From the NCBI GenBank assembly GCA_028716245.1, contig JAQUQW010000003.1, positions 20,638 through 84,637 of the forward strand: a stretch of 64,000 bases of DNA, in the 5' to 3' direction. The notes under the pieces were generated by a model that made no database searches, was not told the origin of the DNA, and saw only the letters and a list, made by a program, of their open reading frames with translations. A program made the position numbers and the translations under genes. Source of the stretch: Candidatus Omnitrophota bacterium. Its GTDB lineage: Bacteria > Omnitrophota > Gorgyraeia > Gygaellales > Profunditerraquicolaceae. This document shows positions 1 to 64,000 of the stretch, piece after piece; position 1 is the first letter of the stretch, and each line of letters starts with the position of its first letter.

Positions 1-774
1 CAGGCTAAATGCTTGTTTTGGCGGAATCCGTGTTATGGTGTTTTTAGGACAATGGTGGATAAAGAATATTCTTTTAAGCGGCGCTGATTCAATCCTAGAA
101 GCAAGATAATCGCTAAATTCACCGTGCCAGGGAGAGCCGTAGATGAAAAATTTACCGTTGAACTTACGTATAATTATACGATCATCATTTAAGACCGTCG
201 CCCTTGAGTGTTTATGCCAGAGTCTGGCGGTGGTGCTTTTGCCTGCCCCGGATTTACCGGCGAAAAGCAAACCCCGGCCACCGACATCTTTTATTCCCAC
301 AGAATGAGTAAAGATACCCTGATTCCTCTGGGCAAAATAATTTATCAAAAGCACCTGAAGAAAATCATAGATTATGTCCGAGGTATTCCAAACCTTGCCT
401 TTATTCTTCTTAGGCAATAGATAAACTTTTACTCTATCAAAAGTTTTATTTACCAGCATAATTTGTTTTTTGTCCTCAAGCGGGCATTTATAGATATAGA
501 TATCGCCTCTTTTAAGCAGGCGCCAGTTCTCGTTTTTATCCTGAAAATGATAGGTAATAAATACCGGTTTTGTATTCAAGACATCGGGAAGTTTATCCGC
601 TATTTCGATATCAATTACAATATCCGGCCTTTGGCTTCCTTTATAGAAGAAATTATCAAACCGTTCAGCAGCTTCCAGCTTCTGTCCTTCCGCGCTAAAC
701 TGCTCTAAAGGGAAACAACTTTGCATCAAGATAACCGTATCCGCGATTTTAAGATTAACCTTGTAGTCTATCAT
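1..774 (-). CDS. HPr kinase/phosphorylase C-domain-like serine kinase (partial; C-terminus lies beyond window start)
   Basis: Own translation of minus strand from ATG 774..772 gives an uninterrupted frame to position 1. It is absent from the ORF track only because it runs off the edge. P-loop ...IKDVGGRGLLFAGKSGAGKSTTARLWH... encoded ~290..215 is typical of the HprK C-terminal domain. Start overlaps stop of upstream rSAM gene (TAATG). Confidence 0.6.
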   Translation of the reverse strand, partial: MIDYKVNLKIADTVILMQSCFPLEQFSAEGQKLEAAERFDNFFYKGSQRPDIVIDIEIADKLPDVLNTKPVFITYHFQDKNENWRLLKRGDIYIYKCPLEDKKQIMLVNKTFDRVKVYLLPKKNKGKVWNTSDIIYDFLQVLLINYFAQRNQGIFTHSVGIKDVGGRGLLFAGKSGAGKSTTARLWHKHSRATVLNDDRIIIRKFNGKFFIYGSPWHGEFSDYLASRIESAPLKRIFFIHHCPKNTITRIPPKQAFSL

Positions 775-1892
775 TATGACACGATGCTCCTTTCAGGATA
801 AATTTTCATTCTTTTGCCGGCCTTTGCTTTTACCATCATCTTTTTTGCTGTTTCTTCTGCCAATTGGCAATAATATAACACTGGCGCTTCTTCGTCACCC
901 GTCTCTAAATACGCCCTTGCCGGGCAATGATAGCAGATTGGCCGCCAAGAGCAATCTTTGCATTTAGAGTCGGTTTTAAAGCGCTCATTTAATATTTGTG
1001 TAGGCCAACGATAAAAACCCTCTTTGAATGGTGTAGTTTTTAAATCTATGCTAAATTGATCTGAAAATATACAAAACTTAAGCCGTCCATAAGGATTAAT
1101 AAAAAATTGCTGCATCCAGGAATTGCAATGATAAAGCAGGCTTCTCTCCTGTTTTAAATCGGGAAAATCGCTATGGAGCCCCTTTTGATATTCTCCCCAG
1201 ATATCCGGGTCTTGTTTTCTTAACTCCACCAGCTCTTCAAAAGAAAGCCGGTGATTACACGGCGCCTTATCGCCATTTACCCGAGGATAAATCATCGGGT
1301 CATATTTAAAACGATACTTATTGTCCGCAGGCTTGCCTAAAAGCTCCTCTGTCCATCTTTTTATCTTGGCAATCTCATTTTTGTTCTGTTTTAGGCAATT
1401 GGATTTTAATATAAGTTTAGTATTGTTCTTTGATAATAACTTAATATTTTTAATTACCCGAAAAAAAGAACCGCTAACTTGGGTAATTGATTCATAGGAT
1501 TCTTGGGTTATGCCATTTAGAGTTATCTCAATGGAAAAAGGAGGATATTTCGCCAAATAATTGACAATTTCTTTGCTCAGGCTGTAACCATTGGTAAAAA
1601 GCGTGATAATAAAACCCTTACTTTTAGCATAGGAATAGATTTCTAAAAAATCACCCCTGACTAAAGGATCTCCGCCGGTAAAAGTAAGCCAAAGACAACC
1701 TTCTTGCTGAAGCGTATCAAGAATTTTCTTCCACTCCTCAGCAGTCAATTCTCTGTCTTCCGAACTTTTGCAATAGCAATGAACGCAGTTTAGATTACAA
1801 CGATAGGTGAATTCAAGCTGGCCGCTCCAGGGATAATGCTCTTTTTTACTATTTAATTTACGAATAAAACGACCGAGGCTATTTTTTTCCAT
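774..1892 (-). CDS. radical SAM / SPASM-domain peptide-modifying enzyme
   Basis: CNLNCVHCYC (CxxxCxxC) near N-terminus; C-terminal Cys-rich SPASM-like region (CNSW...CIF...CKDCSWRPICYHCPARAY...YYC). Confidence 0.8.
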   Translation of the reverse strand: MEKNSLGRFIRKLNSKKEHYPWSGQLEFTYRCNLNCVHCYCKSSEDRELTAEEWKKILDTLQQEGCLWLTFTGGDPLVRGDFLEIYSYAKSKGFIITLFTNGYSLSKEIVNYLAKYPPFSIEITLNGITQESYESITQVSGSFFRVIKNIKLLSKNNTKLILKSNCLKQNKNEIAKIKRWTEELLGKPADNKYRFKYDPMIYPRVNGDKAPCNHRLSFEELVELRKQDPDIWGEYQKGLHSDFPDLKQERSLLYHCNSWMQQFFINPYGRLKFCIFSDQFSIDLKTTPFKEGFYRWPTQILNERFKTDSKCKDCSWRPICYHCPARAYLETGDEEAPVLYYCQLAEETAKKMMVKAKAGKRMKIYPERSIVS

Positions 1893-1974
1893 TCTTTCAA
1901 ACGCTAATCCACACGAATTTCAAAGGTAATTAAGTACTATGCCCCCGGAATTCAAATAAACAACTAGGTAAATC

Positions 1975-2021
1975 ACCAAAAAAATAAAAAGGGTTCAGGA
2001 GGAAGCGCTGCTCAATAACCC
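1975..2021 (-). terminator. putative attenuator/terminator downstream of precursor gene
   Basis: On minus strand: GGGUU-(22 nt loop)-AACCC followed by UUUUUAUUUUUUU, ~55 nt after precursor stop. Weak stem, strong U-tract. Confidence 0.3.
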
Positions 2022-2074
2022 AGTCGCAGCCTCGTTCATCATTAATTAGATATTGTGTTCCCAATTAAAATGGC

Positions 2075-2299
2075 TTATGAAGTGCCTGTCGTGGTTCTAG
2101 TAAAATTAATTAATGGACCTGATCCTGAAGGGAATATGCAGCCCCAAACCGCCCCTTTATTGTGCGAATACCCTTTCAAGGACGGTCCAGCGATTGCGGT
2201 TTGGTACCCCCAACCGTAACAATTACACGACAACACCGCCTGCTCAGGGTTGAGTTTTACCCGCGTAATCACCGGCTTAAATTTAGGTTTTTTGGGCAT
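2075..2299 (-). CDS. RiPP precursor peptide candidate (74 aa)
   Basis: AAGGAG 7 nt upstream of ATG at 2299 (the ORF-track N-terminal extension MLILERRSK contains the SD). Sequence MPKKPKFKPVITRVKLNPEQAVLSCNCYGWGYQTAIAGPSLKGYSHNKGAVWGCIFPSGSGPLINFTRTTTGTS: Lys-rich leader-like N-terminus, Gly/aromatic/Thr-rich C-terminal part with 3 Cys, no Asp, C-terminal Ser. Sits immediately after the PqqD gene. Confidence 0.55.
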   Translation of the reverse strand: MPKKPKFKPVITRVKLNPEQAVLSCNCYGWGYQTAIAGPSLKGYSHNKGAVWGCIFPSGSGPLINFTRTTTGTS

Positions 2300-2327
2300 C
2301 TTACTTCTCCTTTCCAGGATTAGCAAT

Positions 2328-2609
2328 TTATTTTACCGCTTTGATCTCTTTTAAGTCTTTTAATAATTTCTGCATCTCCTTGTCTACTTCTTCGGGCGTG
2401 GTATCAAACTCCTTCAGGAGCTTACTTTTAAGCTCGGTCAGCGTCCTTTTGCCGTCGAGCAATTCCCAAACCCTTGAAGCAACTTTATTTAAAGTATAGA
2501 TACAGTTTATCTCATCTGAGGTCTTATAAATCGGCAGAAGTATGGTCTCATCTTCAATCACCCGAGTTACCATATCGGAATTCTTGCGTAAAACAGTCTT
2601 TTCTTGCAT
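2328..2609 (-). CDS. PqqD-family RiPP recognition element protein
   Basis: 93 aa; ...LNKVASRVWELLDGKRTLTELKSKLLKEFDTTPEEVDKEMQKLL... matches the PqqD consensus. GGAGG 9 nt upstream of ATG 2609. Confidence 0.75.
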   Translation of the reverse strand: MQEKTVLRKNSDMVTRVIEDETILLPIYKTSDEINCIYTLNKVASRVWELLDGKRTLTELKSKLLKEFDTTPEEVDKEMQKLLKDLKEIKAVK

Positions 2610-4020
2610 TGGTTTTACCTCCTCTTGAAAGAATCTTCTCTATCGCCCACATCTTTTTTTCAGTTTTATCCCACTTTTTTATCGACCTATTGTTTTTTAG
2701 TTTTCTTTCTTTCAGAAATGCCGCCTTAAACGCATTATATCTACCGGTAACCAAATCAATTATAGCATGTTTTTCTTTTAACAAAAAGGCAATCTTTAAT
2801 AGGCGCAAAGTCGTTTCCAACGCGTCAAAACCTAAGATCAACGAATTTTTATAAAAAACAGCCGCCTTGGGGAATTTTCTTTGTTTTTCATATATCCGGC
2901 CTAAAAGATAATGGCTTTGCGCGTCTAAACGTTCAAATGATTGATACCTTAACAATAATTTCTTGGCTTTATGAATATTGCCGAGTTTAAATTCCGCGGC
3001 TGCCATTCCCAAGAGGTATTGCTCTTCTAGCTTATTAAACAATCCTTGATTGCCCTGCTTTAAAGCCAAGGAAAAATATGTTTTTGCTTTTTTAAAATTA
3101 TTTCTTTGCAGGAAAATTTGGCCCAAACCCAGAAAGCAAGCGGGGTTTTTGGGATCAACTTTCAATATTTTTGAAAATTCTTTTCTCGCTAAAGAAAACT
3201 TCCCCAGAGATAAGTAAAGCGGCCCATAATTATTATCTGAAACCCTGTAAGCGGGATCACAGGCGATTGCTTTTTCGTAGTATTCTTTTCTTCCCGTGGA
3301 CCTAAAAAGATTAAAATTCTCGGCTGCCGCTAAAGCGGCCCGGAAACGGTTTCTAAATTCTCCGGGAGAAAAATTATAGGCGAGCTCATCACCTAAATGC
3401 TTATACTCCATTGGTGTATAACCGCCGTTTACCGAATAGGCGATAGTGATTATTTGCGGCTGTCGTATCTTTCCCTTAAGCGTTTCTACCAAATGAGCTG
3501 GCGTAATCCAAGGTTTTCTTTTGCCTATATCGACTGTATTGTTTGCATTCACAAGGCTATCTATAACTAAAAAATCAGTATCGATATCAAGCAAAACCTT
3601 CTGCTTAAAAATAGGCAGATTTTTTAAGGTGCAGACAATAAATCTCCTGCCAGAAAGCCTGTTTGATAATTTTCTTTGCATGCACAGAGCGGCTTGCGGT
3701 ATACTGCCAGCTCCCGGCACCACCCAGTAAAAATCCCTGACAATGCCCTCCTGCATTGCCGGATAAATATAATTGCCGATATTTGCCTGCTTATCCAAAT
3801 CATTTTCATACTGTTGATAAGCTAAACTATGCTCTAAATCGCTTTTTAATTCCTTCAAAGTTTTTGCATCCCGAATTATATTATCTATCGGTTTTGCCTG
3901 ATAAAACCCAAAATCAATATGGGCGTCAATATGCACCAAATCAAGGTTTTTAAAACCCTTCTGCCGCCAAATGGTTAGCGCTGCATCATGGTCTTCGATA
4001 AGGAACACGCCTTTACTCAT
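2554..4020 (-). CDS. arginase/deacetylase-fold (UPF0489-like) metallohydrolase domain fused to C-terminal TPR repeats
   Basis: N-terminal motifs in arginase-family order: EDHDAALTI, VHIDAHIDF, LLDIDTDFLVID. C-terminal half has repeated TPR-like helices (AIACDPAY...YLSLGKF...LGQIFLQRNNFKKAKTYF...). Confidence 0.45.
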   Translation of the reverse strand: MSKGVFLIEDHDAALTIWRQKGFKNLDLVHIDAHIDFGFYQAKPIDNIIRDAKTLKELKSDLEHSLAYQQYENDLDKQANIGNYIYPAMQEGIVRDFYWVVPGAGSIPQAALCMQRKLSNRLSGRRFIVCTLKNLPIFKQKVLLDIDTDFLVIDSLVNANNTVDIGKRKPWITPAHLVETLKGKIRQPQIITIAYSVNGGYTPMEYKHLGDELAYNFSPGEFRNRFRAALAAAENFNLFRSTGRKEYYEKAIACDPAYRVSDNNYGPLYLSLGKFSLARKEFSKILKVDPKNPACFLGLGQIFLQRNNFKKAKTYFSLALKQGNQGLFNKLEEQYLLGMAAAEFKLGNIHKAKKLLLRYQSFERLDAQSHYLLGRIYEKQRKFPKAAVFYKNSLILGFDALETTLRLLKIAFLLKEKHAIIDLVTGRYNAFKAAFLKERKLKNNRSIKKWDKTEKKMWAIEKILSRGGKTNARKDCFTQEFRYGNSGD

Positions 4021-4415
4021 CTTTTGCGAAGTTTCATATAAACAGGTTTTAAAGACTTAATAATCAAAGGGACAATGACCACCATAAAGCTATTGATCAA
4101 CCTATTTCTCCAAATTGTAAGATTGATCATCCTATTATTTTTTATAATACCAACCACTTTACCGATAAACATTTCTCGGGTTATCGGTTCCGGCGCAGAC
4201 AGAGAATTGTCTCCCCGCGTATAGAGAAAATCCTTATTTTTCCTTACTAGCCGATGACAAATCAATTGGTTATTTACCCGGTATAAAATAATATCCCCGG
4301 CTCTTAAATCATCTGCCGGGAATTTTTTAATCACCAGTTTTTCTTTCGGCCGGATAAACGGCCACATACTAAACCCGGAGGTTTCAAAAAATAATAGATC
4401 TTCGGAATTATTCAC
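4017..4415 (-). CDS. S26-family signal peptidase I-like serine protease (SipW/archaeal type)
   Basis: GFSMWPFI (Ser), GDIILY, HRLV (His), TRGDNS box; C-terminal hydrophobic helix. Confidence 0.6.
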   Translation of the reverse strand: MNNSEDLLFFETSGFSMWPFIRPKEKLVIKKFPADDLRAGDIILYRVNNQLICHRLVRKNKDFLYTRGDNSLSAPEPITREMFIGKVVGIIKNNRMINLTIWRNRLINSFMVVIVPLIIKSLKPVYMKLRKR

Positions 4416-5325
4416 GGATCCCTTTCGGCGCGGGAAAATTCAACGCGTCGCAAACTTTACAAATCTCTGAACAGCTTCGGGATCCTTTTGCTAGCGATCG
4501 CCTGGCGCTTTTAAAAAAATCTGAAAACCAGATGTCCTTAAGAGTTGAATCTTTGGCATCCCCCATAACTACCTTCCACAATCCATCCGCGCAGCATAAA
4601 GGCACAGTCCCATCATAACCAATAACTATTTCGGTTAACGGCCTCAGGCATTGGATCTTTAGCGGATTTTTTAAAAAAACTCCCGCGTTTGGGCTTTGGC
4701 CGGCACGATTGCCGAAGTAATCGGTTTTAGCCCTATAATTAATTATAACTTCGCCACCCAAAACAGCTGAATTATTTAGCAGTTTCCTTATGGAGGGATT
4801 CAATTTGTGCTGATCATTATAATTATTTATGATAATCCTATTTAAACCGGATTCGAATAGTTCATTCACTAAATTCGCGTTAATCAAAATGCCGTTAGTA
4901 TACAGATAAAAAAAATTGTTTTTCAATAGGCCCCTGGCAATTCTTATCCGAGAGGATAAACGCGCATCCAAAAGCGGTTCGTTATTGCAATGAAAGGCAA
5001 TGCTTCCAATAAAAGATAAATTTGCCAATTCATTAAGTATCTTTAGGTATAAACTCTCGAGCATAAGGTTTTTGGGATTTTTTGCTCCAGCTTTTGCCGA
5101 CGCCGGGCAAAAAGCGCAATCATTATTACAATAAGAAACGGTCTCAATAAATACTTTATCAAACAACTTATTTTTATCCGCAGGCACCCGGAAGTTATTT
5201 TTAATAACAATTTCTTTTAATTTGAGATAATTCTTTTGCATAAAATTGCTGCGGCGCAGGAATCTCCTAACCTTTGATCTTATGCCGTAAACATATTTAT
5301 TCTTATTCCTTATTTTAATTGTCAT
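4408..5325 (-). CDS. radical SAM / SPASM-domain enzyme (second)
   Basis: CNNDCAFCPAS rSAM motif; C-terminal CCADGLW...CSEICKVCD auxiliary-cluster motif. Confidence 0.8.
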   Translation of the reverse strand: MTIKIRNKNKYVYGIRSKVRRFLRRSNFMQKNYLKLKEIVIKNNFRVPADKNKLFDKVFIETVSYCNNDCAFCPASAKAGAKNPKNLMLESLYLKILNELANLSFIGSIAFHCNNEPLLDARLSSRIRIARGLLKNNFFYLYTNGILINANLVNELFESGLNRIIINNYNDQHKLNPSIRKLLNNSAVLGGEVIINYRAKTDYFGNRAGQSPNAGVFLKNPLKIQCLRPLTEIVIGYDGTVPLCCADGLWKVVMGDAKDSTLKDIWFSDFFKSARRSLAKGSRSCSEICKVCDALNFPAPKGIRE

Positions 5326-5355
5326 ATTAATCTTCTATTTAAGCTGTATCTCTTA

Positions 5356-5364
5356 TGTTATAAT
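5356..5364 (+). promoter_or_regulatory. extended -10 promoter element TGT-TATAAT, 6 nt before ATG 5371 (possible leaderless transcript)
   Basis: Sequence atgTTATAATttgaatATG; no SD between -10 and start. Confidence 0.3.
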
Positions 5365-6513
5365 TTGAATATGAACGAAAGGAAAATACCCAGTGAACAT
5401 AAATTAATCTTGCTTTGTACAAGATTAAAGATAAACGAACCTAACCGGAATGAAATCTTGGGCCTTCTAAATGGGCCGCTTAACTGGAATAGAATAAGAG
5501 AATTCTCCGTCCGGCAAGAAATCCTGCCTTTTCTGTATTATAACTTAAACAGGCTGAATCTTCAAGATTCCATCCCTCAGGAGATGTTCGCAATAATGAA
5601 AAACTACCATTATTCTAACCTTGTTAGAAACTCAATGTTAGAAAAAGAGGCTGCGCTTATTCTGAAATCGGCCAATTCCGCGGGCATAACCATTATGCCT
5701 TTCAAAGGCTTTAGCTTAATACAAACAATATACCAGAGCAATCCTGAGCTAAGGATAATGGTTGATGTCGATATACTTGTAAAAGAAACTGAATTTCCGA
5801 AAATAAAAAATATTCTTACCCAAACAGGCTATATAGAAAATACGGATACTATTGGCAATAAAATCGCTTTCGAAAACGTCTTCTCAAAAAAGCTTTCCGC
5901 GAGTTTTTCGTCAATTATAGAGATCCACACCGAGCTTTCTCCTGCCCGCCCTTACCCGCTCAAACTCCCGCAACTTTGGGAAAGAACCCGGGAAATAAAC
6001 ATTAATAGCCAGAAAATATCGCTTTTATCCGCGGAAGACACATTTTTATCCTTAGCCCTGCATTTACGCAGGCATCTGCGGAGGCTAACTTTAAAATTTA
6101 TAGTCGATATTTCTGAATTGTTAAGCGCGAGCGGCGAAAACCTTGATTGGAAATATATAAAGAAATCGGCCCAAGATAGCCATATGATAACAACCGTTTA
6201 TCTTTCTCTTTATATCACGAAAGAACTGCTGGATATGCCTGTTGCCGGCAAAATCTTAAATGAATTCCGGCCAAATATCATTAAAAACGCCCTGATAAGT
6301 TTATCGATAAACAAACATAATTTTTTTACTTTTAAAAAATGGCAAGCCACGTTTTTGCGGTTTTTACTTTTTGACCGCCTTTTAGACTTCTTCCTTTATC
6401 TCTGGCGGGTATCTTTTGTCGAAAGATTTATCGGCAGACGGGCCCGCAAAAAGACTAAAACAAACGCTATACCGAGAATACCGATAAGAAATATTGTGGA
6501 AACCAGGAAGTAA
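5365..6513 (+). CDS. PF14907-like putative nucleotidyltransferase (RiPP-cluster-associated)
   Basis: ORF track starts at TTG 5365; first ATG at 5371. ...FKGFSLIQTIYQSNPELRIMVDVDILVKETEFPKIKNILTQTGY... resembles the G-x-A...R-x-DxDxLV core of the uncharacterised nucleotidyltransferase family found next to PqqD/HprK genes in lasso-type clusters. Confidence 0.55.
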   Translation: MNMNERKIPSEHKLILLCTRLKINEPNRNEILGLLNGPLNWNRIREFSVRQEILPFLYYNLNRLNLQDSIPQEMFAIMKNYHYSNLVRNSMLEKEAALILKSANSAGITIMPFKGFSLIQTIYQSNPELRIMVDVDILVKETEFPKIKNILTQTGYIENTDTIGNKIAFENVFSKKLSASFSSIIEIHTELSPARPYPLKLPQLWERTREININSQKISLLSAEDTFLSLALHLRRHLRRLTLKFIVDISELLSASGENLDWKYIKKSAQDSHMITTVYLSLYITKELLDMPVAGKILNEFRPNIIKNALISLSINKHNFFTFKKWQATFLRFLLFDRLLDFFLYLWRVSFVERFIGRRARKKTKTNAIPRIPIRNIVETRK

Positions 6514-7439
6514 AAAAGCGCTTTGGCTATAATAATATCTGATTTTAAGCTTTTACTAAATCTATCCACGTAATGAACAAACCTATCTTCTCCGCCAAAT
6601 AGATAACTCGTCCCTATTCTGATGCCATTGGGAAGCTTATCAATGTAGCTTTGGAATACAGAAAAAAATCCATATCTGGTATTATACTTATCGATAAAAT
6701 CGTTTCCTGTGCGCAAAAATACGCATTTTAAAAGCTTCGAGTAAGAAACCGGCATTGCATTGTGTTCCTCTGCCCCACTTCCTATTCTCTGAATCAAAAT
6801 ATTTCCGGTTCGATCATCCAGCAGCCTTTCTCTTAATTCTAAAAAGGAAAGCGGGTTGCCCCGCTCGGTAGCGTAAAAACCAAACGTTGTATCTACAAAT
6901 ACCCATTTTTTTAAGCTTTTAATATAAACTTCGTTCACCGAGTGAGCCAGCGGCTTAAACTTCTCGCTTTCTAAAGCCCATAATCTTGATTTTAAGCCTA
7001 AACCGGATAAATACGCGGAGAATAAAATCGAGCGGTGAAAACAATTCGCGCCCCGGGCTCCCTCTCTTATCTGCCTGAGCATGCCATCGGGAGAATCCCA
7101 TTTTAAAACTCGGCCCGTACGGTTATTATTCGAAAATATATTCATTACATATTTTGCGGCTTCAAGCATAGCTTCAAAGTCATCGTTTTTGTTCCTGATT
7201 AAAGGCCGGATCTCATTTTTAAAAATATCGAGCCCGGGCTTATCCGGTTCGAGATGAAAATATCCCGGGGCCTTATCCGGCTGCCAGTAAAAATCATCCG
7301 GGTTAACGGACTCAATAATATCCCAGACAGCCAAATGTGAAAACGCGCGGCTTTTGAATAACGAATAACCAATAACCCCGTCGATTAAAATAATTATAAA
7401 AACAGCTAGGTAAATATTTCTTTTAATTATTCTTTTCAT
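6396..7439 (-). CDS. membrane-anchored transglutaminase-like cysteine protease
   Basis: N-terminal TM helix; GANCFHRSILFSAYLSGLGLKSR (Cys), HSVNEVYI (His), WVFVDTT (Asp) as in the transglutaminase-core / lasso B2 protease superfamily. Confidence 0.55.
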   Translation of the reverse strand: MKRIIKRNIYLAVFIIILIDGVIGYSLFKSRAFSHLAVWDIIESVNPDDFYWQPDKAPGYFHLEPDKPGLDIFKNEIRPLIRNKNDDFEAMLEAAKYVMNIFSNNNRTGRVLKWDSPDGMLRQIREGARGANCFHRSILFSAYLSGLGLKSRLWALESEKFKPLAHSVNEVYIKSLKKWVFVDTTFGFYATERGNPLSFLELRERLLDDRTGNILIQRIGSGAEEHNAMPVSYSKLLKCVFLRTGNDFIDKYNTRYGFFSVFQSYIDKLPNGIRIGTSYLFGGEDRFVHYVDRFSKSLKSDIIIAKALFYFLVSTIFLIGILGIAFVLVFLRARLPINLSTKDTRQR

Positions 7440-8169
7440 ATCCGCTTAATTTACACCTAAGAATATGGTGAATAAAAATCAGATTCCCCAATAAGTATCT
7501 CTTCCACAACCTTTTCGGCTGCTGCCACAATCTGTGCAGCCATTCAAGCCCAAATTTAATCATCCAGTTCGGCGCTCTTTTTCGTTGGCCGGACAACCAA
7601 TCAAACACGGCGCCTACAGCCCAATATAAATTAACATTTAACGCACCTATATTATTAGCTATCCATTTTTCTTGTTTCGGAACCCCCATCCCAACCATTA
7701 ATATATTTGGCTTTAAACTGTTAATTTCTTGAATGATTTTCTGCTCTTCGGATTTAGCAAAAAAACCCTCCCGGCTGCCTACAATTCTTAATCCTTTGGC
7801 CTTCAATGCTTCTGCTGTCTTTTTAACGGTTCCCTCCCGGCCTCCCAATAAATAAATGGTTATCTTTCGATCTTTCAGTTCGGAAACTAACCTATCAAAA
7901 AAATCCAATATGTTTACCCTTTCCGGCAAAGGGTTACCTAAAAATCTCGCGGCCCAGACCACGCCCTGGCCTCCGGTGTAAACCAAGTCTGCTTTTTGCA
8001 GAATTTTTTTATATTCATTATCGATTAAGGCGGTATTTACACAGTGCGCGTTAAGATAGGTTATAAATTTAGCCTTATCCGTAAGGGCGTATTCCAGAAT
8101 TTTCCCTATGATATCATCGGCAGCCAGCGCCCCAACCTCTATGCCTAAAAAATTAATAGTTTTATGCAT
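7423..8169 (-). CDS. WecB/TagA/CpsF-family glycosyltransferase
   Basis: 248 aa; conserved ...VYTGGQGVVWAARFLG...ERV.G.DF...GVPKQEKW...DWLSGQRKRAPNWMIKFGLEWLHRLWQQPKRLWKRY matches the family throughout. Confidence 0.75.
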   Translation of the reverse strand: MHKTINFLGIEVGALAADDIIGKILEYALTDKAKFITYLNAHCVNTALIDNEYKKILQKADLVYTGGQGVVWAARFLGNPLPERVNILDFFDRLVSELKDRKITIYLLGGREGTVKKTAEALKAKGLRIVGSREGFFAKSEEQKIIQEINSLKPNILMVGMGVPKQEKWIANNIGALNVNLYWAVGAVFDWLSGQRKRAPNWMIKFGLEWLHRLWQQPKRLWKRYLLGNLIFIHHILRCKLSGYEKNN

Positions 8170-8186
8170 CTAAAAATAGAAATAAA

Positions 8187-9920
8187 TTACTGATTATGAA
8201 AAAAATCCCGGTAAGCCTGGCTTTCGGATAAAAGCTGGTCATGGACGCCTGCTTCTATTTTTCCATCCCCTCTTAAAAAATATATCCTATCCGCGTCTTT
8301 TATCGAAAACAGCCGGTGAGAAATAACTAGGGTACTTAAACCCTGCCTCTTTTGCCTCAAAGCCTTGAATAGCCGCTCTTCGGTAAAAGAATCCACGGAA
8401 GAAGTGGCTTCATCAAGAATAAGCAAATGGGGATTTTTTAATATCGCCCGGGCGATAGAAATCCGCTGTTTAAGCCCTTGTGAGAGGCGGCAGGCATCCT
8501 CGCCGATCAAAGTATGATAACCCTGAGGCAATTGACTGATAAAATCGTGAACACAGGCAATTTTGGCCGCCTCGATTATCAATTCTTCTTTAATATTTTT
8601 AAAACCATACCTTATATTTTCTTTTATGGAAACATCAAATAAAAACGGCTGTTGAGTAGCGACAGCTATTCTTTCTCTTAAGGATTTTAATTCTATTTCT
8701 CTCAAGTCCAAACCATCCAAGCATATCCGGCCCGCGTCAGGATCGTATAACCGCAGGATCAGATTAATCAGCGTGGTTTTGCCGCATCCCGAAGGTCCGA
8801 CTATCCCGGTCCATGAACAAGCAGGGATCTTAAAATTAAGCTCATTGATAACGGGTTTTCCATTATACCCAAAACGCACATCTTTAAACAGAATTTCTCC
8901 TTTTATGGCGGGTAATGTTTTTGCTTCTGGCGCGCTTTTTATCAAAGGCCGGGTATTCATAATCTCAAAGAAGTTATTCAGGGAGACCGCTTCCTGCGTA
9001 AGAAAAGCGAAATTGTTGCTCAGAGACCCCAGTAACCCTCCTAACTGAGTAAGATACAGCATAACCGCGGTATAGCTGCCCAGCGTCATTCTTCCTTTAA
9101 TTATCAACCACCCGCCATAAAGAGTGATTGCCCCGTAGATCGCCTTGGTTAAAAAAGACGAACTCAAAGAATTGATTGTGGTCCAGCGAAAACTTTTTAT
9201 CCTCCAGCGGATATTCTCAATCCAAGATCTTAAATAACTCCGCCTTTGATATGACTCCAAGCCGAATGCCTTAATAATCAAAACCCTGGAAAAAGCTTCA
9301 TAAACCTTTTTGGAAACTAAAGCGCTGTATTTCCAGAGCTCTTGATAAATGGGCCTGAGTTTTTTCTGCAGGTAGACACTATGCAGGATAAAGAGAGGGC
9401 TTAGAATAAGCAAAAACACAGTCATCCGGGCATTAATCCAAAACGAAATCCCCAGAATAATGAATAACTTGAAAATATCCACCAAGAGGCGCGGGAACTG
9501 TTCGAGGATAAAGTTGGCAACGTTCTCTACATCGGAAAGCCTGTAAACATTTTCGCCTACGGATTGGGATTGAAAAAAACTTAAATCCAGGGAATAGAAT
9601 TTTCTGATAAACCGGCCGGCTAAATCGAGCTTTAACTTTATGGCTATTTTGTTTTTTATGATATCTTCGGCGGCCTTAACCGATATAGTGAATATGAATA
9701 TCGCCGCTCCCACAATAGACAGGTTCAGGAATTTGTCAAAGTTTCTGGCGATAAACGCCTTGTCGATAAACAACTTGGAAAGATACGGCGTGATCAGCGC
9801 GAGGCTGGAAGAAAAAAGACCCAATAAAAATAATACGAGGATCCGTTTCCGGTAAAAAAATATAAATTTTGCTAGGAGTTGATTATTGCGGAAAAGCTTA
9901 AATCTATTTAAAAATTCCAT
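8187..9920 (-). CDS. ABC exporter, fused permease + ATPase (type I exporter)
   Basis: Six predicted TM helices then Walker A GPSGCGKTT, signature LSQGLKQRISIARA, Walker B LILDEATSSVD. ORF track start is GTG 9935; first ATG at 9920. Confidence 0.85.
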   Translation of the reverse strand: MEFLNRFKLFRNNQLLAKFIFFYRKRILVLFLLGLFSSSLALITPYLSKLFIDKAFIARNFDKFLNLSIVGAAIFIFTISVKAAEDIIKNKIAIKLKLDLAGRFIRKFYSLDLSFFQSQSVGENVYRLSDVENVANFILEQFPRLLVDIFKLFIILGISFWINARMTVFLLILSPLFILHSVYLQKKLRPIYQELWKYSALVSKKVYEAFSRVLIIKAFGLESYQRRSYLRSWIENIRWRIKSFRWTTINSLSSSFLTKAIYGAITLYGGWLIIKGRMTLGSYTAVMLYLTQLGGLLGSLSNNFAFLTQEAVSLNNFFEIMNTRPLIKSAPEAKTLPAIKGEILFKDVRFGYNGKPVINELNFKIPACSWTGIVGPSGCGKTTLINLILRLYDPDAGRICLDGLDLREIELKSLRERIAVATQQPFLFDVSIKENIRYGFKNIKEELIIEAAKIACVHDFISQLPQGYHTLIGEDACRLSQGLKQRISIARAILKNPHLLILDEATSSVDSFTEERLFKALRQKRQGLSTLVISHRLFSIKDADRIYFLRGDGKIEAGVHDQLLSESQAYRDFFHNQ

Positions 9921-9926
9921 ATTTTT

Positions 9927-9932
9927 ATTATA
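9927..9932 (-). promoter_or_regulatory. TATAAT hexamer 6 nt upstream of ABC-exporter ATG (inside the atpC/ABC junction)
   Basis: Minus strand: ...TAA GATGTG TATAAT AAAAAT ATG GAA...; same TATAAT-N6-ATG geometry as at 5359. Confidence 0.25.
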
Positions 9933-9938
9933 CACATC

Positions 9939-10190
9939 TTACTTAAGAAGAATCGTGGCTTTGTTCTGCAGGACCTCAAGATACCCGGTTTGTTTTGTTT
10001 CTATAGCCTTGGTTAGGCCGGTGCTATCCTTAAAAGTAATTACCCCGGGTTTGAGCTTGGCAATCACCGGGGCATGAAACGCTAAAATGCCAAGATAACC
10101 TGATTCCGAAGGAGCCACCAGAGAAACCGCCTCTCCTTCATATATTGTCTTATCGCTGGAATAAATACCGATCTGAAAAATATTAGCCAT
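9939..10190 (-). CDS. atpC: ATP synthase F1 epsilon subunit (short form, N-terminal beta-sandwich only)
   Basis: 83 aa, position after atpD; ...HAPVIAKLKPGVITFKD... typical epsilon N-domain; no C-terminal helical hairpin. Confidence 0.7.
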   Translation of the reverse strand: MANIFQIGIYSSDKTIYEGEAVSLVAPSESGYLGILAFHAPVIAKLKPGVITFKDSTGLTKAIETKQTGYLEVLQNKATILLK

Positions 10191-10193
10191 ATC

Positions 10194-12453
<2,260 letters not shown>

Positions 12454-12459
12454 AATTTT

Positions 12460-13983
12460 TTAAGGTTTAATCAAAAATTCTTTTTTAAAATCAGCAATTA
12501 AATTATCCAACTTGTTTTTCAGGTTTAAATCCAATTCATTCTTTGAAGTAATCTCCGCTTGAATTTCCGGATATTTCTGCTCGATAAATTTATAAAGCTG
12601 GCTCTCAAACCTCTTAACCGCGACAAGAGGCAGGTCATCCAAATACCCGTTGGTGCCGGCGTAAATAATAATTATCTGTTTTGCTGTTGCCAAAGGCTCA
12701 TACTGCACTTGCTTTAATACCTCCACCATCCTTTCGCCGCGGGTTAGCTGAGCGCGCGTAGTTTTATCCAGATCCGTGCCGAATTGCGTAAAGGTTACCA
12801 GTTCCCGGTACTGCGCAAGATCCAACCGGAGTTTTGAAGCCACCTGGCGCATCGCCTTGCTCTGTGCCTTGCCTCCCACGCGGGAAACCGATAATCCCAC
12901 ATTTACCGCGGGCCGCACACCGGCATAAAATAGATCGCTTTCCAGATAGATCTGTCCGTCAGTAATCGAAATTACGTTGGTGGGGATATAACTTGAAATA
13001 TCTCCGGCCTGAGTTTCAATAATTGGAATCGCCGTTATTGAGCCTGCCCCCAGTTGATCGTTTAATTTTGCGGCTCGCTCAAGCAGCCGCGAATGTAAAT
13101 AGAAGATATCGCCCGGATAAGCTTCTCTTCCCGGAGGCCTCCTTAAAAGTAAAGATAACTGCCGGTAAGCCTGGGCGTGTTTGGATAAGTCATCGTAAAT
13201 TACCAGGACGTGCTTTCCGGCATACATAAATTCTTCGGCCATAGCGGTGGCCGCGTAAGGAGCAAGATACTGCAGGCTTGCCGAAGCCCGGCTGGAAGCG
13301 CTGACAATCGTAGTGTAATCCATTGCCCCGTGTTTTTTAAGTACTTCACTTACCGCCACCACACTGGATAACTTTTGGCCGATCGCGCAATAAATACAAT
13401 AAACATCCTTGCCTTTTTGATTAATAATCGTATCGATGGCAATGGCGGTTTTTCCGGTTTGGCGGTCTCCGATAATCAACTCGCGCTGGCCACGGCCGAT
13501 AGGGGTCATCGTATCAATAGCCTTTATCCCGGTCTGCAATGGTTCTTTTACCGGCTGCCTCTGGACCACATTAGGGGCAGAGGATTCCAGCGGCCGCGCC
13601 GATTGCGTATTGACCTGGCCTTTACCGTCGATTGGCCGGCCTAAGGCATTGACTACCCTGCCAACCAAAGCTTCACCTACAGGAACCTGCACAATCTTAC
13701 CTGTACGTTTGACAATATCCCCTTCGCGGATATTTTTATCCGGGTTGTCCGTGCCAAAAATTACTACCCCGACGCTATCCTCCTCCAAGTTTAAAACCAT
13801 CCCCATGATATTATCGGAAAACTGGACCAATTCTCCCATCATTACATCATCCAAACCGTAAATACGCGCGATGGTATCCCCCACCTGGATAACTGTGCCG
13901 ATAGACTCGGTACGCAGGCGCGTCTTATATTTTTCTAACTCCTTCTTAATTATTGAAGTAACCTCTTCCGGTTTTAAAACCAT
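12460..13983 (-). CDS. atpA: ATP synthase F1 alpha subunit
   Basis: 507 aa; [10 protein letters not shown]-loop; AtpA-like throughout. Confidence 0.95.
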
Positions 13984-13984
13984 A

Positions 13985-14533
13985 TCAATCCATCCTTACT
14001 GTAGTAAGCCTCTCTCTTAGGCCCTCGAGGCGTTTTTTTACCGAACCGTCAATAATAGTATTACCGATAATTATCTGGACTCCTCCTAACAAACTGCCGT
14101 CTAAATTTATATAAAATCTTAGGTCCTGTTTAAATTTTTTCTTTAAAGCCGCCTCTATTCTTCTAATCAGATCCAGATCCAACGGGAAAGCAGTCTTAAG
14201 CAGCACATCAACCTGCCCTTGATGGCTGTATTTTGCACGTAAGTACTCGGCAACATCCAAGAAGATATTGAAACGTTTTTTTTCAAGAAGGAGCTTTAAT
14301 AAATTACGCATCTCATCAGCAACACCGTCCTTGATTACTCCATCGATAATCAGGCACTTCTCAAGGTAAGAGATCTCCGGATTATCCAGCAACTGGCCAA
14401 ACCCCGGATTATCGCGGATAATATTCTTTACAATTACCAGATCCTCCAGGGCTTTATCTGTTCCGCAATTGGCCTTAGCAAAACTTAAGAAAGCTTCGGC
14501 ATACCTGCTGACCACTGCTTTATCTTTGATCAT
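13985..14533 (-). CDS. atpH: ATP synthase delta (OSCP) subunit
   Basis: 182 aa, operon position, OSCP-like. Confidence 0.8.
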
Positions 14534-15027
14534 TCCACTTTCTCAATTTCTTTAATAAAATTTTCCACTATTTTGCGGTCACCGTCTTCAGTGAGCCTCT
14601 CCTGGATTACGCTTTTAGCAGCGCCCAGGGCAATATCCACAATCTTATCCTTGAGCTGTTCCTGAACCTTAGAGACCTCGTATTTTACCTGATTGCGCGC
14701 ATCGGTAATAATGTCCTGCGCCTCCTCATAAGCCTTCTTGCGCATTTGGGAATTTATCTCCTTACCTTCTTCAATGGCCTCCTTAATCTTTGCCTGCGCT
14801 TGATCGGCAATTAAAGAAATCTTAGCCTCATAATCAGACTTAAGCTTGGCAATCTCAAGCTTAGAATTCTCTATCTCACCAAGCTCAGAGCTAATTTTTT
14901 CCCTGCGCTGGTCCAGGAGACCAAGGATTTTCTTCCAGGCAAAATGCTTGAGCAGAAATAACAGCAGAAAAAAACTTAAAATTTGGGCAAAAATCTCATT
15001 TGCGCTGAGCATCTTCAATAATTCCAC
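14530..15027 (-). CDS. atpF: ATP synthase Fo b subunit
   Basis: 165 aa, N-terminal TM then long charged coiled coil. Confidence 0.75.
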   Translation of the reverse strand: MELLKMLSANEIFAQILSFFLLLFLLKHFAWKKILGLLDQRREKISSELGEIENSKLEIAKLKSDYEAKISLIADQAQAKIKEAIEEGKEINSQMRKKAYEEAQDIITDARNQVKYEVSKVQEQLKDKIVDIALGAAKSVIQERLTEDGDRKIVENFIKEIEKVE

Positions 15028-15045
15028 CTGACTATTCCTTTCCGA

Positions 15046-15273
15046 TTATTTTCCGGCGTACATAAAAGCAAAAACCAAGACATAAATGGTAATTGCTTCG
15101 ATAAAAGCGCAACCGATAATCATATTCATCATGATCTTATTGGTTGCCTCCGGCTGCCTACCGATCGCCCCCAATGCCGCAGCTACCGCTATACCTAAAC
15201 CGAGCGCTGAACCTAATGCTGCTAAGCCCAGCGACAAAGGAACGCCTAAATCTAAAGCTGCTTTAAAATCCAT
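15046..15273 (-). CDS. atpE: ATP synthase Fo c subunit
   Basis: 75 aa hairpin proteolipid, conserved Glu (AFIEAITIY). Confidence 0.85.
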   Translation of the reverse strand: MDFKAALDLGVPLSLGLAALGSALGLGIAVAAALGAIGRQPEATNKIMMNMIIGCAFIEAITIYVLVFAFMYAGK

Positions 15274-15288
15274 TTCATCCTCCTTTTA

Positions 15289-16041
15289 TTATACAGTTTC
15301 TTCTTCGTGAATTAATACCAGTGCAAAATATATTGTCGTTAACAAAGTAAAAACTACTGCCTGAACAATTGCGGTTAATACCGCCATCGACATATTAAAA
15401 AATAAAATCGGAAATCCTTTAATGCCAAAACCGGAAAGCAAACCGATTAAAACCTCATCCCCCCAAATATTTCCCCGCAGACGCAGAGATAAGCTTAACG
15501 GGCGAATAAGCTCGGTAATAATGTGCAAAAAAAACATAAATAACGGCAAAATAACCGTAAAGGCCAATACGCCCCGCGGCTTGCCGGCCAAGTGGTCCAC
15601 ATACCCTAGAAAGCCCATCTCTTTTACCGCGGTATATTGCACATAAAAAAATACGCACAGTGACAAGGCCAGCGTCGTGGACCAGCTGGCGGTGGAGGCT
15701 TTTACAAACGGAATAAGCCCGGAAAGATTCATAAAAAGTATATAAACAAAGAGTGTGCCGATAAAAGGAGTATATTTTCTGCCCTTAGGCCCCAGGATCC
15801 CGCAAATAAAATCATTCAGCCCTCCCACAACCACCTCAGCGCAGTTTTGAAGGCGTCCGGGAATCAAATTATTCTTTCTGGAAGCAAAATAAGCCAGGAT
15901 ACCCAACACCAAAACAATAACCAGGGAATAACTGACATGCTCCCAGAGATGAATAAATTTAAATAACGGATTTGCCGGAAACTTCTCGGCTAATACGGCA
16001 AAAATATCCGGCAGCTCTGGGGCGGCGATATTCTGGCTCAT
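15289..16041 (-). CDS. atpB: ATP synthase Fo a subunit
   Basis: 250 aa polytopic; conserved Arg region LSLSLRLRGNIWGDE. Confidence 0.85.
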   Translation of the reverse strand: MSQNIAAPELPDIFAVLAEKFPANPLFKFIHLWEHVSYSLVIVLVLGILAYFASRKNNLIPGRLQNCAEVVVGGLNDFICGILGPKGRKYTPFIGTLFVYILFMNLSGLIPFVKASTASWSTTLALSLCVFFYVQYTAVKEMGFLGYVDHLAGKPRGVLAFTVILPLFMFFLHIITELIRPLSLSLRLRGNIWGDEVLIGLLSGFGIKGFPILFFNMSMAVLTAIVQAVVFTLLTTIYFALVLIHEEETV

Positions 16042-16268
16042 TTCTTATTCATCCTGGCTACCATTTTTAAAATCCTGATCATCTCCATTACTCCGGCTAT
16101 AAAACCAATGGCAACACTCAATAAAACTACATGGGGAGACAGGTTAAATTTCTTTTGTATAAAATCCCCCACAAAGTAACCTGAAAGCGGGCCGACTGCC
16201 AGCATAAATGGGATAAAAGTGACAAAGCCCACAGTTTTTACCCCTTTATAAAAATTTTCTTTACGCAT
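16038..16268 (-). CDS. small two-TM protein at head of atp operon (AtpZ / ATPase_gene1-like)
   Basis: 76 aa, two hydrophobic helices, first gene of the atp operon; weak or no SD. Confidence 0.4.
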   Translation of the reverse strand: MRKENFYKGVKTVGFVTFIPFMLAVGPLSGYFVGDFIQKKFNLSPHVVLLSVAIGFIAGVMEMIRILKMVARMNKK

Positions 16269-16280
16269 AAACTACTGATA

Positions 16281-16322
16281 AAAAAATTGACGTCTGCTAT
16301 CCACTATCGGATTTAGGACGTC
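16281..16322 (-). terminator. hairpin GACGUC-(22 nt)-GACGUC followed by U7 in the atp operon leader
   Basis: Inverted GACGTC hexamers at 16289..16294 and 16317..16322; A-run 16281..16287 on plus strand = U-run on minus strand; lies between the putative promoter and the atpZ-like start. Confidence 0.3.
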
Positions 16323-16365
16323 TTCATTTTCCTAACTACTGCTAACACCTCTGTAAGTTCATATT

Positions 16366-16393
16366 ATGATAACATAAAATCGAGGTTTGTCAA
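16366..16393 (-). promoter_or_regulatory. putative sigma70-type promoter of atp operon (-35 TTGACA, 16-nt spacer, -10 TATCAT)
   Basis: Plus-strand tgtcaa 16388..16393 and atgata 16366..16371 read as TTGACA-N16-TATCAT on minus strand; ~95 nt upstream of first atp gene. Confidence 0.3.
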
Positions 16394-16400
16394 TTACTCT

Positions 16401-16805
16401 TTATTCAGTTCTAGTGGCGATATTTAAGTTCTGTATACCCAGTTCATTAAAGATATCCAACAGATTGACTATATCCTTGAACCTGACCATTTTATCCGAA
16501 AACAAAATTACCTCTAAGCCGGGATTATCCCGATGGATCCTGGAAACTTCTGCCTTAAGGCTTTTGCGGGAGGTAAGTTTATTATCCAGATAGATCAACC
16601 CTTCATTGGTCACCGTAATACTGATCTGCCGGTTCTCCTGCATCGGGCTTCCCGTCGCCGAACTGGGCAAACTAACCCGGATATTCGATTGCAGGATGAG
16701 TGGAGTAGTAATCATGAATATGATCAAAAGCACCAAGATCACATCCGTAAACGGAGTAATATTTATTTCGGCGATCAGTTTTTGTTTTCTGGCAGGAGGC
16801 CTCAT
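16401..16805 (-). CDS. exbD: ExbD/TolR biopolymer transport protein
   Basis: 134 aa; N-terminal TM, INITPFTDVILVLLIIFM motif. Confidence 0.8.
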   Translation of the reverse strand: MRPPARKQKLIAEINITPFTDVILVLLIIFMITTPLILQSNIRVSLPSSATGSPMQENRQISITVTNEGLIYLDNKLTSRKSLKAEVSRIHRDNPGLEVILFSDKMVRFKDIVNLLDIFNELGIQNLNIATRTE

Positions 16806-17419
16806 TTTTTTATCGCGCTCACCAAATCCATGGTTTCAGAAGCGGCTAATTCCATATCTTTGATAAAATCATCGATTTTTTTCATAAAATAATTGTAGGC
16901 AACCACTGCGGGCACAGCCACGCAGAGGCCGGCGGCAGTACAAGCCAGGGCTTCGGATATCCCGCTGATGACCACGCTTATTCCTCCTGAGCCGCTGGCG
17001 GAGATATCGTGAAAAGCCCGGATAATGCCTAAAACTGTCCCGAATAACCCGATATAGACAGCGACGCTGCCGATAGTGCCGATTATAGCGGTAAAACGTT
17101 CAAGTATCGTGGTCTCAATAATGACCTGGCGCTCCATATTATTGGAGGCCTCTTTCTCGCTGCAGTCAAAAAAACTTAAGCCCGCATAAACTACCTGGGC
17201 AAAAGGAGCCGGGCTGTCTTTACATATTTTAACCGCCGAATTCAGGCTTCCTTTTTTAATCTCTTGGCGGATCTTGAGCATGAAATCTTTGCGTTTTAAC
17301 CTGGATTTCAGGCGATAAAAAATAATTCTTTCCAGGATAATGGCAACCGACAAAACCGATGCAGCCAAAAGTATGATCATGGTAAAACCGCCGACTTTGA
17401 TTAATCCCCAGATATTCAT
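16802..17419 (-). CDS. exbB: MotA/TolQ/ExbB proton channel
   Basis: 205 aa, 3 TM, conserved C-terminal region; overlaps exbD start by 4 nt. Confidence 0.8.
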   Translation of the reverse strand: MNIWGLIKVGGFTMIILLAASVLSVAIILERIIFYRLKSRLKRKDFMLKIRQEIKKGSLNSAVKICKDSPAPFAQVVYAGLSFFDCSEKEASNNMERQVIIETTILERFTAIIGTIGSVAVYIGLFGTVLGIIRAFHDISASGSGGISVVISGISEALACTAAGLCVAVPAVVAYNYFMKKIDDFIKDMELAASETMDLVSAIKK

Positions 17420-17487
17420 GATGAAAATCCTCCTGTTTACTAAAATAAGGATAGAAAATAATCGTTATTGGAGATAATATAGCACAA

Positions 17488-17826
17488 CTAAGATTTAAAT
17501 ACCACTTTTTCGATATGTATTTGCCGGTTTGCCGCAGAACGCTGGCCTCCCCCGGCACATTTGGGGCAGAGAAAACTTTTATTTATGCGTTCAAAATCCA
17601 AATTACATTTAGGACAATATAATTTTGTCTCTACCGGGTGAACGGATAATTCGACATCTTTAAGCCGGCTATCTTTTTCTCTAATCTCATCAAAATAAAG
17701 TTTGATGGCATCCGGATCCAAACCGCTGGAATCACTAACCGACAAAATAATTTCCAAGACTTCTTTTCCTTTGCCTTGAGTTAAAGCGTCCCGGATAATC
17801 TTCTCAACAAGATGATACTCATGCAC
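17488..17826 (-). CDS. hypA: hydrogenase nickel-insertion protein HypA
   Basis: 112 aa; MHEYHLVEKII N-terminus, two CxxC pairs (CPKC...CPKC). Confidence 0.75.
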   Translation of the reverse strand: MHEYHLVEKIIRDALTQGKGKEVLEIILSVSDSSGLDPDAIKLYFDEIREKDSRLKDVELSVHPVETKLYCPKCNLDFERINKSFLCPKCAGGGQRSAANRQIHIEKVVFKS

Positions 17827-18175
17827 GCCTAAAAACCTCCTCCTCCCGGATTTGAGTAGAGGCAGAATAGGTGTTCTTCATCGATAAACATTTTACCGGA
17901 CAGATCTCCGGGCAATAGCCGCAGGAAACGCAACGCAAGCGATCAATCTTCCATTGCTTATCCGCCTTGGTTACGGTAATTGCCTGGGCAGGGCATTTCC
18001 TCTGGCACATACCGCAATAGATACACTTATTTATATCTATGGTAATGCTGCCGCGCGTATTCTTATAGTAAGTTTTAGGCACAAAAGGATAGCGAAAGGT
18101 TGCCGGCTTGGCGCACAAACTCTTTAAAACCTTTTTGGCCATCACGAATATCTTCATTCTTATCGCTCCGTACAA
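17819..18175 (-). CDS. echF: Ech hydrogenase 2x[4Fe-4S] ferredoxin subunit (NuoI-like)
   Basis: CIYCGMCQRKCP and CVSCGYCPEICP motifs. Confidence 0.8.
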   Translation of the reverse strand: MYGAIRMKIFVMAKKVLKSLCAKPATFRYPFVPKTYYKNTRGSITIDINKCIYCGMCQRKCPAQAITVTKADKQWKIDRLRCVSCGYCPEICPVKCLSMKNTYSASTQIREEEVFRRA

Positions 18176-19245
18176 CTTATACAGGGATCAATGGTCAAAA
18201 CTAAAATCGGCACATCCGCCAGCTGGCATCCCGGCAATAATTTAACCATCGCCGGCACATTGGCAAATGTGGGAGTGCGCACCCTTAGGCGCTGGAGCAA
18301 CCGCGAACCGTCCGCCTTGGCGTAATAAATTACCTCGCCCCGCGGCTGTTCAGTGCGGGCAAAAAATTCACCGTTTGGCGTGCCGGTCACTTTAACTTCA
18401 ATATCCCCAGGTTGGATTTTTCCAACTGCCTGCTTAATCATGTCGATAGATTGAAAAATTTCCCGTATCCTTACCCGGCAGCGGCTATAACTATCCCCGG
18501 CTGTCTCGGTGATCGGCTCAAAATCAATTTCTTTATAAACAGCATAACCTAATTTACGCGTATCTAAACTGACCCCGCTGGCCCTCAGTGTCGGACCGAC
18601 TGCCCCTAAAATATAGGCATCTTCCTTGCTTAATACGCCGACCCCCACTAAACGGTGTTTAACTGAACTGTCATTTATAAAAACATTGGTAATCTCTCTG
18701 ATTTCTTTGGCGTAATTTTCTAATTTTGCCGTTATCTCTGCTAATTTTTCCGGAGAGATATCTTTTCTTACTCCGCCGATTTTGGCTGAACCAAAGATCA
18801 CTCTGCCTCCGGTAGTCTCTTCGATAATATCCAGGATCTTTTCTCTCAATCTCCAGGTGTGCATAAACAGGGCTTCAAAACCAAAACCATCGGCCATTAA
18901 TCCCAGCCATAAAAGATGGCTGTGGATCCGCGATAACTCCGACCAAATTACGCGCAAGTAATTGGCCCGCTTAGGCACCTCTATCTGCATGATCTCTTCA
19001 ATCGCAATGCAATATGTCAGGCCGTGGATAAAACTGCAGATGCCGCAAATCCTTTCGGCAACATAAACAAAATCGATGAAATCCCTCTTCTCTACTAACC
19101 TCTCAAGCCCGCGATGGATAAATCCCAGCGAAGGAATCGCCTCGATTACCTTTTCATCCTCAACCACCAGATCCAAGTGGATCGGTTCAGGCAACACCGG
19201 GTGCTGCGGGCCAAAAGGTATAATTGTCCTCTTAGGGCTGTTCAT
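18160..19245 (-). CDS. echE: group-4 [NiFe] hydrogenase large subunit (NuoD-like)
   Basis: N-terminal RICGICSFIH and C-terminal DPCISCTER Ni-Fe ligand motifs; 361 aa. Confidence 0.85.
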   Translation of the reverse strand: MNSPKRTIIPFGPQHPVLPEPIHLDLVVEDEKVIEAIPSLGFIHRGLERLVEKRDFIDFVYVAERICGICSFIHGLTYCIAIEEIMQIEVPKRANYLRVIWSELSRIHSHLLWLGLMADGFGFEALFMHTWRLREKILDIIEETTGGRVIFGSAKIGGVRKDISPEKLAEITAKLENYAKEIREITNVFINDSSVKHRLVGVGVLSKEDAYILGAVGPTLRASGVSLDTRKLGYAVYKEIDFEPITETAGDSYSRCRVRIREIFQSIDMIKQAVGKIQPGDIEVKVTGTPNGEFFARTEQPRGEVIYYAKADGSRLLQRLRVRTPTFANVPAMVKLLPGCQLADVPILVLTIDPCISCTER

Positions 19246-19591
19246 TTTGCGGATTGAACCCTCTCTTTATAGAAGTACGGTAAAAATTACCTTTATAGTC
19301 TAAGGCGATGTCCTTAAATTTTACGCCGAATAAATCATGAATTTCGTTTTCATATAAAAAAGCGCACCAGTAAATACTGCTTATACTGGGAACCTCAATA
19401 TTTAAATCCACAAGTTTGATCTTAACATTGGTAAAATGATACCCCTTATCAAAAGAGTAGTTTATCTCCAGGCACTCCGGTAGCTTGGTAGCCCCGATCT
19501 GCACCAAGCGGTGGCCGGATTTACAAAAATCTACGGCCTGGCTTAACAAATCCTTAATCTCGATATTAATTAATTTCTGCTCTTCGATCAT
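19232..19591 (-). CDS. echD: Ech hydrogenase NuoC-like subunit
   Basis: 119 aa, position between small and large subunit genes. Confidence 0.6.
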   Translation of the reverse strand: MIEEQKLINIEIKDLLSQAVDFCKSGHRLVQIGATKLPECLEINYSFDKGYHFTNVKIKLVDLNIEVPSISSIYWCAFLYENEIHDLFGVKFKDIALDYKGNFYRTSIKRGFNPQNEQP

Positions 19592-19593
19592 CT

Positions 19594-20502
19594 TTATTCT
19601 TTCTTAACCAATTTTTCCATGAATACCCTGTCACGTAATTGCGAAACCTGCTCCCGCTTGAATATTTTATACCCTAATCTCTGGTGAAAATAAATATTAC
19701 GCCTGCTCTTATGCCCGGTAAATGTCTCAAACCTTTTGGCCTGCCCAAATTTGGCCTCAATCCTGCGCATCAGTTTTCTGCCCAGGCCGTAATTCTGATA
19801 AGTTGGATGCACGATCAACCTTCTGATATGGCAAGTACCTTCTTCCAGATAAGCGCGCACCGAACCGACAATCCTGTCATGCATCACACTTTTTAAAAAA
19901 ACCTTATTTTTAAAATCCCCCCTTAACTCCTCAAGGGTCTGGGTTAGCGGAGAAAGGCTAAAATCATTATAGATCTCAGCTTCGCTTTGATAAGCTAATT
20001 TTTGTAAATCCAGTATTTCCTGCGCGTCTTCAATAGCAGCTTCGGTAATAACCAGTTCCCCATTACCTGCGCTGATTTCCTGGAACTTTTTATGTTTTTC
20101 TTCCAGGATCGCAAGCCCCCTAACCACCCCGTCAATAATTGCCTCCGGCCTCACCGCGCATCCCGGCACATAAATATCCACGGGAATAATCTTATCCACT
20201 CCCCCGGAAACATTATAACATTCCCTAAATACTCCTCCGGAGGTAGCGCAAATACCCAAAGCCAAAACCACTTTTGGTTCAGGCATCTGATGATAAATAT
20301 TCTGGATTACTTCTTTATTCTGCTCGTTCACTGAGCCGGTAACCAGAAAAATATCGGCATGCTTGGGATTGCCGGTATTGATTATCCCAAAACGCTCCAA
20401 GTCATAGACCGGAGTAAGGCAAGCCAATACCTCGATATCGCAGCCATTACAACTTGAGGCATCATAATGAATAACCCAGGGAGATTTTTTTAAATATGAC
20501 AT
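19594..20502 (-). CDS. echC: hydrogenase small subunit (NuoB-like) fused to C-terminal GNAT acetyltransferase domain
   Basis: Residues 1-145: CNGC...GICATSGG...VPGCAVRPE four-Cys proximal-cluster pattern. Residues ~150-302: GNAT motif A RRLIVHPTYQNYGLGRKLM. Single uninterrupted ORF. Confidence 0.7.
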   Translation of the reverse strand: MSYLKKSPWVIHYDASSCNGCDIEVLACLTPVYDLERFGIINTGNPKHADIFLVTGSVNEQNKEVIQNIYHQMPEPKVVLALGICATSGGVFRECYNVSGGVDKIIPVDIYVPGCAVRPEAIIDGVVRGLAILEEKHKKFQEISAGNGELVITEAAIEDAQEILDLQKLAYQSEAEIYNDFSLSPLTQTLEELRGDFKNKVFLKSVMHDRIVGSVRAYLEEGTCHIRRLIVHPTYQNYGLGRKLMRRIEAKFGQAKRFETFTGHKSRRNIYFHQRLGYKIFKREQVSQLRDRVFMEKLVKKE

Positions 20503-20503
20503 T

Positions 20504-21358
20504 TTATTTGGGTAAAATAAACAAAACTAAAATATTCCCAAAACCAAAAATTAAAGTTACCAGCCAGCAGCTTAATAAAGCCAGCTGCCATTTTACTCTG
20601 GCAAAAGTATTATCAATAAGGATAACCAGAAAATAGGCCAATAAACTCAAAAGCACTCCGGCAATCGGCAGATGGGCGAAGAACAAATAAATAAAACCTA
20701 AAACCAGCATATTTTCATACCAATGCGCTAACTCAATCATCGCCAGAGCCTTTCCGGAGAACTCCGTCGTAATCCCTTTAACCAGTTCCTGATGCGCATG
20801 GTGCGAAGTAGACAGGTCAAAGGGTGATTTCCTGAATTTCATCGCCAGGATATACAATAAACCAAACAAGATTCCCGGCAGGTAATAAATCAACGGACGG
20901 GCGAAGGAAACGATATCGGAAACATAAAAACTGCGCGTAACCATATACATACCCACGGCGCTTAAAATAATGATCGGCTCATAAGCCATCATCTGCAATA
21001 ATTCTCTGTGGGCTCCGATAAAGCTGTACGGGGAGCTGGCCTTAAATCCGGCTAAGACAAAAAATATGGCCGCTAGTGTAAAAGCAAAGATCACCAGCAA
21101 TATATCTTTTCCGGTAAAAAACAGGGCGCCGGTGAAAACGACTAAGACTAGAAAAAACCCGATGTAGAAATTCTGGGATCTCCTTACTACCAGGTTCTCT
21201 TTCTGGATTAATTTTAAAACATCAAAAAACGGCTGTAAGATCGGCGGCCCGATCCTGGACTGCATCCGCGCGGTAATCTTGCGGTCTAATCCAGCCAGAA
21301 GCCCTCCGGTTAAAGGAGCCAGGATCAAATATAATAAAATATTCAGGAATATATTCAT
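20504..21358 (-). CDS. echB: Ech hydrogenase membrane subunit (NuoH/HycD-like)
   Basis: 284 aa polytopic; MNIFLNILLYLILAPLTGGLLAGLDRKITARMQSRIGP N-terminus typical of NuoH family. Confidence 0.8.
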   Translation of the reverse strand: MNIFLNILLYLILAPLTGGLLAGLDRKITARMQSRIGPPILQPFFDVLKLIQKENLVVRRSQNFYIGFFLVLVVFTGALFFTGKDILLVIFAFTLAAIFFVLAGFKASSPYSFIGAHRELLQMMAYEPIIILSAVGMYMVTRSFYVSDIVSFARPLIYYLPGILFGLLYILAMKFRKSPFDLSTSHHAHQELVKGITTEFSGKALAMIELAHWYENMLVLGFIYLFFAHLPIAGVLLSLLAYFLVILIDNTFARVKWQLALLSCWLVTLIFGFGNILVLFILPK

Positions 21359-23238
21359 AATAACGATAGACCCAACATGGCAATGACTAAAATAATACTG
21401 ATGATTATTCCGAATTTAAGTAGTTTTGTTTCGTTAAAATAATCTCCCAGATAATAATTATACATCGACATACTCCTAACTCTCCCAGATGAGCCGCGAA
21501 ACTCAACGTTATTATTGATATTTGCCCCGCCCAAATAGGCATCCACGACTTTAACCCGCTTACCGTAATTAATAAAACTCAAAGGAAAAAGCATAACCAT
21601 CGCCAGCATGATCGACATAATCACGATATTCCCCTGGCTCATGGTAATCGTGCGGGCATAAATTTCAAGGCAATACGGCTCAATTAAAACCGAGGAAACC
21701 ACCGGAAAAAACCCGCAAACACTCAGCGTTAATACCGATAGGGCTCCCAACGGAAACCACTGGCTCTTGCTGATCCCCTGCTCAATTTCATCTTTAGGTT
21801 CGGCAACGATGATGAGCTTACCCATCCATTTTACCCAGAAAAAAAGCGTTACCGAACTTCCGAAAACTACAAATATGGCAAGCAAAGGATTGTAATCTAC
21901 CAGCGCTTTAAGCGCTGCCCATTTGCTGATTAACATGCCAAAGGGGGCCAAAAACATACCGGCCATGCCAATCTGGAGCATAATCGAGAGCTTGGGCAGA
22001 GTAATAATTAGCCCGGACATGTTTTCAATATTACGGCTGTGGATCTTATGCTCCACCGTACCGACACAAAGGAACAAAAGGCACTTGGCAGTAGCGTGAA
22101 ATATTATAAGCAGGATTGCCGCCCACATCGCTTCATATGTTCCGATGCCGGCGCATAAAACAATCAGCCCTAGGTTGGCAATAGTAGAATAAGCCAAAAT
22201 CTTCTTGGCATCGCTCTGTGAAACAGCCGCAAACGAAGCAACCAGAAAAGTTATTCCCCCGATTAATGCCAGAGCAAAACCGGCCATTGTTCCTTGTAAA
22301 ACCGCGGCAAATCTCAAAATGATATATACCCCTGCTTTAACCATGGTGCTGGAATGCAGGAGCGCCGATACCGGAGTTGGCGCAACCATTGCTCCCAATA
22401 ACCACGAAGAAAAAGGCAGCTGCGCGGATTTAGTCAGGCCGGCAAAACAAATCAACATCACCGGAATCAAAGCCCAGGCCTTACCCAATAACATTACTTT
22501 GCTCAACTCAATACTCCCGGTTGTCCTGTAAAAAATAATGATTGCCGCCAAAAATGCCAGCCCTCCTAAAAGATTAAATTCCAAAGCCCGGAAGGCATTG
22601 TTCCTTGACTCCTGCGTCCGCTTATACCCGATCAGCAGGAAGGAACAAATCGTAGTAATCTCCCAGAAAAAATAAAGCCAGAGAAGATTGTTGGAAAAAA
22701 TCACCCCGAACATCGCCGAAAGAAATACAAAAACAGCAAAGAAAAAGAAATTACGCCTATCTTTTATCTCCTTATGATAGTCACGGTGAAAATCCTCCAT
22801 ATATCCGGTAGAATAAATACAGATTAGACTGCCGATAATACCTACTACCAGGGACATGATAATCGAAAATTTATCGATGAATAAATTATTTTCTGAAATA
22901 ACCTTTGCCCCGCAGGAATACTCAAAATAAAACATTAAGGCTGCTTGGAGTAAAATAAGCAGGGTTACCCAGGCGCGTTTGAATTTTATCCCTAAATATA
23001 AAATATAACCTGCCAAAGCCCATTCCGTAAAAAACATGATTTTATCAACCAGATGGGACTCGGCCTTAAAATATTGGATACTTTGATGAAAAGTACTGAT
23101 GAGCAGGACAATGACCGCTGAAGAAATGGCCAAGGCGGATATCTTTACTAGACCAGCCCGCAATCTTTCCCCTTTTAATAAAAGCAGGATTACGGATATG
23201 AATAACGGAAATATGATTAAAAACTCTAATAAATACAA
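21355..23238 (-). CDS. echA: Ech hydrogenase antiporter-like membrane subunit (NuoL/MrpA-like)
   Basis: ORF track extends to 23334, overlapping gltD by 86 nt. A TTG at 23238 preceded by AAGGAG (5-nt spacing) gives MYLLEFLIIF... and a 10-nt gap to the gltD stop. Many TM helices. Confidence 0.75.
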   Translation of the reverse strand: MYLLEFLIIFPLFISVILLLLKGERLRAGLVKISALAISSAVIVLLISTFHQSIQYFKAESHLVDKIMFFTEWALAGYILYLGIKFKRAWVTLLILLQAALMFYFEYSCGAKVISENNLFIDKFSIIMSLVVGIIGSLICIYSTGYMEDFHRDYHKEIKDRRNFFFFAVFVFLSAMFGVIFSNNLLWLYFFWEITTICSFLLIGYKRTQESRNNAFRALEFNLLGGLAFLAAIIIFYRTTGSIELSKVMLLGKAWALIPVMLICFAGLTKSAQLPFSSWLLGAMVAPTPVSALLHSSTMVKAGVYIILRFAAVLQGTMAGFALALIGGITFLVASFAAVSQSDAKKILAYSTIANLGLIVLCAGIGTYEAMWAAILLIIFHATAKCLLFLCVGTVEHKIHSRNIENMSGLIITLPKLSIMLQIGMAGMFLAPFGMLISKWAALKALVDYNPLLAIFVVFGSSVTLFFWVKWMGKLIIVAEPKDEIEQGISKSQWFPLGALSVLTLSVCGFFPVVSSVLIEPYCLEIYARTITMSQGNIVIMSIMLAMVMLFPLSFINYGKRVKVVDAYLGGANINNNVEFRGSSGRVRSMSMYNYYLGDYFNETKLLKFGIIISIILVIAMLGLSLL

Positions 23239-23248
23239 AATTTTCTCC

Positions 23249-24691
23249 TTAAAGCATCGGCAGGATTGAACCGCCCATAAGGTATTTGTCGATATGGTGG
23301 GCAGAGCGCCTGCCTTCGGCAATTGCCCAGACAATCAGGGATTGGCCGCGGCGCATATCTCCACAGGCAAACACGCCTTTCTTGGAAGTCATAAAATTAT
23401 CGCCTGTTTTTACATTTCCCTTTTGGTCTAAATCCAATTTAAGCTCTTCAATTATTCCTTTTTTCTCAGGATGCAAGAAACCCAAAGCCAAAATTACCAG
23501 GTCCGTTTCAATTTCAAACTCTGAACCCTTTAGCTCCTGCATAACCGGACACCCCGCAGCATCTTTTTTAAACTCCACCCTTACGCAGGAAAGTTTTTTA
23601 ACTTTTCCGCTTGAGCCGGTAAATTTTTTGGTTAATATCGACCAATCCCTATTGCCTCCCTCTTCATGGCTGGTCGAAGATTTAAGCAATAAAGGATACT
23701 TTGGCCAAGGGTAATCTTTAGTGCGGCAGGAGGCTGGTTTAGGCATAATCTCGATCTGCATAACGCAGGATGCGCCTTGACGATGCGCCACTCCTACGCA
23801 ATCCGCGCCGGTATCCCCGCCTCCGACAACCACTACGCGTTTATTTTTAGCGTCAATTAACTGGTCAGCTGGAATTTTTTCTCCCTTAATCCTCTTATTG
23901 GACTGGATCAGGTAATCCATGGCAAAATTGATTCCGAAAAGATTCCTGCCCTCGATATTCAGGTCCCGCGGCTGCCGTGACCCGCAGGCAATACAAACCA
24001 CATCAAACTCATCCACCAGTTTCTTAATTTTATAATCAACCCCTATATTTGAAGAAGTCTTAAATTTTATCCCTTCCTTTTGCAGAATCTTTATCCGGCG
24101 ATCGATTATTTTCTTCTCCAGCTTAAACTCAGGAATACCATAACGTAAGATTCCTCCAAGAGCATCATCTCTTTCAAAAACCACAACATTATGCCCGGCA
24201 GAATTTAGCTGGTCGGCGCAAGCCAGGCCGGCTGGCCCGGAACCGACTATGGCTATTTTTTTCCCGGTTCTCTTTTTTAAAATTCGCGGCTGGATTAAAC
24301 CATTCTTAAAGGCATACTCGATAATACTCAACTCGTTTTCCCGGATAGTTACCGGGTCATCATTAATCCCCAAAACACAGGCATATTCGCAAAGCGCCGG
24401 ACAAATCCTTCCGGTGATCTCGGGAAGATTATTAGTGGCCTTAAGTAAACTAAAGGCTTTTTCCCACTGGCCATGGAAAAGAAGGTCATTCCATTCCGGT
24501 ATATAATTACCGATGGGGCAGCCAGAGTGGCAAAAAGGCGTGCCGCAATCCATACAGCGCGATGCCTGCTCCTTGCTTTGAAATTCAGTCCGCAATAAAT
24601 TAACCTCGGCGAAATCTTTTATTCTTTCGCAAACCGGACGGTAGGTCCCGGGCTGTCTTTTAACTTTTAAGAATCCTTTTGGATCACCCAT
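23249..24691 (-). CDS. gltD: glutamate synthase small subunit (NADPH; GltD family)
   Basis: 480 aa; N-terminal Cys cluster, two dinucleotide-binding GxGxxG motifs (VGSGPAGL; VVGGGDTG). Confidence 0.85.
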   Translation of the reverse strand: MGDPKGFLKVKRQPGTYRPVCERIKDFAEVNLLRTEFQSKEQASRCMDCGTPFCHSGCPIGNYIPEWNDLLFHGQWEKAFSLLKATNNLPEITGRICPALCEYACVLGINDDPVTIRENELSIIEYAFKNGLIQPRILKKRTGKKIAIVGSGPAGLACADQLNSAGHNVVVFERDDALGGILRYGIPEFKLEKKIIDRRIKILQKEGIKFKTSSNIGVDYKIKKLVDEFDVVCIACGSRQPRDLNIEGRNLFGINFAMDYLIQSNKRIKGEKIPADQLIDAKNKRVVVVGGGDTGADCVGVAHRQGASCVMQIEIMPKPASCRTKDYPWPKYPLLLKSSTSHEEGGNRDWSILTKKFTGSSGKVKKLSCVRVEFKKDAAGCPVMQELKGSEFEIETDLVILALGFLHPEKKGIIEELKLDLDQKGNVKTGDNFMTSKKGVFACGDMRRGQSLIVWAIAEGRRSAHHIDKYLMGGSILPML

Positions 24692-27600
24692 CAGTATATT
24701 CTCCCAGGTCAGCCTTCTTAACCGCCTCTTTCTCTTCCAATATGCGTTTGTACTCTAAAGGCATGACTTTGATAAAAAGATTGGTGTACTTATGAAAATC
24801 ATCGAGGATCTCTTTTGCTCTGGGGCTTTGCGTGTATTTGTGGTGATTAAAAAGCAACTTTTTGATCGTCTCGGCGTCTTGGGCGTCTATTTTCTCTAAA
24901 GCCACCATTTCCAAATTGCATCTTTTCTTAAAATCGTTTCTTTCATCCAGGCAATAAGCAATCCCTCCGGACATCCCTGCCCCGAAATTCCTGCCGCATT
25001 TGCCCAGCACAACCACCCTTCCTCCAGTCATATATTCACAGCCATGGTCTCCCAAACCCTCAATAACCGCATTTAACCCGGAATTGCGGATACAGAACCT
25101 CTCTCCGGCAACCCCCCGGATATATGCCTCCCCGTTAATTGCCCCGTAAAAAGTAGTATTGCCGATAATAATATTTTCTTCCGGTTTATATTCAACTGAC
25201 TTATCCGGGTAAATTATAATTTTACCTCCGGATATCCCTTTACCCACATAATCATTAGCCATGCCTTCAAGAGTAAAAGTAATCCCTTTGGCCAAAAAAG
25301 CCCCGAAACTTTGGCCGGCTACCCCTCTAAAATTACATTTAATCGTATCTTCGGGCAGCCCGCTTTCGCCAAACCTCTTGCAGACCTCTCCGCTTAACAT
25401 TGCCCCGGTGGCGCGGTTTATGTTTTCAATCTTTTGATTTATTTCAACGTTTTTAGCTTCTATTAATGCCGGATTGGATAACTCAATCAGCCTTAAATCC
25501 AGGATCTTATCAATGCCGTGATCCTGCTGCTTACAATAATGCGTAATTACTGATTCTGGCACCTGAGGTTTATAAAGAATTTTAGAAAAATCGATTTCTT
25601 TTGCCTTCCAGGGTAAAATCCCCTGATTTAATTCCAGCAGATCCACCCTGCCGACCATCTCTTCTAATTTTTTTATGCCCAGAGAACTCATGATCTGGCG
25701 CAGTTCATTGGCAATAAAGGTAAAATAATTGATGATATATTCCGGCCTGCCGGTAAATCTTTTCTCCAAAACCTCATCCTGGGTAGCGATCCCGACCGAA
25801 CAATTATTTAAATTACAATGGCGCAGCATCACGCAGCCCAAGACGATTAACACCGCGGTGCAGAAGCCGAATTCTTCAGCGCCAAGTAACGCGGCAATGG
25901 CCACATCGCGTCCGGTGCGCATCTGCCCGTCAGTCTGCAGGCGTACCCTGCTCCTTAAATCATTTAAGACTAAAGTCTGGTGCGTTTCTGAAAGCCCCAA
26001 CTCCCAGGGGAGGCCGGCGTGTTTAATTGAACTTAAAGGAGAGGCTCCGGTACCTCCGTCCTGGCCGGAAATAAGGATCATATCGGCATGCCCCTTGGCT
26101 ACGCCGGCTGCGACTGTGCCTACGCCGATTTCAGAAACCAGCTTTACGCTGATACGCGCTTTAGGATTCGCGTTTTTTAAATCAAAAATAAGCTGCGCTA
26201 AATCTTCGATTGAATAAATATCATGGTGCGGAGGAGGGGAAATTAAAGTAACTCCGGGGGTAGTATAACGGGTCTTGGCGATTATCGCGCTTACCTTATG
26301 CCCGGGAAGCTGCCCGCCTTCGCCGGGTTTTGCGCCTTGGGCCATTTTTATTTGGATTTCATCGGCATTAACTAAATAATTTGTGGTTACGCCGAAACGC
26401 CCGGAGGCAACCTGCTTTATCGCGCTTCTGGCAGAATCTCCGTTGGGCAACGGAACAAAACGCGCGGGGTCTTCGCCGCCCTCTCCGGTATTGGACCTTG
26501 CGCCTAACCTATTCATGGCGATAGCAATCGTTTCATGCGTGGCGCGGCTGATTGAGCCAAAACTCATCGCCCCGGTAGCAAACCTTTTTACAATTTCTTC
26601 AACCGGCTCAACCTGATCTAATGGTATAGATTTTTGTGTTTTAAATTTAAGTAAACTCCTTAAGGTAGTCGGATTTTTTGACTGATCATTGATAAAATTA
26701 GTAAACTCCTGATATTTTTTAAGATCATTATTGCGCACCGCGTCCTGCAAAGCGGCGATGCTATCCGGGTTCCAGAGATGAAATTCTCCGTCGCGCCTCC
26801 ACTGATAAAGGCCGCCTGAAGCCAGATGATTTTCACCTTGGCTCCTTACGGCAAAAGCCTCCTTATGGCGCAGGATAGTTTCTTTAACAATTACGTCTAA
26901 AGATACACCATTAATCCTGGAAACGGTACCGGTAAAATATTCATCAATCACGTTTTGGCTTAATCCCACTGCTTCAAAAATCTGGGCCCCCCGGTAGCTC
27001 TGTAAGGTCGATATACCCATTTTGGAGAGAACCTTCAAGATCCCCTTGTCGATGGCTTTTATATAATTATGCTTGGCCTTTTCAAAACCAAGATTGAGTT
27101 CTTTTTCTTTTGCCATCTCCTCCAGGAGCTTAAAAACAAGATAGGGATTAACGCAATCAACTCCGTAGGCAAAAAGCAGGGCAAAATGGTTTACCTCGCG
27201 GGGCTCGGCACTCTCTAGAATAATGCTGATCTGCGTCCGCAAAGAATGCCGCACCAGATAATGGTGCAGTGCTGAAACCGCCAGGAGGCTGGGAATGCCG
27301 GCATAATTTTTATTCACTCCGCGGTCGCTTAAAATAATAAAAGTATAGCCTTTTTTTATCGCTTCTTCTGCTTCCTGAAATATTTTCTTAAGCGCTTTAG
27401 AAAAGTCTGTTTTGCCGCCTACCTTAAAAAGCAATGAAATGGTTTTGGTTTTAAAACCGTTCTTTCTTATTCTGCGAATCTTCTTAATCTCGATATCGCT
27501 TAAGACCGGTCGGGCCACTAATAATTTATGGCAGTGATCCTCGCCATCGCTTAAAATATTCTTTTCCGGGCCTAAATAACTAGCCAGGCTCATTACCAGT

Positions 27601-29252
27601 TCCTCACGGATCGGATCAATCGGAGGGTTAGTTACCTGGGCAAATAATTGTTTGAAGTAAGAAAACAAAAGTTGCGGCTTAGCTGAAAGCACGGCATGCG
27701 GAGTATCATTACCCATCGAGCCCACCGGCTCTTGAGCATTTTCAGCCATTGGCTTAATAAGCATTTTCAGATCTTCGCGGGTATAACCAAAAGCCTTTAG
27801 CTGGGTTAAAATAGGGACAGCGACCATTTTTTTCTTCACCTCTTTATTCAAGAAAAAATGGGCGCTGTCCCTATTTTTATCTAGTTCTAGTATATTTTTC
27901 TTAACCCATTGCTCATATGGCTTATCTTCGCTGAGCTCTTTTTTTATCTGGCTGTCTTCAATTATACATCCGGCTTTTGTATCGATAAAAAATGTCTTGC
28001 CCGGCTCAAGCCGTCCTGAATGCAGAATAGCGGAAGGCTCAATATCCAGAACTCCGACCTCAGAAGCCATCACCACAAAATCATCTTTGGTCACAATATA
28101 GCGGCACGGCCGCAATCCGTTACGATCAAGGACCGCTCCGATAGACACACCATCAGTAAAAACCATGGCTGCCGGGCCATCCCAAGGTTCGATAAGGCAG
28201 GTATGATATTTATGGAAAGCCCTTACCTCTTGGGCAAGCAGATTATTCTGCTCCCAGGCAGCCGGTATAAGCATCGAGATTGACTGCGTCAGGCTTCTCC
28301 CGGACAAGGTTAGGAGCTCAAAAACATTATCAATGGTCGCCGAGTCACTACCGCCGGGCACAATTACCGGGAATATTTTCTTTAGGTCTTGGCCAAACAA
28401 TTCGCTCTTTAAAAAATCTTGGCGGGCGCGCATCCAGTTAATATTACCTCTTAAGGTGTTGATCTCTCCGTTATGGGCGATAAACCTAAACGGCTGAGAC
28501 AGGTCCCAGGTAGGAAAAGTGTTGGTGGAGTAACGTGAATGCACCATGGCTAAAGCGCTTTTAATCTCCTGGGAACTCAAATCCAAAAAGAAGTTTTCCA
28601 CCTGATGCGGCATAAGCAGGCCTTTATAGATAAAGGTGCGGCTGGATAAGCTGGGAATATAGAAAAAAGTTTTTTGTTTTATTCTGGAAGCGCGGATAAT
28701 ATTTTCAACCTGCTTGCGGATAACATAAAGCTTCCTTTCAAAAGCCGGGCAATCGGTTATTTTTTTACCGCGCCCGATAAAAATCTGCTCAATTTGCGGC
28801 TGGGTATCTACGGCGGTTTTACCGATATCCTGATTATTTACCGGCACACTGCGCCAGCCTAAAAATACTAAAGCTTCATCATGAATGACTTTTTCAAATG
28901 TTTCTTTGCAGAATTTGCGCTCGTTGGTATCTTGAGGCAAAAATACTAACCCTGAGGCATATTCACCTTCTTTAGGCAGACGGATATTTTCTTTTTCGCA
29001 TACAGAAGAAAAAAATTCATGCGGAAACTGAATAAGCAGGCCTGCTCCGTCACCGGTTTTAGGATCTGCGCCGGTTGCTCCGCGGTGGCTCAGGCGGCGT
29101 AAAACCTCCAGGCCCTGCTTGACAATATCATTACTCTTTTTACCTTTGATATTGCAAACAAATCCCACTCCACATGAGTCATGCTCAAACCGTGGATCGT
29201 ATAAACCCTGCTTTTTTGGCAAATGTACCTGTTTCATAAATTTGTTTTCCAC
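24684..29252 (-). CDS. gltB: glutamate synthase large subunit
   Basis: 1522 aa; N-terminal amidotransferase CGVGFV, FMN/Fe-S central domain, C-terminal GXXG-repeat domain. Confidence 0.95.
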   Translation of the reverse strand: MENKFMKQVHLPKKQGLYDPRFEHDSCGVGFVCNIKGKKSNDIVKQGLEVLRRLSHRGATGADPKTGDGAGLLIQFPHEFFSSVCEKENIRLPKEGEYASGLVFLPQDTNERKFCKETFEKVIHDEALVFLGWRSVPVNNQDIGKTAVDTQPQIEQIFIGRGKKITDCPAFERKLYVIRKQVENIIRASRIKQKTFFYIPSLSSRTFIYKGLLMPHQVENFFLDLSSQEIKSALAMVHSRYSTNTFPTWDLSQPFRFIAHNGEINTLRGNINWMRARQDFLKSELFGQDLKKIFPVIVPGGSDSATIDNVFELLTLSGRSLTQSISMLIPAAWEQNNLLAQEVRAFHKYHTCLIEPWDGPAAMVFTDGVSIGAVLDRNGLRPCRYIVTKDDFVVMASEVGVLDIEPSAILHSGRLEPGKTFFIDTKAGCIIEDSQIKKELSEDKPYEQWVKKNILELDKNRDSAHFFLNKEVKKKMVAVPILTQLKAFGYTREDLKMLIKPMAENAQEPVGSMGNDTPHAVLSAKPQLLFSYFKQLFAQVTNPPIDPIREELVMSLASYLGPEKNILSDGEDHCHKLLVARPVLSDIEIKKIRRIRKNGFKTKTISLLFKVGGKTDFSKALKKIFQEAEEAIKKGYTFIILSDRGVNKNYAGIPSLLAVSALHHYLVRHSLRTQISIILESAEPREVNHFALLFAYGVDCVNPYLVFKLLEEMAKEKELNLGFEKAKHNYIKAIDKGILKVLSKMGISTLQSYRGAQIFEAVGLSQNVIDEYFTGTVSRINGVSLDVIVKETILRHKEAFAVRSQGENHLASGGLYQWRRDGEFHLWNPDSIAALQDAVRNNDLKKYQEFTNFINDQSKNPTTLRSLLKFKTQKSIPLDQVEPVEEIVKRFATGAMSFGSISRATHETIAIAMNRLGARSNTGEGGEDPARFVPLPNGDSARSAIKQVASGRFGVTTNYLVNADEIQIKMAQGAKPGEGGQLPGHKVSAIIAKTRYTTPGVTLISPPPHHDIYSIEDLAQLIFDLKNANPKARISVKLVSEIGVGTVAAGVAKGHADMILISGQDGGTGASPLSSIKHAGLPWELGLSETHQTLVLNDLRSRVRLQTDGQMRTGRDVAIAALLGAEEFGFCTAVLIVLGCVMLRHCNLNNCSVGIATQDEVLEKRFTGRPEYIINYFTFIANELRQIMSSLGIKKLEEMVGRVDLLELNQGILPWKAKEIDFSKILYKPQVPESVITHYCKQQDHGIDKILDLRLIELSNPALIEAKNVEINQKIENINRATGAMLSGEVCKRFGESGLPEDTIKCNFRGVAGQSFGAFLAKGITFTLEGMANDYVGKGISGGKIIIYPDKSVEYKPEENIIIGNTTFYGAINGEAYIRGVAGERFCIRNSGLNAVIEGLGDHGCEYMTGGRVVVLGKCGRNFGAGMSGGIAYCLDERNDFKKRCNLEMVALEKIDAQDAETIKKLLFNHHKYTQSPRAKEILDDFHKYTNLFIKVMPLEYKRILEEKEAVKKADLGEYTDG

Positions 29253-29617
29253 CTTGAGACATCAATACCTAATTTGTTTATTTTCACGCGCATTGTGTTA
29301 CGGTTAATCCCCAGGATGCGGGCGGCCTTAAGCTGGTTGCCTTCACAACGCTCTAGTGTCTGTTCGAGCAAAGGTTTCTCGATTGCTTCTAAAACGGATT
29401 TATATAATACTCCTTTTTTCTCAATAAACAATGAATTTTCTAATTCCACCACCCTATCTTTGATAAAAGCCAGGTCCCTTATACAATCCTTTTTCACGAC
29501 GCGGATCACGTTTTCCTGGCTTGTATCCGGGGATAAAGTATATCCCTCCTGCTTTAGCATTTTAGCCAAGGCTTCTTTTGTTTTAATTTCATCTTCGGTA
29601 ATAAGTATGGTAATCAT
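29234..29617 (-). CDS. Fis/NtrC-type HTH_8 DNA-binding protein (orphan C-terminal domain; degenerate receiver-like N-terminus)
   Basis: C-terminal GNQLKAARILGINRNTMRVKINKLGI; overlaps gltB start by 19 nt. Confidence 0.55.
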   Translation of the reverse strand: MITILITEDEIKTKEALAKMLKQEGYTLSPDTSQENVIRVVKKDCIRDLAFIKDRVVELENSLFIEKKGVLYKSVLEAIEKPLLEQTLERCEGNQLKAARILGINRNTMRVKINKLGIDVSRWKTNL

Positions 29618-29647
29618 ATCCTGCCTAAATTTTATGCATCGCTACTG

Positions 29648-29700
29648 ACAAAAAAGACGTTCATTTTGGCAAAAAACAGTTTTAGCCAGCATGAACGTCT
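29648..29700 (-). terminator. rho-independent terminator after glnN (bidirectional U/T tracts)
   Basis: AGACGTTCAT ... ATGAACGTCT 10-bp inverted repeat (29655..29664 / 29691..29700) with T/A runs on both sides. Confidence 0.4.
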
Positions 29701-29764
29701 ATGTTCTTTTTGTTATGTCTTAAGCACTACGCTGTGCTTACTATAATCTTATACTACTATGCCA

Positions 29765-31960
29765 CTATTTAATGAACAGCATTTCGCGATACTTAGGCAA
29801 ATCCCAGGCATCATCGGAAACTACGCATTCCAGCTGGTCAACATGCTTTCGAATATGCTCCATCAAAGGTTTAAGCTCATCAAAATAAAGCTTGGCGCGT
29901 TTTTCATTGCTTAGCTTCCTAGCATCCTCAAGCAGCTTAACCATTTCACCAACATTTCTGCGCACATAATATATCTTAGCGACTATTTCAGCCAAATGTT
30001 CTTTTTTGTCTTTTAATGCCGCGATATCTACTTTTAAGCCGGCATCTTTCTGCAACTTGACCAACGCGTCCAGGTTTGCCGCCAACAATTTTTCATATTC
30101 ATAGCCTGCCGGCACTACCGAAGCATTAACCATTTCGTTTAAGGTATTGGCCTCGATTTCAAGAATCAAGTTATACATATGGACCCAGATATGGTAACGG
30201 GCAATCAACTCTTCTTTAGAGAAGACTTTGTACTTCTCAAAAAGGGCAATATTCTCTTTTTTGGTTAAAGCTTCCAGGGATTCATAAGTTGAAGCGATAT
30301 TCGGTAACCCTCGCTTCTTGGCTTCTTTAATCCATTCTTCCGCGTAGTTATTTCCTTCAAAGCGGATATCTTTGGTTTCTTTAACAATCTTGGAAATTAC
30401 CATTAACACCGCGGAATTAAAATCCTTTCCCGTAGATTTGGCCCGCTTGATCTGTTCAGCGACATAATCAAGGCTTTCAGCAATGATGGTATTGATTACC
30501 GCAATGGGTGTGGAGATATTCTGCGATGAACCGACGGCACGGAATTCAAACTTTGCGCCGGTAAAAGCAAAAGGCGAAGTACGGTTACGGTCAGTTGAGT
30601 CCTTGTTGAATTTAGGCAAGCGGGCTATGCCTAAATCAATAATATCAGCTTTAGAAACTTTAGACTTAACCCCTTTTTCAATCATATTTAAAATAGAGGT
30701 TAACTGCTCCCCTAAGAATACACTAATAATCGCCGGAGGGGCTTCATTAGCGCCTAAGCGGTGCTCGTTGCCGGCAAGGGCAACTGAAGCGCGCAATAAA
30801 TCGGCGTGCAGATAAACCGCCCTTAAAACCGCGGCTAGGACGGCTAAAAATTGTAAATTATCTTCCGGAGTCTGTCCCGGATTAAGTAAATTATCGCCTT
30901 TATCATCTGCCAGCGACCAGTTTAAATGCTTGCCGCTGCCGTTGATTCCGGCAAAAGGTTTCTCATGCAATAAACAAACCAGGCCATGGCGTAAAGCAAC
31001 TTTTTTCATCAATTCCATAAGCAACTGATTGTGATCGGCGGCAATATTTGATTCTTCAAATATCGGAGCAAATTCATACTGATGCGGGGCAACTTCATTG
31101 TGCCGGGTCATTACCGGTATACCCAATTTATAAGCCTCTTCAGCCACCTCAAACATAAAATTAACCACCCGCTCTTTAATCGTGCCGAAATACTGATCCT
31201 CTAACTGCTGGCCTTTAGGAGATGGCGCTCCAACCAGGGTCCGGCCGGTCATGATCAAATCCTGGCGTAAATTGTAATAGTTCTTATCGATCAGGAAATA
31301 TTCCTGCTCCGGCCCGCAGGTAGAAAATATCTTTTTTACATCTTTATGGCCGAAAAGTTTAATCAGGCCTAAAGCGGCATTGTTTAACGCTTCATCCGAA
31401 CGTAAAAGCGGCAGCTTCTTATCCAGGGCTTCTCCATGGTAAGAAATGAATATCGTGGGAATACAGAGAGTCTTACCGAGCTTGCTTTCAATAATAAATG
31501 CCGGGCTGGAAGGATCCCAAGCAGTATAACCTCTGGCTTCAAAGGTTGCCCGGATTCCTCCTGATGGAAAACTGGAGGCATCCGGTTCACCCTGGATTAA
31601 TTTATTCCCCGAGAATTTTTCGATTACTTTTCCCGGAGCGGTTATCGAAATAAAACTGTCATGCTTTTCCGCGGTAAGCCCGGTCATCGGCTGAAACCAG
31701 TGCGTATAATAAGTAGCGCCTTTTGCCATTGCCCAGTCTTTCATCGCGTTAGCAATCTCATTTGCCTGCGCTAAAGTTATGGTTTTACCTTCGGACATCC
31801 AGGTCTTGAATGCCTCAAAAGTACCTTTGGAAATATGCTTTTGCATGGTCTCGGTGCTGAAGGTATTCACACCGAAATAAGAAGAAACTTTTTTAGGAGA
31901 ATCTATTTTCTCTAATTCGGTACTTTTAATTTTAAATAAAACTTTCTGTCTTATACTCAT
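29765..31960 (-). CDS. glnN: glutamine synthetase type III
   Basis: 731 aa; GSIII-type N-terminal extension and catalytic domain; AGGAGG SD 6 nt upstream. Confidence 0.9.
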   Translation of the reverse strand: MSIRQKVLFKIKSTELEKIDSPKKVSSYFGVNTFSTETMQKHISKGTFEAFKTWMSEGKTITLAQANEIANAMKDWAMAKGATYYTHWFQPMTGLTAEKHDSFISITAPGKVIEKFSGNKLIQGEPDASSFPSGGIRATFEARGYTAWDPSSPAFIIESKLGKTLCIPTIFISYHGEALDKKLPLLRSDEALNNAALGLIKLFGHKDVKKIFSTCGPEQEYFLIDKNYYNLRQDLIMTGRTLVGAPSPKGQQLEDQYFGTIKERVVNFMFEVAEEAYKLGIPVMTRHNEVAPHQYEFAPIFEESNIAADHNQLLMELMKKVALRHGLVCLLHEKPFAGINGSGKHLNWSLADDKGDNLLNPGQTPEDNLQFLAVLAAVLRAVYLHADLLRASVALAGNEHRLGANEAPPAIISVFLGEQLTSILNMIEKGVKSKVSKADIIDLGIARLPKFNKDSTDRNRTSPFAFTGAKFEFRAVGSSQNISTPIAVINTIIAESLDYVAEQIKRAKSTGKDFNSAVLMVISKIVKETKDIRFEGNNYAEEWIKEAKKRGLPNIASTYESLEALTKKENIALFEKYKVFSKEELIARYHIWVHMYNLILEIEANTLNEMVNASVVPAGYEYEKLLAANLDALVKLQKDAGLKVDIAALKDKKEHLAEIVAKIYYVRRNVGEMVKLLEDARKLSNEKRAKLYFDELKPLMEHIRKHVDQLECVVSDDAWDLPKYREMLFIK

Positions 31961-31972
31961 TTCTTCCTCCTA

Positions 31973-32018
31973 GCCCACAAGGGCACACCCGCGCAATTCC
32001 TTATAAGCGCGGGGTGTT
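31973..32018 (-). repeat. GC-rich hairpin element copy 1 (REP-like / candidate 5'-UTR RNA structure) directly upstream of glnN SD
   Basis: gcccacaagggcacacccgcgcaattccttataagcgcggggtgtt; 11-bp stem ACACCCGCGC/GCGCGGGGTGT plus small hairpin GCCC-ACAA-GGGC. Confidence 0.6.
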
Positions 32019-32104
32019 GCATGAAATAGTTAATTTATTCTACCACAATCAGTAAAAATTAAAAGAGGCATTCTTTAAGGTCCCAGAACGCCCCTGTTCT
32101 CTCT

Positions 32105-32145
32105 AAGTACAAGTAAAAAACTTGCGCTTCTGGTAACCTGTTTTC
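32105..32145 (-). promoter_or_regulatory. conserved promoter-region motif copy A (TACAAGTAAAAA-N10-TGGTAACC)
   Basis: One of 4 similar ~45-nt segments (others 34008..34050, 35993..36040, 44633..44680), each just after a minus-strand stop codon and 100-250 nt before the next start. Confidence 0.35.
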
Positions 32146-32487
32146 TTACCCAATAGCTATTGCCCCGCGTTCTTCAGTTCTTATACGCACACACTCCTTA
32201 AGATCCAAAACAAAGATCTTGCCATCCCCGGTTTCACCGGTCTTAGCCCCTTTAACAATGGCTTTGATTGTCGGCTCAAGATAATTATCATTTACGGCAA
32301 TTTCAAGACGAATTTTACGCAAAAGGTTTCCGGTTTCCCTGGCCCCCCGATAAACTTCCGTCACGCCTTTCTGCCGGCCATGGCCTAGGACCTCGCTTAC
32401 CGTAAGCAAATTCACCTGCGCTTTATACAACTCTTCTTTTACTTCCTCTAATTTATACGGTTGAATTATCGCAATGACTAATTTCAT
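32146..32487 (-). CDS. glnK: nitrogen regulatory protein P-II
   Basis: 113 aa MKLVIAIIQPYK...; T-loop ...GRQKGVTEVYRG (Tyr51). AGGAGG SD before ATG 32487. The ORF-track TTG extension to 32523 translates the repeat element and is rejected. Confidence 0.9.
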   Translation of the reverse strand: MKLVIAIIQPYKLEEVKEELYKAQVNLLTVSEVLGHGRQKGVTEVYRGARETGNLLRKIRLEIAVNDNYLEPTIKAIVKGAKTGETGDGKIFVLDLKECVRIRTEERGAIAIG

Positions 32488-32499
32488 GTATCCCTCCTT

Positions 32500-32545
32500 G
32501 CCCACAAGGGCACACCCGCGCAATTCCTTATAAGCGCGGGGTGTT
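32500..32545 (-). repeat. GC-rich hairpin element copy 2 in amt-glnK intergenic region
   Basis: Identical to copy 1 over 45 nt; abuts the amt stop codon and the glnK SD. Confidence 0.6.
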
Positions 32546-33770
32546 ATTCTAAAATTGTATATGCGCGTTCACGATGCTGGGTAAGGTCAAGGCCAACCAG
32601 CTCATCCTTTTCGCTTACCCGCATCCTAAAGAAGACATCTACCAGTTTGTAAATAACGAAAGTGGCAAAGAAAGTGTAACTAACCGCAACCACAACCGCA
32701 ACTAATTGTATCAGCAGCTGTTTAGAATTACCATAGAATAATCCATTTGCGCCGGCCGGGTTAATTATCTTAGAAGCCAATACCCCTGTCAAAAGCGTGC
32801 CAAGTATCCCTCCGACGCCATGCACGCCAAAAGCATCCAAAGAATCATCATAACCAAACCGCGGTTTGGTTACGGCAACCGCGATAAAACAAATTATGCT
32901 GGCGGCAATCCCGATAATAATGGCTGAAATCGGGCTGACAAATCCTGAGGCAGGAGTAACAGTAGCAAGTCCTGCAATTGAACCGGTTACGATTCCAAAT
33001 ACCGTGGGCTTGCCATTACGGATCCACTCCAAAAATGCCCAGCTTAAACCCGCTGCTGCTGCGGCAGTATTGGTAGCAATAAAAGCGCTTACGGCAACTC
33101 CATTTACCGCTAAAGCGCTTCCGGCATTAAAACCATACCAGCCAAACCATAAAAGCGCAGTCCCCAAAACTACAAAAGGAAGATTATGCGGCGATGGCGT
33201 ATGCTCCAGGTTTTTTCGCTTACCGATAACAATCGTCGTAACTAAAGCGGCGATGCCTGCGCTGGTATGCACGACAATTCCTCCGGCAAAATCCAAGACA
33301 CCCAGGTTCCTGAGCCATCCGCCAACTCCCCAAACCCAGTGGCACAAAGGATCATAAACAAATGTTGCCCAGAGCAAAGTGAAAACTAAAAATGCCGAAA
33401 ACTTCATCCGCTCGGCAAAAGCGCCGATAATTAAAGCCGGAGTAATCACGGCAAACATCATCTGAAAAACCATAAATGCCTGATGCGGGATAGTCGCGGA
33501 ATAACCCGCGTAAGGAGTCGCCCCCACTCCGTTTAAGCCAAACCAACTAAGCCCTCCCCAAAATCCGTTGCCCGGGGCAAATGCAAGGCTGTAACCAAAA
33601 AGTATCCATTGCAAAGATAATAAACATAAGGCCACAAAACATTGCATTAAGACACTTAAGATATTCTTGCGCCTGACCATGCCGCCGTAGAAAAAAGCCA
33701 GGCCGGGGGTCATCAACATTACAAAGGCCGCCGACATCAAAACGAATAACGTATCTGCTTGATTAATCAT
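32544..33770 (-). CDS. amt: ammonium transporter Amt
   Basis: ~408 aa, 11 TM, Amt signature regions; GGGAGGTGAG SD favours ATG at 33770 (the ORF-track start 33782 lies within the SD). Confidence 0.9.
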   Translation of the reverse strand: MINQADTLFVLMSAAFVMLMTPGLAFFYGGMVRRKNILSVLMQCFVALCLLSLQWILFGYSLAFAPGNGFWGGLSWFGLNGVGATPYAGYSATIPHQAFMVFQMMFAVITPALIIGAFAERMKFSAFLVFTLLWATFVYDPLCHWVWGVGGWLRNLGVLDFAGGIVVHTSAGIAALVTTIVIGKRKNLEHTPSPHNLPFVVLGTALLWFGWYGFNAGSALAVNGVAVSAFIATNTAAAAAGLSWAFLEWIRNGKPTVFGIVTGSIAGLATVTPASGFVSPISAIIIGIAASIICFIAVAVTKPRFGYDDSLDAFGVHGVGGILGTLLTGVLASKIINPAGANGLFYGNSKQLLIQLVAVVVAVSYTFFATFVIYKLVDVFFRMRVSEKDELVGLDLTQHRERAYTILE

Positions 33771-33821
33771 CTCACCTCCCATAAATAGTTCTTTCTCTTA
33801 AGCCCCATTTCCCGATTAGCT

Positions 33822-33859
33822 TCGAAACAGTTTCCAAGTTGAAGCGGAAACTGTTTCGA
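33822..33859. repeat. perfect 14-bp inverted repeat (TCGAAACAGTTTCC-N10-GGAAACTGTTTCGA) ~50 nt upstream of amt
   Basis: Read directly from sequence. Confidence 0.5.
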
Positions 33860-33914
33860 TTAATTCCTCTTATACTACACAACTGGATAATCAACTGTGT
33901 AAAATTTGGGTAAA

Positions 33915-33960
33915 TAAAAAAGCGCCTTTACGGTTTTTTCTTAACCGTATTGGCGCCGAC
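33915..33960 (-). terminator. putative rho-independent terminator after second glnK
   Basis: Minus strand GGCGCCAAUACGG-loop-CCGUAAAGGCGC followed by UUUUUUAUUU. Confidence 0.35.
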
Positions 33961-34050
33961 ATTGCGCTATTCAATATAAACACTACAGCGTGCCTATATT
34001 AACTTATAATCATACAAGTAAACAATTGCTTGTTTTGGTAACTTAAATTT

Positions 34051-34392
34051 TTATCCTATCGCCGAGTTTCCCTGCTCTTCGGTGCGGATGCGGATACATT
34101 CCTTAAGATCCAGGATAAAGATTTTACCGTCGCCAGTTTCACCGGTCTTAGCCCCTTTAACAATAGCTTTGATTGTCTGGTCAAGGTAGTTATCATTCAC
34201 GGCAATCTCAAGACGAATTTTACGCAAAAGGTTTCCGGTTTCCTTCGAACCACGGTAAACTTCCGTCACGCCTTTCTGCCGGCCGTGCCCTAAAACTTCA
34301 CTTACGGTAATCAGGTTTACTTCCGCTTTATACAATTCTTCTTTTACTTCCTCTAATTTATACGGTTGAATTATCGCAATGACTAATTTCAT
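34051..34392 (-). CDS. glnK: nitrogen regulatory protein P-II (second copy)
   Basis: 113 aa, near-identical to the 32146 copy; Tyr51 present. Confidence 0.9.
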   Translation of the reverse strand: MKLVIAIIQPYKLEEVKEELYKAEVNLITVSEVLGHGRQKGVTEVYRGSKETGNLLRKIRLEIAVNDNYLDQTIKAIVKGAKTGETGDGKIFILDLKECIRIRTEEQGNSAIG

Positions 34393-34415
34393 AAAAACCT
34401 CCTTGTGAGAATCCA

Positions 34416-34457
34416 GGGGACGGTTCTGGAAAATCCAGAACCGTCCCCGTGTTTTTC
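34416..34457. repeat. perfect 12-bp hairpin GGGGACGGTTCTGG-AAAATCC-AGAACCGTCCCC with T-run, in amt-glnK intergenic region
   Basis: Read directly from sequence; occupies the same position as hairpin element copy 2 in the other amt-glnK pair. Confidence 0.5.
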
Positions 34458-34458
34458 G

Positions 34459-35688
34459 CTATTCTAATATGGTATACGCCCTCTCTCTATGCTGTGTCAG
34501 GTCAAGGCCCATAGCTTCTGACTTCTCATCCACCCTGACCCCGATAAAAATATCTACTAATTTGTAGATGATAAAGGTCATAACTCCCGTATAAACAACA
34601 GTTACCCCTACAGCTAAAAGCTGAACCAGGAACTGTTTGGGGTTACCAAAAAATACTCCGTTGGCACCGGCGGAATTAACCAGCTTGGAGGCAAATAACC
34701 CGGTAGCCAATGCCCCCCAAATTCCTCCGACACAATGCACGCCAAAAGCATCCAGCGAATCATCATAACCAAACAAAGGTTTGATTACGGTTACAGCGAT
34801 AAAACAAAATACACTTACCAATAAACCGATAATAATTGCCGGGATAACACTGACAAAACCCGCCGCTGGAGTAATCGCAACTAATCCGGCAACCGCGCCC
34901 GAACAAAGGCCGAAGATAGTCGGTTTACCATTACGGATCCACTCAATCAAAGCCCAACTTAAACCCGCGGCCGCCGCGGCAGTGTTGGTCACGACAAAAG
35001 CGTTTACCGCCAGGCCATTTGCCGCTAAAGCGCTTCCGGCATTAAAACCAAACCAGCCAAACCATAAAAGCGCCGTGCCTAAGACCACAAAAGGCATATT
35101 ATGCGGTGTAGGTACATTTTTCTCCAGGTTATTTCTTTTACCTAACACAATTGCCGTCACTAAAGCAGCGATACCGGCGTTGATGTGCACGACAGTGCCT
35201 CCGGCAAAATCCAAAGCTCCCAAATTCCTCAGCCATCCACCTATTCCCCAAACCCAGTGGCATAGAGGATTATAAACAAAGGTTGCCCAAAGCAGGGTAA
35301 AAATTAAAAAAGCCGAAAACTTCATCCTCTCGGCAAACGCACCGATGATTAAAGCCGGAGTGATTATCGCGAACATCGCCTGAAAGATCATAAAGGCCTG
35401 ATGCGGAATCGTTCCGGAGTAGTCCGCATAAGGCTCTAAACCTACTCCATTTAAACCCAGCCATTGCAGCCCTCCCCAGAATCCATTTCCCGGGTGAAAA
35501 GATAAACTATAACCCACCAAAACCCATTGCAGGCTTAAAACACACATAATGATAAAACATTGCATCAAAACACTTAACACATTCTTGCGCCTGACCATGC
35601 CGCCGTAGAAAAAAGCCAGGCCGGGAGTCATCAATAAAACCAGCGCTGATGAAATCAAAACCCACGCCGTATCGCCTGAATTAATCAT
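34459..35688 (-). CDS. amt: ammonium transporter Amt (second copy)
   Basis: 409 aa, paralogous to the 32544 copy. Confidence 0.9.
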   Translation of the reverse strand: MINSGDTAWVLISSALVLLMTPGLAFFYGGMVRRKNVLSVLMQCFIIMCVLSLQWVLVGYSLSFHPGNGFWGGLQWLGLNGVGLEPYADYSGTIPHQAFMIFQAMFAIITPALIIGAFAERMKFSAFLIFTLLWATFVYNPLCHWVWGIGGWLRNLGALDFAGGTVVHINAGIAALVTAIVLGKRNNLEKNVPTPHNMPFVVLGTALLWFGWFGFNAGSALAANGLAVNAFVVTNTAAAAAGLSWALIEWIRNGKPTIFGLCSGAVAGLVAITPAAGFVSVIPAIIIGLLVSVFCFIAVTVIKPLFGYDDSLDAFGVHCVGGIWGALATGLFASKLVNSAGANGVFFGNPKQFLVQLLAVGVTVVYTGVMTFIIYKLVDIFIGVRVDEKSEAMGLDLTQHRERAYTILE

Positions 35689-35708
35689 CTTGCTCTCCTT
35701 TTCTTATA

Positions 35709-35888
35709 TTAATCTATTCTTAATTTATCCTTCACCATCTGCGCGTAAACTTTATTGATGCGCTTGGTCTTAAACCAGCGCTCAATTGTAGTCACCTGAA
35801 TATCCAGCTTTTTGGATAAATCATACAAGGTATAGCTTCTTTCTTCTTTTAGCTGGATCAATTTATCGATCAATTTTCCGTCAATCAT
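35709..35888 (-). CDS. small HTH protein (59 aa) preceding amt-glnK
   Basis: ORF-track call 35709..35981. Paralog alignment (40300..40479) supports a start at MIDGKLIDKLIQLKEERSYTLYDLSKKLDIQVTTIERWF..., giving 59 aa. Confidence 0.45.
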   Translation of the reverse strand: MIDGKLIDKLIQLKEERSYTLYDLSKKLDIQVTTIERWFKTKRINKVYAQMVKDKLRID

Positions 35889-36032
35889 GGAAATTACATA
35901 TGCATTTGATAAAACAAATGTGCAAAAAAAGTTAATAAAAAAGCGCTCTATTTTCATAGAACGCCTATGTTTAAGTCTCACACTTCAATGTGTCTTACAT
36001 TACTACAAGTAAAAAATACTTAAATCTGGTAA

Positions 36033-36557
36033 CTAAATTTTATCTAAATGTTTTTGGGATTTAGCCCTGATCTTGCGCATCAGCTTAACCACGCTGACAT
36101 GGGATATCCCCATACGCTTGCCTATATCTCTGGTAGTCAGGCCCTGGCTAAAATAATCAAGCAGCCTTTTCTCTTTCGGGTTAAAACCATTATCCCGGAT
36201 GCTTTGCGCTAAAAACTTATTGTGTAAATCCTGCCGGCAATCCGGACAAGACCAATATTTCCCCAATACCTCTTCTACGGTTGCCTCATTATTGGTATTC
36301 AAAGAAGCATCCATACTAATAATATTGGAACGCTCATTTACTTTACGGATATAGTTCCTCAAGTGGAAATAACATCCCTGCAAGATATAGCTGTCGGTCT
36401 TATCGCTAAGCTTGCCTTTTAGAAAATTACTCCAAAGGTGGATTGAGGCCTCCTGATACAGATCCTCATGGCTAAACGAACGATAGCGTCCGTTTAACTT
36501 ATAGGCAATCCGCTTAATGGTTGGCGACAGTTTCCGGTGCAACTCCTCAAAACCCAT
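36033..36557 (-). CDS. sigma-70 family (ECF-like) sigma factor
   Basis: Region 2-like DLYQEASIHLWSNF and region 4 HTH LTTRDIGKRMGISHVSVVKLMRKIRAK. Confidence 0.7.
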   Translation of the reverse strand: MGFEELHRKLSPTIKRIAYKLNGRYRSFSHEDLYQEASIHLWSNFLKGKLSDKTDSYILQGCYFHLRNYIRKVNERSNIISMDASLNTNNEATVEEVLGKYWSCPDCRQDLHNKFLAQSIRDNGFNPKEKRLLDYFSQGLTTRDIGKRMGISHVSVVKLMRKIRAKSQKHLDKI

Positions 36558-36604
36558 AGTTTACTCCCTTGTTAAAACAAAAACGTCCTTTGGTCCCATA
36601 TGGG

Positions 36605-36650
36605 TACACCCCGCGCTTATAATGTATTGCGCGGGTGTGCCCTGGTGGGC
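36605..36650 (+). repeat. GC-rich hairpin element copy 3, inverted orientation, between sigma-factor gene and P-type ATPase gene
   Basis: tacaccccgcgcttataatgtattgcgcgggtgtgccctggtgggc = reverse complement form of copies 1/2; preceded by CCCATATGGG palindrome. Confidence 0.55.
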
Positions 36651-36774
36651 AAAGGACGCCTTAGTCCTGACAAAATAAAAAAGCCTTCCGGCAAACCTTT
36701 CTCGCCAGAAGACTTCTGTGTCTTTTGCTACAACGCTGTAATCTATTTAAAGTTTAACACATTTCAGGGATTTG

Positions 36775-39700
36775 TCAACTAAAATTCCCAAAACGTTTCC
36801 GCAATTCTTCGATAGCAAATATCGATAGCATAAATAGAAATAATATCACCCAGTCCCCTGAGCTTAAACCCGTAGTATTGAATATCTTCTGAAAAAACGG
36901 CACGTAGATCAAGACGCAGGTAAAAATAAACGAAATGGCAATACTCCAGAAAATACGCATATTACTGAAAAACCCGATCCTAAATGTTGAATATTTTTCG
37001 CTGCGGCAATTAAAAACATTGGCGATTTGCATCACGACAATACCAACAAAAAGAATGGTCATTGCCTTCAGATGCAGCGGATTAGTAAAGGTAGTGTCAT
37101 TTGGCTCAAGCTGCATTCCGGGTTTCCATCCTCCCTGAAAAAGTATAAGATAATAGGAACCTAAGGTTGCCGCCGTGCTCAACAGCCCCAAAATGATATA
37201 ACCTCTAAAGAGCACCATTTTATCAATCACTCCTTTATTCTTAGGCCTTGGCGGAAGGTTCATTATCCCCGGCTCGGGTTTCTCCGCGCCTAAGGCCAAG
37301 GCGGGAAAAATCTCCGTGCCCAAATCAATAGCTAAAATCTGCAGTACGGCAATCGGCACGGGAATCTTAAATAAAACATAGAATATAAAAGGTATCCCCT
37401 CGGGTACAAGGTGGGCGAAGATATAGGTAATAAATTTCTTGATATTATCGAATACCGCCCGGCCCTCTTCAATAGCCGAAACGATACTGGCAAAATTATC
37501 GTCGAGCAGAACCATCTCGGCGGATTCTTTGGCCACGTCAGTCCCGCGCAGCCCCATCGCCACGCCAATATCGGAACGCTTAAGGGCAGGGGCATCGTTG
37601 ACGCCGTCTCCGGTCACCGCCACGATATTACCCATCTCCTTAAAAGTATTTACCACCCTTAATTTATGCTCGGGATTTGCCCTGGCAAAAATAATTTCTT
37701 TGCTGCCAACCTTCTCCTTTAATTGCTCATCGCTCATATGAATCAAATCTGTTCCGTTAATAACTTCGTAATTTTGCGAAGACACAATCCCTACCTGCCT
37801 GGCGATAGATAGGGCGGTTACCTGATAATCACCGGTAATCATCACCACGCGAATTCCGGCTTTTTTGCAAATCCCGACAGCATCTTTTACTTCCGGCCGG
37901 GGTGGATCATACATACCCGTGGCTCCGACAAAAACCAACTCTTTTTCAACCGACTGCGCCGTCGCCCCGGAAATATCCTTGGGATTAATTTTACAAAATG
38001 CAAAACCCAAAACCCTTAAACCTTCTTCGGCAAACCTCTCTACAGAAGCGGATATTTCCGATTTCTTCTCTACAGTCAAATCCGCGATATCGTTTCCAAG
38101 CATAACCTTATTACAAAGCTCCAGGATCTCTTTAGGAGAGCCCTTAACCAACGCATAAGTATCTCCATCGGGAAGAGTATGGATAGAGCTCATTCTCTTA
38201 CGTATCGATTCAAATGGAAAACGTTTTAGTACCGGATATTTTAGGCGCTCTTGGTCGGCGTCATAACCGGCTTTTCGCATTAAGGTCAATAATGCGGCTT
38301 CCGTCGGATCGCCAATAATACTCCAATACGTTATCGTCTCTGAGGGAGAATTTAGCTTTGCGGTATTGCATAATGCGCAAATATGCATCAGCTGATCAAA
38401 AGCAGCGCTCCGAAGAACATTTTTTAAAAGAACGCTGCCCTTACAAGTAAATTCTCCTGCCGGTTCATATCCGCTTCCGGAGGCTTCGATAACCTTATCA
38501 TCGATCCAAATTTTCCGGACACTCATTTGATTGGTTGTCAGCGTGCCGGTTTTATCCGTGCAAATAACGTTGGTACAACCCAACGTTTCTACTGAAGAAA
38601 GTTTTTTGATCAGGGCTTTCCGCTTAGCCATCCGCTGCACGGCCATGGCCAAGGCAAGGGTCAAAGTAGGCATGAGCCCCTGAGGAACATTGGCCGTAAT
38701 AATACCTATCGCAAACATTCCCGAAGCAAAAACCGTCAATTTAGTAAAAAATAAACCCGCAAAGAAAAAAACCAAACCCATAGCTACCGATATAAATGAA
38801 ATCAATTTGCCGATGCGATTGACCTCTCTTTGCAGCGGGCTGAGATCTTCTTTGACCGTCTGCGTCAGGTAGGCGATTTTACCAATCTCGGTCCCCATAC
38901 CCGTGGCAATGACCACCGCTTTTCCCATGCCTGAGGCAACGCTGGTTCCGGCAAAAACCAAATTAGGCATTTCCAGCCACAGAAAATCCTTTCCGTCATG
39001 AAATTCCTCTGAAAATTTATAGGCCAGCTTGGATTCTCCGGAGAAGGCGCTATTGTTCAAGCGTAATTCGGCAGCTTCGATCAACCTGGCATCCGCGGGG
39101 ACGTTATCTCCTTCCTCCAGCATAATGATATCTCCCGGGACAATCTCGCTTGTAGGCACGAGCTTCTCCTTGCCCTCCCTGATTAGACGGGCATTAGATG
39201 GAATCAGTTTGGAAAGCGCCTCAATCGCCTTCTCCGCTTTAAACTCCTGCCAAAAACTAAATATCGCGTTAATAAAGACTACGGCAATGCAGGCCCAACC
39301 TGCCTCCGGCATCTGCGCCCAAAAACAAAGGGCGCCGCAAATCCACATCATCACCGCCAGTAAATTAGTAAGATGGAGCGAGAACCTTATAATCAAGGGG
39401 GTTTTTTTAACGGCTTTCAATTTATTGGTTCCATATACCTCCAGCCGTTTTCCCGCGGAAACTTCAGAGATACCGTTATCGCTGCTTGCCAATTCAAGAT
39501 AAATCTCCTCTTTGCTTAAAGCGATAAAACCTTCTTTCTCGATTCCTCCATACTTTAAGGCCCGATAGAGCTCCTCGTTGGTTGAGCAGTTCAGGATCTG
39601 CCGGACAAATACTTTATTATCCAAGAGTACGGCCAGCTTCGATAAAATTTTAAGATGCATTTCGCTTTCTACCAGCGGAGTCAGAAAAAACATAACCAAA

Positions 39701-40029
39701 TGCACCGGCTTCTTGTCAATGGAAGAAAAATCTATTCCTTCCCTTGAGATGCCAACAAATATCAATCCCTCTTTTAGTTCAGCTATTCTAGCATGGGGGA
39801 TAGCTATGCCATCCCCGATTCCGGTACTGCCAAGCTTTTCCCTTTTGAGAAGGCTTTCTAAAACACGTTTTTTGTCTTTAATTTTGCGGCTTTTATAAAG
39901 CTGGTCGACAATCTCCCGGATTACACCTTCACTTGTACGGGATTTCAAGTTTACGCTTAATAGATCCTTATATACCAAATCCGCGATTTTCACTTCTTGC
40001 TCTCCTTTTATACCAGCGTTCTCATACAA
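36775..40029 (-). CDS. P-type cation-transporting ATPase with N-terminal PTS EIIA(Ntr)-like domain
   Basis: N-terminal ~150 aa: ...GIGDGIAIPHARI... (EIIA type-2 active-site His). Remainder: DKTGTLT phosphorylation motif, TGDGVNDAPAL, 8-10 TM. TTG start. Confidence 0.85.
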   Translation of the reverse strand: MYENAGIKGEQEVKIADLVYKDLLSVNLKSRTSEGVIREIVDQLYKSRKIKDKKRVLESLLKREKLGSTGIGDGIAIPHARIAELKEGLIFVGISREGIDFSSIDKKPVHLVMFFLTPLVESEMHLKILSKLAVLLDNKVFVRQILNCSTNEELYRALKYGGIEKEGFIALSKEEIYLELASSDNGISEVSAGKRLEVYGTNKLKAVKKTPLIIRFSLHLTNLLAVMMWICGALCFWAQMPEAGWACIAVVFINAIFSFWQEFKAEKAIEALSKLIPSNARLIREGKEKLVPTSEIVPGDIIMLEEGDNVPADARLIEAAELRLNNSAFSGESKLAYKFSEEFHDGKDFLWLEMPNLVFAGTSVASGMGKAVVIATGMGTEIGKIAYLTQTVKEDLSPLQREVNRIGKLISFISVAMGLVFFFAGLFFTKLTVFASGMFAIGIITANVPQGLMPTLTLALAMAVQRMAKRKALIKKLSSVETLGCTNVICTDKTGTLTTNQMSVRKIWIDDKVIEASGSGYEPAGEFTCKGSVLLKNVLRSAAFDQLMHICALCNTAKLNSPSETITYWSIIGDPTEAALLTLMRKAGYDADQERLKYPVLKRFPFESIRKRMSSIHTLPDGDTYALVKGSPKEILELCNKVMLGNDIADLTVEKKSEISASVERFAEEGLRVLGFAFCKINPKDISGATAQSVEKELVFVGATGMYDPPRPEVKDAVGICKKAGIRVVMITGDYQVTALSIARQVGIVSSQNYEVINGTDLIHMSDEQLKEKVGSKEIIFARANPEHKLRVVNTFKEMGNIVAVTGDGVNDAPALKRSDIGVAMGLRGTDVAKESAEMVLLDDNFASIVSAIEEGRAVFDNIKKFITYIFAHLVPEGIPFIFYVLFKIPVPIAVLQILAIDLGTEIFPALALGAEKPEPGIMNLPPRPKNKGVIDKMVLFRGYIILGLLSTAATLGSYYLILFQGGWKPGMQLEPNDTTFTNPLHLKAMTILFVGIVVMQIANVFNCRSEKYSTFRIGFFSNMRIFWSIAISFIFTCVLIYVPFFQKIFNTTGLSSGDWVILFLFMLSIFAIEELRKRFGNFS

Positions 40030-40067
40030 ATAAAAAACCAGAGAACGCTTTCCCTGGCATGTTCTCT
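40030..40067 (-). terminator. leader terminator hairpin (AGAGAAC-N14-GUUCUCU + U6) immediately upstream of ATPase start; overlaps alternative antiterminator
   Basis: Plus-strand 40040..40046 / 40061..40067 inverted repeat; U-run from 40039..40030 on minus strand; 3' arm AGCGUUCUC is also exactly complementary to codons 3-5 (GAGAACGCU). Confidence 0.4.
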
Positions 40068-40233
40068 CAAAATTGGCTTACGAGGTTAGCTGTCGGGCTC
40101 GGGTCGAGTAACCCTAATCTGATATTTCCAGATATTGGCCCCAAGATCATTTTAGTCGATCGGATTCTTGGATTCCCCGCTATCTTTTTAGATTCACATA
40201 CAAGTCTAAAAAAAGATTAAGCTTATTAAAATA

Positions 40234-40261
40234 AATATACCGCAAAAAATACCTTTGTCAA
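40234..40261 (-). promoter_or_regulatory. putative sigma70 promoter (-35 TTGACA, 16-nt spacer, -10 TATATT) driving ~200-nt leader of ATPase gene
   Basis: Read from minus strand: gcTTGACAaaggtattttttgcggTATATTtattt. Confidence 0.35.
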
Positions 40262-40299
40262 GCTCAAAACTTCTCTAATTTATTTAATAATGAATAAAA

Positions 40300-40479
40300 T
40301 TAATCTATGTTCAATGTTTCCCTGACTAATCTGGCATAAACTTTATTAATGTGCTTAGTCCTGAACCATCTTTCTATAGTAGTTACTTGGAGGTCGAGTT
40401 TCTTAGATAGATCGTAAAGAGTATACTTTCTTTCTTCTTTAAACTGTAAAAGTTTGCTAATTAATTCCGTATCCAACAT
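40300..40479 (-). CDS. small HTH protein (59 aa), paralog of 35709..35888; below ORF-track length cut-off
   Basis: Own translation: MLDTELISKLLQFKEERKYTLYDLSKKLDLQVTTIERWFRTKHINKVYARLVRETLNID; GGAGGA SD 7 nt upstream; precedes glnB-like gene. Confidence 0.5.
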   Translation of the reverse strand: MLDTELISKLLQFKEERKYTLYDLSKKLDLQVTTIERWFRTKHINKVYARLVRETLNID

Positions 40480-40495
40480 CTAGAAATTCCTCCGG

Positions 40496-40834
40496 CTATA
40501 CCGCGTCCTCTCCTTTTTCATCGGTGCGGATTCTGATTGCGTTATCTGCCGGATAAACAAATATTTTACCATCCCCCACCTTCCCGGTAAAAGCAGCTTC
40601 GCGCATAGCTTTGATTGTCTTATCCAAATCCCGGTCATTGACCACAACCTCAAGTTTTGCCTTGCTCAGTAATTCTGTTTTATAGGTTTTGCCGCGGAAT
40701 TCCTGCTCTATGCCTTTTTGTTTGCCGTGCCCTTCGATTTCAGTAATCATAATCCCCGGATGTCCAACCTTCTCCAGGGCAGCGCACACATCGCCGACTT
40801 TTGCGGGACGAATTATAGCTTCTATCTTTTTCAT
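40496..40834 (-). CDS. P-II family nitrogen regulatory protein (third; Phe at T-loop position 51)
   Basis: 112 aa; ...GHGKQKGIEQEFRGKTY... T-loop with F instead of Y. Confidence 0.85.
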   Translation of the reverse strand: MKKIEAIIRPAKVGDVCAALEKVGHPGIMITEIEGHGKQKGIEQEFRGKTYKTELLSKAKLEVVVNDRDLDKTIKAMREAAFTGKVGDGKIFVYPADNAIRIRTDEKGEDAV

Positions 40835-40902
40835 AGTCTCACCCCTTTATTAGGAATCGATATCTGTCTAAAAAATGACTGCTAAACTCAAAAAGAGCGT
40901 TT

Positions 40903-42225
40903 CTAAAAAGTAAACAAGATGTCCCCGCCTAACATCAACTGACCTTTATCCTTGTTGTCAAAGACCTTGCGGTTAGCCCAGTCATAGCGGACTTCCGGCC
41001 TTAGCAGCAAATTAGATAAAATCTTGTCTTTTGGAAACGGCTTGATAGCCACGCCCACTGTGGACTCGTAGTAATTGGCACCGGTGGATGCGCCAGTAGC
41101 AAAACCATTGGATGAATCGTTGTACCATTCCAACCGCCCATTAAGCGTGAAGTGTGGATCGAAAGCATAGCTTACATAGCCATCCACGGCTCCCCATTGC
41201 TTGGTGCCATTTTTTAAGCCGGGGATCTGCGGAGCGTCAACATAGTCAAGGCCTGTACCCAGGCTCAATTTGTCGGTTACCTTCTGTGTTACCACCAAAT
41301 CCAACGCAGTCCACCAATGTTTGTTGTCGCCAGCAGGTAAATTACTTCCTACAGCTATAGGGTATTCCGGACCTTCAGTCATAACGAAAATAACGCAAGT
41401 CTTATCGCTAGGCGTATAGGTAACGCGGCCCAAGAAGTCAGAAGTACCATTAGAATCCCGCGTTGACTGGTTCCAACCCCGTGTAAGGCCGGCGTCAAAG
41501 GTCCATTGAGGATTCAATATATAGGTAGCAAAGGCCCCTGTCTGCGTACCCGGCTCCGCATAGAGGAACGAGTAGCTATAGGAATATAGTGCCCTGGATG
41601 GATCTCCGAATGCGCCATATATGTTGGCGTCGAATTGCTCAAAACCGGCAAGTTCAATCCATTTTCCGACGCGAATTTTCATAGGCACATAAGGCAGCGC
41701 TACGTCTACGTATGCTTCCAGAGGATCCCATTGGTAGCGTCCGGTCTGCGTAGCAACAAGGCCGTTTGAATGTATCCATTTTGAATCAAAACCCCAGATA
41801 GTCTTCGAACGAAAACCCCAGTCAAGCTGTCTCTTAGAAGGATCTACTGTCCGCTCAATAGTTAAACCAATCTTGTCAAGAAGCGGGGTGTTCTTTAAGT
41901 TATTGAATCCCATAAAGGTCTGGCCCTTTTTTGGTACTGTACTATCGTACATGTAACCGGCTTGGCTGTAGCCATAGATGTTAATCCCAAGTTTGCTCAA
42001 AGGGTTAGCCAGTCCTGCCTTGTCCAAAATACTCATCAATGGCGCAAGCGAAGGTGTAGCCGCTGGCGCAGGTGTGGCCGCAGGCGCAGCTGCTGGTGCC
42101 ATATTGCCGGCATCCTCCGCCAAAACAGAAGGAATATTTACTCCAAGAAAACATAATCCCAAAAATATTACTACCATACTACCGCTTACGATACCTTTAA
42201 ATATACTCCCAAACTTCTCCATCAT
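40903..42225 (-). CDS. putative outer-membrane beta-barrel porin
   Basis: Signal peptide, Ala/Pro-rich linker, alternating amphipathic strands, C-terminal ...ILFTF. Confidence 0.45.
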   Translation of the reverse strand: MMEKFGSIFKGIVSGSMVVIFLGLCFLGVNIPSVLAEDAGNMAPAAAPAATPAPAATPSLAPLMSILDKAGLANPLSKLGINIYGYSQAGYMYDSTVPKKGQTFMGFNNLKNTPLLDKIGLTIERTVDPSKRQLDWGFRSKTIWGFDSKWIHSNGLVATQTGRYQWDPLEAYVDVALPYVPMKIRVGKWIELAGFEQFDANIYGAFGDPSRALYSYSYSFLYAEPGTQTGAFATYILNPQWTFDAGLTRGWNQSTRDSNGTSDFLGRVTYTPSDKTCVIFVMTEGPEYPIAVGSNLPAGDNKHWWTALDLVVTQKVTDKLSLGTGLDYVDAPQIPGLKNGTKQWGAVDGYVSYAFDPHFTLNGRLEWYNDSSNGFATGASTGANYYESTVGVAIKPFPKDKILSNLLLRPEVRYDWANRKVFDNKDKGQLMLGGDILFTF

Positions 42226-42239
42226 TTTTCTCCTTCCTC

Positions 42240-42560
42240 TTAAACAACTGCCTTATCCATTTTTTCTTTTGTACGTATACGAATGCAGTTATCCAATGGC
42301 ATTACAGCGACTTTGCCGTCACCGGCATGGCCGGAAAAACATTCTTTTAAGATTACGGCCAGAATTTCATTTACCTGAGAATCAAGGGCATAAACCTCGA
42401 TCTTGGTTTTATGCACAAAAAGGAAACTTTCCGGCCTTATGCTCTGGATGCCAAAACCACGCACTTCACTTACTGTCATTCCCCCTATCCCGGCTCCCAG
42501 CAGCGCCTCAGTCAGCTCTTTTAGTTTTTCCGAACGGATAATGCATTCTATCTTCTTCAT
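42240..42560 (-). CDS. divergent P-II-like protein (fourth)
   Basis: 106 aa; P-II fold pattern MKKIECIIRSEKL...GDGKVAVMPLDNCIRIRT with atypical T-loop. Confidence 0.6.
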   Translation of the reverse strand: MKKIECIIRSEKLKELTEALLGAGIGGMTVSEVRGFGIQSIRPESFLFVHKTKIEVYALDSQVNEILAVILKECFSGHAGDGKVAVMPLDNCIRIRTKEKMDKAVV

Positions 42561-42584
42561 GATTTCACGCTACATTTATGTTGT

Positions 42585-44453
42585 CTATATTGCCCAAACC
42601 CCTTGTTCTCCTGTTCGGATACGCATAGCTTCCGATGCATCGGTCACGAAGATCTTACCGTCACCGACATTACCGGTACAGGCGGCCTCCTTTATAATAT
42701 CCATTATTTGAGGAACATCCCATTCTTTAACTACGACATCAATCCTAATCTTGGGGATAAAACTAATTTTATCACTTTCCGGCTCTCCATCAAGGTGTCC
42801 TTTTTGCCTGCCGAACCCCTTTACTTTTGTAACAGTCATGCCTAGAATACAGTCGTCCTCTTTAAGGGCCTGCACCACAATATTCAACTGTTCCGGACGG
42901 ATCATGCCAGATACCATTTTTAAGCGGTATGTTTTTCGCACGGTAGTTACTGCAACATAGATAATACTTATCAGAGCCCATCCTCCGGCGAACATAAAGC
43001 AAATCTTTGCTTCTGACTTGGCATCGGCATTACCAATAATATATAGGTAAAGGATACCTATGGTCATAACAACATTGGCAATGACGCCTGCCACAGGAAT
43101 AATACCATGCTTTAAAAGATTAAAATCTTCCCTGCCCTTGAATGCCACAATAGTCCATACACAGGTCAGGCCATAAAGTATGAATGTTCCTAGGTTTGAA
43201 GCAAGAGTAATACCCGTTAGCCCGACTACTGACCGAACGCCAATAGCCCCGACTACTGAAGTAATCAGGATCAAGGTTGCAAGGGAAACATGTGGGGTAA
43301 TATACTTAGTATGTATAAAACCTAGCGAGGAAGGCAGCTCTCTGTCCTCTGCCATACCAGCACTCACACGCATTGCCGTATTCATACAGCTTAAGGTTGT
43401 TCCGATTACCGCAATGGCTACAGTAATTGCCATAGTAATCATTAAACCAAATCCCAAGCCATGGAACAGAGAATCTCCGATCAACTTGGCTAGGTCTCCG
43501 ATTGGAGCGCCTGATGCCGCGGCAGCAGCCATACCGGTTACCGTGGTGGTACCAGTAGTATTGACTAACTTCTCACTAATCATAAAGCTTGCGCCGAAAT
43601 ACTCAAACAGATAAGCAAACAACCCCTGGACAATAAGAGAAATGATAATCGCCTTAGGAATTGTTGATTGAGGGTTTTTTGTTTCAGCTGCTAAAGCTGT
43701 GCAGCTTTCAAAACCAACCAGGATTAAAATAGCTATGGTCGACTGAACCAAAATACCCTGCAAGGAATGTATCCTAATAATATCCACACCTCCGCTAAAA
43801 ACCCATTGCGCTGCGTGTTGGGGATTAGCAATACGGTACCAGATGGCTAAGGCGGTAAAGATAATTAAGGTAATCCATTGGATAACATTGATCCAGATTG
43901 CTACCACCGTTGAGCCTGTCACTCCCCGGTAGGCTATATAGCCGGTAACAACTGTAAATGCAATACCGATAACAGTCATATTCATTATCGATAAAGTATG
44001 CCCGGTAAACTGTGTATAAATATAACCGATAAGAGTCGCCATCATCGCGACCATAACTCCCGGATAAACCCAATAGAAAAGATGCGCTGCCCAACCAGTA
44101 ACAAGCTTAGCTATGCGGGCCATTGAAGTGGGGCCGCTGACTTTCTCCTTGCGAGCGTCCAAGAAAGCCTTTTCCGCAAAGTAGGTGCAGCTGGCAAAAC
44201 CCGCCTCAGGATAAATTTTTGCAAGTTCCGAATAGGATAGGGCTGTCAAAAAACATACGGTCAGAGCAAGCGCAATACCTGCCCAGATATCGCTTGCAAC
44301 AGATGCCCCGCTTGGCGCACTAGCAGCGGCTTGCAGCTGATAGGTAATCCACAAAAATGCCCCTGGGGCAATCAAGGCCATCGCGTTCATCGCCGCACCT
44401 AATAACCCCAGCTTAGGTTTTACTAGAGATAAGTCATTTTGATTTTGTGCCAT
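42585..44453 (-). CDS. APC-superfamily transporter with C-terminal P-II domain
   Basis: ~500 aa 12-TM permease then ...MIRPEQLNIVVQALKEDDCILGMTVTKVKGFGRQKGH...GDGKIFVTDASEAMRIRTGEQG (P-II fold). Confidence 0.7.
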   Translation of the reverse strand: MAQNQNDLSLVKPKLGLLGAAMNAMALIAPGAFLWITYQLQAAASAPSGASVASDIWAGIALALTVCFLTALSYSELAKIYPEAGFASCTYFAEKAFLDARKEKVSGPTSMARIAKLVTGWAAHLFYWVYPGVMVAMMATLIGYIYTQFTGHTLSIMNMTVIGIAFTVVTGYIAYRGVTGSTVVAIWINVIQWITLIIFTALAIWYRIANPQHAAQWVFSGGVDIIRIHSLQGILVQSTIAILILVGFESCTALAAETKNPQSTIPKAIIISLIVQGLFAYLFEYFGASFMISEKLVNTTGTTTVTGMAAAAASGAPIGDLAKLIGDSLFHGLGFGLMITMAITVAIAVIGTTLSCMNTAMRVSAGMAEDRELPSSLGFIHTKYITPHVSLATLILITSVVGAIGVRSVVGLTGITLASNLGTFILYGLTCVWTIVAFKGREDFNLLKHGIIPVAGVIANVVMTIGILYLYIIGNADAKSEAKICFMFAGGWALISIIYVAVTTVRKTYRLKMVSGMIRPEQLNIVVQALKEDDCILGMTVTKVKGFGRQKGHLDGEPESDKISFIPKIRIDVVVKEWDVPQIMDIIKEAACTGNVGDGKIFVTDASEAMRIRTGEQGVWAI

Positions 44454-44560
44454 ATTAATCCCCCTTTCACATTTGGTTACACAGTTAGTTGATAAAAATT
44501 AAAAAGCGTCTTTTTTATCCATCTTCGGATTAAAAGACGCCTGCGTCTTAAACAACTGAT

Positions 44561-44610
44561 AAAAAAATAAAAATGGCGTTCCTTATCTTGGAACGCCTGT
44601 GTCTTTTTTA
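44561..44610 (-). terminator. bidirectional rho-independent terminator after dedA
   Basis: GGCGTTCC-ttatctt-GGAACGCC perfect 8-bp stem (44575..44597) flanked by A-run and T-run. Confidence 0.5.
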
Positions 44611-44681
44611 TGCATCACTGCATGCCTTACATTAGTACAAGTAAAAAGATGCTGGCATTGGTAACCTAAATTTTTACTTAG

Positions 44682-45269
44682 CTACTTGATTCTTTTTCTT
44701 GAAGCACTTTTATAAAACGCGTGGCTTGCCTTATAAGCTAAAAATATCAAAACAATACCGCCGGCAACCATAAGCGTAGGCTTGGTAAATTTAGCCAGGC
44801 TAAGGCCAAACATCGCTAAAAGGAATATACGCGGAACCACACCGATTAACGTACAGACCACAAAAGGCACAAAAGGTATTTTTGTAATTCCCGCGGCAAT
44901 GGAAAATACCTTAAAAGGCACCACGGGTAAAACCCTGCCGATGAGAACGCTGTAAACACCATATTTTTTGGCAAATTTTTCCGCTTTCTCGATATGGTGA
45001 GGCTTAATCAAAACAAACTTTCCGTATTTTAAGATTACCGGCATAGCCGCGCATCTACCCAAAAGATAGCCCACCATTGCCCCTAAGGTAGCCCCTAAAG
45101 ATCCAAAAATTGCTATAGAAACTACCGGTATGCCGACTGAACTAGCGCCGATAATAACGACTTCCGAGGGTATGGGCACAACGCTGGATTCCAGGAACAT
45201 CCCGATAAAGACACCGATATCCCCTAATCCATTGATCAAGTTTACCACATGATTTGCGCTATGAATCAT
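44682..45269 (-). CDS. DedA/TVP38 family membrane protein
   Basis: 195 aa; ...FIGMFLESSVVPIPSEVV... DedA core. Confidence 0.75.
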   Translation of the reverse strand: MIHSANHVVNLINGLGDIGVFIGMFLESSVVPIPSEVVIIGASSVGIPVVSIAIFGSLGATLGAMVGYLLGRCAAMPVILKYGKFVLIKPHHIEKAEKFAKKYGVYSVLIGRVLPVVPFKVFSIAAGITKIPFVPFVVCTLIGVVPRIFLLAMFGLSLAKFTKPTLMVAGGIVLIFLAYKASHAFYKSASRKRIK

Positions 45270-45295
45270 AAGATTAGCTTATTTCTTACCTTTTC

Positions 45296-46981
45296 TTAAC
45301 CGCGATACTTATTGGTAATCGGCATGCGCCTGTCCCGGCCAAAGGCTTTAGGCGTGATCTTGATACCCGGAGGAGACTGCCTGCGTTTATATTCATTTTT
45401 ATCCACCATACCTACGGTCTTATTAACAATTTCTTTATCAAAACCTAAAGAAATAATTTTCGCTAAATCCTTATCTTCCTCAACATAGGCTTTGAGGATC
45501 GCATCCAGGGTTTCATAAGGCGGCAAAGTATCCTGATCCTTTTGGTTTGGCTTTAGTTCGGCAGTAGGGGCCTTGGTAAATACGCGCTCAGGGATAACCT
45601 GACAGATAGAATTCCGGTATCGGGATAATTTATAAACTAATGTTTTGGGCACATCTTTTATCACGGCAAGGCCGCCGGCCATATCGCCATAAAGAGTGGC
45701 GTAACCTGTGCTCATCTCCGATTTATTTCCGGTAGTCAAAACCAGCCAGCCGAACTTGTTGGAAAAAGCCATCAGGATATTGCCTCTTATGCGCGCCTGC
45801 AGGTTCTCCTCGGCTGTATCCCTTGCCAAACCTGTAAAATGCGGCTCAAGCACCAACAGGTAAAACCTGAATATTTGTTCGATAGAAATAGTGATAAATT
45901 TAATCCCTAAATTTCTCGCTAGCGCGATAGCGTCTTCATGTGACTGGTTGGAAGAATAGCGCGAAGGCATAAATACGCCGGTAACATTTTCTCGGCCCAA
46001 AGCATCAACCGCTAGTGTTGCCACAAGAGAAGAGTCAATCCCGCCGCTTAAACCGATTATAACTTTTCCGAAATCGTTTTTAAGCACGTAATCCTTTAAT
46101 CCTAAAACTAATGCCTGATAAACCTCAGCTGCCGGTTCTAAAATTTTAGGCTCTTGCCGGATAGCTATTTTTTTCTTTGCCGGTGCCTTTGTGCTTGAGA
46201 TTCTAATTATCTTTTTAGAAAACCTTATTCTCCTTACGGGAATAGCTAAATCCTGAATTAATAAATCTTCCGCAAAGGCCTTGGCGCAGGCCAGCATCTT
46301 ACCCTTATTATCAACAATCATACTCTGGCCGTCAAATACCAGCTCGTCCTGGCCACCGACAAGGTTAGCGTAAACAACAAATACCTTGTTAGTCTTGGCT
46401 TGATTGGTAATGATCGCCTGCCTTTCCTTAAATTTAGCCGCATAATAGGGAGAAGCATTGATATTCAGGATTAATTTTGCTCCCGATGCTGCCTGCGATT
46501 TTGTCGGCCCGTCCGGATACCAGATATCTTCGCAGATATTTACCCCAAAGATAAAATCGCGGAGTCCAAAAACCAGAGATTTATTCCCGGGGTCAAAATA
46601 ACGCCGCTCATCAAAAACCCCGTAATTGGGCAGAAAAATTTTACGATACACCCCTTTAATTTGCCTGTTATAAATTATCGCGGCGGCATTGTATGTTTCT
46701 TTAAACCTGCCATCAGCAAAACCCACAATCGCTACAACATTACCATTGATATTTTTTGCCAAATTTTCTAAGGCATCGATATTATCGCTGATAAATTTTG
46801 GTTTTAACAGGAGATCTTCGGGAGGGTATCCGCAAAGCGCCAATTCCGGAAAACAGATTATATCTGTGCCGTAATCTTTTGCTTTTTCGATATAGCGGAT
46901 GATTTTAGCGGCATTTCCCTGCAGGTCGCCGACAGTGGAATTTACCTGCGCGATTGCTACGCGTAAAGACTTATCTTTCAT
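45296..46981 (-). CDS. nadE: glutamine-dependent NAD+ synthetase (nitrilase + synthetase domains)
   Basis: 561 aa; N-terminal CN-hydrolase domain (E...K...C triad region) and C-terminal SGGIDSS PP-loop. Confidence 0.85.
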   Translation of the reverse strand: MKDKSLRVAIAQVNSTVGDLQGNAAKIIRYIEKAKDYGTDIICFPELALCGYPPEDLLLKPKFISDNIDALENLAKNINGNVVAIVGFADGRFKETYNAAAIIYNRQIKGVYRKIFLPNYGVFDERRYFDPGNKSLVFGLRDFIFGVNICEDIWYPDGPTKSQAASGAKLILNINASPYYAAKFKERQAIITNQAKTNKVFVVYANLVGGQDELVFDGQSMIVDNKGKMLACAKAFAEDLLIQDLAIPVRRIRFSKKIIRISSTKAPAKKKIAIRQEPKILEPAAEVYQALVLGLKDYVLKNDFGKVIIGLSGGIDSSLVATLAVDALGRENVTGVFMPSRYSSNQSHEDAIALARNLGIKFITISIEQIFRFYLLVLEPHFTGLARDTAEENLQARIRGNILMAFSNKFGWLVLTTGNKSEMSTGYATLYGDMAGGLAVIKDVPKTLVYKLSRYRNSICQVIPERVFTKAPTAELKPNQKDQDTLPPYETLDAILKAYVEEDKDLAKIISLGFDKEIVNKTVGMVDKNEYKRRQSPPGIKITPKAFGRDRRMPITNKYRG

Positions 46982-47702
46982 TTTTCTTGGCTCTTATGTC
47001 TTTTGCCAAAATAATCGCTTCGGCCACCTGGCGCATGGATTTTCGCATATCCATACTTTGCTTCTGGATCAAGCGATATGCCTCTGAAGGTAGAATATTA
47101 GCTTCTTGAGAAAGGATATCCTTTGCCCGCTCGACTAATTTACGAATATTCAAAGCCTCTTCTGCCGAGCGAACGCGTAAATCCAGCTCCGCGTTTTCAA
47201 TGGCAATCGCTGCCTGGTTTGCCAAAGCCGTCAAAAGATCCAATTCGTGTTTAGAAAATTTGTGCTTTTTAGAAGTATAGCAGTTAAGCGCTCCGATAAC
47301 TCTTCCCTTCACTGCCAACGGCACACAGGCCAAAGAACAAAGGCCCTCTTTTTTAGCCAGATCCTGGTTTAGATAGCGGCCGTCGGTTTTAACATCCAAA
47401 ATACACACCGGCTTGTTGTCTCTGGCAACCACGCCGGCTATGCCCTCGCCTAAACGGATATTGGGCTTTTTATTGTAGGCCTCAGATATTGACTGCGTAG
47501 CTTTAACTACCAGCTCCTTCTTATCCGGATCAAGCAACATCAAAGAAGAAATCTTAGAGCTCATAATTTCAGCGGTAACCTGCACAACCAGGCGCAACAG
47601 TTCTTCAAGGTACATACCTGAAGTAATCAGGTTGGCTACTTTAGAAATTGCCTCGATCTGTTTTACGTAAACCTGAAAATTATCTTTCTTTTTGGCAGCC
47701 AT
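46971..47702 (-). CDS. GAF-ANTAR RNA-binding antitermination regulator
   Basis: N-terminal GAF-like domain; C-terminal ANTAR ...ALNIRKLVERAKDILSQEANILPSEAYRLIQKQSMDMRKSMRQVAEAII. Confidence 0.7.
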   Translation of the reverse strand: MAAKKKDNFQVYVKQIEAISKVANLITSGMYLEELLRLVVQVTAEIMSSKISSLMLLDPDKKELVVKATQSISEAYNKKPNIRLGEGIAGVVARDNKPVCILDVKTDGRYLNQDLAKKEGLCSLACVPLAVKGRVIGALNCYTSKKHKFSKHELDLLTALANQAAIAIENAELDLRVRSAEEALNIRKLVERAKDILSQEANILPSEAYRLIQKQSMDMRKSMRQVAEAIILAKDIRAKKNER

Positions 47703-48853
47703 TATCTCCTCTTTTCTAAAAACTTTTTAATCCTACTTAAAGCTTCCTTTAAATTATCCATACTAGAAGCGTAAGAAATCCGGATATAGCCTTCTGCGCA
47801 GGGACCAAAAGCAGTTCCCGGGACTACCGCTACCTTCTCCTCTTCCAATAATTGGCGCGAAAATTCCATAGAAGATAAACCTGTGCTTTTAATGCAAGGA
47901 AAAACATAGAAAGCCCCCTGCGGCCGAAAGCATTTTAATCCTAAAGAATCTAACTCAGACACCATAAGCTCCCGCCTGCGGTTATACTCGCGTTTCATCT
48001 GCTCTACTGATCTTCTGCCGCTAACCAAAGCCTCTGCCGCAGCCATCTGGCTGGTAATCGACACGCACATAATCGTATATTGATGAATTTTGGTCATCGC
48101 CGCGATAACCTCTTTTGGCCCACAAGCAAATCCCACACGCCAGCCGGTCATCGCGTATGACTTGGAGAATCCGTTAAAATAGACCGTGTTTTTCTTGGCA
48201 CCCGGTAAAGTTGGAAAAGCAACATGCTCAAAATCATAAGTCAGGTCGCTATAAACTTCATCACTAATACAAAGTATTTTATGTTTTAATAAAACTTTAT
48301 TTATATTCACCAGCTCCTTACGATGATATGAAACACCGGTAGGATTAGTGGGGTAATTTAAAACGATGCCTTTAGTTTTCTGATCAATATGTTTTTCTAA
48401 AAGCCTGGGAGTGATTTTAAATCCATCTTTGGAAGTATCGATATAAACCGGAGTGCCGCCGGCAAGCTCGGTAACCGGGCCATACGAAACATAACTGGGC
48501 TGGGGAACCAATATTTTATCCCCAGGGTTAATGATCGCCCGCATAAGCAAATCAAGGCCTTCGCTGACTCCCACCGTAATTAATATTTCTTCATCCGGGC
48601 AATAGTCTAAGCCATATTCACTTTTTAAAAAACGGTGGATTCCTATGCGCAGTTTATAGAGACCCTTGTTTGAAGTATAACTGGTAAAACCCTGCTCCAG
48701 GGAATAGATCCCTGCCTCACGGATCTGCCAAGGGGTGACAAAATCCGGCTCCCCTACTCCCAAGGATATAACCTCCTTCATCCCAAGCACTAAATCAAAG
48801 AATGCCCGGATTCCCGATGACTGCATTTTTTCTACAGTTTTTGATATTTGCAT
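47702..48853 (-). CDS. class I/II PLP-dependent aminotransferase (aspartate/aromatic type)
   Basis: 383 aa; ...GFSKSYAMTGWRVG... PLP-lysine region. Confidence 0.85.
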   Translation of the reverse strand: MQISKTVEKMQSSGIRAFFDLVLGMKEVISLGVGEPDFVTPWQIREAGIYSLEQGFTSYTSNKGLYKLRIGIHRFLKSEYGLDYCPDEEILITVGVSEGLDLLMRAIINPGDKILVPQPSYVSYGPVTELAGGTPVYIDTSKDGFKITPRLLEKHIDQKTKGIVLNYPTNPTGVSYHRKELVNINKVLLKHKILCISDEVYSDLTYDFEHVAFPTLPGAKKNTVYFNGFSKSYAMTGWRVGFACGPKEVIAAMTKIHQYTIMCVSITSQMAAAEALVSGRRSVEQMKREYNRRRELMVSELDSLGLKCFRPQGAFYVFPCIKSTGLSSMEFSRQLLEEEKVAVVPGTAFGPCAEGYIRISYASSMDNLKEALSRIKKFLEKRR

Positions 48854-48860
48854 TTGCTCT

Positions 48861-49346
48861 TTAATAGGATATCGCTATCCTTTTGTTCTCCGGCTTCTGC
48901 TTCAAAATTACTCCGTCTTCCTTATACTTTTTTAATAAAAAGTGCGTAGCTGTGCCGCGGACATGCTCTAAACAGGAAAGCTTCTCCGCCACAAAATTGG
49001 AGACCGTATGCAGATTCTTACCCTCGACAACCACCAATAAATCATATGTTCCGCTGATAAGATAACAGCTGGTTACCTCGGGAAACGAATAGATCCGCTC
49101 GGCAATTTTCTCAAAACCCAAATCCTTCTGCGGAACAATATTTACTTCAATCAAAGCCCTAACTTCGGATTCATTGTCTTTAATCAAATCCTTATTAATT
49201 ACTGCTTTGTATTTTAAAATTGCCCCTTCTTTTTCGTATTTTTTAATCGCTTTTTTTACCTCTTCGGGTTTCCTGCGGGTCATCTTGGCGATATCCTCCA
49301 CGCTTGCCCGACCGTCTTTTTCTAAAATTTCTAAAATCTCATCCAT
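48861..49346 (-). CDS. lrp: Lrp/AsnC-family transcriptional regulator
   Basis: Start at MDEILEILEKDGRASVEDIAKMTRR (AAGGAGG SD). The ORF-track extension to 49376 is translation of the hairpin element. C-terminal RAM domain. Confidence 0.8.
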   Translation of the reverse strand: MDEILEILEKDGRASVEDIAKMTRRKPEEVKKAIKKYEKEGAILKYKAVINKDLIKDNESEVRALIEVNIVPQKDLGFEKIAERIYSFPEVTSCYLISGTYDLLVVVEGKNLHTVSNFVAEKLSCLEHVRGTATHFLLKKYKEDGVILKQKPENKRIAISY

Positions 49347-49361
49347 TTTCAATTCCTCCTT

Positions 49362-49406
49362 GCCACAAGGGCACACCCGCGCAATTCATTATAGGCGCGG
49401 GGTATT
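49362..49406 (-). repeat. GC-rich hairpin element copy 4, directly upstream of lrp SD
   Basis: gccacaagggcacacccgcgcaattcattataggcgcggggtatt. Confidence 0.6.
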
Positions 49407-49498
49407 GTCTAAATATGGCAAATATCCGCGCCTTTTCAATATAGAATGGATTATATACCACTAAATTCTGAGGGTCAAGGAGATATATTTGCAAAAAA

Positions 49499-49576
49499 CT
49501 ACTAAGGGACGCTACTAAGGGACGTCCTGTTAGGGGACACCCTTAGAAAAGGGTGTCCCCTAACAGGACGTCCCCG
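49499..49576. repeat. tandem direct repeats (CTACTAAGGGACG x2) followed by 24-bp perfect palindrome with 4-nt loop
   Basis: Direct repeats 49499..49511 and 49512..49524; inverted repeat arms 49521..49544 / 49549..49572; lies between phoU stop and lrp. Confidence 0.6.
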
Positions 49577-49605
49577 ATTAGAGGAAAGCAAAAGACGGAA
49601 ATTAA

Positions 49606-50274
49606 CTATTTTAATTCTTCGGGATGGTGCTTGACTACCTTCGCCTCAACCATATAAATTACATCTTCGGCGATATTGGTAGTATGGTCGCAGATACGCT
49701 CTAGGTATCTGGCAATAAGTATCAATGCCACGGCACGATCAGCGGTTTTGGGATCACGTGCCAGATATTCATTAACCAGTTCATCCTGCACCAGATTACG
49801 CAGCTTATCAGCTTCGCAATCCGCTAAAACTACCTGCCGGGCCAGCTGGGCATCTTTCTTTACAAATGCGTCAATTGCATCCTTTACCATATTCTGCGCC
49901 ACCTGGGAAAGTTTGGGAATATCTACTAATGGCTTAAGTAAAGGCTTGTCCATCAATCCTAAGGATTTTTGTGAAATATCCAAAGCTATATCGGCAATCC
50001 GCTCCAGTTCCGTATTTATCTTCATCCCGGTTGTAATATACCTTAGGTCTCCTGCCATCGGCTGGTAACGGGCAATAAGATCGATGCATTTCTCATCGAT
50101 TGCCAACTCCAGTTCATCGATCTTATTATCGGTATCAATTACATCCTGAGCCAGGTATTTGTCGCGGTTCTTTAGCGACTCGATAGATTTAAATATCGAC
50201 TCCTGGGCAAATACCGCCATTTTTAAAATTTCCTTGTGCAGTTCCTTTAATTCTTCATCTAAGTGTCTTAACAT
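49606..50274 (-). CDS. phoU: phosphate signalling regulator PhoU
   Basis: 222 aa, two PhoU repeats (E/DxxxD motifs). Confidence 0.85.
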   Translation of the reverse strand: MLRHLDEELKELHKEILKMAVFAQESIFKSIESLKNRDKYLAQDVIDTDNKIDELELAIDEKCIDLIARYQPMAGDLRYITTGMKINTELERIADIALDISQKSLGLMDKPLLKPLVDIPKLSQVAQNMVKDAIDAFVKKDAQLARQVVLADCEADKLRNLVQDELVNEYLARDPKTADRAVALILIARYLERICDHTTNIAEDVIYMVEAKVVKHHPEELK

Positions 50275-50285
50275 TGGACTCCTCC

Positions 50286-51041
50286 TTAACCGTATCGGCC
50301 GGTAATATAGTCTTCTGTCCGCTTATCTTTCGGCCTGGTAAAAATATCCTCTGTTTTACCAAACTCAACCAACTCGCCTAAAAGCATAAAACCCGTTTGG
50401 TCCGAAACGCGCGCTGCCTGCTGCATATTATGCGTAACAATTATTATCGTATAGTTATTCTTGAGTTCACGCATTAATTCCTCAATACGGCTGGTTGCCT
50501 GCGGGTCAAGGGTCGAACAGGGTTCATCCATCAGTAAAATCTCGGGCTTAACCGCGATCAGCCGGGCAATACAAAGCCGCTGCTTTTGTTCGAGCGATAA
50601 GCTCAGCGCGGATTTATTCAGCCTATCTTTAAGTTCATCCCATAAAAGAACGGATTTTAAACTATCCTCAACCACCCCATCAAGTTTAAGCTTGGTTAGG
50701 CCTTCGGCATGCACCTTCTGGCCAAAAACAATATTCTCATAAATAGATAACGGAAAAGGATTGGGACGCTGAAAAACCATACCTACTTTTTTACGCAAGC
50801 CCACTAAATCCGTTTTATCGGAAATTATATTCTGTGCGTCGATAATTACTTCTCCTTCAACGCGCACCCCCTCAATAAGGTCGTTCATCCGGTTAAATAC
50901 CCGCAGTAAAGTCGACTTACCGCATCCCGATGGCCCGATCATGGCGGTAATTTGGTTTTGGGTAAAATGCGCGTTCACCTTGATCAGCGCCTGAAAATCC
51001 GCGTACCATAAATTTAAATTATTTACCTTAATCTCCGCCAT
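50286..51041 (-). CDS. pstB: phosphate ABC transporter ATP-binding protein
   Basis: [34 protein letters not shown]. Confidence 0.9.
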
Positions 51042-51787
51042 TATCCGAATTTTCCTCTAATATAGCCATCGGTACGCTGGTCGCCTGGTGCCGTAAATAT
51101 CTTTTCGGTCCGGTCCAATTCTATCAACTCCCCTGACAGAAAGAATGCTGTACGATCCCCCACTCTGGCTGCCTGCTTTACATTATTGGTTACTAAAACT
51201 ATCGTGTAGTCTTTTTTTAATTTAAGCATTGCCTCTTCAACTTTGGCGGTTGAAATCGGGTCAAGCCCGGAACAAGGCTCATCAAATAAAATAACCTCCG
51301 GCTCAACTGCCAGGGTCCGGGCAATACAGAGACGCTGCTGCTGTCCGCCGGATAATTTAAAAGCCGAGACATCCAGCCTATCCTTAACCTCATCCCAGAG
51401 ATAGGCTTGTTTTAATGCACGCTCAACAACCCCTGAAATCCTGCCGCGGTTATTTTCTCCGTGCATCCTGACGCCATAAGCCACGTTTTCAAAAATTGAT
51501 AGAGGCAGGGGCAGGGGTAAAGCAAAAACCATGCCTACTTTTTTACGCAAGACCTCAATATCTATTTTTCTTACATCTTCTTGATCAAGCTCCAGCCATC
51601 CGCTCATTTTAAAACCCGGATGCAGATCATTTAAACGGTTGAGCATACGCAGGAAACTTGTCTTTCCGCTGTTGGACGGGCCGATTACGCTTAAAATCTC
51701 ATTGGCCTCTACCTCGATGTTCACACTTTTTAAAGCGTGAATATGGCTAAACCAGATGTTCAGATTTTTAGCGCTAAACTTTACCAT
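51041..51787 (-). CDS. pstB: phosphate ABC transporter ATP-binding protein (tandem paralog)
   Basis: [34 protein letters not shown]. Confidence 0.85.
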
Positions 51788-52629
51788 TTTTTCTTTTTCC
51801 TGAAGTTATAACGGATAATTATGGCAATTAAATTCATAAACAAAACTAAAGATAACAAAACCAAAGCCGTGCCATAACGTATTTTTTCATCCACATTAGG
51901 CACTTGGGTTGAAATTACATACAAGTGATACGGCAATGCCATCGCCTGGTCAAAAATAGATTTGGGCAGCTGCGGCAGATAGAAAGCGGCGACGGTAAAA
52001 AGAATTGGAGCGGTTTCACCCGCTGCCCTGCCTAACCCAAGGATGGTACCGGTTAAAATACCCGGAATAGCATTGGGTAAAACTATATGCCTTATGGTTT
52101 GCCATTTACTTGCGCCCAAAGATAAGCTTACCTCGCGAAATGACTGCGGCACGCTTTCCAAAGCTTCCCGAGACGTAGTAATGATTATCGGCAGGATCAT
52201 TATCCCTAAAGTGAGTGAACCGGATAAAATCGATGCCCCGAATTTTAAGAAAACCACAAAAAGCGCCAAACCAAACAAGCCATAGACAACCGAAGGCACT
52301 CCGGAAAGATTTACGATTGCCAGCTTGATTATGCGGTTAAGTATATTCTCTTTGGCGTATTCACTTAAATAAATTGCCGCCAGCAGCCCGATAGGCAGGG
52401 CAAAGATTATCGCGCCCAGGACAAGGTAAAATGTCCCGATAATTGCCGGGAAGATCCCTCCTGTACGCATCCCCTGTCGCGGAATATCCGATAAAAACTG
52501 CCAGTTAATCGCCGGCAGGCCTTTCTGAATGATAATTACAACGATCAAACCAACCGGCACAACAATTAAAAGTGTGGCCAGGAGAAGAAAAAGGAAGGCG
52601 ATCTTTTGCGACCTTTGTGTATTACGCAT
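51781..52629 (-). CDS. pstA: phosphate ABC transporter permease PstA
   Basis: 282 aa, 6 TM, EAA-like loop. Confidence 0.85.
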   Translation of the reverse strand: MRNTQRSQKIAFLFLLLATLLIVVPVGLIVVIIIQKGLPAINWQFLSDIPRQGMRTGGIFPAIIGTFYLVLGAIIFALPIGLLAAIYLSEYAKENILNRIIKLAIVNLSGVPSVVYGLFGLALFVVFLKFGASILSGSLTLGIMILPIIITTSREALESVPQSFREVSLSLGASKWQTIRHIVLPNAIPGILTGTILGLGRAAGETAPILFTVAAFYLPQLPKSIFDQAMALPYHLYVISTQVPNVDEKIRYGTALVLLSLVLFMNLIAIIIRYNFRKKKKW

Positions 52630-53492
52630 TAATGCCTCTTATGTAAAAATAGATCCGCGGTAACATTAATAATAAAACTTATGATAAATAAGACTATCCC
52701 GATAGCAAAAAGCGCAAAATAATGTTCACTGCCCACAACAGCCTCACCCATCTCCGCGGCAATGGTGGCGGTCAAAGTGCGCACCGGCACAAGAATACTT
52801 TGCGGAATAACCGCGGCGTTGCCGGTAATCATCATTACCGCCATCGTCTCACCAATTACGCGGCCTATGCCAAGCATTACCGCGGCGACAATCCCTGAAG
52901 AGGCAGCCGGAAGCAAAACCCGGTAAATTGTCTGCCAATGCGTAGCTCCTAAAGCAAACGCGCCTTCTTTATAGCTCTTGGGCACCGAATAAAGCGCGTC
53001 CTCGGCAATCGAAACTATCGTCGGCATGGCCATAAAAGCTAAAATTATCGAGCCGGATAAGGCAGTCAAGCCGGTAGGTAAATGGAATACCGCCTTGACC
53101 CAGGGCACAAGCGTAACCATACCGATAAAACCCAAAACCACGCTAGGTATAGCCGCCAATAATTCAATTCCCGCTTTTAAAATTTCCTTGATGTTTAAAG
53201 GCGCGATTTCGGCGATATAAACCGCGCAGGCCACGCCTATGGGTATAGAGATAATCGCCGCGCCCATCGTTACCAAAAGAGAGCCGAAGATCAACGGCAG
53301 TATGCCTAATTGCGGAGGTTCTGAAATGGGATACCAACTTTTGCCAAAAATAAAATTAAAGGGAGTAACTGATTTAAATACGGATAGGCCTTCCTTGGCC
53401 AGAAATAAGAAAATCAAAATGACAAAAAATATAGAAGCTAATCCGCAGATCAGGATTAGCTTCTCAATGACAAATTCTTTTAACTTACGCAT
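52629..53492 (-). CDS. pstC: phosphate ABC transporter permease PstC
   Basis: 287 aa, 6 TM. Confidence 0.85.
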   Translation of the reverse strand: MRKLKEFVIEKLILICGLASIFFVILIFLFLAKEGLSVFKSVTPFNFIFGKSWYPISEPPQLGILPLIFGSLLVTMGAAIISIPIGVACAVYIAEIAPLNIKEILKAGIELLAAIPSVVLGFIGMVTLVPWVKAVFHLPTGLTALSGSIILAFMAMPTIVSIAEDALYSVPKSYKEGAFALGATHWQTIYRVLLPAASSGIVAAVMLGIGRVIGETMAVMMITGNAAVIPQSILVPVRTLTATIAAEMGEAVVGSEHYFALFAIGIVLFIISFIINVTADLFLHKRH

Positions 53493-54343
53493 TATTTAAT
53501 CGGCACGAAATCGGTTTTTACCACAATATCCTGCCCTTCTTTGGAAAGCGTAAAATCCAAGAACTTTTTCACCAGCCCCTGAGCCTCTCCGTTAGTATAA
53601 AGATACAAAGGCCGGGATATAGGATATTTGCTCTTCACCACGTTTTCTGTTGTCGGAGTGATATATTCGGATTTCTCATCCTTGGCAACTAAAATAACTT
53701 TCTGTTTAGGGCTGATGTATCCCATGCCGTAATAGCCTATGGCATTTTGATTCTGGGCTACCTCATCGGCGATTGCCTGGCTTGACGGCATAAGTAAGGC
53801 CCCCGGAGCAAATTCTTCGGGGCCTTTTTCATGCCCGCGGCGTAAGACATGTTCTTTAAAAAATACGTGCGTACCGGAATTGACTTCCCTAGATAATATT
53901 ACTATGGTTTTATCTTCTCCTCCAACCTCTTTCCAGTTTTTTATGGTACCCATAAATATTGCGCGGAGTTGTTCCATAGTAAGCTTACTTACAGGGTTTT
54001 TCGGGCTCACCACTACAGCGATCCCGTCTAAAGCCACGATATGCTCAACCGGTTTTACTCCCTTATTTTCGGCAAGCTGAATCTCTTCTTTTTTCATAGA
54101 ACGGGAGCATTCAGCTATATCGCATGTTGAATTAATGAGCGCGGCTATTCCCGTACCAGAGCCTCCTCCGGTTACCGCCACGAAATCTCCGGGATTAGCC
54201 TCCATATATTTTTCTGCCCAAGCCTGGCCAAGGTTGACCATGGTATCGGAGCCTTTGATTTGGATAGAATTTTTGTTTCCTGCGGCATACCCTGAGACCG
54301 TAAACATAAGTACAGCCAAAATAAACAGACCTTTTTTAAGCAT
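53492..54343 (-). CDS. pstS: phosphate-binding protein PstS
   Basis: Signal peptide; ...GGGSGTG... PBP motif; SREVNSGT. Confidence 0.85.
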   Translation of the reverse strand: MLKKGLFILAVLMFTVSGYAAGNKNSIQIKGSDTMVNLGQAWAEKYMEANPGDFVAVTGGGSGTGIAALINSTCDIAECSRSMKKEEIQLAENKGVKPVEHIVALDGIAVVVSPKNPVSKLTMEQLRAIFMGTIKNWKEVGGEDKTIVILSREVNSGTHVFFKEHVLRRGHEKGPEEFAPGALLMPSSQAIADEVAQNQNAIGYYGMGYISPKQKVILVAKDEKSEYITPTTENVVKSKYPISRPLYLYTNGEAQGLVKKFLDFTLSKEGQDIVVKTDFVPIK

Positions 54344-54538
54344 TGCATCCCTCCCTTTTGTTGATAATTTATATTGGCTATCATTATACTTGTATTTGCG
54401 TCAAATCCATGTTAAATCTATGTAAAATTAAATACGCCATAATTTTTTAATCCATGGATGAATTTATACTCACCGGAAATTGTTAACTGTTGGCTAACAG
54501 TAATCGGATATTGGGACAGACCGCGGCGGGGCTAATCT

Positions 54539-54811
54539 TTAGTTATTTTGTAATGCCTCTTTGATCGCTACCAATAAATCTGAAATTTCAGCTATAGCGT
54601 AGAAGAAAAAGAAGAAAAATGTATACGCGGATAAAACAACCAGGCCGGCCCACGGCGGAACGTTGCTTAAAACCCCCGACATTATCAACATTGCCGAGAA
54701 CACGCTTAAAATAAGAACAAACCAAGCGTACGTTCTTAAAACCATGCTGGCTGTTGTAAGAAATTTTGTATTCTTGCGCCTTAAATTATTTTTTATAATA
54801 TAATTTTTCAT
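54539..54811 (-). CDS. small two-TM membrane protein, unknown
   Basis: 90 aa, two hydrophobic segments; no recognisable motif. Confidence 0.3.
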   Translation of the reverse strand: MKNYIIKNNLRRKNTKFLTTASMVLRTYAWFVLILSVFSAMLIMSGVLSNVPPWAGLVVLSAYTFFFFFFYAIAEISDLLVAIKEALQNN

Positions 54812-54826
54812 GCCGTAGATACCTCC

Positions 54827-57800
54827 TTACCTTAAAGCAAGATTCTTGGAATTCATTTGGCTGCCCTGCCGGTTTAGATTTTCTTCCAGCACCAGTAACA
54901 GTCTTTTAATTTCCATCTGCGCCGGGATTACTAATTCTTCTTCCAGTTTGAGGATACCGGCGACGCAGGCCATTGCTTTATACAACTGCATACCGGAATC
55001 AGTATTTTTTACTGCCGTTTCCACATAATTTGTGACCGAAGGTATTGAGGGAAGGCTTCCGGATTCCAACATCTTTTCAATTTGCCCCCATTCCCCGTCT
55101 ATTTTTAGCAGATTATCATAGTTCAGGACAACTTTCATTGAAGAAAAATCTATGCCGCCGGCGCCGCCTCCCAATGATGGAATTACAACTCTCTGCGGGC
55201 TGGGGGATATTGTGCTGGATGATGAATGACCGCCGTCTAATCCACCTGTATACTTGCCTGAGCTAGGCAATCTCCCCCAGCCCGCAGAGTTGCCAGCATT
55301 CGAGTTATCAACTTGGACATTTCTGTATGCTAAAGTAAAAATTTCTTTGTTAGGCGGTTCGGTATAAAGGCTGCCTAATTGTTGTTTCAATACCGTATCC
55401 GCATCCGCGGTACCGTCTAAACGCGTATAAAATGAACTTTGGTGGGGTATAAGGGCCTCTATTTGGAGGGCTGCTAATTTACTGTGATACTCTGTATCAT
55501 CTTCAGGCCAAAACAAATTGAAGAGCCCCTTTAAAAAAATATCCTCTTTATTTTTTAAATTCAGGCCCTCCCGAAAACGGTGAATCCCCGCTCCTTCGTT
55601 ATTAGTAAGCATGACCAGAGGAACGAGAAAATGGGTAGTAAGATTGGGTTGAAAGCTATCTTTGGAATGCTCAGCCATATAATCCTTCATTTGCGAAAGA
55701 AACGACATAAAAGACTCATTGCGTTCTTTATCCCGAATGCTTACCAATATCTCTCCGCTGAATACGCGCATTTGCCGCTTTTCTTTATTGCGCCAGTCAA
55801 CAGAAAACGCAGGCAAATGCCTTGGCCCGGTCTTACTCCTCACGTCTTCTAAACTCAAATGTTTAAATATCTTGCGGATCCACCCATACGGTTTTGGCTT
55901 ACCGTTTCCGCCATTACCGTTATTTTCAACAATTAATGCCAGATCCTGCCTGGCCATTTGCTCTATATCAACCAATGACGTTGTTAATTCCATGTCAGGC
56001 ACTTCTTCCAATGATGAATTCAGATCACGGATCAAGCATTTATGCGTAACTTCTACCGCTGTTCCCCAACGGCCTTTTTGTTTTAAAGCCTGGGTTAGCT
56101 GATAACCATTAATCAGCGATAATTCCAAAGGAGTCAATGGCCGCCCCAGCGGCTCAAGCGCCGGAAGCGGCAAAAGCTGCAATGAACGCGCAATATCCTG
56201 TTCTCTTCCCAACAACACTATACTTCTCTTAAATTTCTGCGCTTCTAACATACCTTCGATAAACGCCGCGGCACTGCCTTTATTTTCGGCGGAAATAGCT
56301 AATAATGCGACATCTTTTCGCAATATCGTACCGCGCAAATTTTCAAGAAAATCCTGAATTATTTTAGGCTGTTCCGTGACAACAATGACTGCCTGCGCGC
56401 TGGCGCTGGCGCTAGAAACTTCTTTCGAAGCCGCTTCAAGAGACTGCTCATAAGCAAATTGCAATGCCTTGTTTCTTGAATCCCCTTCAATAAGGGGAAA
56501 AGTGTCTTTAAATTGCCGTTTTAACTTCTCAATTGTCTTATTATGTTCTTTATAAATCTGGTCGGCTTTACCTCTACCGGGAAACAGTAATACATACCAA
56601 CCCAAAAAAATAAGTGAAAGCCCTACCAATGGTTTCGCGTTCCATAAAGCATTCAAACTAAAATCAGGGGCGGACAAGAAATCTATAAAACCGGTATTGC
56701 CGCCAATCGGAAGGGCAGAAGCCACCAAGACCAAGCTGACCAGGGGGCCGAACATCTCTTTCCAAAAAACCCATCCTTTTCTTGCGCCCAGCCTTTTTCT
56801 CTTGCCTTCATAACAATTTTGGATCCATTCCCCCCACTTTTTAATAACCTGCTTATCGATACCGGCTTTTGCCGAGTAAAGGTTATCCAAGCTATTGCCT
56901 AAGGGAATGATTTTCTCCTTTAGTTGCTTCATAAGCTCCTTCTTGGAATAGTTGAATGTCTTATTAAACCCAAACGCATGCCCGACAATAAAAGAGATTG
57001 TTTTACGAAAAGGGGTGCTGCGGTCAAGCCGGTCACCGGATGAAAGAGGTATATTCTCTACCTCATTAAGAGCGCGCAGGCACTCATTAAAATATTCGGC
57101 AGTAACCAATATTTCAGAAGCGTAGATATTCAGGCGTTTTCGCTCCAACTCGTCTGTATTTACACACAGCCTATCCATAATCTCCTGGAGTTTCTTGCAC
57201 AAAGACTGCAAAGCTTCGTCGTAAATCTGATAATAGGCGACTCTTTTATCGGCAACGATATGCGACTCAAAAGGCAGTAGGTTTCTGAGCTTGCGCGTTT
57301 GTTCCAGAAACTCAAGACAGGCCCTATCGGTAAGGTCGGAAATACCGGCTCTTTTTTTTACTTCATTCAAAGCCGCCTCTACTACAGCGTCCCATGAAGG
57401 CTCCACCCAACCCGTATTGTTTTCTATATCCGGACCACCCTCAGGAAAATCAACCGGCCTTTCCTTTTTAGTATTAATCCCCGGCAGCATACCTATAACT
57501 GCCGCGCCCAAAAGCGCGAAGGCCTCCATCGCGTAAGGAGAAACCGCCAGTTGCAAATTAAAATATTTATCTAAACCCGTAAGGCTGATAGCCAGCGGCA
57601 CTATTCCAAAAAGCGTAAATCCCGAAAGTATTGAAAAAATGGGGGCAAGCCCGGTTTTTGCGCAAAGCGCGGGTGATTTTGATAATCCGAACAAGGCGTT
57701 AAAGGCAATAAAAGAAAGCGAGATAATCTGGAAATACTCATTTAAACTTGGCAGGGGATAGCCGACAAACTTCTCCATTAAGGAGTGTCCAAATACCCCA

Positions 57801-59215
57801 TAGTTATAAAACATACTCCCGGCGTCAACAAAAAATCCAAAAATAAATAAAGCGCCAAGCAATAGCTCCGCGGCAATTAAATAAGCGGGATTATTTAATT
57901 CTACTGCGCTTAGTTTTTCTTTTACTTTTTTCAATACCTGGCTTCCACCGTCATTCATCGCCTGCGCGCTGCTGATAGCAAAAGCAGGAGCAACTGGCGC
58001 AGCATTACGAACTGAACTTGCCGCGGATTGAACAATAACATTACCCAGCGGATCCTTTAGATCAAATTTTGCAGTTGCGCTGATTAACCCTGGGGCAAGA
58101 ACCCGGCCAGGGGACAAAATGCCTTCTATTTCTCTTCCGCCTATTAAAGTCATGCCTCCATTGCTGGTAATCATCCCCGCAGAAGCAAAAGGCGGAATTT
58201 TTAATGCCAGAGTTACCCCTCCACAAGAATAGCTGGTTACCATTTCTCCAAAAACTAAAGGTTCTCTTTCGTCAAGACGGTAATCCCCTCTTTGTACTGA
58301 TTCCTGGTATTGCGCAAAATAATCCTCCTTGGACCAGGGATGTTTAGAATTAAGGCCGGATAAAATTTTGCTGTCGATGAACCTGGGCGCCGGGCCGTTA
58401 CGCTGCAGGAACCTATCTTTAAACCACTGAGCTAAAATAAAAGAGTAATAAACCTGCCTTAAAGCGGCAAACTCTTTGCCGGTATTTACCTCCTTGATAA
58501 GCTTAGGTAAAATTAAATTTTTTATAAGTTCTGAGGCATAATCGTTAAAAGCCTGCACCCGTTTATCTTCAGAGGCCGGGGAATTTCCAAAATAATCTTC
58601 CTCCGTAAGCACATTCAAGTTGGCTTTATATATATAGGCGCTGTTTTGAGTTTCTCTGACGATTATCTCACCCGGATTAATCCATACGCGGGTAAAAGTT
58701 GAAGGAGCCAACGCCAGGCAGCCAAAAAGCTCTTCGGCTTTTTTCCTGATTTGAAGACGGTATTCTTTTCCCTGCCGGGCAGACATAGTGAACCGGGCAA
58801 ACTCCTTCTTTAACTGCAAGTCGGCTTCTAAGAAAATCTTGCCCACATCAGTTTCAGCCAGTAGATCATCGATAATATTGCCCGGGGAATCCGGCCGCAG
58901 ATTTACCCAGAAACTTTCGCTCGGTAAAGTTATTCCTACCAAAAAATAATTTAAAGGGCCGCTGATTGAATCCTTTAAAGCAGGATCGTCAGCATCTTCC
59001 AAATCACCCTTATCAAATAAAAATTTAAATTTATTGATGTTTTCGGCGTATGCAACATAGCGAAGGCGCGCTTGATTAAAAGCGCCGTTTAGATGGGCAG
59101 GGGCAAAAAAACCTAAAAAATTTCCTTCCGCCACAGATTGGGCAAAACCACTCTGTTCAAAAAGAAGCGTAAAACACAATAGGCAGGCTATGATCCTACG
59201 TAACATTCTAAACAT
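54827..59215 (-). CDS. large (1462 aa) secreted/membrane protein of unknown function
   Basis: N-terminal signal peptide (MFRMLRRIIACLLCFTLLFEQSGFA), central cluster of 4-6 TM helices (~aa 440-570), another hydrophobic pair ~aa 820-870; no motif I can assign. Confidence 0.5.
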   Translation of the reverse strand: MFRMLRRIIACLLCFTLLFEQSGFAQSVAEGNFLGFFAPAHLNGAFNQARLRYVAYAENINKFKFLFDKGDLEDADDPALKDSISGPLNYFLVGITLPSESFWVNLRPDSPGNIIDDLLAETDVGKIFLEADLQLKKEFARFTMSARQGKEYRLQIRKKAEELFGCLALAPSTFTRVWINPGEIIVRETQNSAYIYKANLNVLTEEDYFGNSPASEDKRVQAFNDYASELIKNLILPKLIKEVNTGKEFAALRQVYYSFILAQWFKDRFLQRNGPAPRFIDSKILSGLNSKHPWSKEDYFAQYQESVQRGDYRLDEREPLVFGEMVTSYSCGGVTLALKIPPFASAGMITSNGGMTLIGGREIEGILSPGRVLAPGLISATAKFDLKDPLGNVIVQSAASSVRNAAPVAPAFAISSAQAMNDGGSQVLKKVKEKLSAVELNNPAYLIAAELLLGALFIFGFFVDAGSMFYNYGVFGHSLMEKFVGYPLPSLNEYFQIISLSFIAFNALFGLSKSPALCAKTGLAPIFSILSGFTLFGIVPLAISLTGLDKYFNLQLAVSPYAMEAFALLGAAVIGMLPGINTKKERPVDFPEGGPDIENNTGWVEPSWDAVVEAALNEVKKRAGISDLTDRACLEFLEQTRKLRNLLPFESHIVADKRVAYYQIYDEALQSLCKKLQEIMDRLCVNTDELERKRLNIYASEILVTAEYFNECLRALNEVENIPLSSGDRLDRSTPFRKTISFIVGHAFGFNKTFNYSKKELMKQLKEKIIPLGNSLDNLYSAKAGIDKQVIKKWGEWIQNCYEGKRKRLGARKGWVFWKEMFGPLVSLVLVASALPIGGNTGFIDFLSAPDFSLNALWNAKPLVGLSLIFLGWYVLLFPGRGKADQIYKEHNKTIEKLKRQFKDTFPLIEGDSRNKALQFAYEQSLEAASKEVSSASASAQAVIVVTEQPKIIQDFLENLRGTILRKDVALLAISAENKGSAAAFIEGMLEAQKFKRSIVLLGREQDIARSLQLLPLPALEPLGRPLTPLELSLINGYQLTQALKQKGRWGTAVEVTHKCLIRDLNSSLEEVPDMELTTSLVDIEQMARQDLALIVENNGNGGNGKPKPYGWIRKIFKHLSLEDVRSKTGPRHLPAFSVDWRNKEKRQMRVFSGEILVSIRDKERNESFMSFLSQMKDYMAEHSKDSFQPNLTTHFLVPLVMLTNNEGAGIHRFREGLNLKNKEDIFLKGLFNLFWPEDDTEYHSKLAALQIEALIPHQSSFYTRLDGTADADTVLKQQLGSLYTEPPNKEIFTLAYRNVQVDNSNAGNSAGWGRLPSSGKYTGGLDGGHSSSSTISPSPQRVVIPSLGGGAGGIDFSSMKVVLNYDNLLKIDGEWGQIEKMLESGSLPSIPSVTNYVETAVKNTDSGMQLYKAMACVAGILKLEEELVIPAQMEIKRLLLVLEENLNRQGSQMNSKNLALR

Positions 59216-59232
59216 GTTGAAGAATTAAATGT

Positions 59233-59886
59233 TTAGCTTTGTCCATGATAAGCCCTGGTTAGAAGCTCCCGGGCCTCTGTATCAAGCGGTTGTAATTTTA
59301 AAACAGCGGACAAATAGGCGATTGATTTTTTATATTCCCCCAAGGAAAAATAAGCGGAACCAAGATTATAATTTAGATCCGGGTCTTTAGGGTTAATTTC
59401 CCATGCCTTTTCCAAAGATGTTATGGCTGAATTATATTCCCCGTTAATCATATGCAATGACCCTTGAAATAAATAGATGGCATACTCTTTACTAATTGAG
59501 CCCTTCTCTGCAGCATCAAGGATATTAAGTCCTCCATTTATGTCATTGAGCTGCTTTTGAAATTCCTGTCTAGCTTGGCCGAAGTTCCCTGCCGAAGCCA
59601 ATTCTATTGCGTTCTTAAAAGATGGCATTGGATCTTGGACTGCTTTTTCTTTTTGCGCAATTACCGCAAGTTCAGGCGCATTTTGCGCCTCTATATTTTT
59701 AATATATTTATTTTCGTAATAAATCTCTTGCCCGTCATACTTAACTTTAATATAATCCTTGGCTCTTTCGACAATTTCACCGTCAATAACTTTGCCGGAT
59801 TTAAGGGTAACTACTTGAGCCCGGGCATAGCGCGACGATACCAGGATAAATATTATGGATAAAATAGCACCTCTTATTTTTAACAT
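59233..59886 (-). CDS. TPR-repeat protein with signal peptide
   Basis: 217 aa; signal peptide; C-terminal TPR-like helices (EYNSAITSLEKAWEINPKDPDLNYNLGSAYFSLGEYKKSIAYL). Confidence 0.6.
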   Translation of the reverse strand: MLKIRGAILSIIFILVSSRYARAQVVTLKSGKVIDGEIVERAKDYIKVKYDGQEIYYENKYIKNIEAQNAPELAVIAQKEKAVQDPMPSFKNAIELASAGNFGQARQEFQKQLNDINGGLNILDAAEKGSISKEYAIYLFQGSLHMINGEYNSAITSLEKAWEINPKDPDLNYNLGSAYFSLGEYKKSIAYLSAVLKLQPLDTEARELLTRAYHGQS

Positions 59887-60089
59887 TCTTGATTCCCTCG
59901 TGATATTTTAAGGGAAAAACCTCTTTTACGAGGCTTTTCCCTTCCGTGGCTTTTAACTTATTGATACATAAAAAATATACAATAAATCTGTTAACTAATC
60001 ATTAAGGGAGGGTAAATTCCTTGTAAACTTTTGCTGTCAATCGGGATTAACAATCAAACAGGTTAGATCCTAATCAGAGAATTGACTTG

Positions 60090-60545
60090 TTATTCTAGTG
60101 GTTTTAGATCAAAGGCGGGTAGTAATAGCCATTCCATAATCCGGAGTTTAATCTTATCTCTAACCTGGCGGGTTTTCTCCATTATCTCATCCTGGCTCCC
60201 CTGAAAGCTTGAAGGATCATCAAAACCCCAATGCATTCTTTGCGTGACTGCTGTGCCGGGAAAAATAGGGCACTTTTGTGCCTGCGATTCGACGCACACA
60301 GTCACAACGTAATCATATTTTTTACCTTGCTTGAAAAAATCAAATACACTCTTGGTCTTATTCTGTGAAATATCAATACCTGCCTCTTTCATCACCTCAA
60401 CAACTGTAGGATTTAACTTGCCTGGCTCCAGGCCCGCGCTTTCTACCTCAAATCTATCACCTGCCATCTGTTTTAAAAACGCTTCGGCCATTTGCGAACG
60501 GGCCGAATTATGCACGCAAACAAATAAAACTTTCTTTTTATCCAT
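60090..60545 (-). CDS. low-molecular-weight phosphotyrosine phosphatase / ArsC-like (LMWPc family)
   Basis: VLFVCVHNSARSQMAEA CX5R P-loop at N-terminus. Confidence 0.7.
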   Translation of the reverse strand: MDKKKVLFVCVHNSARSQMAEAFLKQMAGDRFEVESAGLEPGKLNPTVVEVMKEAGIDISQNKTKSVFDFFKQGKKYDYVVTVCVESQAQKCPIFPGTAVTQRMHWGFDDPSSFQGSQDEIMEKTRQVRDKIKLRIMEWLLLPAFDLKPLE

Positions 60546-60601
60546 TAAAATACCCCCTTTTAAATATAACGCGACATTATAATATTGCGGCAGCTTTTAG
60601 A

Positions 60602-61279
60602 TCAGCTGTTTTCATCTAATTTTTCCAGATGGTGTTTTACTACTTTTGCTTCAACCATATAGATTACATCTTCGGCAATATTGGTGGCATGGTCGCAGAT
60701 ACGCTCAAGGTGGCGGGCAACCAAAAGCAGGGGGATAGCGCGCGGGATGGTGGATTTATTTTTGGATATATAGTCATTAAGCAATTCCTGCTGGACCAGA
60801 TTGCGCAGGTTATCGGCTTGGCTGTCGCTTAATATTACGCTCCTGGCTAATTCCGCGTCTTTATTAACAAATGCGCTTATAGAATTACGGGTCATTTCCT
60901 GGGCCAGGAGTGTTAACTTCGGAATATCTACCAGAGGCTTAAGCAGCGGCTTATCCGCCAACTCCAGCACCCGCTGGGATATATCTACAGCTAAATCCGC
61001 CATTCTTTCCAAATCAGTAGAGATCTTCATCGCCATGGTAATAAAACGCAGGTCTACTGCCATCGGCTGCCTTAAAGCCAAAAGATCCAGGCATTTTTCA
61101 TCAATCTTTAACTCCTGCTCATCGGTAAACTGGTCTTCATGAATGACCTTTTGAGCCTTATCTCTACTTAACTGCTTTAATGCCTCAACTGAATCGATAA
61201 TCGCCTCCTCTACTAAATCGCCCATCCGGAGTATGTTACCTTTTAAATCCGCCAACTCTGCGTCAAAATGCCTTTCCAT
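60602..61279 (-). CDS. phoU: PhoU (second copy)
   Basis: 225 aa, paralog of 49606..50274. Confidence 0.85.
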   Translation of the reverse strand: MERHFDAELADLKGNILRMGDLVEEAIIDSVEALKQLSRDKAQKVIHEDQFTDEQELKIDEKCLDLLALRQPMAVDLRFITMAMKISTDLERMADLAVDISQRVLELADKPLLKPLVDIPKLTLLAQEMTRNSISAFVNKDAELARSVILSDSQADNLRNLVQQELLNDYISKNKSTIPRAIPLLLVARHLERICDHATNIAEDVIYMVEAKVVKHHLEKLDENS

Positions 61280-61311
61280 AATCAGGCCTCTCTAATAAAA
61301 AGTTTTTTCAT

Positions 61312-62070
61312 TTAACCAAACCTCCCAGTTATATAAGCCTCGGTTTTCTTATCTTTGGGGGCAGTGAATATATCCTGCGTTTTGCCAAACTCTATTAATT
61401 CCCCTAAAAGAAAAAAACCGGTATAATCGGATACGCGGGCTGCCTGCTGCATATTATGAGTAACGATTATCATGGTATAATCTTGTTTTAATTTGAATAT
61501 CAACTCTTCGATTTTCCCGGTAGAAATAGGATCCAGGGCAGAACAGGGTTCATCGAACAAAATTACTTCCGGCTTAACTGCCAATGCCCTGGCAATACAT
61601 AACCGCTGCTGCTGGCCTCCGGAAAGGCTGACGCCCGAAGAATTGAGTTTATCTTTTACTTCATCCCATAAAGCAGCCATTTTAAGAGATTGCTCAACTA
61701 TTAAATCAAGGCGGCCTTTCTTCATTAAGCCATTTAATTTTAAGCCCGCGGCTACATTGTCATAAATAGAGAGCACGGGAAAGGGATTAGGTTTCTGAAA
61801 TACCATACCAATCTTCCGCCTTATTTCAATGGGGTCGATATCAGCCGAATAGATATCTTTACCGTCTAATAAAACCTTGCCGGATACTTTTGTATTCGGC
61901 ACAACCTCGTGCATCCTGTTTATACAGCGTATAAACGTGGACTTGCCGCAACCTGAAGGGCCGATGATAGCGGTAACCATTTTTTCTCTAATCGAAATGT
62001 TGATATCCTTTAATGCCTGGATATTGCCAAAATATGCGTTCAAATTTGAAACCCCGATTGTTTCTTCCAT
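61312..62070 (-). CDS. pstB: phosphate ABC transporter ATP-binding protein (second operon)
   Basis: [34 protein letters not shown]. Confidence 0.9.
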
Positions 62071-62081
62071 ATTCCTTCCTT

Positions 62082-62126
62082 GCCCACAAGGGCATACTGG
62101 CGCAATTCAAATAAGCGCCAGGTATT
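62082..62126 (-). repeat. GC-rich hairpin element copy 5 (stem with compensatory substitutions) in pstA-pstB intergenic region
   Basis: gcccacaagggcatactggcgcaattcaaataagcgccaggtatt: stem CATACTGGCGC/GCGCCAGGTAT versus CACACCCGCGC/GCGCGGGGTGT in other copies. Confidence 0.6.
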
Positions 62127-62976
62127 ATCTTGACGTTGGGAATTTATACCGCAATCTAATTACAAACCGGCTGATGAAACTCATTAAAAAAACTATGACA
62201 ATTAAGACAAAAGCGCCTGCCCAAGCCTGCCTGTGCCAATCATCAAAAGGAGAAATCGCGTAGGCGAATATTTGAAGAGGTAAAGCGGCTATGGGCTGCT
62301 GCAGGCTCTGATGCCAGAACCTATTGCCAAAGGCGGTAAAAAGAAGCGGGGCTGTTTCTCCGGCAATGCGCGCTATTGCCAGCAGAATACCGGTCAGTAT
62401 CCCCGGTAACGCGGTTTTTAACACAATGCTAATTATCATCCTGAACTGGTTGATGCCTAAGGCTAACGCGCCCTCGCGTAAATTACGGGGCACCATCCTG
62501 AGCATCTCTTCGGTTGTGCGCATTACTGTTGGCAACATAATTATCCCCAAAGCGAAAGCGCCGCTTACCGCTGAGAAGCTTTTCATTGGCAGGACGAATA
62601 AAGTATAGGCGAATATCCCGATTACAATAGAGGGAATCCCGTTTAAAACATCCACGGTAAACCTGATCGTTGTGCCTAATTTATTCTTGCCGAATTCAGA
62701 AAGATATACCCCGCCCAATACTCCTATAGGTATTGCCCATAGACAGGAAAGACCCATTAAAATCAGGCTTCCCACTATAGCATTACCCATACCTCCGCCG
62801 GGTTCTCCCACAGGTTTGGGCAGATGAATAAAAAAGTTAAGATTTACGCTGGTAATCCCTTTTGAGACGACATAACCCAAAATACTAATCAAAGGCACTA
62901 AGGTCAAAATTGAGCACAGAAACGCGGCCAGGCACATTAATTTGTCGGTAATCTTTCTTTTTTTGTAGCTGTTCAT
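62125..62976 (-). CDS. pstA: phosphate ABC transporter permease PstA (second operon)
   Basis: 283 aa, 6 TM. Confidence 0.85.
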   Translation of the reverse strand: MNSYKKRKITDKLMCLAAFLCSILTLVPLISILGYVVSKGITSVNLNFFIHLPKPVGEPGGGMGNAIVGSLILMGLSCLWAIPIGVLGGVYLSEFGKNKLGTTIRFTVDVLNGIPSIVIGIFAYTLFVLPMKSFSAVSGAFALGIIMLPTVMRTTEEMLRMVPRNLREGALALGINQFRMIISIVLKTALPGILTGILLAIARIAGETAPLLFTAFGNRFWHQSLQQPIAALPLQIFAYAISPFDDWHRQAWAGAFVLIVIVFLMSFISRFVIRLRYKFPTSR

Positions 62977-63899
62977 TCTTTTATCTCGCCTTTTAGCTTA
63001 CCCGAAACCTGCCAAATAAGCACCCTGGCTGCGATATTAAGAAGTAAGGTAACAAAAAATAATACCAGACCTATTTCAATAAGGGCTGAAAGATATAGAT
63101 TGCTGGTTGCTTCGCTAAATTCATTAGCGATAACCGATGCCATAGTATATGCGGGGGCAAATAGAGAAGCGGAAATCTCCGGCCTGTTACCTATAACCAT
63201 GGTAACCGCCATTGTTTCGCCCAATGCCCTTCCTAAGCCTAATATTACTGCGCCTAATATCCCTGGCCGGGTATATTTCAATACCCCAAGCCTTATGGTT
63301 TCCCAACGCGTTGCTCCTAAGGCTAACGCGGCTTCCCGCTGGGTAGAGGGTACCGCCAGGAAAACCTCCCTTGATACAGAAGAAATTGTAGGAATAATCA
63401 TTATACTCAAGATAATACCCGCGGTCAGCATTCCTACGCCATAGAATTGGCCTTGAAATATCGGCAAGAAACCAAAATATTTGGCTAAAAATGGCTGCAC
63501 ATCTTGCCTTAAAAATGGCGCTAAGACAAATATTCCCCATAAACCATATACTACACTGGGAATTGCGGCTAATAGCTCAATTAAGAAACTTAGGGGTTCT
63601 CTTATCCAGGCAGGCGCCAATTCCGCCAGGTAAATAGCTACCCCTAATGAAACCGGCACAGCAATTAACAAAGCTAATAATGATGAAATAATCGTGCCAT
63701 AGATAAAAGGCAGCGCCCCAAAGACTTCTTTAACCGGGTCCCAGGTGCTGGTGAACAAAAAACGCAACCCAAACTTCTGGATAGCCGGCAGAGCATGCGC
63801 TGCCATGCTAAACGCTAAAAGTATGGTTAAGGCGGCTACGCATAAGGCCAATAGCGTAACCGCCTCTTTAAACCCCAGGTCAACAAATTTTATTTTCAT
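62973..63899 (-). CDS. pstC: phosphate ABC transporter permease PstC (second operon)
   Basis: 308 aa, 6 TM. Confidence 0.85.
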   Translation of the reverse strand: MKIKFVDLGFKEAVTLLALCVAALTILLAFSMAAHALPAIQKFGLRFLFTSTWDPVKEVFGALPFIYGTIISSLLALLIAVPVSLGVAIYLAELAPAWIREPLSFLIELLAAIPSVVYGLWGIFVLAPFLRQDVQPFLAKYFGFLPIFQGQFYGVGMLTAGIILSIMIIPTISSVSREVFLAVPSTQREAALALGATRWETIRLGVLKYTRPGILGAVILGLGRALGETMAVTMVIGNRPEISASLFAPAYTMASVIANEFSEATSNLYLSALIEIGLVLFFVTLLLNIAARVLIWQVSGKLKGEIKE

Positions 63900-63926
63900 T
63901 ACCTATTATTCACTACCCCTATTGCG

Positions 63927-64000
63927 CTTAATAGCTTATCTGCTTTATTTTTTCTTCAATCTGCTTGACCAAGCTTTCCGGTAAAGGAGCGTATAGTAAA
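63927..64000 (-). CDS. 3' end of an upstream gene running off the window (possibly a phosphate-binding protein; not assignable)
   Basis: Own translation of minus strand gives an open frame ending ...LLYAPLPESLVKQIEEKIKQISY-stop at ~63927; only ~24 codons visible. Confidence 0.2.

Follow-up and report, generated by a model that had tools for sequence, protein, structure and literature searches.

The uncharacterised SynChlorMet cassette, comprising ScmC, ScmD, ScmE and ScmF (TIGR04249, TIGR04248, TIGR04250 and TIGR04251, respectively), is the closest described system to the gene cluster analysed here, and to our knowledge the TIGRFAMs text identifies no precursor for it. In the case of paeninodin and pseudomycoidin, the Ser at the C-terminal end of the lasso precursor is phosphorylated by HprK homologues, and a nucleotidyltransferase then glycosylates that phosphate (PMC8498205). 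The peptide arginases OspR, FlmR and OhkR convert Arg to ornithine, and the precursor types listed for the known peptide arginases are NHLP, N11P, SCIFF, SCCRRSCN and DD(I/V)LF (PMC12703449). We analysed a 64-kb stretch of DNA, here called the window, and its region 1–9935 is a real cluster for a chemically modified small peptide (RiPP). The reading that we favour, with somewhat more confidence than doubt, is that the region represents one arm of a RiPP cluster from a large, Omnitrophota-centred family without a characterised product, for which we infer an rSAM/kinase/arginase pathway.

Every open reading frame listed in a previous sequence-only reading was found again, and its domain assignments are each backed by profile-HMM searches, only the transglutaminase match being borderline. 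As that reading had stated, all cluster genes lie on the minus strand except a plus-strand nucleotidyltransferase gene, and they directly follow the atp operon, atpC and the downstream ABC exporter gene being 3 nt apart. Neighbouring genes overlap or are separated by no more than 28 nt, apart from the precursor and rSAM A genes with 182 nt between them, and no terminator or attenuator was found 3′ of the precursor gene. The suspicion that cluster genes continue beyond position 1 proved right, as the kinase-like gene overlaps there, at its 3′ end, with another precursor gene (MGRKTKFKPVITRVKLNPEQAVLTC...).

As had been proposed, a genuine RiPP precursor is encoded by the 74-aa open reading frame at 2299–2075 on the minus strand: the frame is preceded, at a distance of 8 nt, by the ribosome-binding site AGGAG, syntenic copies occur across L002–L042 of the related loci, and its strongly conserved, positively charged leader, MPxKPKFxPxITRVKLNPEQAVL, is matched by at least 664 sequence-cluster representatives. 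The leader of the window precursor is MPKKPKFKPVITRVKLNPEQAVL(S), and its core, CNCYGWG...TTTGTS, contains no Asp or Glu, in agreement with the earlier remark that it lacks the geometry of a lasso core. Profile searches matched the precursor to no Pfam or NCBIfam family. L-x-C-x-C is present in all 145 precursor representatives analysed, an aromatic residue follows the C-x-C in 130, and 144 contain at least one additional Cys; Ser or Thr is the C-terminal residue in 144 of the 145. Across 181 cores, the architecture starts with C-x-C-(Tyr/Trp/Phe)-x-x-Gly, continues with hypervariable loops that hold one to three more Cys at semi-regular spacing, and ends with …A-S-S. The cores are long (32–75 aa) and hypervariable, and up to three precursor paralogues occur per locus. 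Only about 86% of the leaders have a small residue just ahead of the first Cys, so that the proposed leader cleavage site is a soft one. The sequence-only reading had not mentioned the most informative features, which are the C-x-C that opens the core, the Ser/Thr at the C-terminus and the active site of a peptide arginase.

A co-occurrence search had been suggested for the gene set, and with phmmer we compared the window proteins with 84 related loci, including flanks of up to ±10 kb where the contig allowed. The set recurs in about 30 Omnitrophota loci as PqqD, one or more precursors, usually three rSAM/SPASM paralogues, ScmC and an ABC exporter, to which an S26-type peptidase, a PF14907 nucleotidyltransferase and a peptide-arginase-like/TPR protein are often added. 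Acidobacteriota, Aminicenantes and Nitrospirae have a reduced version with PqqD, rSAM, precursor, ScmC and S24 genes. The leader of its precursors is again related (…PEEAVLGxCK), three Cys are present, and since all 27 of these minimal-type precursors end with Gly-Ser, the Ser terminus co-occurs with ScmC across phyla. Homologues of the core proteins number in the thousands. The cluster family is large, centred on and widespread in the tiny uncultured Omnitrophota, with a minimal form in other phyla.

The PqqD protein (2328–2609, minus strand; PF05402 at 1.8e-13) is a discrete RiPP recognition element (RRE), a leader-binding chaperone whose gene adjoins the precursor in most loci, and it also matches the ScmD, lasso-PqqD and PQQ-PqqD models, each below cut-off. 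Directly downstream of the precursor, rSAM/SPASM maturase A (774–1892, minus strand; Radical_SAM E 1e-22) shows the strongest conservation among the enzymes of the family: among the best 120 of 2,919 homologues, identities are 57–99% and nearly all at least 60%, and the source names given are all Omnitrophota/Omnitrophica. The three Cys of its CX3CX2C motif (C32/C36/C39) and its seven SPASM Cys are invariant or nearly so, and since the rSAM domain begins at about residue 27, there is no fused RRE. Its nearest solved relative is the thioether synthase SkfB (4.5e-15). Haem and mycofactocin enzymes are the top NCBIfam matches of the rSAM proteins, all far under cut-off, and AlbA and SkfB (for rSAM A) as well as StsB and PapB (for rSAM A paralogues and a distant homologue) are among the weaker ones; none of the curated cut-offs of the sactipeptide, ranthipeptide, darobactin/dynobactin and other named maturase models was reached, and the misfit to the first three classes that had been noticed before is thereby upheld. 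The reaction of an rSAM/SPASM enzyme is not predictable from its sequence. The short rSAM/SPASM(twitch) enzyme B (4408–5325, minus strand; SPASM 1e-11, Radical_SAM 3e-7) is a sub-clade-specific extra maturase, found only in L002 and L086–L091, where the gene order is always NTP_transf_5–rSAM B–S24. The pair of A and B, previously taken as a hallmark, therefore does not characterise the family, as three rSAM-A-like paralogues are the norm (20 of 32 loci). Further rSAM-A-like paralogues of our cluster probably sit past the window edge.

The putative peptide kinase, a P-loop protein of HprK/PEPCK fold (1–774, minus strand), has 258 of its 315 codons inside the window, its 3′ end lying past position 1. 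A newer Pfam release places it in the ScmC family (precomputed Pfam, PF27840), in which the P-loop and a DDR motif are invariant, and it is closer to the ScmC and HprK_rel_B models than to HprK_rel_A. The relation of this family to HprK is remote (sequence E of about 0.03–0.1 against the PDB), and as the best fold match is PEPCK, the protein could phosphorylate a non-peptide target. Within the retrieved DNA, ScmC was detected in 25 of the 33 precursor-bearing loci.

The arginase/TPR protein (2554–4020, minus strand), recognised by UPF0489/FlmR_OhkR_N, the NCBIfam peptide arginase model (1e-11) and TPR models, has a peptide-arginase-like domain at residues 1 to about 230 and TPR repeats at about 245–400. 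All six metal ligands of OspR (listed in PMC10028609) are aligned and conserved; against the NCBIfam model, 45 bits are obtained where the cut-off is 350, from an alignment over the N-terminal third only. Arg occurs in 41 of 44 cores, and its density is somewhat higher with the arginase gene than without it (5.6 versus 3.7 per 100 aa). The signal-peptidase-like protease of the S26B (archaeal/SipW) type (4017–4415, minus strand; Peptidase_S24 1.6e-7, sigpep_I_arch 2.7e-11) is a putative leader peptidase. Conservation of its S16, H54 and D69 reaches 90% or more among 31 homologues, and the gene recurs beside the system both within Omnitrophota and in phyla far from it. The PF14907 nucleotidyltransferase (5365–6513, plus strand; NTP_transf_5 2.7e-46) is embedded antisense in the operon, has K114-G115 and D134-x-D136 conserved in 27 homologues, and is present in 16 of the 33 precursor-bearing loci. 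The arginase, nucleotidyltransferase and S26 genes were each found in only about half of these loci, which is partly due to truncated contigs.

Three genes complete the region. The membrane-anchored transglutaminase-like protein (6396–7439, minus strand) reaches 24.7 bits against a Transglut_core cut-off of 23, has hydrophobic segments at residues 4–22 and 300–337, and keeps C133, H166 and D183 in four homologues. It is followed upstream by a WecG/TagA/CpsF-family glycosyltransferase (7423–8169, minus strand; PF03808 2e-61, TIGR00696 6.5e-42), whose distribution is as restricted. The half-size ABC exporter (8187–9935, minus strand) consists of TMD and NBD domains only (ABC_membrane and ABC_tran), without a C39 peptidase domain, and homologues of 370–830 bits occur in 18 of 33 loci.

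Several other explanations of the region have to be weighed. If it combined two unrelated units, the RiPP cassette would cover about 1–5325, followed by a cell-envelope module of ABC, WecG, transglutaminase-like and possibly nucleotidyltransferase genes before the atp operon. The WecG protein indeed scores as a TagA/TarA/EpsA-type enzyme, its gene and the transglutaminase-like gene accompany the system and rSAM B in L002, L087 and L088 only, and other loci adjoin polysaccharide export or glycosyltransferase genes (L006, L007). However, ABC and NTP_transf_5 genes accompany the RiPP genes in many loci and in varying order, the block of WecG, transglutaminase, nucleotidyltransferase, rSAM B and S24 genes stays contiguous at 62–66% identity although the ABC gene moves, and the genes overlap or are tightly spaced. 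The starts of the nucleotidyltransferase and rSAM B genes are only 39 nt apart, so that rSAM B is most likely transcribed, on the minus strand, by read-through from upstream. We regard such a composite as a tentative and somewhat unlikely option; the pathway membership of the transglutaminase-like and WecG genes is uncertain. It appears unlikely to us that the cluster simply adds an ordinary member to the sactipeptides or ranthipeptides, with rSAM/SPASM enzymes that form Cys-to-carbon thioethers and with the other genes as incidental tailoring genes or neighbours. Such a reading would agree with the Cys-containing core, the invariant first two Cys, the seven-Cys SPASM of rSAM A with SkfB as best solved relative, and the matches to AlbA, SkfB, StsB and PapB, but these maturase models give 50–90 bits against cut-offs of 300–850, and the precursor matches no family. 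The characterised sactisynthases that we know of have an N-terminal fused RRE, whereas the RRE of the window is a separate PqqD. Furthermore, the kinase-like protein, the S26 peptidase and the Ser C-terminus are not incidental, as they are kept with the system across phyla.

A reading of the peptide as a redox cofactor precursor or maturation substrate of the PQQ or mycofactocin kind, and not as a natural product for secretion, is suggested by the combination of PqqD with PqqE/MftC-like rSAM proteins, which is the cofactor paradigm, by the MftC and PqqE models among the better matches, and by the very wide conservation inside one phylum. We nevertheless consider it very unlikely, since cofactor precursors have conserved cores, whereas the cores found here are hypervariable and multi-copy, and the system has its own ABC exporter and a leader peptidase. 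It is extremely improbable that a lasso cluster is encoded whose asparagine-synthetase-like cyclase lies outside the window. A B1-like PqqD, a transglutaminase fold, an HprK-like kinase, a PF14907 nucleotidyltransferase and an ABC exporter are shared with Firmicutes lasso clusters, but the core offers no Asp or Glu for ring closure, and no HMM match to lasso B2 was obtained; as a membrane protein with a borderline Pfam match, the transglutaminase-like protein was rejected as a B2 protease. The earlier reading, which had seen no cyclase, was correct for the window, as NadE (45296–46981) is the only PP-loop ORF in its 64 kb, and an SGGxDS PP-loop ORF of more than 350 aa was also absent from the 84 related loci with flanks of up to 10 kb where the contig allowed. 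In L007 and L008, which are closely related, the stretch downstream of ScmC contains precursor and rSAM genes together with genes for a U32 peptidase and a glycosyltransferase, and no cyclase.

For the favoured RiPP pathway, we infer all catalytic steps as follows. The stand-alone PqqD would bind the leader and hand the peptide to the rSAM/SPASM enzymes. Apart from A and from B, the extra enzyme of the sub-clade, these probably include two further A-like paralogues encoded past the window edge. They would cross-link the core, most likely by Cys-derived thioethers anchored on the C-x-C; the four core Cys could also form plain disulfides. The arginase-fold/TPR protein may hydrolyse core Arg to ornithine, the ScmC-type protein may phosphorylate the C-terminal Ser in the way HprK homologues do for paeninodin, and the PF14907 nucleotidyltransferase may attach a glycosyl or nucleotidyl group to this phosphate, as in pseudomycoidin. 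The membrane-associated S26-type peptidase is predicted to cut the leader, likely after the small residue that follows A-V-L, and the ABC transporter would export the product. The WecG and transglutaminase-like proteins may contribute a lineage-specific decoration or may be unrelated envelope proteins.

Like SynChlorMet, the system combines an HprK-like protein (there annotated as 'conserved hypothetical') with a PqqD homologue and multiple PqqE-like rSAM/SPASM enzymes. The Scm models match the window proteins, with haem and mycofactocin models outscoring them for the rSAM proteins, but their scores are far from the cut-offs (ScmC 21/125, ScmD 33/100, ScmE 75/400, ScmF 57/400), and unlike SynChlorMet, the system has an evident precursor family as well as the S26 peptidase, the arginase/TPR protein, the nucleotidyltransferase and the exporter. 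With paeninodin and pseudomycoidin (PMC8498205), it shares the HprK-fold P-loop protein, the nucleotidyltransferase, a discrete PqqD-type RRE, an ABC exporter and Ser-ending precursors; the lasso accessory set recognised earlier stands for the kinase/PF14907/PqqD trio and fails for the transglutaminase-like protein, and with neither lasso cyclase, B2 protease nor Asp/Glu ring acceptor, the class-defining enzymes are instead rSAM/SPASM proteins. The arginase domain, for which OspR is the best sequence and the best fold match, resembles OspR, FlmR and OhkR in its six binuclear-metal ligands and in being encoded in a RiPP cluster with Arg-containing cores; it differs in its fusion to a C-terminal TPR domain and its association with an rSAM/PqqD system, and the precursor type is absent from those of PMC12703449. 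SipW/archaeal-type (S26B) signal peptidase I is the best match of the protease, with Ser, His and Asp kept, yet the window protease is small (132 aa), is encoded in a RiPP operon, and would act on a leader without a hydrophobic signal-peptide core. The sactipeptide/ranthipeptide maturases SkfB, AlbA, PapB and StsB likewise combine rSAM with a full SPASM and a Cys-containing core; in contrast, our system stays under the family cut-offs and has a separate RRE, three to four paralogous rSAMs per cluster and a different tailoring set. The label 'undescribed' holds insofar as no product or name for the family was found in the databases and papers searched, but it was too strong for the core, as PqqD, two rSAM/SPASM enzymes and an HprK-like protein constitute the database-defined SynChlorMet architecture.

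Our comparisons show that the 74-aa ORF of the window (2075-2299, minus strand) belongs to a precursor family that is genetically locked to a discrete RRE, to SPASM-type radical SAM (rSAM) enzymes, to a protein of HprK fold, to an S26-type peptidase and to an exporter, and that a peptide-arginase-like enzyme and a PF14907 nucleotidyltransferase (NTase) are linked to it in many lineages. The sequence-only reading had taken this ORF for a RiPP precursor, and the assignment is well founded: an AGGAG ribosome-binding site ends 8 nt before the ATG at position 2299, the ORF adjoins PqqD and rSAM genes at over 30 loci, and a hypervariable core follows a leader that is nearly invariant along 23 positions. 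The leader consensus, obtained from small ORFs adjoining homologues of the rSAM/SPASM maturase rSAM A, is M-x-(K/R)-K-P-K-F-(K/R)-P-x-I-T-R-(V/I)-K-L-N-P-E-Q-A-V-L, and the cores behind this common leader are mutually unrelated in sequence. When the window peptide was run exhaustively with HMMER against 1.84 billion cluster representatives, it found 664 relatives of 55-144 aa, and these align to it almost exclusively in the leader. The sequence x-C-x-C stands directly behind A-V-L in all 145 representatives analysed, Tyr, Trp or Phe follows C-x-C in 130 of them, one to four additional Cys are present in 144, and 144 likewise end with Ser or Thr (Ser 140, Thr 4). In a set of 181 cores, the start reads C-x-C-(Y/W/F)-x-x-G, with the Gly in 131, and is followed by about 22 residues, a Cys, about 13 residues, another Cys, and about 19 residues before the …A-S-S end. 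This combination of a recognition leader, a few fixed positions for putative modification and diversifying loops is what characterises a RiPP precursor. No Pfam or NCBIfam model (June 2026) matches it. A protein of 1,586 aa that matched the precursor core (P0242) is a Thr/Gly/Pro-rich repeat protein and was dismissed as a compositional artefact.

The precursor gene lies in the left 10 kb of the window, where close-packed minus-strand genes just downstream of atpD-atpC surround one embedded plus-strand gene. The minus-strand genes encode an ABC exporter (9935-8187; ABC_membrane and ABC_tran), a glycosyltransferase (8169-7423; Glyco_tran_WecG, 2e-61), a transglutaminase-like (TGase-like) protein of 347 aa with membrane segments, the short rSAM/SPASM enzyme rSAM B (5325-4408; SPASM, 1e-11, and Radical_SAM), the S26-type peptidase (4415-4017; Peptidase_S24 or archaeal-type signal peptidase I), an arginase/TPR protein (4020-2554; UPF0489/FlmR_OhkR_N and TPR), PqqD (2609-2328; PF05402, 1.8e-13), the precursor, rSAM A (1892-774; Radical_SAM, E 1e-22), and the HprK/PEPCK-fold protein ScmC (774-<1), and the plus-strand gene encodes the NTase (5365-6513; NTP_transf_5, 3e-46). 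Pfam and NCBIfam profile scans supported every domain that had been named from the sequence, two of them weakly at the sequence level: the transglutaminase core of the TGase-like ORF reached 24.7 bits with a cut-off of 23 (PF01841, at threshold only), and the HPr-kinase similarity of the cut ScmC ORF has an E-value of about 1e-3. Neighbouring genes overlap by 1-56 nt or are at most 28 nt apart, the stop codon of rSAM A and the ATG of the kinase-like gene having one base in common; only the precursor and rSAM A are separated by a longer spacer, of 182 nt. No terminator or attenuator was found 3' of the precursor gene, where the fold of 1960-2074 has a z of -0.2 and a consensus scan resembled shuffled sequence. 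It had been suspected that further cluster genes lie beyond position 1, and a short Logan contig, from exact-protein look-ups that gave contigs of 1.6 and 2.3 kb, bore this out, as the roughly 230 bp gained complete the ScmC gene and cover the initial 25 codons of a next ORF, a second precursor gene (MGRKTKFKPVITRVKLNPEQAVLTC…) that overlaps the 3' end of the kinase-like gene; the cluster is thus cut by the window edge.

The NTase gene is antisense inside the operon, with 39 nt between its start and the divergent start of rSAM B (5325-5365), and at its 3' end it shares 118 nt (6396-6513) with the convergent TGase-like gene. The same arrangement is found in the related loci L002, L087, L088, and L091, and such embedding implies antisense read-through transcription or internal promoters. 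The adjoining ATP synthase epsilon subunit (9939-10190, minus) is only 83 aa long and consists of the beta-sandwich domain alone, without the C-terminal helical regulatory domain, and the epsilon subunit of L002 has the same reduced form. In the remainder of the window, we noted a transporter of the amino-acid-permease family fused to a C-terminal P-II nitrogen-regulatory domain (42585-44453, minus) in a neighbourhood of nitrogen metabolism (GlnA type III, GOGAT, NadE), and an ORF of 1,462 aa (54827-59215, minus) without any Pfam match at E <= 1e-5. An Rfam scan of the whole window gave a single match, a distant c-di-AMP riboswitch (RF00379, 72 bits; 40059-40233, minus), and the window contains no tRNAs. 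Directly downstream of this riboswitch, an ORF of 1,084 aa (36775-40029, minus) encodes a P-type cation ATPase joined to a PTS EIIA-2 domain, a domain combination that is unusual under c-di-AMP control.

The gene set recurs widely. A collection of 5.8 billion proteins contains 2,919 rSAM A homologues, and among the best 120 of these, identities are 57-99%, nearly all at least 60%, and every source name given is Candidatus Omnitrophota or Omnitrophica. The kinase-like fragment is 100% identical to P0121, a 315-aa NCBI protein of a Candidatus Omnitrophica MAG, and P0121 and, with three exceptions, its listed relatives are placed in PF27840 ('ScmC'), a Pfam family of recent date. An rSAM A profile served to pick 78 loci from species-representative genomes, and every ORF in them was scored against the window proteins. 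The recurring set, found in Omnitrophota, one Saganbacteria MAG and one Aminicenantaceae MAG, comprises PqqD, one to three precursors, rSAM A, the ScmC protein, the ABC exporter, and two further rSAM/SPASM enzymes that score about 146 and 235 bits to rSAM A, and the S26-type peptidase, the arginase/TPR protein and NTP_transf_5 are frequent additions. In L002, whose rSAM A is 80% identical, everything from atpD through rSAM A is arranged as in the window. The block WecG-TGase-NTase(antisense)-rSAM B-S24 is contiguous at 62-79% identity in the sub-clade of the window (L002, L086-L091), to which rSAM B, the TGase-like protein and WecG are confined, and the position of the ABC gene varies. The pair of rSAM enzymes highlighted in the sequence-only reading does exist in this lineage but does not define the family, since rSAM B is limited to the sub-clade and 20 of 32 loci carry at least three A-like rSAM genes, counted within the DNA at hand; loci with a single one mostly lie on cut contigs. 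Among the relatives whose sequence continues past ScmC, the closest are L007 and L008, which encode there a U32 peptidase, extra precursors, a MazF-like toxin, two more rSAM enzymes, and a GT1 glycosyltransferase; in L007, the U32-family peptidase gene (2564-3724) follows ScmC and the MazF/PemK toxin gene (6407-6739) separates the extra precursors from the extra rSAM genes. On the Omnitrophota contig L004, the stretch preceding the main system (1563-9400) contains several additional rSAM genes, paired with PqqD-domain proteins of about 180 aa, and a second, divergent ScmC-like ORF, which suggests several paralogous systems per genome.

At lower identity (35-41%), rSAM A relatives are encoded in a compact PqqD-rSAM-(small ORF)-ScmC-S24 unit; they stem from MAGs of Acidobacteriota, Aminicenantes, Nitrospirae, delta-proteobacteria and Anaerolineae. 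Clustering of the small ORFs revealed a related family of precursors with the leader …KPYExPxhxxhxL(R/K)P(E/D)EAVLGxCK and a short core that has three Cys and an invariant C-terminal Gly-Ser. The association of a Ser C-terminus with ScmC and an S26-type peptidase across phyla argues that these are core parts of the pathway and not incidental neighbours. In the minimal units of the Acidobacteriota loci L056 (12321-20243), L059, L060, L066, L071, and L074, the S24/S26-like domain forms the N-terminus of a giant ORF of up to about 2,600 codons, as called mechanically in GC-rich DNA, in place of a protein of 130 aa.

From these associations a pathway can be proposed. PqqD would bind the KLNPEQAVL segment of the leader, which is standard RRE logic. 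The rSAM enzymes would then cross-link the peptide, and Cys-derived thioethers are the most economical guess given the invariant C-x-C, the semi-regular downstream Cys, and SkfB as the nearest solved enzyme, although sequence is unable to tell thioether formation from other rSAM chemistry. The arginase domain, in which the six binuclear-Mn ligands (His, DxHxD, DxD) of the arginase fold are present, may convert Arg to ornithine. It scored 44.9 bits with NCBIfam NF052474 (cut-off 350), aligning to model positions 4-90 of 287, and was searched against the PDB as the N-terminal domain alone; the full arginase/TPR query gave mainly TPR matches. Arg occurs in 41 of 44 cores, and its density is slightly higher where an arginase gene is present, a weak trend. 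The S26 peptidase, with conserved Ser16, His54 and Asp69 and an archaeal/SipW-type best model, would cut off the leader; the residue behind A-V-L is Ser, Ala or Thr in about 86% of leaders and Val stands at -3, a suggestive pattern that loosely fits the -3/-1 rule of signal peptidases. Export could proceed through the ABC transporter, which has no C39 protease domain. The ScmC protein, in which the HprK/PEPCK P-loop fold, the Walker A motif and a catalytic Asp-Asp motif are all present, may phosphorylate the C-terminal Ser, for which the invariance of a C-terminal Ser/Thr wherever ScmC occurs, distant phyla included, is circumstantial evidence. HprK homologues of lasso clusters phosphorylate precisely the C-terminal Ser of the precursor, with few other sequence requirements, and in the case of pseudomycoidin a nucleotidyltransferase then glycosylates the Ser phosphate (PMC8498205). 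The NTase of the window conserves the G…DxD nucleotidyltransferase motif, and our data suggest that the HprK-type kinase and the PF14907 NTase form a portable tailoring module for C-terminal serines whose use extends beyond lasso peptides.

Several elements appear to be new: the substrate family, the C-x-C and the C-terminal Ser that are invariant in it, the peptide-arginase-like enzyme with its fused TPR part, and the relocation of a kinase/nucleotidyltransferase module into an rSAM pathway. Tentatively, and with rather more doubt than conviction, we propose a new RiPP class that is phylum-wide in ultra-small Omnitrophota, has a minimal ancestor in Acidobacteriota/Aminicenantes, and differs in chemistry from sactipeptides and ranthipeptides. 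Its products would carry rSAM cross-links anchored on the N-terminal C-x-C-Tyr motif, ornithine in arginase-bearing lineages, and a C-terminal Ser that is phosphorylated and perhaps glycosylated or nucleotidylated as well, through a kinase/nucleotidyltransferase pair so far known from lasso peptides alone. The hypervariable multi-copy scaffold may mediate interactions of these putatively host-dependent nanobacteria, and the products may be ecologically important for Omnitrophota, of which we know no cultured representative. An uncharacterised, SynChlorMet-like cassette type known only from databases gains a concrete substrate family, in which leader, C-x-C-Tyr-x-x-Gly motif and C-terminal Ser are clear candidate sites for recognition and modification, and peptide arginases are extended to a TPR-fused form in rSAM pathways. 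As the maturases are 60-80% identical across the candidate phylum and the cores are hypervariable, the enzymes are likely substrate-tolerant, which would be useful for peptide engineering.

The gene cluster is real, and the main negative conclusions drawn from the sequence are correct. Judged by its gene content, it is not a lasso system. The PqqD-type RRE resembles lasso B1 (lasso_PqqD_Bac, 5e-7, under its cut-off), but in 84 loci there is no PP-loop ORF of more than 350 aa that could be a lasso cyclase, the only PP-loop ORF of the 64-kb window is NadE, the annotated loci contain no Asn_synthase Pfam domain, the TGase-like ORF has no lasso-B2 NCBIfam match and is not a B2 protein by that measure, and the window core is devoid of Asp and Glu as ring acceptors, which a lasso core has at positions 7-9. 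Seven conserved SPASM Cys in rSAM A and a Cys-containing core, with the invariant C-x-C and more, recall sactipeptides and ranthipeptides; the AlbA, SkfB, StsB and PapB models, however, gave only about 50-88 bits with cut-offs of 300-850 for rSAM A, its L004 paralogues and the distant L057 homologue, and no curated threshold for sactipeptide, ranthipeptide, dynobactin, WgkB, mycofactocin or PQQ maturases was reached, in agreement with the earlier view that the sactipeptide and ranthipeptide architectures do not fit. In the full-text literature, mostly outside subscription journals, we found no description of the precursor family, of ScmC or of a RiPP with rSAM, HprK-like and PqqD components, nor, in the same scope, of this system as an Omnitrophota RiPP, as SynChlorMet or under PF14907, PF27840 or TIGR04249. 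To call the whole gene set undescribed was nevertheless an overstatement for the core cassette, although the substrate family does appear new. The closest described entity is SynChlorMet (SCM), a database-defined cassette whose architecture of an HprK-like protein, a PqqD homologue and at least two PqqE-like rSAM/SPASM enzymes is present in the window. NCBIfam matches of the kinase-like protein, of PqqD and of the rSAM enzymes include the SCM models, which also rank among the most frequent ones for ScmC-like homologues. None of the SCM models reached its cut-off (ScmC 20.9/125, ScmD 33.2/100, ScmE 74.9/400, ScmF 56.7/400), none of 32 ScmC-like homologues came near that of ScmC (best E-value 7e-12), and the rSAM proteins score higher with haem and mycofactocin rSAM models. 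With scores so far under the curated cut-offs, the system is SCM-like in architecture and not a member by those models, and the broader ScmC family of Pfam does include the kinase-like protein, PF27840 being assigned in the precomputed annotation to an identical full-length copy.

Follow-up and report, generated by a model that had tools for sequence, protein, structure and literature searches.

A family of predicted RiPP precursor peptides with an invariant leader and hypervariable cores in Candidatus Omnitrophota

A small open reading frame on the minus strand of a 64,000-nucleotide stretch of a Candidatus Omnitrophota contig (hereafter the window) appears, from its conservation and synteny, to be a real RiPP precursor gene belonging to a large Omnitrophota family. 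Its product probably enters a seven-step pathway of cross-linking, phosphorylation and export, of which we infer all chemical steps, their order and the cleavage site from sequence comparisons. The gene (2075–2299) comprises 74 codons and the stop codon TAA at 2075–2077, and its translation, MPKKPKFKPVITRVKLNPEQAVLSCNCYGWGYQTAIAGPSLKGYSHNKGAVWGCIFPSGSGPLINFTRTTTGTS, contains seven Lys, two Arg, a single Glu, no Asp and three Cys (C25, C27 and C54) and ends in Ser74, in agreement with the residue counts of the initial annotation. A protein with 100% identity to the window peptide (P0001) is present in public data. The mechanical ORF call begins 5' of the gene at TTG 2326; the earlier assignment of the start to the second Met (ATG 2299) is supported by a Shine-Dalgarno sequence GGAGAAG on the same strand (2310–2304) and by the alignment of homologues, which share this Met and all start with MP[KR]KPKF. 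Searches of the peptide against Pfam and NCBIfam assigned no family, and tblastn with the peptide against the 64-kb window detected a single copy and no others. A search for a better precursor candidate in the cluster, where the genes are tightly packed, yielded as sole other small ORF the one at 1930–2064, which is without precursor features. On the 3' side of the gene, a scan of 1893–2074 for terminators or attenuators found none, and a hairpin with U-tract was no more stable there than in shuffled sequence (z = -0.22).

The precursor family is large, unannotated and derived from uncultured Omnitrophota. A profile search with a cut-off of E ≤ 1e-3 returned 846 representatives at the 50% identity level, most of which come from Candidatus Omnitrophota, a separate homologue search with the precursor gave more than 190 homologues, and we found no description of the family in the literature on SynChlorMet, on HprK/radical SAM/PqqD RiPPs or on RiPP precursors of Omnitrophota/Omnitrophica. 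Residues 1–31 (2207–2299) are almost invariant across the family (MPxKPKFKPVITRVKLNPEQAVLSCxC[YFW]xxG) and consist in the window peptide of a leader with the elements F7-x-P9-x-I11 and LNPEQAVL, followed by C25-x-C27-Y28-x-x-G31; in alignment A1, K4, F7, P9, T12, R13, L16, P18, E19, Q20, A21, L23, C25 and C27 are invariant. Residues 32–74 (2078–2206) form a hypervariable core, which is 43–80 residues long in the family and includes here C54 (2138–2140), R68 (2096–2098), the only core Arg of the window peptide, and Ser74 (2078–2080). The CxC motif is present in 282 of 289 unique cores, with an aromatic residue at position +3 in 83% and Gly at position +6 in 67%, and the residue just before it is variable among relatives. 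At least three Cys are found in 287 of these cores. The core had been described as Cys-rich, and it does bear Cys, but C25 and C27 belong to the invariant block (C25-x-C27-[YFW]28-x-x-G31) and not to the variable core, where the third Cys is a further invariant residue. The last residue is Ser in 269 cores, Thr in 18 (6%) and another residue in two, i.e. Ser/Thr in 287 of 289 compared with a Ser background of 10%. The C-terminal tail of the cores is small and uncharged, and basic residues close to the C-terminus, considered as a kinase determinant, were not enriched. Between the precursor and its closest relative (L070), dN/dS was 0.18 for the leader and 0.61 for the core, with an in-frame indel of two codons; the value for PqqD was 0.08.

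In 64 genome loci, the precursor ORF is syntenic within a fixed cassette, the leader being conserved and the core hypervariable. The cassette consists, in this order, of PqqD, one to seven copies of the precursor, three radical-SAM/SPASM genes, a ScmC/HprK-like kinase, an ABC exporter and NTP_transf_5, and often contains an archaeal-type signal-peptidase-like protease and a fusion of a peptide arginase with TPR repeats. Gene order is fixed across cassettes, the cores differ between the precursor paralogues of a locus, and certain genomes contain many precursor loci. Among 68 fetched loci, many of them on truncated contigs, the precursor was found in 66, radical SAM genes in 56, PqqD in 51, the kinase in 43, the ABC exporter in 36, the S24-type protease in 28, and NTP_transf_5 and the arginase-TPR fusion in 25 each. 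The cassettes are often located among glycosyltransferase and polysaccharide-export genes. In the window, the minus strand holds, counted from position 1, the kinase gene up to the window edge, a radical SAM/SPASM gene (774–1892), the precursor gene and PqqD (2328–2609), and the second and third radical SAM genes are not visible in it. A probable second precursor, seen in the relative L012, may likewise lie beyond position 1. The kinase, previously described as next to the precursor, is indeed nearby, but the radical SAM gene stands between them, so the two are not adjacent. A conserved leader, a variable core, an adjoining discrete RiPP recognition element (RRE) with maturase genes and synteny are found together here, as in RiPP precursors, and conservation and synteny bear out the original proposal of a cationic-leader precursor served by PqqD and radical SAM/SPASM enzymes.

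The PqqD-family protein (2328–2609, minus strand; Pfam PqqD 1.8e-13, NCBIfam lasso_PqqD_Bac 5e-7) is predicted to be a discrete RRE, with the lasso RRE TbiB1 and 9x8z_B as best PDB matches, and in the loci that contain it, it lies mostly directly 5' of the precursor. The first radical SAM/SPASM maturase, rSAM1 (774–1892, minus strand; Radical_SAM 1.1e-22), has a CxxxCxxC motif and the full C-terminal SPASM Cys motifs, Cx13Gx4C and Cx2Cx5Cx3C, and its best PDB match is SkfB (4.5e-15); its orthologue comes after the precursor in 56 of the 68 loci, which makes it the most frequent partner. Matches of the radical SAM proteins to AlbA, SkfB, StsB, PapB, PqqE, MftC and ScmE/F were far below the family cut-offs. 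Positions 1–774 (minus strand) encode the first 258 residues of the ScmC/HprK-like P-loop kinase, with weak matches to HprK_rel_B, HPr-Ser-kinase and ScmC; the gene continues past the window edge with its 3' part. This partial copy gave no PF27840 match in a local Pfam search, and its orthologues carry Pfam PF27840 (ScmC), including P0209 and 116 of 119 other homologues among those listed. The P-loop and LNDDR are invariant in the kinase orthologues, and we propose that the DD pair of LNDDR, matched without an alignment, corresponds to the metal site D158/D159 of PsmK.

The archaeal/ER-type signal-peptidase-I-like (S26) protease (4017–4415, minus strand; Peptidase_S24 1.6e-7, TIGR02228 2.7e-11) has a C-terminal membrane anchor and scores 43.6 bits against TIGR02228, just below the cut-off of 51.85. 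Its conserved motifs SGFS16MWP, C53-H54-R55 and GD69N resemble the Ser-His-Asp triad of LppS, the RRE-dependent leader peptidase of the linear polyphosphorylated peptides (LPP; PMC13381572), and with this precedent it is a candidate leader peptidase. The window further encodes an NTP_transf_5 nucleotidyltransferase of the LppN family (5365–6513, plus strand; PF14907 2.7e-46) and an MsbA-like ABC exporter without a peptidase domain (8187–9935, minus strand; ABC_membrane and ABC_tran). An additional radical SAM/SPASM protein (4408–5325, minus strand; SPASM 1e-11, Radical_SAM 3.3e-7) is an accessory of the window cluster variant, shared among the 68 loci only with L064, L052 and L069. The sole transglutaminase-core protein of the cluster (6396–7439, minus strand; Pfam Transglut_core 2.9e-5) is membrane-bound and precedes a WecG/TagA glycosyltransferase (7423–8169, minus strand; Pfam) in position numbering; the block of WecG, transglutaminase, additional radical SAM and S24 genes recurs in L064, which is the only other locus with a Transglut_core protein, and both proteins are probably accessories that belong to this variant of the cluster. 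With their catalytic motifs intact, the cassette enzymes look functional.

The gene at 2554–4020 (minus strand) encodes a 488-aa protein in which a predicted peptide arginase domain (PF12640/UPF0489) is fused to TPR repeats. The domain scores 34.0 against PF12640 (cut-off 27) and 44.9 against NCBIfam FlmR/OhkR, below the cut-off of 350. In peptide arginases, the motifs EEH(N/H)EAF, DxHxD and LDIDLDYF bind a binuclear Mn site (OspR; PMC10028609). The window protein has E9-D-H11-D, D32-A-H34-I-D36 and D145-I-D147-T-D149-F, whose residues are either invariant across 23 orthologues or conserved in at least 90% of them; a PDB sequence search for the arginase domain returned only TPR proteins, and the motif comparison was used instead. 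It resembles OspR, FlmR and OhkR (PF12640; PMC10028609, PMC12703449) in having all three metal-site motifs in its N-terminal domain, and differs from them in the TPR fusion and in being tied to a radical SAM/kinase cassette. Peptides from loci with the arginase have, as first basic residue past the third Cys, Arg in 18 cases and Lys in 7; for peptides from loci without it, the figures are 1 and 14, respectively (Fisher p=6e-5). Arg is found in arginase-containing loci where arginase-less loci have Lys, which suggests that ornithine takes the place of lysine in the cores. This arginase-linked Arg/Lys pattern in precursor cores is new here. We rejected a composition artefact, since GC content (0.441 versus 0.433) and R/(K+R) of the enzymes (0.43 versus 0.45) are similar in loci with and without the arginase, and against an effect of GC, locus L042 with 26% GC has an all-Arg core and locus L044 with 61% GC has Lys. 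An artefact of a single clade was likewise rejected, because both states occur intermingled across the rSAM1 tree. The window peptide departs from the common spacing: its first basic residue past C54 is R68 at +14, whereas +3 to +8 is usual.

In the pathway that we consider probable, the invariant N-terminal block would act as leader and be bound by the discrete PqqD protein, from which the peptide would be handed to the other enzymes. F7-x-P9-x-I11 may be a form, shorter by one residue, of the lasso/LPP leader motif [Y/W]xxPx[LVI], with the counterpoint that the motif reads FxP and not YxxP. Radical SAM/SPASM enzymes, one encoded beside the precursor gene in the window and normally two more after the kinase, would act on C25, C27 and C54, with thioether-type cross-links as the most likely product. 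The arginase-TPR fusion would convert a core Arg, here R68, to ornithine and so create the primary amine that is encoded as Lys in arginase-less relatives. The ScmC/HprK-like kinase is predicted to phosphorylate Ser74, the invariant C-terminal residue, on its side chain; the pairing of a C-terminal Ser with this kinase, already proposed in the initial annotation, gains weight from the Ser/Thr ends throughout the family and from the presence of the kinase in the cassette. A counterpoint is that LppK phosphorylates core Ser3, not the C-terminus, and rejects Thr (PMC13381572), with which a small proportion of the Omnitrophota cores ends. NTP_transf_5 may add a sugar to the phosphate, possibly helped by the glycosyltransferases within many loci. 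The membrane-anchored signal-peptidase-I-like protease would remove the leader, probably by a cut within or just past LNPEQAVL, about 12–15 residues after FxP as in LPP, and the ABC transporter would export the finished peptide. The S26 cleavage site originally assigned to A-I-A|G (residues 35–38) was not upheld: A35-I36-A37-G38 is present in the window peptide but falls within the hypervariable core, and no relative conserves it. Any cleavage site common to the family would have to sit in or beside residues 1–31.

Several known systems share parts of this cassette. PadeK and PsmK phosphorylate a C-terminal Ser, and PsmN, an uncharacterised nucleotidyltransferase, adds a hexose to the phosphate (PMC6993621). 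The paeninodin and pseudomycoidin clusters resemble the Omnitrophota system in combining an HprK-like kinase, a nucleotidyltransferase and a discrete PqqD RRE with a precursor ending in Ser, whereas the radical SAM enzymes and the 43–80-residue hypervariable cores set the Omnitrophota system apart. Paeninodin, initially named, is not the sole best functional analogue, as LPP, without a lasso cyclase, also fits with its five core genes. Searches with Pfam and NCBIfam revealed neither a lasso cyclase (asparagine-synthetase-like C protein) nor a B2 cysteine protease in the genes of the window cluster. We also considered a lasso peptide in which T12 would be the penultimate leader residue and E19 the ring acceptor, and dropped it for want of a cyclase and because such a ring would span just six residues. 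The SynChlorMet (Scm) system likewise has an HprK-like kinase (ScmC), a PqqD-like protein (ScmD) and several radical SAM/SPASM proteins (ScmE, ScmF), and the Omnitrophota kinase orthologues fall into the Pfam family named after ScmC, but the NCBIfam scores are far from the respective cut-offs (ScmC 20.9 versus 125; ScmD 33.2 versus 100; ScmE 74.9–81.9 and ScmF 56.7–77.3, both versus 400). To our knowledge, the Scm precursor has never been identified; in the Omnitrophota system, which goes beyond Scm in having the SpI-like protease, NTP_transf_5 and the arginase, the precursor is obvious. With sactipeptide and ranthipeptide systems (AlbA, SkfB, StsB, PapB, CteB) the cassette has in common a radical SAM protein with a SPASM domain beside a precursor with Cys donors and the dependence on an RRE. 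It differs from them in the lack of family-level HMM membership, in having three distinct radical SAM enzymes for three or four Cys, and in its predicted C-terminal Ser chemistry and SpI-type protease.

The overlap in gene content with LPP raises the question whether the product belongs to LPP alone, i.e. is linear, (poly)phosphorylated and possibly glycosylated, with the radical SAM enzymes acting on a sugar, a lipid or another substrate and not on Cys. LPP (lppA-K-B-S-D-N) was described in Bacillota by Popov et al. (Nat Commun 2026; PMC13381572), who termed it restricted to this phylum. All five LPP core genes (SpI-like peptidase, PqqD RRE, HprK-like kinase, NTP_transf_5 and MsbA-like exporter) are present in the window cluster and match the same gene models, including the NTP_transf_5 Pfam model in Supplementary Data 2 (PMC13381572). 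In the precursors of both systems, the N-terminus is conserved and the C-terminus varies strongly; they are present in one to three copies per cluster in LPP, and both kinds of cluster occur among glycosyltransferase and polysaccharide genes. That no radical SAM protein attains the cut-off of any peptide-maturase family also favours a product of LPP type only. However, in most loci rSAM1 is the gene immediately after the precursor, and the peptide, hypervariable elsewhere, keeps three invariant Cys; LPP is framed as a linear product without another class-defining maturase, whereas three conserved radical SAM/SPASM genes are found here, and the searched part of the LPP supplement names no Radical_SAM domain. 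The leader FxPxITRVKLNPEQAVL is also unlike the LPP consensus YxxPxVLxHQxIxFETxxS, lacking the FET motif, and LPP is cut after T-1 with core Ser3 as phospho-acceptor, in contrast to the conserved C-terminal Ser/Thr hydroxyl in Omnitrophota. The optional peptide arginase and the different phylum further separate the cassette from LPP. We regard an exclusively LPP-type product as unlikely.

Less likely again is a cofactor-type pathway, as for PQQ or mycofactocin, in which the peptide would be a sacrificial scaffold, a small molecule would be excised from a few invariant residues and the variable stretch would be a spacer. The mycofactocin cassette contains PqqD, a radical SAM/SPASM protein, a peptidase and glycosyltransferases, which the Omnitrophota cassette resembles; MftC and PqqE are among the better radical SAM matches, and the invariant residues are few and lie at the two ends, where the C-terminal Ser or the CxC-Tyr motif could be the source. 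Cofactor precursors are, however, normally single-copy with invariant cores, whereas one to seven paralogous precursors with differing cores occur per locus and some genomes have many loci. The dedicated ABC exporter, the third Cys and the Lys/Arg position conserved within the variable region, and a core dN/dS indicating some constraint instead of a value near 1 also argue against it. The S26-family peptidase gene, two genes away, and the agreement of AIA|G with the AxA rule could point to a small protein secreted by a Sec-type route after signal peptide cleavage at residues 35–38. This we consider highly improbable: the N-terminus is highly charged, residues 1–34 contain neither a hydrophobic h-region nor another hydrophobic stretch, the AIA|G sequence is missing from relatives, and LppS, homologous to the S26 peptidase, removes leaders in an RRE-dependent manner and does not act on Sec substrates.

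Returning to a cross-linked and phosphorylated RiPP as the preferred reading, a wider interpretation can be offered tentatively, although we would not yet expect it to hold in full. The precursors might constitute a phylum-wide, prochlorosin-like library in Omnitrophota, in which one leader is served by an LPP-type module (RRE, SpI protease, ScmC kinase, nucleotidyltransferase and exporter) and three radical SAM/SPASM enzymes, giving cross-linked, C-terminally phospho(glyco)sylated products that need a primary amine just past the third Cys, supplied by Lys or from Arg by an arginase co-inherited with the cassette. If so, these peptides would represent a novel RiPP class and give ornithine a new role, and they may provide the long-missing substrate type of ScmC-family cassettes. 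The newly described LPP module would now extend past Bacillota, combined with multiple radical SAM enzymes, and the Lys/Arg switch tied to the peptide arginase yields a concrete genomic prediction, namely a functional need for ornithine at one defined site. The attachment of hypervariable cores to an invariant leader suggests a combinatorial library of natural origin, and peptide engineering may find substrate-tolerant tools in the cassette enzymes. For an uncultured phylum, small ORFs and ScmC-type kinases that number in the hundreds and are now labelled "hypothetical" would thereby gain a substrate and a testable pathway.

The open reading frame at 2075-2299 (minus strand) translates, as the initial annotation had quoted it, into 74 residues with 7 Lys, 2 Arg, one Glu and no Asp, Cys at positions 25, 27 and 54, and a C-terminal Ser (Ser74). 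The mechanical ORF start is TTG 2326. The second Met, already favored in that reading, is the true start because a Shine-Dalgarno sequence (GGAGAAG) precedes ATG 2299 and every homologue in the alignment begins with MP[KR]KPKF. Relative to its closest homologue (locus L070, 75% identical), dN/dS is 0.18 for residues 1-31 and 0.61 for the core, compared at a single locus pair that also differs by an in-frame indel of two codons; dN/dS of the neighboring PqqD gene is 0.08. The dN/dS pattern together with the in-frame indel indicates that the gene is translated, with constraint on the leader and fast evolution of the core. The stretch A35-I36-A37-G38, proposed earlier as a cleavage site for the S26 peptidase, is present, but cleavage there is unsupported, since these residues fall within the hypervariable region and relatives have nothing equivalent. 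A Sec signal peptide cut at the same position was rejected because both an h-region and conservation are absent. No better precursor candidate was found within the window.

The peptide belongs to a large, hypervariable and unannotated family. A word-indexed search matched over 190 short proteins (53-102 aa), all annotated as 'hypothetical' and, where the source was named, originating from Candidatus Omnitrophota. A profile search against 1.84 billion representatives yielded 846 representatives at E<=1e-3, 667 of which also pass E<=1e-10, with lengths of 63-115 aa throughout the 150 profile matches listed. Neither Pfam nor NCBIfam contains a model for the peptide, and literature searches gave no description of this precursor family. 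In the alignment, the N-terminus MPxKPKFKPVITRVKLNPEQAVLSCxC is almost invariant (K4, F7, P9, T12, R13, L16, P18, E19, Q20, A21, L23, C25 and C27 are fully so), and CxC is followed by an aromatic residue in 83% of sequences and by Gly three positions on in 67%. Beyond this block, even the commonest residue at each position stays at or below about 25%. At least one further Cys occurs in 287 of 289 unique cores, the third Cys lying 17-28 residues past CxC and a fourth, found in half of the peptides, 11-13 residues beyond the third. The last residue is Ser in 269 of these cores, Thr in 18 and another residue in 2, against a Ser background of 10%, and the final six residues are small and uncharged.

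In the window, the precursor gene is surrounded on the minus strand by genes for an rSAM/SPASM enzyme (4408-5325), an S24/S26 peptidase (4017-4415), a UPF0489 and TPR protein (2554-4020), PqqD (2328-2609), a second rSAM/SPASM enzyme (rSAM1, 774-1892) and a P-loop HprK-like protein (1-774, running past the window edge). NTP_transf_5 is encoded on the plus strand (5365-6513), a transglutaminase-core membrane protein and a WecG glycosyltransferase are part of the neighborhood, and an ABC exporter (8187-9935) adjoins an F-type ATP synthase operon (epsilon, beta, gamma, alpha, delta, b; 9939-15027) that forms the right-hand cluster border. The PqqD ORF and the 3' end of the UPF0489-TPR gene share 56 nt (2554-2609), and the UPF0489-TPR protein has a C-terminal tail that exceeds that of its closest orthologue (locus L066) by about 15 residues. 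Scanning one genome per species gave 64 homologous loci and contig look-ups another four, and their ORFs were scored with the window proteins. The recurring order is [NTP_transf_5] [S24/S26] [UPF0489-TPR] PqqD - precursor (1-7 copies) - rSAM1 (the orthologue of 774-1892) - rSAM2 - kinase - rSAM3 - ABC exporter - NTP_transf_5. In these 68 loci, many of them truncated, we counted the precursor in 66, rSAM in 56, PqqD in 51, kinase in 43, ABC in 36, S24 in 28, and NTP_transf_5 and UPF0489-TPR in 25 each. A lack of conservation of the small ORF in syntenic clusters, which would have spoken against a precursor, was clearly not observed. Accessory genes that recur inside the cassettes (at L016, L031, L040 and others) encode a GT1 glycosyltransferase at 20 loci, a B12-rSAM C-methyltransferase-like protein at 14 and peptidase U32 at 9, and polysaccharide export genes (Poly_export/SLBB, Wzz) frequently flank them. 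The order WecG - transglutaminase-core membrane protein - extra rSAM/SPASM (305 aa) - S24 is common only to the window (4017-8169) and the Candidatus Gygaella obscura locus (L064, 4670-7768), from which the window differs by NTP_transf_5 inserted on the opposite strand; this block looks like a distinct cassette sub-variant with an additional rSAM.

The PqqD protein is a discrete RRE, with the lasso RRE TbiB1 and 9x8z_B (deposited as 'PqqD family protein') as best solved relatives. The 132-aa peptidase matches archaeal-type signal peptidase I (TIGR02228, 2.7e-11), keeps SGFS16MWP, C53-H54-R55 and GD69N, and has its membrane anchor at the C-terminus. In the kinase, the P-loop and LNDDR are invariant, and its orthologues, all annotated 'hypothetical', fall into Pfam PF27840 'ScmC'. 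rSAM1 carries the CxxxCxxC motif and the full SPASM Cys pattern; rSAM1, rSAM2 and rSAM3 match only generic rSAM/SPASM regions of AhbD, NirJ, MftC, PqqE, AlbA, SkfB, StsB, PapB and ScmE/F, missing every characterised-family cut-off by far. The N-terminal domain of the 488-aa UPF0489-TPR protein scores above the PF12640 cut-off. Of the motifs of the peptide arginase OspR, EEH(N/H)EAF, DxHxD and LDIDLDYF (PMC10028609), it contains E9-D-H11-D, D32-A-H34-I-D36 and D145-I-D147-T-D149-F. These are invariant or nearly so across 23 orthologues, 22 of which match the NCBIfam peptide-arginase model, and the domain is thus predicted to be a peptide arginase.

From these components we infer the following maturation. 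The PqqD protein would bind the leader, in which F7-x-P9-x-I11 resembles [Y/W]xxPx[LVI], a motif found in the leaders of lasso peptides and LPPs. The rSAM/SPASM enzymes would act on the invariant Cys residues, with thioethers as the likeliest product, the arginase would turn Arg into Orn, and the ScmC/HprK-like kinase would phosphorylate the C-terminal Ser, as PadeK and PsmK do on lasso precursors, where PsmN then puts a hexose on the phosphate (PMC6993621). The SpI-like protease, aided by the RRE, may cut off the leader in the manner of LppS, an RRE-assisted SpI-like protease (PMC13381572), and the ABC transporter would carry the product out. In LPP leaders, the motif Pro sits 13 residues before the scissile bond; by analogy, cleavage would fall around A21-L23, within the invariant LNPEQAVL.

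Among described systems, the LPP family of Bacillota comes closest; its defining co-occurring domains are TIGR02228 SpI, PqqD, HprK-like kinase, NTP_transf_5 and an MsbA-like exporter (PMC13381572). All five are present in the window cluster, as are variable-core precursors and a glycosyltransferase-rich setting, and the capsule-locus setting noted for LPP clusters (PMC13381572) is matched by the polysaccharide genes that flank homologous cassettes. However, the leader consensus is not the same, the conserved hydroxyl residue is C-terminal instead of Ser3 of the core, and three rSAM/SPASM enzymes plus invariant Cys residues come in addition, whereas LPPs were reported to be restricted to Bacillota, with no rSAM among their listed domains (PMC13381572). 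For these reasons, the window system is not a member of the LPP family. It is possible that the rSAMs act elsewhere and the product is linear and purely LPP-like, but this is disfavored by the invariant Cys residues and by the position of rSAM1 next to the precursor. Against a cofactor pathway of the PQQ or mycofactocin type speak the constraints within the core, the exporter and the multiple, divergent paralogues per locus. The SynChlorMet cassette (ScmC, ScmD, ScmE, ScmF) shows an overall resemblance, but all four NCBIfam equivalog cut-offs are missed and only the broad Pfam ScmC family is matched. A lasso system was ruled out since a cyclase is absent from the window cluster. The main interpretation of the initial annotation, a modified peptide precursor, is right and backed by family, synteny and conserved residues, the chemistry being predicted.

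Lys or Arg is enriched 3-8 residues past the third Cys (17-25% per position vs 6.9% background). The first basic residue is Arg in 18 and Lys in 7 cases where the arginase is present, vs Arg in 1 and Lys in 14 at assessable loci where it is absent (Fisher p = 6e-5); counted per locus, the ratios are 16 Arg : 5 Lys and 1 : 11. Core Arg content is 8.5% with and 2.4% without arginase. Composition was rejected as the cause (GC 0.441 vs 0.433; enzyme R/(K+R) 0.43 vs 0.45; an all-Arg core at a 26%-GC locus and Lys at a 61%-GC locus), and so was a single clade, since the rSAM1 tree shows both states intermingled, with at least 5 sister contrasts. Most simply, this would mean that the position after the third Cys requires a primary amine, encoded as Lys or obtained as ornithine from Arg. 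The arginase gene is present in the window, and R68, kept in L070, is the sole core Arg of its peptide, which is atypical for this pattern because R68 lies at +14 past C54.

Locus L067 contains seven tandem precursors of a divergent subfamily (7927-12116; leader QKWQKPELTRVKLNPEQAVLSCC) with a WxxPxL motif and CC replacing CxC, and a nitroreductase-family gene within the array. These precursors are probably matured in trans, since no cassette enzyme was found within 10 kb. In L012, the closest sequenced relative of the window cluster, a second full-length precursor (4907-5173) directly follows the kinase gene, with rSAM2 and rSAM3 about 6 kb further on; as the window ends inside the kinase gene, a second precursor may lie close by, past window position 1. 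A hairpin (GAGGCUGC...GCAGCGCUUCCUC) with UUUUUAUUUUUUU after it (1978-2033, minus strand) is located between the stop codon of the precursor and rSAM1. It could be a leaky terminator that increases the amount of precursor transcript relative to enzyme transcript; its stability did not exceed that of shuffled sequences (z = -0.22), and it was not called in the terminator scan. Public assemblies of the window organism (L069, a 4425-nt contig identical to about 1900-6300) and its relative (L066) break at or just past the precursor gene, and the relative's copy (3507-3653) decays after codon 17. The MAG 'Modern_marine_planktonic.mb.3' has family members on at least 6 separate contigs (L015, L033, L035, L049, L058, L059), in several of which the PqqD ORF and the peptide frame apparently overlap or are fused, the leader being contained in stop-to-stop ORFs of 750-840 nt that score as PqqD. 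The invariant leader is repeated at several loci per genome and probably fragments short-read assemblies, so that the family is likely under-counted. Judged by gene content, the uncultured phylum possesses a system that combines an LPP/Scm-type kinase module, several rSAM/SPASM maturases and, optionally, a peptide arginase.

Follow-up and report, generated by a model that had tools for sequence, protein, structure and literature searches.

A TPR-fused PF12640 (UPF0489) protein in a radical SAM-containing RiPP-type gene cluster of Omnitrophota, a probable peptide arginase

Peptide arginases are wanted for installing ornithine in designed peptides. To our knowledge they are a young family of enzymes, of which few have been characterised, all of them single-domain; we know of no TPR fusion described for FlmR/OhkR or BipC/PbsE. 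The characterised PF12640 enzymes (OspR, FlmR, OhkR, BipC and PbsE) are all peptide arginases (PMC10028609, PMC12703449, PMC12707348). OspR, the landornamide peptide arginase (PDB 8BRP), matures RiPPs by targeting Arg in the variable cores of NHLP/proteusin precursors, a different precursor type from the one found here. It is a 309-aa single-domain homodimer; the presumed leader cleft is formed by an additional dimerisation domain (Ser170-Ser234), and OspR Glu11 was proposed to stabilise the guanidinium. FlmR/OhkR (NF052474) and BipC/PbsE, likewise in PF12640, carry the motifs EEHxE / DxHxD / DIDLD, with precursor families (DD(I/V)LF and FRF cores) that also differ from the present one. The enteropeptin enzyme KgrD is an arginase in a radical SAM-modified RiPP pathway (PMC12703449), as proposed here, but belongs to the classical arginases (PF00491).

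At the cluster level, the closest described systems are the linear polyphosphorylated peptide (LPP) clusters from Bacillota (Popov et al. [quoted passage not shown] In the paeninodin and pseudomycoidin lasso peptides, an HprK kinase phosphorylates the C-terminal Ser, and the nucleotidyltransferase PsmN glycosylates the phosphate (PMC6993621).

The window, i.e. the whole 64,000-nucleotide stretch of Omnitrophota DNA that was analysed, contained the following features at its left end.

1-774, minus strand: HprK-like (ScmC-like) P-loop kinase, truncated by the window's left edge (tblastn)
774-1892, minus strand: radical SAM/SPASM-type maturase, a conserved partner (PF04055, E = 1e-22)
2075-2299, minus strand: precursor peptide of 74 aa (leader HMM match, E = 7.6e-21; AGGAG Shine-Dalgarno sequence upstream of the ATG)
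2328-2609, minus strand: PqqD-family RRE (PF05402, E = 1.8e-13), its start overlapping the 3' end of the UPF0489-TPR gene
2554-4020, minus strand: UPF0489 (PF12640)-TPR fusion protein (ORF, Pfam and NCBIfam matches, 378 homologues)
2623-3315, minus strand: all-helical C-terminal TPR domain, residues ~236-466 (Pfam TPR, AF2 helices, Foldseek TPR matches)
3316-4020, minus strand: predicted N-terminal arginase-fold domain (N-domain), residues 1-235 (PF12640, OspR profile match, AF2 and Foldseek)
3574-3588, minus strand: motif 3, D145-I-D147-T-D149 (D147 and D149 equivalent to OspR Asp165 and Asp167)
3913-3927, minus strand: motif 2, D32-A-H34-I-D36 (DXHXD; equivalent to OspR Asp39, His41 and Asp43)
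3988-3996, minus strand: motif 1, E9-D10-H11 (from the translation; H11 equivalent to the OspR Mn ligand His12, D10 to OspR Glu11)
4017-4415, minus strand: S24 / archaeal-type signal-peptidase-I-like peptidase (PF00717, TIGR02228)
4408-5325, minus strand: second radical SAM/SPASM protein, lineage-specific (SPASM and Radical_SAM matches; homologue in 2 of 44 loci)
5365-6513, plus strand: NTP_transf_5 nucleotidyltransferase, a conserved partner (PF14907, E = 2.7e-46; 23 of 44 loci)
8187-9935, minus strand: MsbA-like ABC exporter, a conserved partner (ABC_membrane and ABC_tran; 21 of 44 loci)

The ORF at 2554-4020 on the minus strand was confirmed (488 aa, ATG start). Its 378 homologues included many full-length proteins with 46-86% identity, and nearly all carried the precomputed PF12640 annotation. 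The proposed membership of the UPF0489 family (PF12640, also named FlmR_OhkR_N) held, as the N-domain scored 34.0 bits against a gathering threshold of 27 bits (E = 4.8e-8; residues 5-109 aligned to profile positions 1-90 of 167). The best NCBIfam match was the peptide arginase FlmR/OhkR model NF052474, missed at its cutoff of 350 bits (44.9 bits, residues 5-100 alone aligned), and HMM coverage in Pfam and NCBIfam was limited to the first ~100 residues of the protein. Several Pfam TPR models matched residues ~246-400 (E = 1e-13 to 1e-7), which confirmed the TPR nature assigned to the C-terminal half in the initial annotation; AF2 helices spanned residues 219-466, and the domain contained an invariant YRxxDNNYG motif.

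OspR (8BRP) was the sole significant PDB match of the N-domain by phmmer, and the N-domain family profile likewise retrieved 8BRP alone from the PDB (E = 1.1e-10); the three motifs and the YS..GGxTP segment were all aligned in register. As Foldseek returned only TPR proteins for the full-length model, the N-domain was modelled separately (AlphaFold2, AF2; pLDDT 83), and 8brp_B was the single Foldseek match below 1e-3 (E = 5.9e-6, prob 1.0, TMq 0.49, 16% identity), in agreement with the arginase fold initially suggested. A word-indexed search with the N-domain returned family members only and no canonical arginases, neither PF00491 nor the HDAC-type deacetylase families gave a Pfam match at E <= 0.1, and classical arginase and deacetylase chains were absent among the PDB sequence and fold matches.

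The motif strings EDHDAALTI, HIDAHID and DIDTDFLVID were located at residues 9-17, 30-36 and 145-154, respectively. Compared with the OspR-type pattern EEH(N/H)EAF / DXHXD / LDIDLDYFSC, DAHID fits, and EDHDAAL and LDIDTDFLV agree at ligand and flanking positions only. In the profile alignment, the six predicted ligands (H11, D32, H34, D36, D147 and D149) were in register with the OspR Mn ligands, in the same order, and S196 occupied the position of OspR Ser264. All six ligand positions were invariant in alignments of 28-30 sequences reaching down to ~35% identity, as expected for a binuclear-metal site; in a 47-sequence alignment D32, H34, D36, D147 and D149 were invariant and H11 was at least 90% conserved. 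S196 was invariant across the family alignments, and E9 in those of 28-30 sequences; position 10, equivalent to OspR Glu11, is Asp here and varies between D, N and E across the family. The near-invariant ligands and the invariant second-shell Ser196 indicate a working active-site pattern rather than a pseudoenzyme. Given the Pfam score, the profile match to OspR and the invariant motif residues, the resemblance is no coincidence. Overall, from sequence and model comparisons, the N-domain is predicted to adopt the arginase fold of OspR and to retain all six residues of the binuclear-metal site. Deacetylases have a single-Zn D-H-D site. Given six ligands for two metals and no deacetylase family match, the deacylase activity raised as an option in the initial annotation is unsupported.

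Both proteins have the conserved (I/N)xNxIYPA and GxTP segments and are predicted to share a three-layer alpha/beta/alpha core. They differ in the first motif (EEH in OspR, EDH here; about 16% identity), in the ~250-aa C-terminal TPR domain of the UPF0489-TPR protein and in its pairing with, and sometimes fusion to, a PqqD RRE. The OspR dimerisation domain has no counterpart here: from motif 3 to the YS strand there are ~36 residues, compared to ~92 in OspR, whose residues ~200-244 were unmatched in the profile alignment. Within the PF12640 peptide-arginase superfamily, the UPF0489-TPR protein is likely a distant member with a fused TPR domain.

Gene neighbourhoods were compared across 44 related loci. 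The PqqD RRE occurred in 34 of them, mostly adjacent to or overlapping the UPF0489-TPR gene, a homologue of the maturase at 774-1892 in 38 (median distance 357 bp), the precursor in 33, and the S24 peptidase in 29, usually directly upstream of the UPF0489-TPR gene. In the window, the peptidase stop codon overlaps the UPF0489-TPR start codon (ATGA), and the two genes are, by this arrangement, predicted to be translationally coupled. The kinase at 1-774, which weakly matched the ScmC, HprK-related and Hpr_kinase_C models, was 57% identical to the kinase of locus L016 (E = 8e-100, tblastn), and the HprK-like family was present in 29/44 loci. The order S24-UPF0489-TPR-PqqD-precursor was repeated in several phyla. 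In addition, the UPF0489-TPR protein was fused to PqqD in L038 and L044, to both a B12-radical SAM (B12-rSAM) domain and PqqD in L037 (B12-rSAM-UPF0489-TPR-PqqD), and to B12-rSAM in L040, which parallels the use of a B12-radical SAM enzyme in the BipC and PbsE pathways (PMC12707348). The ORF, the Pfam matches, this conserved RiPP synteny and the RRE and radical SAM fusions bear out the description of the gene as a UPF0489-TPR fusion inside the cluster. The transglutaminase-like protein, WecG and the second radical SAM protein were rejected as pathway-defining partners (1/44, 1/44 and 2/44 loci). Promoter and terminator scans yielded sites no more common than in shuffled sequence, and literature searches on SynChlorMet/ScmC and on Omnitrophota RiPPs found nothing relevant.

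The five LPP-type genes (4017-4415, 2328-2609, 1-774, 5365-6513 and 8187-9935) are all present in the window cluster and recur in related loci. As in LPP clusters, a conserved leader is combined with hypervariable cores, with 1-3 precursors per cluster and glycan genes nearby; radical SAM, PF12640 and TPR proteins are not mentioned for LPP clusters (PMC13381572) but are present here. The kinase and nucleotidyltransferase pair is the same as in the paeninodin and pseudomycoidin clusters, whose lasso cyclase and B2 protease are absent here, a comparison that bears on the cluster and not on the arginase-like gene.

The precursor family comprised more than 100 unique cores, with a C-terminal Ser in 104 of 114. 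The window precursor has the leader MPKKPKFKPVITRVKLNPEQAVL and a 51-aa core containing 3 Cys, a single Arg (R68) and a C-terminal Ser. Both Arg residues named in the initial annotation, R13 and R68, are present. As the sole core Arg, R68 stands as the candidate modification site. R13 lies in the leader and is unlikely to be a substrate, since this position is equally conserved in clusters without the UPF0489-TPR gene (R in 67 of 68 precursors from loci without a detected gene); in gene-containing loci it varies between R, K, Q, V, A and I. Among the precursor cores, neither a position-conserved Arg nor a distinctive sequence context around core Arg was found.

As otherwise identical clusters without the UPF0489-TPR gene exist, the gene is an optional module of the cluster, and core composition was compared between the two groups. 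In gene-containing loci (46 unique cores), R represented 5.9% and K 2.3% of core residues, with 2.8 R per core, compared to 2.0% and 3.8%, with 0.9 R per core, in gene-less loci (14 cores from n = 11 loci, six of them from one metagenome, gene-less meaning no UPF0489-TPR gene within at least 2.5 kb on either side, so that it could lie elsewhere in the genome). The R/(R+K) ratio of cores was 0.72 beside the gene and 0.34 in gene-less clusters. The Arg enrichment was significant per core (p = 1e-5) and per locus (p = 5e-5; Mann-Whitney tests, not phylogenetically corrected), as well as when the gene-less loci were merged into 6 lineages (p = 0.004). The gene-less loci had higher GC and more Arg-rich background proteins, and the core Arg trend thus runs opposite to the GC bias. 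Arg was present in 45 of the 46 unique cores of gene-containing loci. One core of a gene-containing locus, at L027, lacks Arg. The count of 35/36 cores containing Arg was discarded as stand-alone evidence, ~1.6 Arg-free cores being expected at 6.4% Arg and ~47 residues; since the presence of Arg is expected from composition, only the comparison with and without the gene is informative.

Taken together, the UPF0489-TPR protein is probably a peptidyl-arginine-to-ornithine hydrolase recruited through the RRE and its own TPR domain and serving as an optional RiPP tailoring enzyme. In the proposed pathway, the PqqD RRE would hold the precursor leader (KFKPxITRVKLNPEQAVL), and the TPR domain, docking either the leader-bound RRE or the extended core, would take over the substrate recruitment carried out by the dimerisation domain in OspR. 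Two Mn2+ ions would activate a water molecule for hydrolysis of the core Arg guanidinium to ornithine and urea (-42 Da), at R68 in the window precursor. The radical SAM/SPASM enzymes may cross-link Cys residues, the HprK-like kinase and NTP_transf_5 may phosphorylate and decorate Ser, the S24 peptidase would cut off the leader, and the ABC transporter would export the product.

An arginase-fold metallohydrolase of the same pathway could instead perform another chemistry, either deacylation or attack on another C-N bond (amidine, formimino or acyl) in a residue that the radical SAM enzymes had modified beforehand. In favour of this, characterised peptide arginases resemble the protein only very remotely and the position equivalent to Glu11 varies, the ureohydrolase superfamily includes agmatinases, formiminoglutamases and proclavaminate amidinohydrolases (PMC10028609), the RiPP arginases KgrD and Ps_BipC require a pre-modified substrate (PMC12703449, PMC12707348), and the B12-rSAM fusions would suit a coupled two-step reaction. 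This option is nevertheless unlikely: every characterised PF12640 member hydrolyses peptidyl-Arg, a six-ligand binuclear site is the signature of guanidine/formimino hydrolases and not of single-Zn deacetylases, deacetylase and classical arginase families gave no Pfam match at E <= 0.1, and it is specifically Arg that co-varies with the presence of the gene.

Some neighbourhoods would suit a non-peptide substrate of an envelope or glycan locus (a guanidino or acetylated sugar, or a polyamine), the RiPP linkage then being mere neighbourhood. In L008 the gene lies next to glycosyltransferases only (GT4 and WecA-type), with no RiPP genes within reach, PMT_2 and GT genes are interspersed in L001, a WecG/TagA glycosyltransferase and a transglutaminase-like protein flank the window cluster, and the related LPP clusters typically lie inside polysaccharide loci (PMC13381572). 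The two flanking genes are not conserved partners, however, and the start/stop overlaps with the S24 peptidase and PqqD genes, the gene order maintained across several phyla, the covalent fusions to PqqD and radical SAM domains and the tracking of core Arg content with gene presence make such a substrate quite improbable. It is also very improbable that the protein is a non-catalytic scaffold whose TPR and degenerate arginase-like domains only bring leader peptidase, RRE and radical SAM enzymes together on the precursor. Scaffolding is a classical role of TPR domains, the gene is flanked by those for the peptidase and the RRE, with predicted translational coupling, and the pathway clearly works without it in some lineages, but a degenerate site is at odds with five invariant ligands, a nearly invariant H11 and an invariant Ser196 in 28-47 sequences from members at least 35% identical.

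The type of enzyme favoured here, a peptidyl-arginine hydrolase, is already known, whereas its TPR-fused version and the associated peptide family are unstudied. More tentatively, and with rather less assurance than the enzymatic assignment, the UPF0489-TPR proteins could be peptide arginases of a new architectural class, recruited by TPR and PqqD and acting as a plug-in module that makes ornithine-containing peptides, encoded Lys being interchangeable with the ornithine made. If so, the TPR domain and the PqqD RRE would replace the OspR-type dimer cleft, and a clade of hundreds of sequence clusters with a built-in TPR domain, an RRE partner and an occasional fused radical SAM domain would offer an alternative mode of substrate recruitment. 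The exchange of Arg-rich cores where the gene is present for Lys-using cores where it is absent would mean that ornithine and lysine are equivalent for the same role. The Arg/Lys covariation with the gene is in itself a rare in-silico pointer to substrate identity.

The gene would also be a way into an unstudied peptide class. The target RiPP family would combine radical SAM cross-linking with phosphorylation of the LPP type. The cluster context shows that the five-gene LPP machinery, described only in 2026 in Bacillota, has a much wider, radical SAM-containing relative in uncultured phyla. The peptides themselves differ from LPPs in several respects. The LPP leader motif YxxPxVLxHQxIxFETxxS was not matched, the leader consensus being KFKPxITRVKLNPEQAVLxC here, with a YxxPx[IV] element kept in distant sub-families only, and the cores contain at least 3 Cys and nearly always have a C-terminal Ser. 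The hosts are different as well: LPP clusters are described from Bacillota, and the present RiPP family occurs in Omnitrophota, Elusimicrobia, Nitrospirae and other uncultured phyla.

The UPF0489-TPR gene lay on the minus strand among genes expected of a ribosomally synthesized peptide (RiPP) cluster, with its start overlapping the stop of an S24 peptidase gene (ATGA) and its 3' end overlapping the start of the PqqD gene.

Features around the UPF0489-TPR gene (window coordinates)
1-774, minus strand: HprK-like (ScmC-like) P-loop kinase gene, cut by the left window edge
2075-2299, minus strand: precursor peptide, 74 aa, with AGGAG ribosome-binding site
2328-2609, minus strand: PqqD-type RiPP recognition element (RRE)
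2554-4020, minus strand: UPF0489-TPR protein (the target), 488 aa, ATG start

The ORF and the motifs quoted in the initial annotation, namely EDHDAALTI (residues 9-17), HIDAHID (30-36) and DIDTDFLVID (145-154), were recovered by ORF calling and by nucleotide translation, which read EDH, DAHID and DIDTD at these positions. The proposed UPF0489 assignment held, with a Pfam match (PF12640) on residues 5-109 (34 bits, E = 4.8e-8, the gathering score being 27), and the C-terminal half was indeed matched by several Pfam TPR models (residues ~246-400), forming an all-helical TPR domain of ~250 residues with a YRxxDNNYG motif invariant in the family. The tail (residues 467-488, window 2557-2622, minus strand; ..CFTQEFRYGNSGD), of low confidence in the model, is encoded where the gene overlaps the PqqD gene start, and had the counterpart SFTQExGYGxxGx in the homologues P0013 and P0108. 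A variable insertion of ~38 residues between strands 3 and 4 of the N-domain (columns 128-165 of the family alignment A1) occurred in most family members, the target and its closest relative P0002 being without it (target residues ~104-120).

Residues 1-232, compared by phmmer with every PDB sequence, had as their top match OspR (8BRP), the peptide arginase of the landornamide pathway, in three collinear segments, and a profile of 28 family N-domains, some only 35-45% identical to the target, matched OspR alone in the PDB (E = 1.1e-10). In the profile alignment, H11, D32, H34, D36, D147 and D149 corresponded to OspR His12, Asp39, His41, Asp43, Asp165 and Asp167, the six Mn ligands of the crystal structure (PMC10028609), while S196 corresponded to Ser264 and NIGNYIYPA to IANFIYPA. 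The six ligand positions were invariant in alignments of 28-30 sequences; among 47 sequences the five aspartate and histidine positions from D32 to D149 were invariant and H11 was at least 90% conserved, and S196 was invariant in all three family alignments. The AlphaFold2 model of residues 1-235 (pLDDT 83, pTM 0.78) alternated strands and helices, with the predicted ligands at strand C-termini, and Foldseek of the N-domain model against the PDB retrieved OspR (E = 5.9e-6, probability 1.0, TMq 0.49) and no other fold below E = 1e-3. The arginase fold suggested initially is thus supported by structure prediction and fold search, each OspR metal ligand has an aligned target residue, and the N-domain carries an intact predicted OspR-type binuclear site. 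The deacylase alternative of the initial annotation found no support, as no classical arginase or deacetylase family in Pfam matched the target and the six-ligand pattern is the signature of binuclear ureohydrolases, not of a single-zinc deacetylase site (PMC10028609 and general knowledge of the clan).

The target nevertheless differed from OspR, with ~16% identity in the fold alignment. In place of OspR Glu11, for which a role in guanidinium stabilisation has been proposed, the target had Asp10, at a position varying between D, N and E across the family. The OspR dimerisation domain (Ser170-Ser234), the presumed leader-binding cleft (PMC10028609), had no counterpart, motif 3 being separated from the YS strand by ~36 residues compared to ~92 in OspR in the profile alignment; the target had instead the TPR domain. 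The top NCBIfam match of the N-terminal part, 'peptide arginase, FlmR/OhkR family', covered residues 5-100 only with 44.9 bits, below the model cutoff of 350 bits. By sequence, the target is therefore classed as a PF12640 member and, by score, outside the FlmR/OhkR family.

A database clustered at 90% contained 378 target homologues, many full length with 46-86% identity, from Omnitrophota and Aminicenantaceae MAGs and labelled 'UPF0489 family protein' or 'TPR repeat protein'. With the limit at E <= 1e-3, the N-domain search retrieved 612 proteins among 1.84 billion representatives at 50% identity, 97 of them reaching E <= 1e-30. The top 150 nearly all measured 400-550 aa, the length of the fused architecture, and a few measured 700-1010 aa.

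Of the 44 related loci across which the gene neighbourhood was compared, 42 came from one-per-species genomes and two from exact look-up; most belonged to Omnitrophota, others to Elusimicrobia, Nitrospirae, Methylomirabilota, Saganbacteria, Gottesmanbacteria and Aminicenantaceae.

Homologues of window genes at the 44 related loci
Radical SAM (rSAM)/SPASM: 38/44, median distance 357 bp
PqqD: 34/44, abutting or overlapping in most
Precursor (leader HMM): 33/44, 1-3 copies per locus
S24/SpI-like peptidase: 29/44
HprK-like P-loop kinase: 29/44
NTP_transf_5: 23/44
ABC exporter: 21/44
Second rSAM, transglutaminase-like and WecG: 1-2/44 each, not conserved

The recurrent order was NTP_transf_5, S24, UPF0489-TPR, PqqD, precursor(s), rSAM(s), HprK-like, rSAM and ABC, as on the window minus strand, and the window kinase shared 57% identity with that of the related locus L016 (E = 8e-100). 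Single ORFs joined UPF0489-TPR to PqqD (L038, 6290-8218), to a B12-rSAM (L040, 8417-11386) or to both (L037, 8714-11458), and another rSAM fusion with UPF0489 and TPR was found in L106 (14948-17674). These fused ORFs, from Elusimicrobia and Nitrospirae, are predicted multi-enzyme RiPP maturases. A module of WecG/TagA glycosyltransferase, transglutaminase-like, second rSAM/SPASM and S24 peptidase genes occurred in identical order in the window (4408-8169) and in L022 ('Candidatus Gygaella obscura'; 1001-4093), and in almost no further locus. The window NTP_transf_5 (5365-6513, plus strand) and transglutaminase-like (6396-7439, minus strand) genes were convergent with a 118-base overlap (6396-6513).

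The precursor, which possessed both R13 and R68 as initially annotated, shared with its relatives the leader (K/R)xKFKPxITRVKLNPEQAVL, followed by a hypervariable, Ser/Gly/Thr-rich core, 30-64 residues long, with three or more Cys and, in 104 of 114 unique cores, a C-terminal Ser. Distant sub-families carried YxxPx[IV] in the leader, the element recognised by lasso and linear polyphosphorylated peptide (LPP) RREs. A metagenome scan seeded with the leader returned 293 relatives, from which 80 loci were kept; at five loci (L070, L085, L077, L065, L112) the precursor genes were orphans, with no cluster enzyme up to 10 kb away. The precursors of the window and of loci L001-L124 matched no model in NCBIfam or Pfam and look like an undescribed RiPP precursor family.

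In LPP clusters, a type reported from Bacillota in 2026, an SpI-like peptidase cuts off the leader that the RRE presents, and an HprK-like kinase polyphosphorylates a core Ser (PMC13381572). In paeninodin/pseudomycoidin an HprK-type kinase phosphorylates the C-terminal Ser and a nucleotidyltransferase glycosylates the phosphate (PMC6993621). The HprK-like kinase links the window cluster to both types of Ser phosphorylation. The five non-rSAM partner genes of the window are exactly the LPP core set, and the terms radical SAM, arginase, TPR and Omnitrophota are absent from the LPP paper (PMC13381572); the window cluster is thus an undescribed LPP relative extended by rSAM/SPASM enzymes and an arginase-like gene. 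The target is accordingly filed as a peptide arginase-like, TPR-fused, RRE-partnered protein within an uncharacterised LPP-related RiPP family.

The UPF0489-TPR gene was optional, as clusters such as L083 (S24-PqqD-precursor-rSAM-rSAM-HprK-rSAM-ABC-NTP5), L078, L103, L059 and L053 had the same architecture without it. Cores of these five used Lys rather than Arg. Unique cores with at least three Cys were compared between loci with the gene and gene-less loci having at least 2.5 kb of sequence either side of the precursor; gene-less refers to the locus only, since such a genome might carry the gene at another position, and six of the 11 gene-less loci came from one metagenome.

Core composition with and without the UPF0489-TPR gene at the locus
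Cores: 46 with; 14 (11 loci) without
Arg: 5.9% with; 2.0% without
Lys: 2.3% with; 3.8% without
R/(R+K): 0.72 with; 0.34 without
Mean Arg per core: 2.8 with; 0.9 without
Arg-free cores: 1 with; 5 without
Mean locus GC: 0.43 with; 0.54 without
Background R/(R+K), long ORFs: 0.51 with; 0.77 without

The difference in core Arg runs against composition bias, since gene-less loci had higher GC and more Arg-rich background proteins. It was significant per core (p = 1e-5; one-sided Mann-Whitney test), per locus (p = 5e-5) and with gene-less loci collapsed into six lineages (p = 0.004), in statistics that ignore kinship. Among the unique cores, Arg positions were scattered with no flanking motif, so that a single site can be named only for R68 of the window precursor; such scatter would be in keeping with OspR-like promiscuity. 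Leader R13 was as conserved at loci without the gene (67/68), which points to a role in leader recognition and not in arginase action.

With its intact predicted OspR-type site, its operon coupling, its covariation with core Arg and its fusions to the RRE and to rSAM modules, the UPF0489-TPR protein is somewhat favoured as a predicted peptide arginase. Core Arg would be hydrolysed to Orn and urea in an Mn2+-dependent reaction, with the leader held by the PqqD RRE and the TPR domain offering a docking surface in place of the OspR dimer cleft. An arginase alongside a B12-rSAM enzyme has a precedent in biphenomycin biosynthesis (PMC12707348). Some other hydrolytic chemistry on the peptide, which would share the site and the cluster context, is unlikely beside the covariation with core Arg. 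Action on a non-peptide substrate is distinctly improbable given the recurrent precursor and RRE genes; an exception to this context was L008 (9992-11641), where a homologue without RiPP genes nearby was followed by GT4 and WecA-type glycosyltransferases. The least probable reading, and a very improbable one, is a pure scaffold, for which the TPR domain might speak and against which the invariant ligands stand. A small share of the probability is assigned to none of these readings.

Elsewhere in the window, ORF translations indicated that the F-type ATP synthase operon at 9939-16041 (minus strand), directly after the ABC exporter gene, is complete, with epsilon, beta, gamma, alpha, delta, b, c and a, and a c-di-AMP riboswitch (RF00379) was matched over its full length at 40059-40233 (minus strand; 72 bits, the gathering score being 38).
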